Source: Thermoplasmata archaeon (GTDB lineage Archaea; Thermoplasmatota; Thermoplasmata; RBG-16-68-12). From it: a stretch of 30,413 nucleotides of DNA. The position numbers and the translations under genes are program-made. The stretch lies in the NCBI GenBank assembly GCA_033852515.1, contig JAWOML010000001.1, forward strand, positions 1 through 30,413, given 5' to 3'. This document shows positions 1 through 30,413 of the stretch, in pieces (position 1 is the first letter of the stretch; each line of letters opens with the position of its first letter). Below the pieces are notes generated by a model. That model was not told the origin of the DNA and made no database searches. It saw only the letters and a program-made list of their open reading frames with translations.

Positions 1-770
1 GACTGCTGCTTGATGATGTCCCGGTCCCGGTGGTACTGCGCGACATTGGCCTCGGCCTGGGCGTTCGCCTTCTCGGCCTCCTGGGCCGCCGTGGCCTCTG
101 CGACCGTGGCCTCGCGGTTCGCGTTCGCCTTGCCGACCCGCGCGTCGCGCTTGACCTCCTCCGTCCGCTTGACGCCGAGGGCGGTGAGGTACCCCTGCGC
201 GTCTTCGATTTCCTTGATCACGAAAGAACGGATCTCGATGCCCATGTTCCGCAGGTCGTTCCCCGCCATCCCGAGGATCTTCGACGCGATCGCGTCCCGG
301 TCCGAGTTGACCTCCTCGACGGTCAGGGTGGCGCACACCCCACGGACGTGGCCTTCGAGGGTCTTCAGAGCGATCTCGTCGACCTGCTGCTCCGTCTTCC
401 CAAGCAGGTTTTCTGCGGCCGTGTTCAGCGTGGCCTCGTCCGATGAGATCTTCACCTGGGCGACCGCCTTGATGTTGATCCGGGCGCCTGACCGCTTGAC
501 GTCCGTCACGATCTCCGACACGACGAGGTCCAGGGTCCGCACGTCGAGGCGGAGCCACTCGATCGACTCAACGATGGGCACGATGAGCTTCGCGCCACCG
601 GAGAGGACCTGGTATCCGCGTCCCCCCTGCCCCCTCTGCTTCCTCCCGTAGACGACCATGGCCATGTTCGGAGGCACCTTCTTGTACCGGCTCGCGTAGA
701 GCAGGATGGCCGCAAAGACGACGATCACGATCCCCAGGATCACAAAGCTCAGAATCTCTTCGCCCGCCAC
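1..770 (-). CDS. SPFH/band-7 flotillin-like protein, partial (runs off the left edge; missing from ORF track)
   Basis: Manual translation: GTG at 770 after SD-like GAGGTGA (alternative GTG 779). N-terminal TM helix, then YKKVPPNMAMVVYG, GGAKLIVPIVE, AAENLLGK, LKTLEGHVRGVCATLTVEEVNSDR, GYLTALG and Ala/Glu-rich EATVAEATAAQEAEKANA repeats. Directly downstream of an NfeD-like gene. Confidence 0.9.
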   Translation of the reverse strand, partial: MAGEEILSFVILGIVIVVFAAILLYASRYKKVPPNMAMVVYGRKQRGQGGRGYQVLSGGAKLIVPIVESIEWLRLDVRTLDLVVSEIVTDVKRSGARINIKAVAQVKISSDEATLNTAAENLLGKTEQQVDEIALKTLEGHVRGVCATLTVEEVNSDRDAIASKILGMAGNDLRNMGIEIRSFVIKEIEDAQGYLTALGVKRTEEVKRDARVGKANANREATVAEATAAQEAEKANAQAEANVAQYHRDRDIIKQQ

Positions 771-788
771 AACAATCACCTCTCCCTG

Positions 789-1325
789 TCACACCTTGTG
801 TACCTTGACCGAGTTCCCTACGACGCTGTCCACCGCAACGTGCTCGTCCGTCGTGATTTCCGTGTCGGCCACGGCCTGCAGGAGCGTCCGCCCGCGGGCC
901 TCCGTCACGATGACCACCTGTCCCGGCTGGCCGGGACGGATCGGCACGAGTACCTGGCCCTTGTAACCCACGAGGCTCGCCAGGTCCACCTTGGTCTCTG
1001 CCTGGGTCTTCACGAACACGTTGACCATGAGCACGTACATGCCCGCTCCCACGAGCCCGGCGCATGCCGCGGCTAGGAGGGGCGTCAGCACGGGGCCGTA
1101 CTGCAGGAACTCGAAGATGGTCCCGAACCCCCCGAAGGCCGCGCCGAAGGACGAGATGATGGGGAGGCTCAGCGGGCTCACACCGCCGTCCAGATCGCCG
1201 CCCACGCCGATGTCGTGGTCGAAATCGATTCCCCCGATGTCCCCCAGGGCCATGACGAGGAACAGGAGGACGATGAAGGCGATCATGATCCAGGTGTACG
1301 GGCTCAAGCCAAGCAACCATGCCAT
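789..1325 (-). CDS. NfeD-like membrane protein (TM region plus C-terminal OB-fold), flotillin partner
   Basis: Hydrophobic N-terminal helices; C-terminal LVGYKGQVLVPIRPGQPGQVVI..GR...AVADTEI....V.V..VVGNSVKV matches the NfeD C-terminal pattern. Canonical adjacency to an SPFH gene. Confidence 0.85.
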   Translation of the reverse strand: MAWLLGLSPYTWIMIAFIVLLFLVMALGDIGGIDFDHDIGVGGDLDGGVSPLSLPIISSFGAAFGGFGTIFEFLQYGPVLTPLLAAACAGLVGAGMYVLMVNVFVKTQAETKVDLASLVGYKGQVLVPIRPGQPGQVVIVTEARGRTLLQAVADTEITTDEHVAVDSVVGNSVKVHKV

Positions 1326-1329
1326 GCTC

Positions 1330-1851
1330 TCAACGCTCCTCGGAGCGCCGCCATTCCCTCGTGACGGGCTCCGTCTTCCGCGGAGGCAGCTTCACGGCCT
1401 CCCTTCCGCTCCCCATGCGGGCCCCGCAGTTCCAGCAGAACCCGTCCCCGGCGTGGAGCTTGACCCCGCAGTAGGGGCAGAAGGCGGCGCTGGGCTTCGC
1501 CGGTGCCGCGGGCGCGGCCGGCGCGGGTACCCCGGGTCGCGGCGTCCCGCGGCGACGTCCCGCGGGCGGGTCGACTGGCTTGGGCGGAGGCGGCGGGGTC
1601 GGGGGTCCCGCGAACACGGCGCCACACTCGTTGCAGCTTGTGGCGTCCGGCGCCACGAGGGCGCCGCAGATCGGGCAGATGTAGCCCCGGAAGACGACGC
1701 CGCGGCGACCGAACCCCAAATCCCGGTTGGGTTGGAACTCGAGCTCGCGGCTCGGCTGGAACTCCAGGGCGCGGCCCGGCTCAAACTCGAGGGGTCGTCC
1801 CGCCTCGAACTCCAACTTCCGGTTCGGGTCGAAGTTCAGGTATCCTGCCAT
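1330..1851 (-). CDS. Double zinc-ribbon protein with N-terminal 8-aa tandem repeats and Pro-rich linker
   Basis: CPICG..CNECG and CPYCG..CWNCG; SD-like GGAGGG before ATG; TATA-like CCTATATC at 1900-1893 (minus strand). Confidence 0.8.
   Translation of the reverse strand: MAGYLNFDPNRKLEFEAGRPLEFEPGRALEFQPSRELEFQPNRDLGFGRRGVVFRGYICPICGALVAPDATSCNECGAVFAGPPTPPPPPKPVDPPAGRRRGTPRPGVPAPAAPAAPAKPSAAFCPYCGVKLHAGDGFCWNCGARMGSGREAVKLPPRKTEPVTREWRRSEER
1696..1839 (-). repeat. Six degenerate 24-bp (8-aa) coding repeats, consensus L-E-F-x-P-x-R-x
   Basis: LNFDPNRK/LEFEAGRP/LEFEPGRA/LEFQPSRE/LEFQPNRD/LGFGRRGV; aactc recurs at 1736, 1760, 1784, 1808 on the + strand. Confidence 0.9.
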
Positions 1852-1928
1852 GTCCCTCCACTCCGGGCGGCAAGAATGGGGGGTTCTGGCAAGATATAGG
1901 TTGGGTAGGCATTCCCTTTACTTGGCCG

Positions 1929-2387
1929 TCAGGGCAGGACCCGCCGCTCCTCCTTTACCACATTTAGGACGACTTGCGTATACGTGTTTTCGACGTATTC
2001 CATGGATCCCAGACGCTTGATGAAACCGTCCAGCTCCCGAGTGCTCTTGAGCCGGACGACGAGGATAGAATCCCACTCCCCGGTCACGTCGAAGACGTGG
2101 GTCACGCGCTCGTCCTTCGCGATTCGCCGCTGGACCTCGAGCAACCTTCCCTTGTGGATCTTGACGCCCACGACGGCGAGGACATCGAAGCCGATCTTCG
2201 ACTCGTCGATCAGCGGCGCGTAGCCCGTGATCACGCCTTCGGACTCGAGCTTGCGGATGCGGTTGGACACCGTGCTGATGCTCGCCTGCACCTCCCGCGC
2301 GATGTCCCGGTACGACTTCCGAGCGTCTTGGTTCAGCAGCGCGACGATCCGCACATCCAGCTCGTCGAGCTTCACGGTGGGCGTCAT
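1929..2387 (-). CDS. Lrp/AsnC-family transcriptional regulator
   Basis: LDELDVRIVALLNQDAR.SYRDIA...S.STV.NRIRKLE.EGVITGY HTH, plus C-terminal RAM domain (VFDVTGEWD). Divergent from glnA. Confidence 0.95.
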   Translation of the reverse strand: MTPTVKLDELDVRIVALLNQDARKSYRDIAREVQASISTVSNRIRKLESEGVITGYAPLIDESKIGFDVLAVVGVKIHKGRLLEVQRRIAKDERVTHVFDVTGEWDSILVVRLKSTRELDGFIKRLGSMEYVENTYTQVVLNVVKEERRVLP

Positions 2388-2474
2388 AGGCCGTTCCTTC
2401 CGTATTTCGGGCGACCTAAGGGAGAAGAGGTCTCGGTCGAATGCTCGGAAATCCCGGTAAAACCGCTCGGAGGA

Positions 2475-2489
2475 TGCGACATTGTCTCA
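2475..2489. promoter_or_regulatory. Imperfect 15-bp palindrome, candidate operator between lrp and glnA
   Basis: TGCGACA-T-TGTCTCA: 6 of 7 positions are dyad-symmetric. Confidence 0.4.
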
Positions 2490-2536
2490 CTTCGCCCAGA
2501 GATGCCGGTCAATTGTACGACCCTATAGCGTAACTG

Positions 2537-2544
2537 TTTAAATA
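2537..2544 (+). promoter_or_regulatory. TATA box of glnA
   Basis: TTTAAATA in an AT-rich island about 85 nt upstream of the ATG; SD GGGAGG at 2615-2620. Confidence 0.7.
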
Positions 2545-2626
2545 TGTATCATTTCCTTCAATAGAACCGGCAGGACGGCTGCGTCCGTCCGGCTGTGCCC
2601 CCACGGGGGTCCCAGGGAGGAAGCGG

Positions 2627-4081
2627 ATGGCGACCAGGAAGGCCAACAGCGTAGAGCTTGTGCTGAAGCGGGTCAAGGAGGAGAAGATCCGCTGGATCGA
2701 TCTGCAGTTCGTGGACCTCGTGGGGGGGCTCCAGCATATCACCATCCCGTCGACGTCCATCGGTCCCGACGAGTTCAAACGAGGCATCGGGAAGCTCGAC
2801 GGCTCTTCGATCCGCGGGTTCAAGGAGATCCACGAGTCGGATATGGTCATGAAGCCCGACCCGGCCACGTTCGCGATCCTCCCGTGGTACGCGGGCGAGC
2901 ACCGGACCGCCCGGATGATCGTGGACGTCTACGAGGGCGCCACGTACGAGCGGTTCACGCGGGACTCTCGTTACATCGCTCAAAAGGCCGTGCAATATGC
3001 CAAGGATTCCGGGTACGACACCACGTACTGGGGTCCCGAAATCGAGTTCTTCGTGTTCGACGGCATCCGGCTCACACCGACCCCGGACCATGCCCGGAAC
3101 CCCTGGTCAGGCGCCGGGTATGAGATCCTGAGCCGAGAGGCGCCGTGGCATGAGGACGGCGGCAAGAACTTCCCCGTCCGCTTCAAGGAGGGCTACTACC
3201 CCGCCCCGCCTGTGGACAGCCTGCAGGACTTCCGCAACGAGGCGTGCCGCGTCCTGATCGACGATTTCGGGATGACCTTGGACGCCCACCACCACGAGGT
3301 CGCGACCGCGGGCCAGTGCGAGATCGACATGCGCTACAGCGAGCTCGTCCCCACAGCGGATGCCTGCGTGACGTACCGCTACGTGATGAAGATGGTGGCC
3401 CATCAGATGGGGATGATGGCCACGTTCATGCCCAAGCCCATCTTCGGCGACAACGCGAGCGGGATGCATGTCCACCAGAGCGTCTGGACCAAGGGGAAGA
3501 ACATGATGTACGATCCGGACGACGAGTACGCGGAGATCAGCCAGACCTGCAGGTACTACATCGGCGGGCTCATGGACCACGCACCCGCCTTGTGCGCCTT
3601 CACGAACCCGACGACGAACTCCTACCGTCGGCTCGTGCCCGGCTACGAGGCCCCCGTGTTCATCGCCTGGTCCAAGCGAAACCGGAGCGCGAACATCCGG
3701 ATCCCCATGTACTACCATGGCATCGAGGCGGCCAAGCGCTTGGAGTACCGGACGCCGGACCCCTCATGCAACCCGTACCTCGCGTTCGCGGCCTGTCTGT
3801 CCGCCGGCTTGGACGGCATCAAGCGGAAGCTGGATCCCGGCAACCCCGTGGACGAGGACCTGTACCACCTGAGCGCATCCAAGCGCAAATCCCTCGGCGT
3901 GCGCGAGCTCCCGGGCTCCCTCAAGGAGTCTGTGGAGCACCTGCAGACGGACTACATGTTCCTGAAGACCGTGTTCACGCAGGACTTCCTGGAGAAGTAC
4001 GAGGAGATCAAGCTGGACGAGCACTTGCAGACCTCGCTCCGACCCTCGCCGTACGAGTTCTACCGGTACATGGATGCCTAG
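2627..4081 (+). CDS. glnA: Glutamine synthetase type I (GSI-beta-like, with insertion before the GYY motif)
   Basis: DGSSI, GPEIEFF, KEGYYPAPPVD, HHHEVA, FMPKP, NASGMHVHQS, NSYRRLVPGYEAP, NRSANIRIP, RLEYRTPDPSCNPY. Confidence 0.95.
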   Translation: MATRKANSVELVLKRVKEEKIRWIDLQFVDLVGGLQHITIPSTSIGPDEFKRGIGKLDGSSIRGFKEIHESDMVMKPDPATFAILPWYAGEHRTARMIVDVYEGATYERFTRDSRYIAQKAVQYAKDSGYDTTYWGPEIEFFVFDGIRLTPTPDHARNPWSGAGYEILSREAPWHEDGGKNFPVRFKEGYYPAPPVDSLQDFRNEACRVLIDDFGMTLDAHHHEVATAGQCEIDMRYSELVPTADACVTYRYVMKMVAHQMGMMATFMPKPIFGDNASGMHVHQSVWTKGKNMMYDPDDEYAEISQTCRYYIGGLMDHAPALCAFTNPTTNSYRRLVPGYEAPVFIAWSKRNRSANIRIPMYYHGIEAAKRLEYRTPDPSCNPYLAFAACLSAGLDGIKRKLDPGNPVDEDLYHLSASKRKSLGVRELPGSLKESVEHLQTDYMFLKTVFTQDFLEKYEEIKLDEHLQTSLRPSPYEFYRYMDA

Positions 4082-4083
4082 AC

Positions 4084-4228
4084 GTCCCGCACGAACCCGT
4101 TCGGGACAGGCTGAAATAGCCTGTCGCGGTCACCCGAGCCGCGAGGCTCGGGGAGCCGCCCACACCAGGGAGGCCCGCCGCGGCCTGAGGGTGGAACCAC
4201 GCGCTACCCGTCGATTCGAGTGTCCCTC
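4084..4228 (+). ncRNA. Candidate structured cis-regulatory RNA with a T-box-antiterminator-like 3' module
   Basis: Stems: GTCCCG/CGGGAC (4084-4107); GACAGGCT-GAAAT-AGCCTGTC (4105-4125); CCCGAGCC-GCGA-GGCTCGGG (4133-4152, GNRA loop); AGGCC/GGCCT (4171-4186); GAGGG-[TGGAACC bulge]-ACGC...GTGT-CCCTC (4187-4228). Fold read by eye; expression unknown. Confidence 0.45.
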
Positions 4229-5470
4229 GTGGCCAGCATGGTCTACCTGGCCCTCTGGATGGGCTCCGCCCTCGTCCGCACCTGGGCGGCGTTCGTCGGC
4301 GACGGCTCTCTGGCTGCCGTCCTCTCGTCTACGGACTGGGAGCTTTACCTTCCGGCCCTCGGCTTCATCGGCCTCATGATCATGGGCATGGCTCAGCAGT
4401 TCATCCCGCTGTACTCGGGCCGGGAGCTTTGGAGCGGCCGCGGCGCGCTCCTCCAGGTGTCCGTGGCCATCGCGGGGGTCGCGTTGCTCCTCCTGGCTCC
4501 CGTTCTGAATCCCCTCCTCGAGCTCGCAGGCCTCGCGCTCTGGCTTCTGGGCACACTCCTCTTCCTTCTCTGGATCCTAATGACCCTTCGCTCGGAGAAA
4601 CTGCCCGTCCGACCGCAAGGCAAGCATGCCGAGTTCCACACCCTGGACGTGCTCGCAATCCCCATGACCAGCGCGGCGGTGCTCTACCTGATTGCGGCGT
4701 CCGTGGGCTTCCTCCTTGCATCCCCCTACGACGCCCCCCTCGTCCCCTTTGCCCTGCTGCACTGGTTCTCCTTCCTCCATCTCTACACGTTGGGCTTCAT
4801 CCTCCTGATGGTCTTCGGCGTCGGGTTTCATCTCTTCCCCCGGTTCACCGACACGGTCCCGAACCTTCGAGTGGCCCGGGTCATTCCGATCCTCGCCTTG
4901 CCGGGGCCTGCCCTCGTGGCTCTGACCCTGCCCTTCCTGGACGCTCCCTCGGTGGAGATTGTGTTCGGCGTGTTCGCGGTGTTCGAGGCCCTCGGGGCCT
5001 TCCTGTTCGCGGTCCTCGTGTTGGACCTGTGGAGCCGGACCGAGCATCGGCGGCCCGCGTCCGCGTTCAACGCCGCGGCAGGCCTCTGGCTCATCCTCGG
5101 GGTGACGTTCGCGAGCCTCTTCGGGATCGCGCCGGGCGCGACGCTGCAGTGGGCTCCCGCTCACGGCTGGATCAACCTCCTCGGCTTCGCGGGCTTCGAG
5201 ATCTTCGGCGTGACCCACGAAGTCCTGCCGCCCTTCACGTCCATGGGGCTCAAGGTCTCTCGACGCGTGACCCGGGTCGATTTCCTCCTGGCGAACGCGG
5301 GTCTCGGCCTCGTCGTGCTCTCGTTCGCCGCGACGTTCGCGGGCGCGTCGCTCGTCGGGACGGCTCTCGCACTGGCGGGCCTTGGCCTCCTCTTGGCGAT
5401 GGCCACCTTGTACGCGTGGGGCACCTCGTACGCCCTGTTCGGAATCGTCCACCCTCGCGCGACCAAGTAA
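4220..5470 (+). CDS. Polytopic membrane protein, NnrS-like / heme-copper-oxidase-subunit-I-like fold (start uncertain: GTG 4220 or ATG 4238)
   Basis: About 12 hydrophobic segments; three repeats of LGF-x6-G-x6-P (LYLPALGF.., HLYTLGF..GFHLFPRF, HGWINLLGF..THEVLPPF). Confidence 0.7.
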   Translation: MSLVASMVYLALWMGSALVRTWAAFVGDGSLAAVLSSTDWELYLPALGFIGLMIMGMAQQFIPLYSGRELWSGRGALLQVSVAIAGVALLLLAPVLNPLLELAGLALWLLGTLLFLLWILMTLRSEKLPVRPQGKHAEFHTLDVLAIPMTSAAVLYLIAASVGFLLASPYDAPLVPFALLHWFSFLHLYTLGFILLMVFGVGFHLFPRFTDTVPNLRVARVIPILALPGPALVALTLPFLDAPSVEIVFGVFAVFEALGAFLFAVLVLDLWSRTEHRRPASAFNAAAGLWLILGVTFASLFGIAPGATLQWAPAHGWINLLGFAGFEIFGVTHEVLPPFTSMGLKVSRRVTRVDFLLANAGLGLVVLSFAATFAGASLVGTALALAGLGLLLAMATLYAWGTSYALFGIVHPRATK

Positions 5471-5488
5471 GTGCGGGTCGGCCAGAAC

Positions 5489-5495
5489 CTTTATG
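5489..5495 (+). promoter_or_regulatory. TATA-like box of the second GS gene
   Basis: CTTTATG preceded by purine-rich CAGAAC, about 45 nt upstream of ATG 5537; SD GGGAGG at 5525-5530. Confidence 0.5.
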
Positions 5496-5536
5496 GACCG
5501 CACCCCCATCGCGCGTCGAAAACCGGGAGGATGGGG

Positions 5537-6874
5537 ATGGCGGACGACGACCCGAAGACGGAAGCCCTGGAGACCGCGAAGCGCGAGAAGGTCCAGTTCG
5601 TCCAGATCACGTTCATGGACCTCGTGGGCTTCGTGAAGACGGTCACGATTCCCGTGTCCAAGCTCGAACGGGCCTTCGAGGAAGGCGTCGTCTTCGACGG
5701 ATCCAGCGTCGTGGGCTACGCGACCATCGAAGAGAGCGACATGCGAGCCCATCCGGTCCCCGAGACGTTCCGCGTGTACCCCTGGACGACGGGCGATCTG
5801 CGGACCGCGGGAATCGTCTGCAACATCTACGACTCCAAGGGGAATCGGTTCGCGGGTGATCCGCGGTACGTCTTGGAGCGAGTCATCAAGCGCGCGCGGG
5901 AACTCGGTTATGTGCCGCACACGGGCCCCGAGTACGAGTTCTTCCTGTTCAAGATCGGTCCCGACGGTCGGCCGACGAACATCCCGAGCGACAACGGGCG
6001 CTACTTCGAGCAGCTGCCCGTGGACGCGGGGGAGATGGTGCGCAAGCAGTCCGCGTTCTACGGCAACATGATGGGCTTCGACGTGGAGGCGACCCATCAC
6101 GAGGTCGCTCCGGGGCAGCACGAGCTCGACCTCCGGTACGCGGACGCGATGACCTCGGCGGACCGCGTGCTCTACCTGAAGCACCTGATCCGCACCGTGG
6201 CCCTCCAGCACGGGCTCCATGCGACGTTCATGCCCAAGCCCGTGTACGGCGTGAACGGCACGGGCATGCACGTCCACCAGAGCCTGATCACGCCGGACGG
6301 GGAGAACGCGTTCTACGACCCCACGGCCAAGTGGGAGATGTCCGACCTCATGCTCCAGTACCTCGCGGGGATCCTGGCCCACGCGCGGGAGAACTGCGCG
6401 GTCTTGGCGTCCTGGGTCAACAGCTACAAGCGCCTTGTCCCGGGCTACGAAGCCCCGGTGTACATCTCGTGGGCCAACAAGAACCGGTCCGCCATGGTCC
6501 GGATACCCCAGGGACGCGCGATGCGGACGCGGATGGAGGTCCGGAACCCGGATTGCGCGGGCAATCCCTACTTGCAGTACGCCGTGATGATCGCGGCAGG
6601 ACTCGCGGGGATGGCCCAGAAGCTCGAGCCGCCGGAGCCCGTGGAGACGGACATCTACGCCCTGACCGCCGTGGAGCGTCGCAAGCTGGGCATCGGATCC
6701 CTCCCGGCCAGCCTCGAAGAGGCCCTGGACGAGTTCGAGAAGTCCGAGCTCATGCGGGAGACCCTCGGCTCCCATGTGTTCCCGCACTGGCTCTACATCA
6801 AACGGAAGGACTGGGACGACTACCGCGTCCACGTCACGGACTACGAGCTCGGGAAGTACTTGCCCATCCTCTGA
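5537..6874 (+). CDS. glnA: Second glutamine synthetase family protein (GSI-alpha-like)
   Basis: FDGSS, IEESDM, GDPRYVL, GPEYEFFLF, HHEVAPGQHE, FMPKP, NGTGMHVHQS, NSYKRLVPGYEAP, NRSAMVRIP, RMEVRNPD. Lacks the GSI-beta insertion. Start moved from the track's 5471 to the SD-supported ATG 5537. Confidence 0.9.
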   Translation: MADDDPKTEALETAKREKVQFVQITFMDLVGFVKTVTIPVSKLERAFEEGVVFDGSSVVGYATIEESDMRAHPVPETFRVYPWTTGDLRTAGIVCNIYDSKGNRFAGDPRYVLERVIKRARELGYVPHTGPEYEFFLFKIGPDGRPTNIPSDNGRYFEQLPVDAGEMVRKQSAFYGNMMGFDVEATHHEVAPGQHELDLRYADAMTSADRVLYLKHLIRTVALQHGLHATFMPKPVYGVNGTGMHVHQSLITPDGENAFYDPTAKWEMSDLMLQYLAGILAHARENCAVLASWVNSYKRLVPGYEAPVYISWANKNRSAMVRIPQGRAMRTRMEVRNPDCAGNPYLQYAVMIAAGLAGMAQKLEPPEPVETDIYALTAVERRKLGIGSLPASLEEALDEFEKSELMRETLGSHVFPHWLYIKRKDWDDYRVHVTDYELGKYLPIL

Positions 6875-6920
6875 GCGGGCAGCGGGTTTAAGTCGGAGCG
6901 CCGCTCTGGCCCCGAGGACC

Positions 6921-7298
6921 ATGGCCGAAGCCCGCGACGACGTGACCGAGGAGCGGCAGATCCTCCGCGACGCGAAGATCCTGGACGAGAAGCTCATGGA
7001 CCAGATGGATCTCTACCCCGGGGACCGCGTCCGCTTCCGCTTCTTCTACCCCCAGCAGGGCTTCGAGGAGATCGTGGGCCACTTCCTCGGCTTCTACACC
7101 CTGTACGAGGGTCCCGAGGGCGGCGGGGACCTCAACCTCCAGATCCGCACGGTGAAGAACGGCCGCGCGACGGTCCTCTGCAAGGACCGGAGCTATCTCG
7201 AGGAGTGGGAGGTCCTGGAGCCCAACCTCGAAATCCGGGAGCGGATTCACGACCTGGACAGCCGCGCGGGACGCCACGTGGGGCACGAGTTCGGCTGA
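6921..7298 (+). CDS. Hypothetical 125-aa protein, possible small beta-barrel (Sm/SH3-like)
   Basis: TTTAAG TATA at 6887-6892, ATG 6921, genome-typical codon use, beta-strand-rich core. Confidence 0.7.
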   Translation: MAEARDDVTEERQILRDAKILDEKLMDQMDLYPGDRVRFRFFYPQQGFEEIVGHFLGFYTLYEGPEGGGDLNLQIRTVKNGRATVLCKDRSYLEEWEVLEPNLEIRERIHDLDSRAGRHVGHEFG

Positions 7299-7304
7299 CC
7301 GCAA

Positions 7305-8186
7305 TCAGTAGTCGTCCACGCCGCGGGCCAGGTCCTGGAGCCGGCGGATGCGCTCCTGGATGGGCGGGTGCGTGCTGAACAGGCGCGTGAAGCTCGTCGC
7401 GGCGAACGGGTTCACGATGAACAGGCCCTGGGACGACGGGCTGCCGAACAGGAGCGGCCGGCGCTTGTTGGCGACCTCCAGCTTCTGGAGCGCGGACGCG
7501 AGGGCGAGGGGCTGTCCGATGGCCTTCGCGCCGCTGTAGTCCGCCTTGTACTCCCGGCTGCGGCTGATGGAGAGCTGCACGAGCAGGGCCGCGATGGGCG
7601 CCAGGATCATGCCGAGGAAGGCGATGGCCACCTCGGCCCCGGAGGCGTTCCGGTTGCGGCCGCCTCCCAAGAGGCTGTTCCACATGGCGATTTGGGCCAG
7701 GTAGGAGATGGCCCCGGCGATCGTGGCCGCGACGGTCATGACCAGGATATCGCGGTTCCGTACGTGGGAGACCTCGTGGGCCAGCACACCGCGGAGCTCG
7801 TCCTCCGTCAGGATGCCCAGGATACCCTGGGTGACCGCGACGACCGCGTGCTTGGGGTTGCGCCCCGTCGCGAACGCGTTGGGCGTCTGGGTGGGGATGA
7901 CCGCGACCCGCGGCATGGGGATGTTCGCCTGCTGGGTGACCTCGCGGACGATCCGGAAGAGATCGGGGGCCTGGTCCTCCGTGATCATGCGGGCGCGGTA
8001 GGACCAAAGGACCATCCGGTCGGAGAGGAAGTAGCTGATCACGTTCATGGCCACGGCCAATCCGAGGAACAGGATGACGCTCGTGACGGGGTCCGCGAAG
8101 AACACGGCGCCGATGGCCCAGCCGAAGGCGACGAACACCGCAGTCAGCGCGACGAACAGCAGGAGGAGACGGAGACGTGCTCCCAT
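7305..8186 (-). CDS. htpX: Zinc metalloprotease HtpX (M48)
   Basis: PNAFATGRNP, VAVTQG, LAHEVSHVRNRD (HExxH), ISRSREYKAD, LFSTHPP..ERI. ATG 8186 preferred over GTG 8195. Confidence 0.95.
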   Translation of the reverse strand: MGARLRLLLLFVALTAVFVAFGWAIGAVFFADPVTSVILFLGLAVAMNVISYFLSDRMVLWSYRARMITEDQAPDLFRIVREVTQQANIPMPRVAVIPTQTPNAFATGRNPKHAVVAVTQGILGILTEDELRGVLAHEVSHVRNRDILVMTVAATIAGAISYLAQIAMWNSLLGGGRNRNASGAEVAIAFLGMILAPIAALLVQLSISRSREYKADYSGAKAIGQPLALASALQKLEVANKRRPLLFGSPSSQGLFIVNPFAATSFTRLFSTHPPIQERIRRLQDLARGVDDY

Positions 8187-8304
8187 GGTTCCCACACTCC
8201 ACTTTCCCTGGACCCGTTTTCACGCGGACGTCCCATATCAAGTTAGCGTAAGAGCGTCGGGGATGCCCCCGAAAACGTGATATGGACCTTCCTTCCCCGG
8301 CGCG

Positions 8305-9600
8305 TCAGATGCGGAGGACCTCCGAGTAGCCCTCCATGTCCATGAACCCGTGGCCGCTGACGTTGAAGGCGATCACCTTCTCTTCGCGGCTCTCCTTGCA
8401 CTTCACGGCCTCGTCCATGGCGCACGCGATGCTGTACGCGCTCTCGGGCGCGGGGAGGAAGCCTTCCGTCTGGACGAACGTCCGCGCGCGTTCGAAGACG
8501 TGCCGCTCGTCCGCGGGGTACGCGACCGTGTCCAGGTAGCCCAGGTGCCGCAGGAACGAGAGGATGGGCGCGGCACCGTGGTACCGCAGGCCGTCCCCGC
8601 GGATCGGATGCATCTCCGCATGGTGGCCCAGGGTGTACATCTTCAGGAGCGGCGTGATCTCCGCGTGGTCCGCGAAGTCGTAGCGGTATTCCCCCTGGAG
8701 GTTGGGCGCCACCTCGCTCTGGGCCGCGATGAACCGGATCGTCTTGCCGTGGATCGCATCGGCGAAGAAGGGCAGGGTGAAGCCGCCGAAGTTGGAGCCG
8801 CCCCCGAGGCAAGACACCATGACGTCGGGGTACTCGCCGAAGCGCTCGAACTGCCGTTGGGTCTCCAGGCCGATGACGGTCTGGTGGAGGAGCACGTGGT
8901 TGAGCACGGATCCCAGGCAGTAGATCGCCCGGTCGTCCTCCCGCGCATCCTCGAGGCCCTCGGACACCGCGATGCCCAGGGAACCCGGGTGCTGGGGATT
9001 GTCCTTCAGGAGCTCGCGTCCCGTGGCCGTGTGGTTGCTCGGGGAGGCGTAGACCTCGGCGCCGTACAGCTTCATGAACGCGCGGCGCTGGGCCTTCCAG
9101 TCGTGGACCGCGCGCACCCAGTAGATCGTCGTCTTCAGCCCGGCGAGGCTCGCGGCGTACGCCAGGGCGGTTCCCCACTGCCCCGCGCCCGTCTCCGTCG
9201 TGAGGCGCTCGTAGCCCTCCTTCCGTGCGTAGTACGCTTGGGCGAGGGCCGTATTCACCTTGTGGCTGCCCGTGGGGCTGTAGAACTCCGCCTTGTAGTA
9301 CAGGTGGGCGGGCGTCCCCAGCTTCTGCTCGAGCCTCCGCGCGCGGATCAGGGGCCGCGGGCGACCCGCCTGGAGGTACAGCTCCTGGACCTCTTCGGGG
9401 ATGTCGACCCATCGCTCCGTGGAGTTCTCCTGGCGGAGGCACTCGCCCAGGAGGAGCTCGGGGAGGGCTTGGATCCGAGACGGTCCTTCCTCAGGATCCC
9501 GGGGCGGAGGCAGCGGCTCCGGAAGGTCGGCTCGGATGTTGTACCACTTCGTGGGACGATCGTCCTCGGGCAGCGTCACGACGAGAGAACCCGCATGCAT
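8305..9600 (-). CDS. trpB2: TrpB2-type tryptophan synthase beta-like PLP enzyme
   Basis: PTKWYNI, GSHKVNTA (PLP Lys), TETGAGQWG, LGSVLNHV, GGGSNFGG, GLRYHG, PAPES, FNVSGHG. Confidence 0.92.
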   Translation of the reverse strand: MHAGSLVVTLPEDDRPTKWYNIRADLPEPLPPPRDPEEGPSRIQALPELLLGECLRQENSTERWVDIPEEVQELYLQAGRPRPLIRARRLEQKLGTPAHLYYKAEFYSPTGSHKVNTALAQAYYARKEGYERLTTETGAGQWGTALAYAASLAGLKTTIYWVRAVHDWKAQRRAFMKLYGAEVYASPSNHTATGRELLKDNPQHPGSLGIAVSEGLEDAREDDRAIYCLGSVLNHVLLHQTVIGLETQRQFERFGEYPDVMVSCLGGGSNFGGFTLPFFADAIHGKTIRFIAAQSEVAPNLQGEYRYDFADHAEITPLLKMYTLGHHAEMHPIRGDGLRYHGAAPILSFLRHLGYLDTVAYPADERHVFERARTFVQTEGFLPAPESAYSIACAMDEAVKCKESREEKVIAFNVSGHGFMDMEGYSEVLRI

Positions 9601-9708
9601 CCTCGCAACCCCGCGGCCGCGACCGGGGGCCCGTATGGGTGGCGGGACCTTTATTGTTTCTTTATGTACAACGCGGGAATCTGCGGACCAAGGTCCGACA
9701 ACGCACGG

Positions 9709-11589
9709 TCAAAGGACCACGCCGACGGCCTGCGCGATTTCGACCCCGCCCGGCGGCAGGGCGCGGACGATCTCTTCGATAGGCACCTCGAACGCCGCCG
9801 CGAGCTGCTTCGCCACGCGCTCCCGGTCTTCCTTCCCCGGGTGGAGGACCACGTACTTCGTGGACCGCACGGCCACCGCGGAGACGGGGCCCCCCAGGAT
9901 CTTCCGGTGGCCCTCGACCTGCGCCTCGCCCACGGCCATCCGCACCGGGAGGTCGTGGACATAGTTCCGCTTGCCGCGGATCACGAATGCGCCTCGAGGC
10001 AGGAACTCCCCGGACTCCGCTTGCTTGGAGACTTGCTCGGGGAGGACCCAGTACGCGCTCCCGCTCGCGAGCCCCGCGGACCACGCCTTGCTGTACACGA
10101 GCGCGAACTCGCACGCCTCGCGCAACGTCGCCTCGCCCGCCTTGGAGCCTTCCTTGACCACGGTGGACGGGGCGCCATGAAGATCCGCGTGGGCGTAGCG
10201 GTCCCCTTCCTTCAGGTGCTTCTTCACGAGCTGGTCGTTCGTGCGGGCGTCTCGGCCGCCGAGGATCAGGAAGTTCTCGGAGGACAGGGTCCAGCGGTAG
10301 GCATCGAACCAGAGCGCCTTCGTGCCCTTGACCCGGGGCCGCTTGGCCACCTTGACGGCCTTCTTCCGTGCCGCCTGCATCTCCTGCCGGGTGGCTTCCA
10401 TCGCCTCCTGGACCCGCTGGAGCTTGAGCTGGGCCTCCCGCCGCCGCTCGTAGAGGGCCTGGGCGTTCGCGGTCACGTCCTGCTCGTACGACAGGACGAG
10501 TGCGTCGAAGTCCGCGATGGCCACGGTGACCGTGCGCTCCTTGCGGTCCACGGCCTTGACCTGGGCGTTCTCCGGGGGATCCTTCCCCTCCCCGATTGCC
10601 TTGAGGAGTTCGTCGAAGACCGCGTAGTGACCGTACAGGAAGAGGGCCTGTGCCTCGAGCCGCACGATTTCCTCGCGAAGCCCCTTCAGCGTCTCCTCCT
10701 GCTGGGCGATGCGTCGCTCGAATTTCGCCGCAATCTCGTCCACCTGGGCCGCGGCGGGCTCCGCGACATGCAGGTAGTGCGAGAGGGCCGCGTTGAATGT
10801 GGGGAACTCCTCTCGCTGGGCACCCCCGTGCTGCACGAGGTCGATGGGCGTCGCGTCCACCGCGAGGCCGTCTTTCGAGACCACGGCGGGGCGCCGCTCC
10901 TGGTCGATCGCCACGACCACATTGTTGAGCGCGGTGTACAGCGCGTCGAGCTGGGCGTCCGTGAGGTCCTTGACCTTGGCGTCCTTGCCGACCTCCGCTC
11001 GGAGGCACAGCTCCTCCGCATACTGGCCGCCGAGGTTCAGGATGCTCGCAAGGACGCGGACCACCTGACCCTTGGCCCCGCGGATCGTGACGCCGAAACC
11101 GGCACGGTCCAGCTCCAGGGGGTCCACGCCCGCGGGCGGGAACGCGTACGGCTCGTCGGGTTTCACGGCGCGGTCCTTGTACGTCTGCGGCGTGAGACAG
11201 GCCAGGGTCGTGTCCCCTCGAAGCACAACGAGGTTGCCCTTGCCGAAGAGCTCGAAGATGACTCGAAGCGTCTCGCCGCTGTGCTCTACGGTGAACACGG
11301 CGATCCGGTCAAAGCCCCGCTGCTCGACCCCGGTGATCCGCGCGTTGTCGAGGAGCCGCCGCAGGGTCTGCGCGAAGGCCGGCGGCGCGTCGGGTTTGTC
11401 CTCTACGTCATGGAGGCACAGCCACGTCCCCGACTTGGAATAGAGCTCGACCCGGTCCCGCCCAGGGACGTTGACGCGGAAGATGACCTCGTCCTCCCGC
11501 TGGTACGCTTTGTCCAGGTATCCGCCGACCAAGTCCTGCCACTCGGCCACGAGGGCGCGGAGGTCGAAGGACGAGAGCGCGGTCTTCAT
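9709..11589 (-). CDS. rqcH: Archaeal Rqc2/RqcH (NFACT family) ribosome quality-control protein
   Basis: MKTALSSFDL start, GFDRI (DR motif), ELFGKGN, GGQYAEE, HADLHGA, YWVLPEQVSK...GEFLPRGAFVIRGKRNY. TATA-like TCAAGTAA about 25-30 nt upstream of ATG 11589. Confidence 0.92.
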   Translation of the reverse strand: MKTALSSFDLRALVAEWQDLVGGYLDKAYQREDEVIFRVNVPGRDRVELYSKSGTWLCLHDVEDKPDAPPAFAQTLRRLLDNARITGVEQRGFDRIAVFTVEHSGETLRVIFELFGKGNLVVLRGDTTLACLTPQTYKDRAVKPDEPYAFPPAGVDPLELDRAGFGVTIRGAKGQVVRVLASILNLGGQYAEELCLRAEVGKDAKVKDLTDAQLDALYTALNNVVVAIDQERRPAVVSKDGLAVDATPIDLVQHGGAQREEFPTFNAALSHYLHVAEPAAAQVDEIAAKFERRIAQQEETLKGLREEIVRLEAQALFLYGHYAVFDELLKAIGEGKDPPENAQVKAVDRKERTVTVAIADFDALVLSYEQDVTANAQALYERRREAQLKLQRVQEAMEATRQEMQAARKKAVKVAKRPRVKGTKALWFDAYRWTLSSENFLILGGRDARTNDQLVKKHLKEGDRYAHADLHGAPSTVVKEGSKAGEATLREACEFALVYSKAWSAGLASGSAYWVLPEQVSKQAESGEFLPRGAFVIRGKRNYVHDLPVRMAVGEAQVEGHRKILGGPVSAVAVRSTKYVVLHPGKEDRERVAKQLAAAFEVPIEEIVRALPPGGVEIAQAVGVVL

Positions 11590-11635
11590 GACGTCCGTCC
11601 AAGGACCGTGCGTTACTTGAGTGTTCCGCCCGGGG

Positions 11636-12151
11636 TCACCACCGCTCCCAGTGGAGGACGTCATTGAGGGGCAGCCGCTGGGGCGGAGGAGGGTTCTCCG
11701 CGGGCCATCCTACGGCGACGAGCGCGACGGGGCGGGCGTACCCCGGGATCCCCAGCATCGTGCGGACCCTCTCCTCGTCGAAGGAGCCCATCCACACGGC
11801 GCCGAGCCCGCTGTCGTGGGCGGCGAGCAGAAAGTTCTGGGTGGCCGCCGCGGCATCCTGCACCGCGAACAGCTCCCGGCCCCGCGCGCCGTACTTTCCG
11901 ATCCGGCTCGCGTTCGTGCAGACCACGAGGACGGCGGGCGCCTGTTCGATCTCGACTTGGTTCGCCGCACGCGCGAGGGCGCGGCGCGTCTCCGGGTCGC
12001 GCACCAGGATGAAGTCACGAGCCTGCAGGTTCCCTGCGGACGGGGCCCAGTTGGCCAGGTCCACGAGTTGGCGGAGCAGGTTCTCGGGCACGGGCTCCGG
12101 CGTGAAGGCGCGGACGCTCCGTCGGGACCGAATGAGAGAGGCAAAGCGCAT
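11636..12151 (-). CDS. Nitroreductase-family flavoprotein
   Basis: IRSRRSVRAF, APSAGNLQ, AAAATQNFLLAA...GLGAVWMG, VAVGWP. ATG 12151 preferred. Confidence 0.92.
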   Translation of the reverse strand: MRFASLIRSRRSVRAFTPEPVPENLLRQLVDLANWAPSAGNLQARDFILVRDPETRRALARAANQVEIEQAPAVLVVCTNASRIGKYGARGRELFAVQDAAAATQNFLLAAHDSGLGAVWMGSFDEERVRTMLGIPGYARPVALVAVGWPAENPPPPQRLPLNDVLHWERW

Positions 12152-12279
12152 GGCCGTCAGGAGCGGGCCCACGACCTTTCAACCTGAGGAAACGGTTGTA
12201 TGGACGCCCGTGGTCCCCAGCCTGAGGAATCTCCGTCACCGATAGCCCTAAGTAACGCGCGCCGTTAGGCGAATCCGCT

Positions 12280-12381
12280 GCCGCAGTGGCTTAGTGGTAT
12301 AGCGGCGCCTTGGTATCGCAGGCTCGGCGCGAGTCGGCGACAAAGAGGCGCAGGTCGGGGGTTCAATTCCCCTCTGCGGCT
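12280..12381 (+). tRNA. tRNA-Thr(GGT) with 30-nt intron at 37/38 (12316-12345); CCA not encoded
   Basis: Acceptor GCCGCAG/CTGCGGC, discriminator T, anticodon stem GCGCC/GGCGC, anticodon GGT at 12312-12314, T-arm GGGGG-TTCAATT-CCCCT, BHB-like intron. TATA-like CTAAGTAA at 12248-12255. Confidence 0.95.
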
Positions 12382-12410
12382 TCTCTTCTTCTCGCGGGGA
12401 ATGGGGCCGA

Positions 12411-12659
12411 TTACTTCTTGTCCTCGCCGGCTTCCTCGACCTTCTTGCCCGCCTTCTTGGCGAGCCCCCCGACGGCGGAGAGTCCCTTGCCTCCCAGCCT
12501 CAGAGCCCCCTTGCCCACCTTCTTCCCGACGTCCACGGCGGCCTCTCCGGTCCGCTCGGCCACATCGCCCGTCTTCGTCAGCACGCCCACGGCCTGCCCG
12601 CACGACGGGCAGGTTCCCGCACCCTGGGGCAGCTCGGCCCCGCAGTGTTCGCAGTTCAT
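12411..12659 (-). CDS. Small zinc-ribbon protein with G/K/A-rich amphipathic tail
   Basis: CEHCG..CPSCG followed by GDVAERTGEAAVDVGKKVGKGALRLGGKGLSAVGGLAKKAGKKVEEAG. Confidence 0.8.
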   Translation of the reverse strand: MNCEHCGAELPQGAGTCPSCGQAVGVLTKTGDVAERTGEAAVDVGKKVGKGALRLGGKGLSAVGGLAKKAGKKVEEAGEDKK

Positions 12660-12787
12660 CCGATTCCCCCGCGAAGGGATGGGAGGCAGCCCTAGTCAAG
12701 CTTGTGTTCTGGGGACGGTCCCATGCCACATATCTGGGGAGTCGGAAGCCCAAATAGGACGGTCGCTCTGGTCCCGCCCGGAGAACC

Positions 12788-13585
12788 ATGCCCCTCGTCT
12801 ACGGACTCTACGCGCCGAATGCCCCGAACCTCATCGATCCGGAGGTCTTTGACGGGGTGGGGCGAGACACGGTGGCTGCGCTTCGGGGGCTCCAGGTCCC
12901 GAACCGCATCCGTCCGGAGACGATCGTCGTGTCGACCCCCCACTGGGCCACATCGACCTTCTACGTCCAGGAATCCGAACGTCCGCGGCAGATCTTCGAC
13001 TTCAGCGGGTTCCCTCGCTCCCTATATGACGTAAGGTACGAGCCACCGGGGGACCCTGCCCTCGCCCGCGCGATGGTCGAAGAGGGGAAGCGCAGCCACT
13101 TGGACGTCGAGCTCACCACAGACCACGGTCTGGACCACGGCGCGTGGGCGCCCCTGATGAACATCGCTCCGGGCGCCAAGCTTCCCGTGGTCCCCATCTC
13201 GATCACGTACCTTCCACCCGAGGATCATCTCGTCTGGGGTGAAGCGATCGGCAGGGCCCTCGCGGCCTCTGAGAAGCGGGTCGCGTTCGTCGCGACGGGA
13301 TCCATCACCCACCGTCTCGACCGTTTCGCCGTCGGCGAGTTCGAAGCCTGGCCCTTGGGGCAGCGCATCGAGAAGGAGATCGTCGACCTCATCCTCGCGA
13401 AGCGGTACGACGACCTCGTGCACTTCGACCGACAGAAGTGGGAGACCGTGGCCCCCGAGGGGGACCTGGCCCCGCTGTTCACGTTGGTGGGCGCCCTAGG
13501 CCCCCGCTTCGGCTCGCGGCTCGTGCACACAGGTCAGGCGTTCGGGGCCGCAGGGATGTCGACCCTCGAGTTCCTGCCCGAGTAG
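12788..13585 (+). CDS. Class III extradiol dioxygenase (LigB/DODA-like) family protein
   Basis: IVVSTPHW, IFDFSGFP..LY.V.Y..PGDP.LA, GLDHGAWAPL, VVPIS, GSITH. Confidence 0.85.
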   Translation: MPLVYGLYAPNAPNLIDPEVFDGVGRDTVAALRGLQVPNRIRPETIVVSTPHWATSTFYVQESERPRQIFDFSGFPRSLYDVRYEPPGDPALARAMVEEGKRSHLDVELTTDHGLDHGAWAPLMNIAPGAKLPVVPISITYLPPEDHLVWGEAIGRALAASEKRVAFVATGSITHRLDRFAVGEFEAWPLGQRIEKEIVDLILAKRYDDLVHFDRQKWETVAPEGDLAPLFTLVGALGPRFGSRLVHTGQAFGAAGMSTLEFLPE

Positions 13586-13607
13586 GCGGATCCGACTCCG
13601 CGTCCGC

Positions 13608-14909
13608 GTGGTCTCTGAACCGCTACGGAATCGTCTAGTACGCGCGGGGGCTCACCTCGGGCCTACGCAGTCCGTCCCGACGTCCCCCTTCGACCGCAAC
13701 GTGTACATGCTCACGGTCGGCTCGGGCGTGCGGTTCTTCGGAATCTCCCTGATCGCGCCGTTCTTTCTGGTCTACCTGCACGCGTCCTACGGGGTGGACA
13801 CTCTGTTCCTCGGCGTGCTCTACGCGGCCGCTGCGGCGACGGCAATCCCCGTGGGCGCGTTCGGAGGGCTCCTCGCCGACCGTTTCGGCCGCAAGCGAAT
13901 CATCCTGATTGCATTCGTGGGCGAGTGTGCCACTGCGGGATTCCTGGCCGTGACCTCCTACCTGTCGTCGGTTCCGGGGATGGTGGTCGCGTACCTCGTC
14001 ATCTCCCCGGCATTCAGCCTGAGCGGTCCCGCGACCTCCGCGTACGTCGCGGATGTCACGACGGGGGCGCAGCGGACGCGGGGATACAGCCTCCTCCGGA
14101 TTGCCTACAATGCCGGGTTCGCCGCGGGCACCGCGGTCGGCGGCTTCCTTCTCTCCTTCTTGGCGTTCCCCGACGTGATCCTCATGACCACGCTGGTCCT
14201 CGTCGTCGTCACGGGCGCCTTCTTCCTGTGGCTCGCGGCGTCTCCCTACGACCGAGCGCCGACGCCGGACCGCCCACGCCGTCCGACCGCCTCCGTCCGG
14301 ACGAGCTTTCGCCTCCTGGCCCGGGACCGTGTGTTCCTCGAGGTCTGTATCGCCTTCACGCTCGCTTGGCTGCTCTTCGGTCAGTATCAGATTGCGCTCC
14401 CGCTGTTCGCGAACGAGACCATGGGCATCCCGTACGGCATCCTGGGGATTGGGTTCTCCATTAATGGGCTCATGGTCGTCTTCGGCCAGATGCCGATAAC
14501 GCGGGCCATGCAGGGGAAGCGGCACACAACGATCGGCGTCTACGGCCTCCTGGCCTACGCGGTGTCGTTCGTCACGCTGGGCCTCGCGGCCTCCTTCCGG
14601 TTCCTCCCCATCATTTCCTTCCTCGCCGCGACGACCGTGATGATCGTGGGCGAGAACCTCATCTCGATTCCCATGACGACCTTGCCGTCCAACATGGCGC
14701 CGCCGACGGACATCGGCTTCTACAACGGCGCCTTCCAGACCGTGACGGCATTCGGCCCTGTCGCCGCCGGGCTCCTCGGGGGCGCGGTCCTGAACGGCGT
14801 TGCGAACCCGCTCCTGGTGTGGCTCATCCTCGCCCTTCCTGCGGTGCCTGCCATCCTCATGCTGTCGTGGGCCGCGCGCCGCATCAATGCCGCCGCGAAC
14901 CGGGCGTAG
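13608..14909 (+). CDS. MFS transporter (start uncertain)
   Basis: Motif A GGLLADRFGRKR, about 12 TM segments, AYVADV, NAGFAAG. Confidence 0.9.
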   Translation: MVSEPLRNRLVRAGAHLGPTQSVPTSPFDRNVYMLTVGSGVRFFGISLIAPFFLVYLHASYGVDTLFLGVLYAAAAATAIPVGAFGGLLADRFGRKRIILIAFVGECATAGFLAVTSYLSSVPGMVVAYLVISPAFSLSGPATSAYVADVTTGAQRTRGYSLLRIAYNAGFAAGTAVGGFLLSFLAFPDVILMTTLVLVVVTGAFFLWLAASPYDRAPTPDRPRRPTASVRTSFRLLARDRVFLEVCIAFTLAWLLFGQYQIALPLFANETMGIPYGILGIGFSINGLMVVFGQMPITRAMQGKRHTTIGVYGLLAYAVSFVTLGLAASFRFLPIISFLAATTVMIVGENLISIPMTTLPSNMAPPTDIGFYNGAFQTVTAFGPVAAGLLGGAVLNGVANPLLVWLILALPAVPAILMLSWAARRINAAANRA

Positions 14910-14917
14910 GGCACGCC

Positions 14918-15760
14918 TCAGCGGACGACTTCCTCGACCTCGCGGTACCAGGGCTTCGCCGTGCCCACCTTGGCTCGTTTCTCCCAGTGCCGCCCCTTGG
15001 GCACGGACCGTAGCGCCGCCTCGAGCGCCCCGATGCGGGCCTCGATTCGAGAAGCCTGGTCCGGCTTCACCTTGCTCTCGGCGACGAAGGTGCCGAGGAG
15101 CTGGCGGACCTTGGCTAGGTTCTGGGTGGCCTCGTACCAGAAGCCCCAGTCATCGGCCAGGAGGTTCGCGATATACCCCGCGTCCACGGCTTCCTTCTCC
15201 GTGCTCGCGGAGGGCTTCACCTCGTGGCCGAAGAAGAGAATCATGAGGTCGACGAGGTCCTTCCGCGCGATCTTGTGGATCTGGAGCTTCTCAAGCACGA
15301 TGTCCGAGAGGGTAATCGTCGGATAGTCCATCTCCAGCCGGCCGTCGCCGGGTTTCCTGCCGAATTCCACGTCGTGGCTGAACTCGAGCTTGTCCAGGAA
15401 GATGTCCACGTGGAACTTGCCGCCTCCCTCGTAGTAGATGAGCCGGCGGTCCCCGAAGAAACCGTTGACCATGTTGTCCGGCTTGAAGCCGAGCTTGTCG
15501 AACACACCGCTGATGGCCCGGCCTTGCTTCGCGTAGCCCATTAGGTCGAGGTCCGTGAAAAGCGGCGTCCCTGCGCTCACGCGGCCTAGGGCGTGGAACA
15601 GGGCGACCGCTTCAGGGAAGTGGGCCGAATGAGCGTAGATCGCGAGGGATCCGAGGATCCGCAGCGAGGTCCCTTCGGCCTGCGCCGCGCGCACGATCGT
15701 CTCGGCCTCCTTGAGGAACTCCTGGTCCGACAGGGCGACGAAGGATGGCTGGTGAGCCAT
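14918..15760 (-). CDS. Pol-beta-superfamily nucleotidyltransferase-like protein, copy 1
   Basis: LRILGS...DLDL...HVDIF (GS, DxD and third Asp). C-terminal DWGFWY and WEKRAKVGTAKPWYREVEEV. Clear paralog of 22476-23261. BRE/TATA-like GAGACAAG-CTTATAG on the minus strand at 15862-15848. Confidence 0.75.
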   Translation of the reverse strand: MAHQPSFVALSDQEFLKEAETIVRAAQAEGTSLRILGSLAIYAHSAHFPEAVALFHALGRVSAGTPLFTDLDLMGYAKQGRAISGVFDKLGFKPDNMVNGFFGDRRLIYYEGGGKFHVDIFLDKLEFSHDVEFGRKPGDGRLEMDYPTITLSDIVLEKLQIHKIARKDLVDLMILFFGHEVKPSASTEKEAVDAGYIANLLADDWGFWYEATQNLAKVRQLLGTFVAESKVKPDQASRIEARIGALEAALRSVPKGRHWEKRAKVGTAKPWYREVEEVVR

Positions 15761-16016
15761 CGTGTGGTTCGATGAAGGTCCGCTCTCCAACGTTACCCCT
15801 CGCCCGGATGCGTAGGCCCGCGACCCGGGGGCTACCTGATTCTTCTCCTATAAGCTTGTCTCCATCGGAAGCGGCGGAGTGCCGCCTCGGCGCGGCATCC
15901 TCGATAGTTTGAAACGTGCCCCGCGGATTCCTGTCACGGGGAATTGAGGGAGGGGGAATACGGCAGGATCAGACGTCGACGTCTTTGCTAGACGAAGTGA
16001 GCCAACGGTCTCAGGG

Positions 16017-17630
16017 GTGCAGGTGTTCACGCGGCGGGCTTCGGGGCTCGTCCGGGTGATGTCGCCGTACTCGGCGTTCGCGTACAACATCCTGAACATT
16101 GGGGTCATCTTTCCGTGGGTGTACATCGGGACCATTTTCCTATACCCCGATGCGAGCGTCTGGGGCGGAATCGTCATCTGCGGTATCTTCACCGCGTTCC
16201 TCGCGGTGGTATACGCAGGCCTCGCGTCCGCCATGCCGCGTACCGGAGGCGACTACGTGTTCCAGAGTCGGACGTTACGACCCTGGTTCGGTTTCGCCAC
16301 CGTGGCGATGATGATCATCACGTTCTTCATGCAATGGCAGGCGCTGGCTGGGTGGCTCACGTCCATCTTAGGCATGTATCCCTTGATCACGGGTTTGGGC
16401 GTGACCATGAACAACGCGACCCTCATCTCATGGGGCGCGTGGTTCGCGACCCCGTGGGGCATCACGATCACCTCCTGGGTCTTCTCCACAATCGCGGCGC
16501 TCGTGTTGATCAAGAGCTTCCGCTGGTTCGTCCAAATCCAATGGGTCATGTGGTACGGCTTCCTGCTGAGCTTCGGCCTCATGGTCATCCTGTTCTTCCT
16601 AACCCCCACCACGACGTTCATCGCCCGGTACGACCACGCGGCCCAGTTGATCAACAACGCCGCGCCGGGCGCCTACCAGGGCGTCCTTCCTGCCGCCATC
16701 GCGACAGGTTTCTCCCCGGCCACGACGATCACGTTCGCGAGCACGCTGCTCGTGGTCCCGGTGGCCCTCACGAGCCTGGGCTGGGTCGGATACGCGCAGG
16801 AGCAGGCCGGTGAGATCCAGGGCGCTCAGAGCCTCCGCAACCAGATGTTCATCAACTTCGGTGGCGGCATCGTGAGCATGGTCATGATGGCCGTCCTCGC
16901 GTACGCGATGCTGGCGACCGTGGACCAGAACTGGCTTGCGGCCTCCGTCTACTTGGGCAACGCGGCACCCATTCTCCCCTGGTTCAGTACGCTGGCGATG
17001 ATGCTCACGGACAACCCGATCATCCTGTTCCTCATGATCATCGGGATTCTGCTCAACGCGATCCAGATCGTCTTCAACGTGATTGTCGGCTGGACCCGCG
17101 TCGCCGTAGCCATGTCCATCGACGGAGTGCTTCCCAAGATTGTGAGCCAGGTGAGCCCGCGGACCCACACGCCCGTGTTTGCGCACGTGATCTTCCTGAT
17201 CCTGGGCGGGTACGTGTTCTCCGCGGTCTACAACCTCGTGCCGGGTTACGTGACCTACACGTTGGCCGTCACCGCCGTGGCGACCGTGATGTACATCGGG
17301 ACGGCGGTCGGCGGCGCCGTGTTCCCCTGGACGCGGAAGGAGGTCTACCGGACGGCACCCATCTCGAAGTACAAGATTGGCCCCATCCCGCTGATCACGA
17401 TCTGCGGGGTCATCGCGGCAGTCTTCAGCGCGTGGATGCTGTACGACTTCCTCGCCTATCCGTTCCTGGTCGGGATCGACTGGACCAAGGGGGTCAGCGG
17501 GAACTCGTTCCTGATCGCGGTCGTCGCGATCTTCGCCTTCTGGGTCGCCTACTACTTCATCCGCCGGGCGTACCTGAAGCGGATCGGGATCGACCTGGAT
17601 CTCGCGTACAAGGAGGTCCCGCCGATCTAG
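16017..17630 (+). CDS. APC-superfamily amino acid/polyamine permease, copy 1 (possible earlier start at ACG 15960)
   Basis: VFTRRASGLVR, AMPRTGGDYVF, GYAQEQAGEI, RVAVAMSIDGVLPK..S.VSPRTHTP, C-terminal LAYKEVPPI; about 12 TM. Confidence 0.9.
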   Translation: MQVFTRRASGLVRVMSPYSAFAYNILNIGVIFPWVYIGTIFLYPDASVWGGIVICGIFTAFLAVVYAGLASAMPRTGGDYVFQSRTLRPWFGFATVAMMIITFFMQWQALAGWLTSILGMYPLITGLGVTMNNATLISWGAWFATPWGITITSWVFSTIAALVLIKSFRWFVQIQWVMWYGFLLSFGLMVILFFLTPTTTFIARYDHAAQLINNAAPGAYQGVLPAAIATGFSPATTITFASTLLVVPVALTSLGWVGYAQEQAGEIQGAQSLRNQMFINFGGGIVSMVMMAVLAYAMLATVDQNWLAASVYLGNAAPILPWFSTLAMMLTDNPIILFLMIIGILLNAIQIVFNVIVGWTRVAVAMSIDGVLPKIVSQVSPRTHTPVFAHVIFLILGGYVFSAVYNLVPGYVTYTLAVTAVATVMYIGTAVGGAVFPWTRKEVYRTAPISKYKIGPIPLITICGVIAAVFSAWMLYDFLAYPFLVGIDWTKGVSGNSFLIAVVAIFAFWVAYYFIRRAYLKRIGIDLDLAYKEVPPI

Positions 17631-17651
17631 GGGCCACGAGGGACCACTCAC

Positions 17652-17675
17652 GGGCGGGTCGGACTCGGCCCGCCC
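17652..17675. terminator. 9-bp GC hairpin between the convergent permease and phosphoesterase genes
   Basis: GGGCGGGTC-GGACTC-GGCCCGCCC. No clear U-tract, so function is uncertain. Confidence 0.35.
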
Positions 17676-17678
17676 CTC

Positions 17679-18662
17679 TTAGCCCGATGTGAACTGGTAG
17701 CTCAGTACCTTGTCTCGCTCCAGGTTGATGATCACGCCCCGGAGCGTGCCCGAGGTGTACTCGGACCCCGGGTCCACGAGGACGCTCTTCTTGATCTTCG
17801 TCGCGTTCTTCGTCTCGTGGATGTGCCCGTGGAGGCCTAGGAGGGGCTGGTGCTCCTCGATTGCCTGGCGAACCGAAGTGCTCCCGACGGGGATGAGGAC
17901 CTGCTGGCCACCCTGGGTCACGGGTCGCGGTGGATCCTTGGTCGCGTCCAGCTTGGGCGCGATGTCGAGCCCCGTCTCATACGGAGGCACGTGCATGAGG
18001 TAGATCGCGTGCGCGGGGTCCTCGACCTTGTTGAGCAGCGGGCTCAGGCGCCTCGCGAGTTCGTCCTCCTCGAGCTCCCGCGGGGTCTTCCAGGGCGAGG
18101 GATTGGTCCACCCGAAGCCGAGGAGCTCGTGGTCCTCGTCGAACCGGACGACCTGCTCATCCACGTAGTGGACGTGGGGCGTGGACATCGCCTTCGCCAG
18201 GGCCTCCGCCTTGTCGTCGTTGCCGCCGATCCAGTACAGGGGGATGCCCAAGGGCGCGAGGTGCTTCTCGGCCATCTCCGTCCAGCGGTGGATTTCGTCG
18301 ATCATCCGCTCGGTGAAGAGTTCCTCGACCCTCTTGGGGTTCGCCCGCAGCGCGTCGTACTCCTCCTGGGTCAGGCGGACGGGGTAGGGCCCCGAGTTCG
18401 CGATGTCCTGCTCGATGGGACCCAGCTGGGCCTCGGTGAGGTGTTCGCGCAGCTGGCCCGAGAGCCGCGTGGAGTAGGTCCCGTCCTTCTGCTTCACGAT
18501 GGGGGTAATCGTCTTCGCGGTGAGGTCCCCGCCCATCATCAGGGCGTCTACGTCGTAGAACTTCGCGGCTCCGAGGAACTTGCGGAAGGTGATCTCCGAG
18601 CCGTGGATGTCCACGGCGAGGAAGATACGCTTGAATTTCCTCTTCGATGAGCCGAAGGGCAT
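17679..18662 (-). CDS. Calcineurin-like metallophosphoesterase (Icc-related type), copy 1
   Basis: DIHGS, GGDL, GGNDD, MHVPP, LHGHIHE. Paralog of 23265-24221. ATG 18662 preferred. Confidence 0.9.
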   Translation of the reverse strand: MPFGSSKRKFKRIFLAVDIHGSEITFRKFLGAAKFYDVDALMMGGDLTAKTITPIVKQKDGTYSTRLSGQLREHLTEAQLGPIEQDIANSGPYPVRLTQEEYDALRANPKRVEELFTERMIDEIHRWTEMAEKHLAPLGIPLYWIGGNDDKAEALAKAMSTPHVHYVDEQVVRFDEDHELLGFGWTNPSPWKTPRELEEDELARRLSPLLNKVEDPAHAIYLMHVPPYETGLDIAPKLDATKDPPRPVTQGGQQVLIPVGSTSVRQAIEEHQPLLGLHGHIHETKNATKIKKSVLVDPGSEYTSGTLRGVIINLERDKVLSYQFTSG

Positions 18663-18738
18663 CGGGTCAAAGGGGGGACGCAAGCGAACCGCTTAGCCTT
18701 TTGGGCCTGCCTCCGGTGGCGACGACAGACCATCCGAT

Positions 18739-19572
18739 CTACCGTCGGCGGGCGGCTCTCGTTCTCCGACCCTGTGGCCGCCTTCCCGCGGGCGGCCGGA
18801 CGCTCATCCGGGCATCCGTTCGTAGGTGGTTGTACGGGCTCGGGTGCTGGGCTTCGGCCATCTCGGTAAACGGAATCTCGAGGACCCGGGTCTCTTCGTC
18901 GGGGCCCAACGTAGCCACCATCCCCCAGGGGCCCGACAGGCAGGACTGACCGGGGAAGAACGCTCCCCGCTCCCGCCCCGTCCGATTGGCAACGGTCACG
19001 CAAATGCCGTTCGCGTAGGCGCTCGCCAGGGCGAGGAACGCGTGGGGTTCTAGCCCATGGCTGGGCCCGTGGGCGTCCCGCGCCCATGCGGTCGGTGCGA
19101 GGATGAGCTCTGCCCCCTTTCGCGCCAAGAACGTGGCGAGTTCGGGGAACTGCAGGTCGTAGCAGACCTCAATCCCGATCTTCCGACCCTCAAACTCGAT
19201 GAGGCAGGGCCGGCGTCCCTCCTCGAACAGGAGCTTTTCCCGGCTCCACAGGTGGATCTTCCGATACACGCTGGTGCCATCCGGACCGACGGCATATGCG
19301 GCATTGTGGAATCGGCCGCCAGCCTGTTCCGCGAACCCCCCGACGATGAGCTTCCCGGTTCGCGCGCTGAGTTTCTCCAGGGGCTCGAGCGCGTCCGGCG
19401 TGTCGGTGTATGGGGCGATCTCCTTGGAATTCTCGTACATGTAGCCGCAGCTCGAGAGCTCCGGGAACAGCACGATGTCCGCGGGGCTCCGCTCGGCCCA
19501 AGCTCGGATCCGTTTCCAGTTCTCCTCGCGCCCCGGGAAGGCCGGTGCGAACTGGACCACCTCGAGCCTCAC
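18739..19572 (-). CDS. Carbon-nitrogen hydrolase (nitrilase superfamily amidase)
   Basis: Catalytic triad motifs LFPEL, YRKIHL, VCYDLQFPE; ANRTG.E. Confidence 0.92.
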   Translation of the reverse strand: MRLEVVQFAPAFPGREENWKRIRAWAERSPADIVLFPELSSCGYMYENSKEIAPYTDTPDALEPLEKLSARTGKLIVGGFAEQAGGRFHNAAYAVGPDGTSVYRKIHLWSREKLLFEEGRRPCLIEFEGRKIGIEVCYDLQFPELATFLARKGAELILAPTAWARDAHGPSHGLEPHAFLALASAYANGICVTVANRTGRERGAFFPGQSCLSGPWGMVATLGPDEETRVLEIPFTEMAEAQHPSPYNHLRTDARMSVRPPAGRRPQGRRTRAARRR

Positions 19573-19628
19573 GTCGCGGCAGAACGGATCACGCCGAGAT
19601 GAAGCTTCGGGCCCCCGATCATTGTCTC

Positions 19629-19650
19629 ATTCGTCGACAAGTCGACGAAT
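19629..19650. promoter_or_regulatory. Perfect 10-2-10 inverted repeat, candidate operator in the amidase/permease divergon
   Basis: ATTCGTCGAC-AA-GTCGACGAAT, upstream of TATA-like TTTAGGTA and AAGATATA. Confidence 0.5.
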
Positions 19651-19839
19651 CGAGCAGGGTGCGTTTAGGTAACCCGAAAGCAAGATATACCGACCACCGC
19701 CGTGACCGGCCCGTGGGCGGGGGAGGTCGCACTGCACCACATTCACCTCAGCGACCGCTCCGCGCGGTGAGGGGGGCGCTCCGAACTCGGAGGCTGTCCG
19801 CCCTCGACCCGGGGAAGGACTTGTGCTTGGGGGAAGGCT

Positions 19840-21501
19840 ATGGCTGCTGAAACGGTCACGGAAGAGAAGACCGTCTTCGCGCGGAAGACGAGTGGGCTCG
19901 TCAAGGAACTCGGAGCGTTCGACTCGTTCTCCATCAATCTGATCTCGCTGGGACCGGGACCCGCCTTCGCGCTGTTCCTGACCATCATGGTCTTCGTCCC
20001 CGGCGTGAACCTGCTGTGGGCCACGCTGGCCGCGGCCCTTGTGGGCGTACCCGTGGTCGCGAGCTACGCAATCATGGCCATCGAACTTCCGCGCTCCGGC
20101 GGGGAGTACGTCTATCCGTCGCGCCTCCTCCATCCGTACTTCGGCATCGTCTCCGGCGTCGCGCGAATGACCAACGTGGTCGTGTACGCCGCCGTGCTCC
20201 CCTTCTGGTTCTCCACGCTCGTCGTGGGACCCGGGCTGGCGAGCTGGGGTGCGCTGGCCAACAACTCGGGCTTCTTCGACCTCGGCAACTCGCTCACGCT
20301 GTTCAGCCCGACGCAGAACAACCTGTCCATCGTCATCATCGGCGAGATCGCGACCTTCGTCCTCATGGCCCTCTACGTCGTAATGAAGCCGCGGCTCGCG
20401 TTCAACCTGTTTTCGGCCCTTCTCATTCTGGAGCTCATCGGGCTCGTCCTGTCCCTCGTGCTCCTCCTCGGCATTGGCCACACCGGGTTCGTGAACGCGG
20501 TCAACAGCTACATGGGCGGCCAGGGCTACACGGGTAACTACTACCAGGACACCTCCGCATACGGCGCATCCCAGTTCGGGACATACGGCTCCGTCCTCGG
20601 GAACACGCTGATCTTCATCCCCCTGGTGTTCGCGTTCTACTACATGTTCACGACGGCGCCGAACTACATCGCGGGCGAGTTCCAGCGTTCCTCGCGGAGC
20701 ATCCGTCTCGGCATGACGGCGTCCTACATCCTGTCCATCGTCTTCGCGGCGGCCATCGTGCTGACCTTCGAGCAGGTCGTGGGCATGGACTTCCTGAACG
20801 GATCCGTCTGGACGTCCCTCTACTTCGCTCCTGGGAACACGGGACCGACCCCAATGCCCTTCGCGCCCGGGCTCGTATCGATTCCCATGATGGCGGCCGG
20901 CGGCAACAACGTGGTCTTGGCGCTCATCTTCCTCGGCGGGGCGTCCTGGTACCTCCTCTGGATGATCCTGGGTTTCTACATTTTCTCCCGCTACGCCCTG
21001 AGTTTCAGCCTGGACCGGATGTTCCCGAAGGCCCTCAGCGCCGTGAGCCGACGGACCCATTCCCCGTGGGCGGGCATCGTCGTCCTTTCTGTGATTGGCG
21101 CGATTCTCCTGCCCCTGGTGGCCTATGACTACTCGACCGTCTACGACCCGCTGATCTACCTCCTCTTCTTCCTCCCCATGATCACGGTAAGCCTGACGTC
21201 GCTCTCCCTCGTGCGCCTGGGGATGCAGAAGCACAAGGCTTCGTATGCTGCCGTGGGCGTGATTTCGTTCCTGGCTACCGCCGTGTCCGCGTACCTGGTG
21301 TCCACCCTGCCCCTCTTGGGGGCCGCCGCATCCGCCGGGGTCGTAAAGGGGTTCACCCTCTCGAACCAGGTCACGAGCTACGTGGCCATCCTGGGCATCC
21401 TGATCGGGAGCGCGATCTGGTACTTCGTGGCCCGGGCATACAGCCTGCGGCGCCACGGTGTGGACGTGGCCATGGCGTTCAAGCAGCTGCCGCCGGACTG
21501 A
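19840..21501 (+). CDS. APC-superfamily amino acid/polyamine permease, copy 2
   Basis: VFARKTSGLVKE, ELPRSGGEYVY, NYIAGEF, SRYALSFSLDRMFPK..S.VSRRTHSP, C-terminal MAFKQLPPD. Confidence 0.9.
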   Translation: MAAETVTEEKTVFARKTSGLVKELGAFDSFSINLISLGPGPAFALFLTIMVFVPGVNLLWATLAAALVGVPVVASYAIMAIELPRSGGEYVYPSRLLHPYFGIVSGVARMTNVVVYAAVLPFWFSTLVVGPGLASWGALANNSGFFDLGNSLTLFSPTQNNLSIVIIGEIATFVLMALYVVMKPRLAFNLFSALLILELIGLVLSLVLLLGIGHTGFVNAVNSYMGGQGYTGNYYQDTSAYGASQFGTYGSVLGNTLIFIPLVFAFYYMFTTAPNYIAGEFQRSSRSIRLGMTASYILSIVFAAAIVLTFEQVVGMDFLNGSVWTSLYFAPGNTGPTPMPFAPGLVSIPMMAAGGNNVVLALIFLGGASWYLLWMILGFYIFSRYALSFSLDRMFPKALSAVSRRTHSPWAGIVVLSVIGAILLPLVAYDYSTVYDPLIYLLFFLPMITVSLTSLSLVRLGMQKHKASYAAVGVISFLATAVSAYLVSTLPLLGAAASAGVVKGFTLSNQVTSYVAILGILIGSAIWYFVARAYSLRRHGVDVAMAFKQLPPD

Positions 21502-21523
21502 GCCCGCCGGAGGAAGTCGGACC

Positions 21524-22474
21524 GTGACCGAGCCGCTCGACGCCGCAGGCTCCCCGCGATTCGCGCAGGTTGCCACGTACGGGCGGCTCCCCTTGACGCA
21601 GGACCTTTCCCATGCCGAAAGTGCCTTCGTGGGCATCCCGTGGGACGACGCGACGAGCTACCGGAGCGGCGCACGCGAGGGGCCTTCTGCGATTCGGACC
21701 GCGTCCCGTCTCGTCCGCCCGTACAACATGTTCGCGGACGTGTATCCGTTCCGCATCCTGGACACCGTCGACTGGGGCGACGTGGACCCGGTCCCCGGAT
21801 ACACGGAGGACACGTTCGAACGAATCCAGAAAGCCCTCACACCCATGTTCGGGGCCGGAATCGTCCCGTTCATTGCCGGCGGCGACCACTCGATCACGCT
21901 CCCCATCCTCCGGTCCCGCAGGGCCGGCGCCAAGGAGCCCGCGAGCCTCATCCATTTCGACGCGCACTTCGATACCTGGGAATCGTACTGGGGAACCAAG
22001 CGGTACACGCACGGCACCTGGGTGAAGCGCGCCTACGAGGAGGGACTCATCTCCAAGGGCCACGTGTTCCAGGTGGGGATTCGCAGTTCCCTGTACCACC
22101 ACGAGGATGTCCCGAACAACGCCGCCATCGTGGACCGGACGTTCACGTCGGAGGACGTGGACTCCCAGGGCTACGCCGCGATCATGGACCACATCGTCCG
22201 CGCCATCGGCGACGCGCCCGCGTACGTCTCCGTGGACATCGATGTCCTGGATCCCGCCTTCGCGCCGGGGACGGGGACGCCGGAGTCGGGCGGCCTGACC
22301 TCCCGCGAAATGATTCACTTCGTCCGGGACCTGAAGCGCCTCAACGTGATCGGCTTCGACGTGGTCGAGGTGGCACCCCAATACGACCATACGGGTCAGG
22401 TGACCGCCCTCGCCGCCTCCAACCTCCTCTACGAGGCCATGTGCGCGGTCGCGGTCCGTCGAAGCAAGAAGTAG
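21524..22474 (+). CDS. speB: Agmatinase-family ureohydrolase
   Basis: SGAREGPSAIR, GGDHS, HFDAHFD, THGT, SVDIDVLDPAFAPGTGTP, FDVVEVAP. GTG 21524 with SD GGAGG at 21509-21513. Family is secure; exact substrate is not. Confidence 0.85.
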   Translation: MTEPLDAAGSPRFAQVATYGRLPLTQDLSHAESAFVGIPWDDATSYRSGAREGPSAIRTASRLVRPYNMFADVYPFRILDTVDWGDVDPVPGYTEDTFERIQKALTPMFGAGIVPFIAGGDHSITLPILRSRRAGAKEPASLIHFDAHFDTWESYWGTKRYTHGTWVKRAYEEGLISKGHVFQVGIRSSLYHHEDVPNNAAIVDRTFTSEDVDSQGYAAIMDHIVRAIGDAPAYVSVDIDVLDPAFAPGTGTPESGGLTSREMIHFVRDLKRLNVIGFDVVEVAPQYDHTGQVTALAASNLLYEAMCAVAVRRSKK

Positions 22475-22475
22475 C

Positions 22476-23261
22476 CTAGCGGACCTCGTCCACTTCCTCG
22501 TACCACGGGAGCGCCGTCCCCTTCGCGCTGCGCTTCTCCCACCGCCGGCTCTTCGGCAGGCCGGCGAGGAAGGCCCGGTAGTGGGCGAGTCGGTCCCCGG
22601 CCCGCGCGAGCGCGGGCACGAGGTCCCCCTCCGCCGTGGCGGCGAGCTGCGGCAGCATCTCCTGGGCCTTGCGAAGGTTCTGATCCACGTCGTACCACAG
22701 GCCCCAGTCGTTGCCCAGCAGGTCGGTCAGATACTCGCGGTCCAATCGGTCTAGGGGTACCGCGCACACGAAGGCGGCGAGATCGATCCAGTCCCTGGGC
22801 GTGGACTTGTGGATCTGGGCCTTGGCAAGGAACAGGTCCTCGGGCGCCAGGGTCATCCCTGGAGGGAGCCGGCCCTTGATCGGGATTTCGTGGCTGAAAC
22901 GGAGGGTGTCGTAGAACACATCGATGTCGAAGTGCGGGTGGTAGTAGATGTTGCGGTACATGCCGAAGAGGCTGTTCGTCTCCGTGTCCTCTCGGTAGCC
23001 GAGCTCCCGCACGAAGAGCTTGTAGATGTCGTGGGACTTCTTCTCGAGGCTCGCCAGGTCCAGGTCCTTGAACCGCGGCTCGCCGTCCCCGTCCCCGTTC
23101 CGGCGGCGGTAGAGGGCCCGGGCGAGCGGATCGCCGCGGACGTGGTAGTACAGCCCCACGCTCCCACACATCCGGAGCGGAATCCCGCGCTCCGACGCAC
23201 GCGCGAGCAGCTGCTCGACCTCCGAGAGGAACTGGTTCTCGGGGAGGCGGACGTCGGCCAT
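22476..23261 (-). CDS. Pol-beta-superfamily nucleotidyltransferase-like protein, copy 2
   Basis: LRMCGS...DLDL...DIDVF; DWGLWY; WEKRSAKGTALPWYEEVDEV. Lies 3 nt downstream of phosphoesterase copy 2. Confidence 0.75.
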   Translation of the reverse strand: MADVRLPENQFLSEVEQLLARASERGIPLRMCGSVGLYYHVRGDPLARALYRRRNGDGDGEPRFKDLDLASLEKKSHDIYKLFVRELGYREDTETNSLFGMYRNIYYHPHFDIDVFYDTLRFSHEIPIKGRLPPGMTLAPEDLFLAKAQIHKSTPRDWIDLAAFVCAVPLDRLDREYLTDLLGNDWGLWYDVDQNLRKAQEMLPQLAATAEGDLVPALARAGDRLAHYRAFLAGLPKSRRWEKRSAKGTALPWYEEVDEVR

Positions 23262-23264
23262 GGC

Positions 23265-24221
23265 CTACCCCGTGACGAAGAGGTGGGCGGCCACGTCGGG
23301 CCCGTCCAGGTCGATCAGGAGGCCTTGCAGGTTGCCGCTGAAGTAGGCGCTCCCGGGGTTGTACACGCGCGTGCCCGCGACCTCGTCGATCCCTTTGGAC
23401 TCGTGGATGTGGCCATGGAGCCCGACCGCGGGGCGGAGGGACTCGATGAGCTGCCGCACGGACGTTGAGCCGACGTGGTCGAGGAGGATCTCGCCGCGGA
23501 CCGTCTTGGGACGGAAGTCCTCGTCCAGCTGGGGTGCGAGATCCAGGCTCGTGTCCTTGGGCGGCGCGTGGATGTCCAGGATCGTCTGTCGCGGGTTGTC
23601 GATTTGGGTGGACGTCTTGTCGAGGAACTTCTGGAGTTCGGGCTCCTCAAGGTCCCGCGGACAGTGCCACGGCGTCATGTTGGCGTAGCCACAGCCAAAG
23701 ATTTCGTAAGGCCCGGCGCGGACGACCTGACCTTCCGGGATGAGGAGGTTCGGAGGCGCCTCCGCCTTCAGGATCTGGAGTACGTCGTCCGTGTCGTCGT
23801 TCCCGACGTTCATCACGATGGGGATGCCGGTGGGCGTGAGGCGTTCCTGGACGAGCCGAATCCACGTGCGGACGCGCTCGTGGGCGAGCTGCATGAAGAG
23901 CGCGTTCATGGCATCAGGGTTGCCGCTCATCCGCCGCCATTCCTCGGGCGTCATGATCGCGGAGTAGCGCCCCTGGTCCGCGATGGCGCGCCGGACCTTG
24001 GGAAGTTCCTCCTTCTGAATGTGGGCTGGCGTCCGATCGTGCGGGAACCAGCGGTACCCGTTACCGTCCTCGGGGAAGATAGGGACGAGCATCTTGCCCA
24101 TGATGTCCCCCCCGTAGACCAACAGGTCCGGATGGTAGACCGCGGTCGAATTGAGGAACTTGCGGAAGCAGACCTCGGACCCGTGGAGGTCGCTGACGAA
24201 GAGGATCCGATAGCGACCCAC
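23265..24221 (-). CDS. Calcineurin-like metallophosphoesterase, copy 2
   Basis: DLHGS, GGDI, VGNDD, IHAPP, LHGHIHE. GTG 24221 lies about 25 nt from TATA-like GCTATATT (24251-24244), consistent with a leaderless start. Confidence 0.9.
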   Translation of the reverse strand: MGRYRILFVSDLHGSEVCFRKFLNSTAVYHPDLLVYGGDIMGKMLVPIFPEDGNGYRWFPHDRTPAHIQKEELPKVRRAIADQGRYSAIMTPEEWRRMSGNPDAMNALFMQLAHERVRTWIRLVQERLTPTGIPIVMNVGNDDTDDVLQILKAEAPPNLLIPEGQVVRAGPYEIFGCGYANMTPWHCPRDLEEPELQKFLDKTSTQIDNPRQTILDIHAPPKDTSLDLAPQLDEDFRPKTVRGEILLDHVGSTSVRQLIESLRPAVGLHGHIHESKGIDEVAGTRVYNPGSAYFSGNLQGLLIDLDGPDVAAHLFVTG

Positions 24222-24357
24222 GTCACTGCGAACCACGCCCCGGAATATAGCTTTGCGCACCCTCTTTCGGTGCACCGAAAAGCCCCGGTATCGATCCGTG
24301 ACGTGGGGTCCCCATGGCGTGGTGGGCTTTTACCACCCTCGTTCCTTCTCCCCCTCG

Positions 24358-24600
24358 ATGCATGGGCGCAGCTGGAAGCACGCCTCTCCGGACGCGCTGC
24401 ACCGGGTGCGCGCTCTCCTGATTCGTCGGGGTGGCGTCGAGGACCGGGAGCTGTCGAATCCTCACGAGCTCTGGCGGGTGCGGATCGAACGCGTGGTCTT
24501 CACAGCGTACACCAGCGGCACGCTGTACTGCAGCGGTGGAAACCTTCCGGAGCTGTCCTTCCTGTATACGTCGATCTCGCAGTCCCTAGGCGTCCCCTGA
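24358..24600 (+). CDS. 80-aa protein resembling a standalone TBP-like (RNase HIII N-terminal type) domain
   Basis: LWRVRIERVVFTAYTSGTLYCSG resembles the hTAYxSGKhhhQG signature. TATA-like CTTTTA about 27 nt before ATG 24358. Confidence 0.6.
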   Translation: MHGRSWKHASPDALHRVRALLIRRGGVEDRELSNPHELWRVRIERVVFTAYTSGTLYCSGGNLPELSFLYTSISQSLGVP

Positions 24601-24608
24601 GCCGTCGG

Positions 24609-25847
24609 TCATCCGGCCGCGGGCACGGTCCGCGGCGGGCGCACCTCGAGGCTCAGCAGCAGACCGATCGCGCTCAGGACCAGCCCGATGTAGAACGCGG
24701 AGAGGTACGCGCCCGTGGTCTCCCGGATCCAGCCGCCCGCGAACAAAGCGAGCACGTTCCCGACCCCGAAGGCCGTAAACAGGATCCCGTAGTTCACGCC
24801 CGCGTGCGCTTCGCCGAAGTACAGGGTGGACAGGGCGGGCATGACCGCGAGGAAGCCGCCGAAGACCACACCCGTGAGGGCAATGCCGAGGAACACGGGC
24901 ACGAGGCCCGTGGAGACGGACAGGAGGCCCATGGCTCCGAGCAGGATGGCATACATCAGAAGCAGGGCCTCCTTGGGAGACCATCGGTCTGCGAGCCGAC
25001 CGAAGAGCGGCCGCCCTCCGCTGTTGAACAGCGCGAGGACCATGACCGCCACCGTGGCGATCGCGTCTGTCGCCAGGCCGACCTCCTTGGCAATCGTGTA
25101 CGCGTTGCCGATGACTAGGAAACCTTCCGCGGTGCCGAGGACGTAGAGGGACCATGCGGTCCAGAATGCGCGGGACCGGATTACGGTCCGCGGGCCTACT
25201 TCGGCCACGGGCCGCCAGGCGCGGCCGCTTTTCACGACAATTTCTTGGGGTGGCTGCCAACCCGTCGGAGGGAAGCGAAGTAGGAGCGCCAAAGGCACGA
25301 GCGTCGCGAGGAACAGGATGCCGAGAAGCAGGAACGTGGTCGCAACGCCCACAAGGCCGATGAGATAGCCCGCCAGCGGTGCGGTCACCACGGGCGAGAG
25401 GCCTACCCCCATGACCACGATCCCCGAGGCGAGCCCTTTGCGGACGGGGAACCAGCGGACCGCCGTCGTGATTGTGGGGTTGTACCCGAACCCCGTGCCC
25501 AACCCGACGAAGCCGCCGTACAGGACGGTCAACGTGGGGATGGGCCACGGCGAACGGTCGAATAGGGAGCAGAGGATGTAGCCCGCGCCGAAAACCAGGA
25601 CGCCAAGGAGGGCGACCTTGCGCGGCCCGTGTCGGTCCACCGCGCGTCCCGCGAAGACCATGCCCACGGAGAACATGGCCATGGCCGCGGCGAAGGGGAG
25701 GAGCGCGGTGAACTCGTCGGCTCCCCGCGACGCGAACTCGTCGATAAGCGCCGCCCGGAAGACGCTCCAGGAATAGGCGGTCCCTAGGAGGAGGTTCATC
25801 CCGAGGCCGACGGCCAGGTACGCTCCGCGGGGCAACCGCACCGTCAT
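24609..25847 (-). CDS. MFS transporter, oxalate/formate antiporter (OFA) family
   Basis: GTAYSWSVF, RWFPVRKGLASG, FNSGGRPLFGRLADR, FGGFLAVMPA....FG....GVNYG. ATG 25847 preferred over TTG 25877. Confidence 0.88.
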   Translation of the reverse strand: MTVRLPRGAYLAVGLGMNLLLGTAYSWSVFRAALIDEFASRGADEFTALLPFAAAMAMFSVGMVFAGRAVDRHGPRKVALLGVLVFGAGYILCSLFDRSPWPIPTLTVLYGGFVGLGTGFGYNPTITTAVRWFPVRKGLASGIVVMGVGLSPVVTAPLAGYLIGLVGVATTFLLLGILFLATLVPLALLLRFPPTGWQPPQEIVVKSGRAWRPVAEVGPRTVIRSRAFWTAWSLYVLGTAEGFLVIGNAYTIAKEVGLATDAIATVAVMVLALFNSGGRPLFGRLADRWSPKEALLLMYAILLGAMGLLSVSTGLVPVFLGIALTGVVFGGFLAVMPALSTLYFGEAHAGVNYGILFTAFGVGNVLALFAGGWIRETTGAYLSAFYIGLVLSAIGLLLSLEVRPPRTVPAAG

Positions 25848-25917
25848 GGACCCGAGCCATCCCGGGGGTGGTGTCAAAAGCCTATGGGATGTACTGTACG
25901 CCCTCGGCCGGTGGCCC

Positions 25918-26466
25918 TCACGCGGTCGGGATCGCTTTGTGGATGACCTGGCGGGCGAGCCGCCAGAACACCTCTTCCACGTTCGCCCCGGTCTTCGCGG
26001 ACGTGAGCACGATCTCGCAGTCGAACGCGTGCGCGAACTTGCGGAGCTCCGCGTCGGGGATGTGTTTCTCCTTCGGGAGGTCCACCTTGGTCACCGCGAG
26101 GACGATGGGCACGGGCCCCGCGATGCGGTCGATCTGGTCAATCCAGATGTAGAGGTCCTCCAACGTCTCCCGACGGGTCACGTCCGCGACGGCGAGGATC
26201 CCTTGCGCGCCCTGGAAGTATTGCTCTTGGAGAAGTTCGCGGAATCCCATCTGCCCCATGATGTCCCAGACCATCAGGTTGACCATGATGGGCTCCTCGT
26301 TGATGACCGGGACGCTGACCTGCTTCTTGGAGACCTTCGTGCCGATCGTGGCCGCATAGCGGTCGTCGAACTCGTTCAGCACGTACCGCCGGATGAGGCT
26401 CGACTTGCCCACGGAGCTCGCGCCCGCGAGGCAGAGCTTGGCCTTCATCACGTCGAGGTCGCCCAT
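25918..26466 (-). CDS. Rab-like small GTPase
   Basis: G1 GASSVGKS, G2 TIG, G3 WDIMGQ, YFQGAQG, G4 TKVD, G5 TSAKTG. No C-terminal Cys. Confidence 0.92.
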   Translation of the reverse strand: MGDLDVMKAKLCLAGASSVGKSSLIRRYVLNEFDDRYAATIGTKVSKKQVSVPVINEEPIMVNLMVWDIMGQMGFRELLQEQYFQGAQGILAVADVTRRETLEDLYIWIDQIDRIAGPVPIVLAVTKVDLPKEKHIPDAELRKFAHAFDCEIVLTSAKTGANVEEVFWRLARQVIHKAIPTA

Positions 26467-26567
26467 GGTCTCGTCAGGCGACAGAGGGGTGGGACCGCGG
26501 GAGATTTAACGGTTCCCGTCTCGGTTTCGCCGATGATTGCAGACACCGGAGGGGGCCCGGGGGCTCG

Positions 26568-28211
26568 TCACATGACGTAGGAGCCAGTGCCCACGTTGGA
26601 GGCAGGGTCCACGAGCACGTTGATCACAGCGGGCTTGCCGCTTGCGAACGCGCGGTCGATGGCGGAGCCGATGTCCCCGGGATCGTCCACGAGCTCGCCG
26701 TAGCCGCCGAGGGCTTTGGCCATCTCGTCGTAGCGCGTGGCTTCGCCGAGGCGCGTCGCCACGGCGCGCGCTTCGCCGAACAGCCCAATCTGCGGGCCGC
26801 GAATCTGGGCCCACGCGCCGTCGTTGCCTATCACTGCAACCACGGGGACGTGGTGCCGTACGAGCGTATCCACCTCGATCCCGGAGATGCCGAACGCGCC
26901 GTCGCCGAGGAAGGTGAGGACGCGCTTCTCGGGCCGGGCAAGCTTTGCGGCGAGGGCGAACGGAATGCCCATCCCCAGACAGCCGAACCGGCCCGGATCC
27001 AGCCAGCTGCCCGGCCACGGGGCCCGGATGATCTTGGACCCTGCGGCCACGATGTTCCCGCCGTCCCCCACGAGGACCGTGTCCTCCCCCACGAACCGGT
27101 CCACCTCCTTCGCGAGGCGGAGCGCGTGGATGGGTCGAAGGTCGGAGGAGGCCTCGGCGTCCAGCTTGGCCCGCTTCGCGTTTTCCACGGACCGGAGCTT
27201 GTCGAGCCACGGGGTTGGCTCGTGCAGAGGCACACCCTTGAGCGTCGCGGCCAGCTGCCGCGCGATGAGTCCAACGTCTCCCACAAGGCCGACTTCCACC
27301 GCGCGATTGTGGCCGATCGTGTCCCCCGCGACATCCGCCATGACGATCCGCGCGTCCGCGGCGATCGCCGGCGCCTGTCCGTAGCCCAGGCGGAAATCGA
27401 ACGGCGCTCCCAGGTTGAGGACGACATCCGCGTCCTCGAGCGCCTGGCCTCTCGAGAGCGCGAGGAAGTACGGATGATCCGGCGAGAGCGCGCCGCGTGC
27501 GAGCGAGTTCAGGTAGACCGGGGCGCGTAGCACGTCCGCGAGCGCACGGATCCCCGAGGGGTCGGAGCTCCAGCGGAGCGAGGTCCCCGCGATCACGGCG
27601 GGCCGTTCCGCGGTCGCCAGGATCTCCGCGGCCCGGCGGACATCGTCCGGGTGGGCCCATGCGGCGGCTCGCGACCGGCTTCCTGCCTTCCAGTCCACGC
27701 CTTCCGCGGCGACCTCGTCGAAGAGGACGTCCCAGGGGATCTCCAGGAACGCGGGGCCCGTCCGAGGGGTCGACGCGTGCCGGAAGGCATCCGCAACGAA
27801 CTCGGGTAGGCGTCCCGCCTGGGCGCAGGACTGGGCCCACTTGGTCACGGGCTCGAGGATTCGGACATGCGGCGTCTCCTGGAGGCCGCCTTGGTTGTGC
27901 CGCCGGGTCTCCGCTTGCCCTCCGAGGACCACAACGGGCGAGTCGCTGTTCCGCGCGTTCACGATGGCGGTCAGCGAGTTGCAGACACCGGGACCCGCGG
28001 TGACCGCCGCCACGCCGACCTCGCCGGTCACCCGCGCCCAGCCGTCCGCGGCAAACGCCGCGGTCTGTTCATGCCGCACGTCGATCACGCGAATCTCGTG
28101 GTCCAGGCAACCCTCGTAGATGGGGAGGATGTGGCCTCCGCACAGGGTGAAGACCACGCGCACGCCCTCCTTGGCCAACGCCTCCCCGACGAGCTGGCCC
28201 CCCGTGGGCAT
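26568..28211 (-). CDS. TPP-dependent enzyme, ILVBL/2-hydroxyacyl-CoA lyase-like branch of the acetolactate synthase family
   Basis: FTLCGGHI, VRHEQTAAFAADGWAR, TAGPG, LDPGRFGCLGMG, GDGAFG...GND (TPP motif). ATG 28211 lies about 25-30 nt from TATA-like CCTATATC. Confidence 0.88.
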   Translation of the reverse strand: MPTGGQLVGEALAKEGVRVVFTLCGGHILPIYEGCLDHEIRVIDVRHEQTAAFAADGWARVTGEVGVAAVTAGPGVCNSLTAIVNARNSDSPVVVLGGQAETRRHNQGGLQETPHVRILEPVTKWAQSCAQAGRLPEFVADAFRHASTPRTGPAFLEIPWDVLFDEVAAEGVDWKAGSRSRAAAWAHPDDVRRAAEILATAERPAVIAGTSLRWSSDPSGIRALADVLRAPVYLNSLARGALSPDHPYFLALSRGQALEDADVVLNLGAPFDFRLGYGQAPAIAADARIVMADVAGDTIGHNRAVEVGLVGDVGLIARQLAATLKGVPLHEPTPWLDKLRSVENAKRAKLDAEASSDLRPIHALRLAKEVDRFVGEDTVLVGDGGNIVAAGSKIIRAPWPGSWLDPGRFGCLGMGIPFALAAKLARPEKRVLTFLGDGAFGISGIEVDTLVRHHVPVVAVIGNDGAWAQIRGPQIGLFGEARAVATRLGEATRYDEMAKALGGYGELVDDPGDIGSAIDRAFASGKPAVINVLVDPASNVGTGSYVM

Positions 28212-28270
28212 CGGCGGCGCCACCGCGATGGGCGGAGATATAGGTATGGGGATTCGGGGCGCCGAAACGA

Positions 28271-29989
28271 TTACCGACTGGGCCTCGGCGCGGGAGCGGC
28301 ATGCTTCGCACGTTCTTGGTCCCGCAGGGCGCGGCGGAGCACCTTCCCGATCGCACTCTTCGGAAGGTCGGACCGGAACTCGATCTGCCGGGGGACGCGG
28401 AAGGCCGCGAGGCGCTCGCGGCAGAAGGCGATGATCTCCTGGTCCGTGGCGGTGGCCCCGGGCTTCAGGGCGACGAATGCCTTGACCGTCTCGCCGCGGT
28501 ACGCGTCGGGCACCCCAATCGCCGCGGCCTCTTGGACCGCGGGATGCGCGTACAGGACTTCCTCGACTTCCCTCGGGTACACATTGAACCCGGAGGCGAT
28601 GATGAGATCCTTCTTCCGCTCAATGATGTAGAGGTACCCGTCCTCGTCCATCCGCGCGATGTCCCCCGTGTGCAGCCATCCGTCCCGGAGCGTCGCCGCG
28701 GTCTCCTCGGGCTGGTTCCAGTAGCCCCGCATGACCTGCGGGCCGCGTACCAGGAGTTCCCCCGCCTCGCCGATGGGGAGGTCCCGTCCGTCGTCCTCGA
28801 GGTCCACGATCCGCACGTCCGCGTCCGGGAACGGGATGCCCACGCCCTCCTTGACGAGCCCGTCCTTCGTAAGGGGATTCGCGCTCACCACGGTGGACGC
28901 CTCCGTCAGGCCGTACCCCTCGACGAGCCGCCCGCCCGTCAGGGACTCCCACCGCCGGCGGACCTCGACGGGCAGTGGCGCGGCCCCCGAGAGGCACGCC
29001 GCGATCCCTCGCATGTCCACGTTCCGGAGCCGGGGGTGGCCCATGAGGGCCACGTAGAGCGTGGGGACGGCGGGGAACAGGGTCGGCCGCTCGCGGTCGA
29101 TGACCCTGAGCAGATGCTTCAGATCCCTCGGGTCCGGCACGAGGAGCATGGTGGACGCGAGTCGCAGGGAGACCATGAGGCCCGCCATGAGCCCGTAGAT
29201 GTGGAACAGGGGGATCGCGATCAGGGTCCGCTCCCGGCCGGACTCCGTGCCTGGGACCCAGCTTGCGCACTGGTGCGCGTTCGCGATCAAGGTGCCGTGG
29301 GTCAGCATGGCGCCCTTGGGCACCCCGGTGGTCCCCCCGGTGTACTGGAGGACCGCGACGTCATCGGGGCTCACGGTCTGCGGCTCCCGGCCCCGCTCCG
29401 CGGGGCTCTCCAAGAGTTCCCGGAAGCGGTGCAGCCAGGGTTCCCGCGGGACCTCCAGGGGCCAGTGGCCCGCCTTCCGCAGCTCGCTCCGACGGCGGAT
29501 CGGGTAGAGCGTGGAGAGCGGCGCCGGCAGGAAGTCCTTCAGGTCCGCGACGATGATGTGCCGCAGCGGCGTCTCGGCCTTGGCCGAGAGGACGTTGGCC
29601 AGGAAGAGATCCAAGCAGACCACGGCGGTGGCGCCCGCGTCGGCGTAGAGGCGTGCCAACTCCCTCGGCGTGTACAGGGGATTCGTCTGGACGACGATCC
29701 CTCCCGCGCGCTGGATTCCGAAGAAGGCGATGATGTACGCTGGAGAGTTGGGCACCATGAGCCCGATGCGGTCTCCCGCCTTCACGCCGAGCTGCCGGAG
29801 GCCGGCCGCGAACCGGTCCGCGGCATTATCGATCTCGCGGTACGTGAGCCGGGCTCCGTAGAACACCGTGGCCACGGTGTCCCCATGGGCATCGGCGGTC
29901 TGCCGTAGCATCCGCTCCACGGGGATGCGGGGATAGTCGATCGTCTTCGGCACCCCGGTGGGCCAGTGTCGGTGCCACGGCCGCTCCAC
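28271..29989 (-). CDS. Long-chain-fatty-acid--CoA ligase (FadD/LcfA-like)
   Basis: QYTGGTTGVPKG, EGYGLTE, WLHTGD, ERKKDLI, YPREVEE, PKSAIGK. GTG 29989 with SD GGGGAG and TATA-like CTTATGTA. Confidence 0.92.
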   Translation of the reverse strand: MERPWHRHWPTGVPKTIDYPRIPVERMLRQTADAHGDTVATVFYGARLTYREIDNAADRFAAGLRQLGVKAGDRIGLMVPNSPAYIIAFFGIQRAGGIVVQTNPLYTPRELARLYADAGATAVVCLDLFLANVLSAKAETPLRHIIVADLKDFLPAPLSTLYPIRRRSELRKAGHWPLEVPREPWLHRFRELLESPAERGREPQTVSPDDVAVLQYTGGTTGVPKGAMLTHGTLIANAHQCASWVPGTESGRERTLIAIPLFHIYGLMAGLMVSLRLASTMLLVPDPRDLKHLLRVIDRERPTLFPAVPTLYVALMGHPRLRNVDMRGIAACLSGAAPLPVEVRRRWESLTGGRLVEGYGLTEASTVVSANPLTKDGLVKEGVGIPFPDADVRIVDLEDDGRDLPIGEAGELLVRGPQVMRGYWNQPEETAATLRDGWLHTGDIARMDEDGYLYIIERKKDLIIASGFNVYPREVEEVLYAHPAVQEAAAIGVPDAYRGETVKAFVALKPGATATDQEIIAFCRERLAAFRVPRQIEFRSDLPKSAIGKVLRRALRDQERAKHAAPAPRPSR

Positions 29990-30124
29990 GCGCTCCCCGC
30001 GTGCGGAAGGCGTCCGTGCGTACATAAGGTGTGTCCCAAGGAGGGGCAAGGAGTCTCCGGGCGCCGGCGGACGACGGGTGGAGGATTATCGTCTCGCACG
30101 CGGTTCGCGATCCCGGAGTTGTCT

Positions 30125-30413
30125 ATGATCGCACGCACGTGGCACGGGGTCACACCGGCCTCGAAGGCCGACGCGTACTTCGAGTACCTCGAGGAGAGCG
30201 GAGTGAAGGAGTACCGCAGGACACCGGGAAATCGCGGGGTCTACGTCCTCCGCCGAATTGTGGGCGACCGCGCGGACTTCCTCCTTATCTCCCTCTGGGA
30301 CTCCTACGACGCGATCCGAGCGTTCGCGGGTGACGACTTCGAGAAGGCCCGGTACTTCCCCAAGGACCGCGAGTTCCTCCGGGAGTTCGAGCCCAACGTG
30401 ACCCACTACGAGG
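30125..30413 (+). CDS. ABM/dimeric alpha-beta-barrel family protein, partial (runs off the right edge; missing from ORF track)
   Basis: Manual translation MIARTWHGVTPASKADAYFEYL...PGNRGVYVLRR...FLLISLWDSYDAIRAFAG...Y.PKD.EFL.EFEPNVTHYE. Confidence 0.85.
   Translation, partial: MIARTWHGVTPASKADAYFEYLEESGVKEYRRTPGNRGVYVLRRIVGDRADFLLISLWDSYDAIRAFAGDDFEKARYFPKDREFLREFEPNVTHYE

What the first reader, a model, noticed from the sequence alone, without database searches (positions are those of the whole stretch)
14918..24221. Duplicated nucleotidyltransferase + phosphoesterase + APC permease module: candidate undescribed system
The same three gene types occur twice. Module 1: NTase 14918-15760, permease 16017-17630, phosphoesterase 17679-18662. 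Module 2: permease 19840-21501, NTase 22476-23261, phosphoesterase 23265-24221. Both NTases keep GS, DxD and a third Asp and share a distinctive DWGxWY...WEKR..GT..PWYxEVxEV tail. Both esterases keep the metal motifs and share HGSE..FRKFL and PW..PR.LEE.EL. The copies are well diverged yet intact, and the esterase-to-NTase order on the minus strand is preserved. An NMP-adding and an NMP-removing enzyme beside an importer suggests a writer/eraser cycle or an activate-then-hydrolyse catabolic route for an imported amine or amino-acid derivative, with two specificities. I know no characterised pathway with this composition, and no toxin or effector genes suggest defence.
Basis: partly seen in the sequence, partly recalled or inferred. 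Interest (0 to 1): 0.85.

Follow-up and report, generated by a model that had tools for sequence, protein, structure and literature searches.

The report
Permease with two dedicated accessory enzymes
This archaeal DNA carries two old, diverged copies of an uncharacterised three-gene unit (a membrane importer, a nucleotide-adding enzyme and a metal-dependent phosphoesterase) that is kept together in hundreds of archaeal and bacterial species and is probably an undescribed way of controlling or assisting the uptake of small nitrogen compounds.

Summary
Both modules are intact. The paired proteins are 37% (NTase-like X), 37% (metallophosphoesterase, MPE) and 23% (APC permease) identical. They are deep paralogues, not a recent duplication. 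X has no curated family model, but its predicted fold is a Pol-beta nucleotidyltransferase, closest to ANT(2'')-Ia, MenT1 and LnuA, with all catalytic motifs. MPE keeps every metal ligand. The trio is a real unit. Of 36 species-representative loci with enough flank, 31 have all three genes within 6 kb, despite 15 different gene orders and varying neighbours from nitrogen-compound catabolism. In 41 Thermoplasmata genomes the three families occur in the same 5 genomes and in none of the other 36. New here: the permeases form a subfamily marked by an N-terminal R-[KR]-x-[ST]-G-L-V-[RK] segment and a C-terminal E-[IL]-P-P end. A complex prediction gave weak support (0.53, best control 0.00) for MPE docking on exactly these cytoplasmic elements. 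My best reading, at about 35%, is that X adds and MPE removes a nucleotide at the permease to switch transport. No paper or database names the unit. This scan has noted the same trio before on other DNA (32 notes, at least 29 genomes), always with function unknown.

The parts
14918..15760 (-). X1: Pol-beta-type nucleotidyltransferase-like protein, module 1 (280 aa)
   Evidence: 37% identical to X2. It aligns with the family and keeps G-S, DxD, the third Asp and the C-terminal W/R motifs. Profile match in the own genome has E 3e-94.
16017..17630 (+). Permease 1: trio-type APC permease (537 aa)
   Evidence: PF13520 scores 43 bits against a cut-off of 27. It carries the subfamily N-terminal motif and the C-terminal ...KEVPP end. 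Profile E 4e-146.
17679..18662 (-). MPE1: calcineurin-like metallophosphoesterase with GNDD and a ~95-aa insertion, module 1
   Evidence: 37% identical to MPE2. All metal-ligand columns are kept. Profile E 2e-126.
18739..19572 (-). Carbon-nitrogen hydrolase (nitrilase superfamily); a recurrent neighbour of the module 2 lineage
   Evidence: PF00795 E 5e-34. The same family neighbours the orthologous trios in L001, L002, L011 and L012.
19840..21501 (+). Permease 2: trio-type APC permease (553 aa)
   Evidence: PF13520 scores 36 bits against a cut-off of 27. It is 61-64% identical to Thermoplasmata orthologues and has the N-motif and the ...KQLPPD end. Used in the complex prediction.
21458..22474 (+). 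Agmatinase-family ureohydrolase. The start may lie some tens of bases downstream, because the frame overlaps the end of permease 2.
   Evidence: PF00491 E 1e-87. TIGR01230 agmatinase scores 218 bits against a cut-off of 174. The same gene lies next to the orthologous trios.
22476..23261 (-). X2: Pol-beta-type nucleotidyltransferase-like protein, module 2 (261 aa)
   Evidence: AlphaFold2 model has pLDDT 93. VIA-align Z is 12.2 to ANT(2'')-Ia, 10.8 to MenT1 and 10.7 to LnuA. Invariant residues are G33, D66, D68 and D114.
23265..24221 (-). MPE2: calcineurin-like metallophosphoesterase, module 2 (318 aa)
   Evidence: PF00149 scores 24.2 bits against a cut-off of 21.5. Model pLDDT 95. Closest structures are aq_1956 (2yvt), TT1561 (1uf3) and MPPED2. 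Invariant residues are D11, H13, D39, N141, H218, H271 and H273.
13608..14909 (+). MFS transporter flanking module 1; a neighbour, not shown to belong to the unit
   Evidence: PF07690 E 6e-36.

Best explanation
The region holds two anciently diverged copies of a conserved three-part uptake unit: a special APC-type permease for small nitrogen compounds and two dedicated cytoplasmic enzymes. Shown: the three genes are inherited together across Archaea and Bacteria, X has a nucleotidyltransferase fold with an intact active site, and MPE has an intact two-metal phosphoesterase site. Weakly supported: MPE docks on the cytoplasmic face of the permease, using the N-terminal R-[KR]-x-[ST]-G-L-V-[RK] segment, two cytoplasmic loops and the C-terminal E-[IL]-P-P end, which mark this permease subfamily. 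Inferred: X transfers a nucleotide monophosphate (AMP or UMP) to a hydroxyl at this interface. The most likely acceptor is the always-present Ser/Thr of the permease N-terminal segment. The diesterase-type MPE (GNDD motif) then removes the nucleotide. Transport would thus be switched on or off covalently according to the cell's nitrogen or energy state. Module 2 probably imports agmatine or a related guanidino amine, because it sits with an agmatinase-family enzyme and a C-N hydrolase. The cargo of module 1 is unknown.
For: Co-occurrence: of 36 species-representative loci with at least 6 kb on both sides of X, 33 have MPE and 31 have the permease within 6 kb. In 41 Thermoplasmata genomes X, the trio-type MPE and the trio-type permease occur in the same 5 genomes and in none of the other 36. 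The link survives 15 different order and strand patterns. The next commonest neighbour family is present in only 20 of 89 loci. Pairwise distances of the three proteins correlate: Mantel r is 0.86 for MPE-permease, 0.69 for X-MPE and 0.62 for X-permease, each p = 0.001. Fold and active sites. Constant role: X and MPE have median pairwise identity of 37% and 39%, against 23% for the permease, and the neighbouring catabolic genes differ widely (arginase/CN-hydrolase, hydantoinase, MR_MLE, class-III aminotransferase/AFOR, formamidase, GS-like, ADH/ALDH). Docking: complex prediction of permease 2 with MPE2 gave 'weak support', score 0.53 with best control 0.00. That mark was reached by 58 of 80 solved complexes and 2 of 110 mismatched pairs. 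At 0.60 or under, however, it was reached by only 7 of those 80 and by both mismatches that passed, and my own alignments were used, so the counts hold only roughly. The interface uses only cytoplasmic segments of a 12-TM topology. It contains 11 of the 21 conserved permease columns, where 1.4 are expected (p = 4e-9). The C-terminal end motif is in 60 of 61 trio permeases and 0 of 30 ordinary APC loci; the N motif is in 58 of 61 and 2 of 30. The N-motif residue is Ser in 47 and Thr in 11 of the 58 permeases aligned at this position (3 of 61 have a gap there). Regulatory company of X relatives outside the trio: a wHTH-X fusion, an orphan X behind a double-wHTH gene and a CBS pair, and an X-domain protein in a GAF-kinase/Roadblock cluster.
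Against: Nothing shows what X modifies. Its closest solved relatives nucleotidylate small molecules (ANT(2'')-Ia, LnuA) or tRNA (MenT1), not membrane proteins. X is the partner least often adjacent to the permease (12 of 58, against 39 for MPE-permease). The complex score lies in the band where passes are more often wrong than right unless the guess was likely beforehand. Two of the four interface segments (PRSGG..SR and DR..P) are general APC motifs and may be conserved for transport itself. On the MPE side the interface is not enriched in conserved residues (p = 0.13). The conserved Ser/Thr could be purely structural. Membrane proteins often diverge faster than soluble ones, so the identity contrast is only suggestive.
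Confidence: 0.35

Rival explanations
1. Substrate-directed chemistry. X O-nucleotidylates the imported compound as it leaves the permease, as ANT(2'')-Ia and LnuA do with amino-sugar antibiotics. MPE later cleaves the phosphodiester. The effect would be metabolic trapping (a kind of group translocation) or transient protection of a reactive amine.
For: The closest structural relatives of X act on small cationic molecules. GNDD-type MPEs are diesterases by established knowledge of YfcE and MJ0936. The trio always sits with catabolic genes for small nitrogen compounds. An MPE active site facing the cytoplasmic mouth of the permease (interface includes H273 and E274) would also fit processing of cargo.
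Against: The neighbouring pathways imply chemically unrelated cargoes, some with no obvious hydroxyl (agmatine-like, hydantoin-like, amides). Yet X keeps 19 invariant and 15 near-invariant columns, including its whole C-terminal domain, and is more conserved than the permease. Add-then-remove on the same substrate is a futile cycle unless the two steps are separated in space. X relatives outside the trio sit with regulators, not enzymes.
Confidence: 0.25
2. Local nucleotide signal. X synthesises a small nucleotide messenger. MPE is its phosphodiesterase, as in MPPED2-, CpdA- or Rv0805-type enzymes. The permease, or MPE bound to it, is the receptor.
For: MPPED2, a cyclic-nucleotide-type metallophosphodiesterase, is among the closest MPE structures. 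CBS-domain genes, which are adenine-nucleotide sensors, accompany an orphan X, lie in L004, and were noted with the trio in an earlier finding. Synthase plus hydrolase is the standard layout of second-messenger modules.
Against: X is closest to NMP-transferring enzymes, not to cyclases or cGAS/DncV-type synthases. No receptor domain is recognisable in the permease. One synthase-hydrolase pair per permease copy (3 to 4 per genome in G040) is unusual for a diffusible signal.
Confidence: 0.12
3. A MenT/AbiEii-like toxin-antitoxin or defence pair (NTase toxin, MPE antidote) that merely happens to lie near permeases.
For: Fold similarity of X to MenT1 (Z 10.8). One weak AbiEii Pfam hit among 22 family members.
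Against: X has no PADLOC match, and the MPEs have only a weak generic one. No AbiEi/MenA-type antitoxin gene is present. Linkage to one particular permease subfamily and to catabolic operons is tight. There are no mobile-element features around the window copies.
Confidence: 0.02

Closest known systems
AmtB-GlnK-GlnD (ammonium channel, PII protein, uridylyl/adenylyl-transferase with removing activity)
   Same: A nitrogen-compound transporter whose activity is set by a Pol-beta-type nucleotidyltransferase and an opposing hydrolase. The genes are often clustered. A soluble partner docks on the cytoplasmic face.
   Different: No PII adaptor was found in the window or in the 53%-complete genome. 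The remover is a separate calcineurin-type MPE, not an HD domain fused to the transferase. The transporter is APC-fold, not Amt. The target of nucleotidylation is unknown.
ANT(2'')-Ia and LnuA (small-molecule O-nucleotidylyltransferases)
   Same: Best structural matches of X (Z 12.2 and 10.7). They share the minimal Pol-beta core plus a helical C-terminal part and the same catalytic motifs.
   Different: 12-14% identity. X1 and X2 do not reach any Pfam threshold. X has about 80 extra C-terminal residues with invariant Trp/Arg motifs. It is not in a resistance context, and its obligatory MPE and permease partners have no counterpart.
MenT1 / AbiEii (DUF1814) nucleotidyltransferase toxins
   Same: Fold (Z 10.8). 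A K-L-Q-I...K-D-L-x-D segment in X resembles, from my memory of DUF1814 motif III, its NTP-binding motif.
   Different: No antitoxin partner and no defence-model match. The genes are chromosomal and catabolic, and are linked to a permease.
aq_1956 (2yvt), TT1561 (1uf3) and MPPED2 metallophosphoesterases
   Same: Nearest solved folds of the MPE (Foldseek E 1e-11 to 4e-7), with the same metal-binding scaffold.
   Different: aq_1956 and TT1561 are themselves uncharacterised and lack the ~95-residue insertion between motifs II and III. That insertion contributes to the predicted permease interface (residues 43-47, 59, 99, 105-109).
GkApcT / CAT and AdiC (solved APC transporters)
   Same: Same superfamily and 12-TM fold (profile E 7e-24 to GkApcT 5oqt/6f34 and 1e-12 to AdiC).
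   Different: The trio permeases form their own subfamily, with the N-terminal R-[KR]-x-[ST]-G-L-V-[RK] segment and the E-[IL]-P-P end. These are absent from 30 ordinary APC loci of the same class.

Membership tests
Pol-beta nucleotidyltransferase superfamily | hG[GS] motif, [DE]x[DE] metal-binding motif and a third carboxylate on the neighbouring strand | tested here: met
   G33(-S34), D66-x-D68 and D114 are invariant in 22 diverse family members including X1 and X2.
Pol-beta nucleotidyltransferase superfamily | The alpha-beta-alpha-beta-alpha-beta core fold | tested here: met
   Model pLDDT 93. VIA-align Z is 12.2, 10.8, 10.7 and 8.5 to ANT(2'')-Ia, MenT1, LnuA and TM1012, well above unrelated rows.
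Pfam PF14907 (NTP_transf_5) / PF10706 (ANT(2'')) / PF08843 (AbiEii) | Score at or above the curated gathering threshold | tested here: not met
   X1 and X2 have no hit at E <= 0.01. Among relatives the best PF14907 score is 27 bits against a cut-off of 31.2.
AbiEii/MenT toxin-antitoxin systems | Adjacent cognate antitoxin (AbiEi/MenA-type) and a defence or TA context | tested here: not met
   The neighbours are MPE, permease and catabolic enzymes. X has no PADLOC match.
Calcineurin-like metallophosphoesterase superfamily | Motifs DxH, GD, GN[HD][DE], H and GHxH that bind two metals | tested here: met
   D11, H13, D39, N141-D142-D143, H218, H271 and H273 are invariant in 20 members. PF00149 scores 24.2 bits against a cut-off of 21.5 for MPE2. 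MPE1 is below the cut-off but is 37% identical to MPE2. The fold matches.
APC superfamily permeases (PF13520) | Score above the gathering threshold; 12-TM topology | tested here: met
   43 and 36 bits against a cut-off of 27. The hydropathy profile is consistent with 12 TM segments. Profile match to GkApcT, CAT and AdiC.
AmtB-GlnK-GlnD type control | PII adaptor protein that is the nucleotidylation target and plugs the transporter | tested here: not met
   PF00543 found no match in the own genome (53% complete) although it rings in 13 of 14 control genomes. No PII-like family appeared among the ten recurrent neighbour clusters I annotated (clusters 3-5 and 8-14; clusters 6 and 7 are CN-hydrolase and arginase; the smaller clusters were not scanned).
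Agmatinase (TIGR01230), neighbour of module 2 | Score above the equivalog cut-off | tested here: met
   218 bits against a cut-off of 174.3. Substrate specificity within ureohydrolases cannot be read from this alone.

The most novel reading that the evidence does not exclude
A secondary (APC-fold) transporter is switched by reversible covalent nucleotidylation of its own cytoplasmic N-terminal Ser/Thr. The writer is a dedicated minimal Pol-beta nucleotidyltransferase. The eraser is a metallophosphoesterase docked on the transporter's conserved termini. This would be a transporter-control principle not described so far, and it is spread across Archaea and several bacterial phyla.
Probability: 0.3. 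Interest if true: 0.9.

Novelty: categorically new. Interest (0 to 1): 0.72.

Why it matters
The X family alone has about 2,860 representative clusters in public data, and at least 575 loci in species-representative genomes from Thermoplasmata, Bathyarchaeia, Nitrososphaerota, Thermoproteota, Asgard archaea, Chloroflexota, Bacillota, Actinomycetota and Caldisericota. Yet no member of the trio has a name beyond 'metallophosphoesterase / hypothetical protein / APC family permease'. The unit is plugged into many different pathways for scavenging organic nitrogen in soil and sediment microbes. Its function therefore bears on how uncultured archaea and bacteria control uptake of amines, amides and guanidino compounds. 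If the two enzymes act on the permease, this is a new mode of transporter regulation. If they act on the cargo, it is a new kind of nucleotide-dependent group translocation. Either would be a new entry in transport biology. There are now concrete test points: the N-motif Ser/Thr, the E-[IL]-P-P end, and a cultured host (Halobellus limi).

Tried and rejected
1. Family models for X. Pfam and NCBIfam gave nothing for X1 or X2. A PDB sequence-profile search gave only chance matches. AlphaFold DB/Swiss-Prot gave no structural relative.

2. Recent duplication. Rejected. Module 2 lies in a strongly supported Thermoplasmata clade. Module 1 is a long branch placed weakly with Bathyarchaeia, and its permease is only 26-28% identical to any sampled relative.

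3. In-frame TAG (possible pyrrolysine) in X genes of two related genomes. Rejected. The TAG is the stop just upstream of the start codon.

4. X-MPE gene fusions as Rosetta-stone evidence. None found. The 570-aa protein P0383 is X plus a phosphoribosyltransferase domain, not MPE.

5. A shared operator for the two modules. GTCGAC palindromes occur at 15971-15984 and 19630-19649, and they are the only such perfect palindromes in the window. They are not conserved in orthologous loci, so they are left as a note.

6. Defence reading. No support from PADLOC.

7. Literature. Five full-text searches found no description of the trio.

9. Only the permease-MPE complex could be tested.


Full report
WHAT IS THERE. 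The window is a 30.4-kb, 66% G+C contig of an uncultured Thermoplasmata archaeon. The bin is 53% complete. The flagged stretch reads as follows:
- MFS transporter, 13608-14909 (+)
- X1, 14918-15760 (-)
- permease 1, 16017-17630 (+)
- MPE1, 17679-18662 (-)
- C-N hydrolase, 18739-19572 (-)
- permease 2, 19840-21501 (+)
- agmatinase-family ureohydrolase, 21458-22474 (+)
- X2, 22476-23261 (-)
- MPE2, 23265-24221 (-)

The paired proteins are 37% (X), 37% (MPE) and 23% (permease) identical. These are the only copies in the assembled part of the genome.

THE PARTS.
- X matches no Pfam or NCBIfam model and no solved structure by sequence. An AlphaFold2 model (pLDDT 93) is a Pol-beta nucleotidyltransferase. 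VIA-align gives Z 12.2 to ANT(2'')-Ia, 10.8 to MenT1, 10.7 to LnuA and 8.5 to TM1012.
- In 22 diverse relatives the G-S, DxD and third Asp are invariant. So are a K-x-Q...D-x-x-D segment and a C-terminal domain with Trp/Arg motifs that the solved relatives lack.
- The MPE model (pLDDT 95) is a calcineurin-like phosphoesterase. It is closest to the uncharacterised aq_1956 and TT1561 and to MPPED2. All metal ligands are invariant. Motif III reads GNDD. A roughly 95-residue insertion lies between motifs II and III.
- The permeases are distant APC members, nearest to GkApcT, CAT and AdiC.

IS THE TRIO A UNIT? Yes, on four lines of evidence.
- Breadth. A profile of X finds about 2,860 representative clusters in 1.8 billion proteins. 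At least 575 loci occur in species-representative genomes of nine phylum-level groups of Archaea and Bacteria.
- Linkage. I searched 80 of these loci with profiles of the three proteins. Of 36 loci with at least 6 kb on both sides of X, 33 have MPE and 31 have the permease within 6 kb.
- Rearrangement. I counted 15 order and strand patterns, and all three genes share a strand in only 22 of 58 trios. MPE-permease adjacency (39 of 58) and X-MPE adjacency (36) are common. X-permease adjacency is rarer (12).
- Variable neighbours. After X, MPE and permease (89, 68 and 67 of 89 loci), the next neighbour family occurs in only 20 loci. The neighbours are class-III and class-I/II aminotransferases, ABC ATPase, C-N hydrolase, arginase, formamidase, GS-like ligase and aldehyde:ferredoxin oxidoreductase. 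Elsewhere they are hydantoinase A/B, MR_MLE enzymes and ADH/ALDH.

Two further checks agree. In an even sample of 41 Thermoplasmata genomes, X, the trio-type MPE (E < 1e-110) and the trio-type permease (E < 1e-100) occur in the same five genomes and in none of the other 36. One complete 1.98-Mb genome has three full trios. Pairwise distances of the three proteins also correlate: Mantel r is 0.86, 0.69 and 0.62, each p = 0.001. Shared descent contributes to that correlation.

THE TWO WINDOW COPIES. Module 2 groups with Thermoplasmata orthologues. Identity is about 60-67% for all three proteins, and SH-aLRT support is 100. Those orthologues keep the arginase, permease and C-N hydrolase neighbours. 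Module 1 is a long branch placed weakly with a Bathyarchaeia copy. X1 is about 52% identical to its best relatives, MPE1 about 42% and permease 1 about 27%. The two modules are therefore old paralogous lineages or separate acquisitions, not a recent duplication.

NEW EVIDENCE ON HOW IT WORKS.
(i) The trio permeases are a marked subfamily. The C-terminus ends in G-[IV]-D-x6-E-[IL]-P-P in 60 of 61 permeases. The N-terminus carries [FY]-x-R-[KR]-x-[ST]-G-L-[VI]-[RK] in 58 of 61. In 30 ordinary APC loci of the same class these counts are 0 and 2. The motif residue is Ser in 47 and Thr in 11 of the 58 permeases aligned at this position (3 of 61 have a gap there).
(ii) A complex prediction of permease 2 with MPE2 returned 'weak support'. 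The score was 0.53 in three runs and the best control scored 0.00. That mark was reached by 58 of 80 solved complexes and 2 of 110 mismatched pairs. At 0.60 or under, however, it was reached by only 7 of those 80 and by both mismatches that passed. I used my own alignments, so these counts hold only roughly.
(iii) The confident interface on the permease is residues 12-24, 82-95, 391-407 and 539-553. These are the N-motif, two loops and the C-terminal end. All are cytoplasmic in a 12-TM topology. They contain 11 of the 21 conserved columns, where 1.4 are expected (p = 4e-9).
(iv) On MPE the interface includes part of the family-specific insertion (K43, P47, F109), W185 and the active-site neighbours H273 and E274. 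Overall enrichment in conserved residues is not significant there (p = 0.13).
(v) X and MPE are much more conserved across 59 trios than the permease is. Median identity is 37% and 39% against 23%. This fits a constant role better than a role that follows the cargo.
(vi) X relatives outside the trio keep regulatory company. One is fused to a winged-helix domain. An orphan X follows a double-wHTH gene and a CBS pair. A third lies in a GAF-kinase/Roadblock/Arf-like cluster.

INTERPRETATION. I put about 35% on a covalent switch. In this model X nucleotidylates a hydroxyl at the permease-MPE interface, most likely the N-motif Ser/Thr, and MPE removes the nucleotide. The nearest analogy is AmtB-GlnK-GlnD. 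However, there is no PII protein, the eraser has a different fold, and the transporter is of a different family. The rivals are cargo nucleotidylation and release (25%), a local nucleotide messenger (12%) and a toxin-antitoxin pair (2%). The remainder is 'something else'. The chemistry is inferred throughout. Only linkage, folds and active-site integrity are shown, and docking is weakly supported.

NOVELTY. RefSeq calls the Halobellus limi copies 'metallophosphoesterase', 'hypothetical protein' and 'APC family permease'. Five literature searches found nothing on the trio. This scan has met the same trio before on other DNA: 32 notes in at least 29 genomes, all with function unknown. The window copy is therefore a further instance of a unit that is undescribed in public knowledge.

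Noticed in passing
window 15971-15984 and 19630-19649: Two perfect palindromes built on GTCGAC (AGACGTCGACGTCT, and TTCGTCGA-CAAG-TCGACGAA). They are the only such perfect palindromes in the 30-kb window. They lie in the two divergent promoter regions upstream of permease 1 and between the C-N hydrolase and permease 2. They could be operators of a shared regulator, but no equivalent was found in orthologous loci.
   Followed up: partly
L131:3639-5423 (G040:C1, about 1307.6-1309.4 kb): An orphan X gene with no MPE or permease nearby. It directly follows a 323-aa protein with two AsnC-type winged-helix domains. Two CBS-pair genes lie upstream and a STAND-NTPase/TPR/HTH gene lies downstream. Similar orphan X genes occur in G018 and G020.
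   Followed up: partly
L133:3548-5547 and L134:2680-8678: X-domain proteins with extra parts. P0260 is a wHTH-X fusion followed by a second NTP_transf_5-like gene. P0323 (150 unknown residues plus X) sits between a GAF histidine kinase, a PatA_N gene, three Roadblock/LC7 genes and an Arf-like GTPase-like gene.
   Followed up: partly
L069, L076, L082, L083, L089, L093 (Anaerolineales): These Chloroflexota loci carry two diverged X genes flanking a single MPE, with the permease 2-3 kb away. L129 (G040) and L043 instead have two MPE genes per unit. The stoichiometry of the accessory genes is therefore not fixed.
   Followed up: no
L097 (Halobellus limi CGMCC 1.10331 plasmid NZ_CP031312.1, 386259-389795): A cultured haloarchaeon carries the trio next to an iron-type alcohol dehydrogenase, an aldehyde dehydrogenase and an IclR regulator. 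It is a practical host for genetics.
   Followed up: partly
window 8350-11667 (+): A 1105-codon open frame without any Pfam match. It lies opposite two well-supported minus-strand genes: a PLP-dependent enzyme (8305-9600) and an NFACT protein (9709-11664). It is most likely a high-G+C shadow frame, not a gene.
   Followed up: partly
window 2627-6874: Two glutamine-synthetase-family genes flank a 416-aa membrane protein with a weak COX1-like match, about 8 kb upstream of module 1. GS-like ligases are also recurrent neighbours of the trio elsewhere (7 of 89 loci). Whether these belong functionally with the modules was not examined.
   Followed up: no
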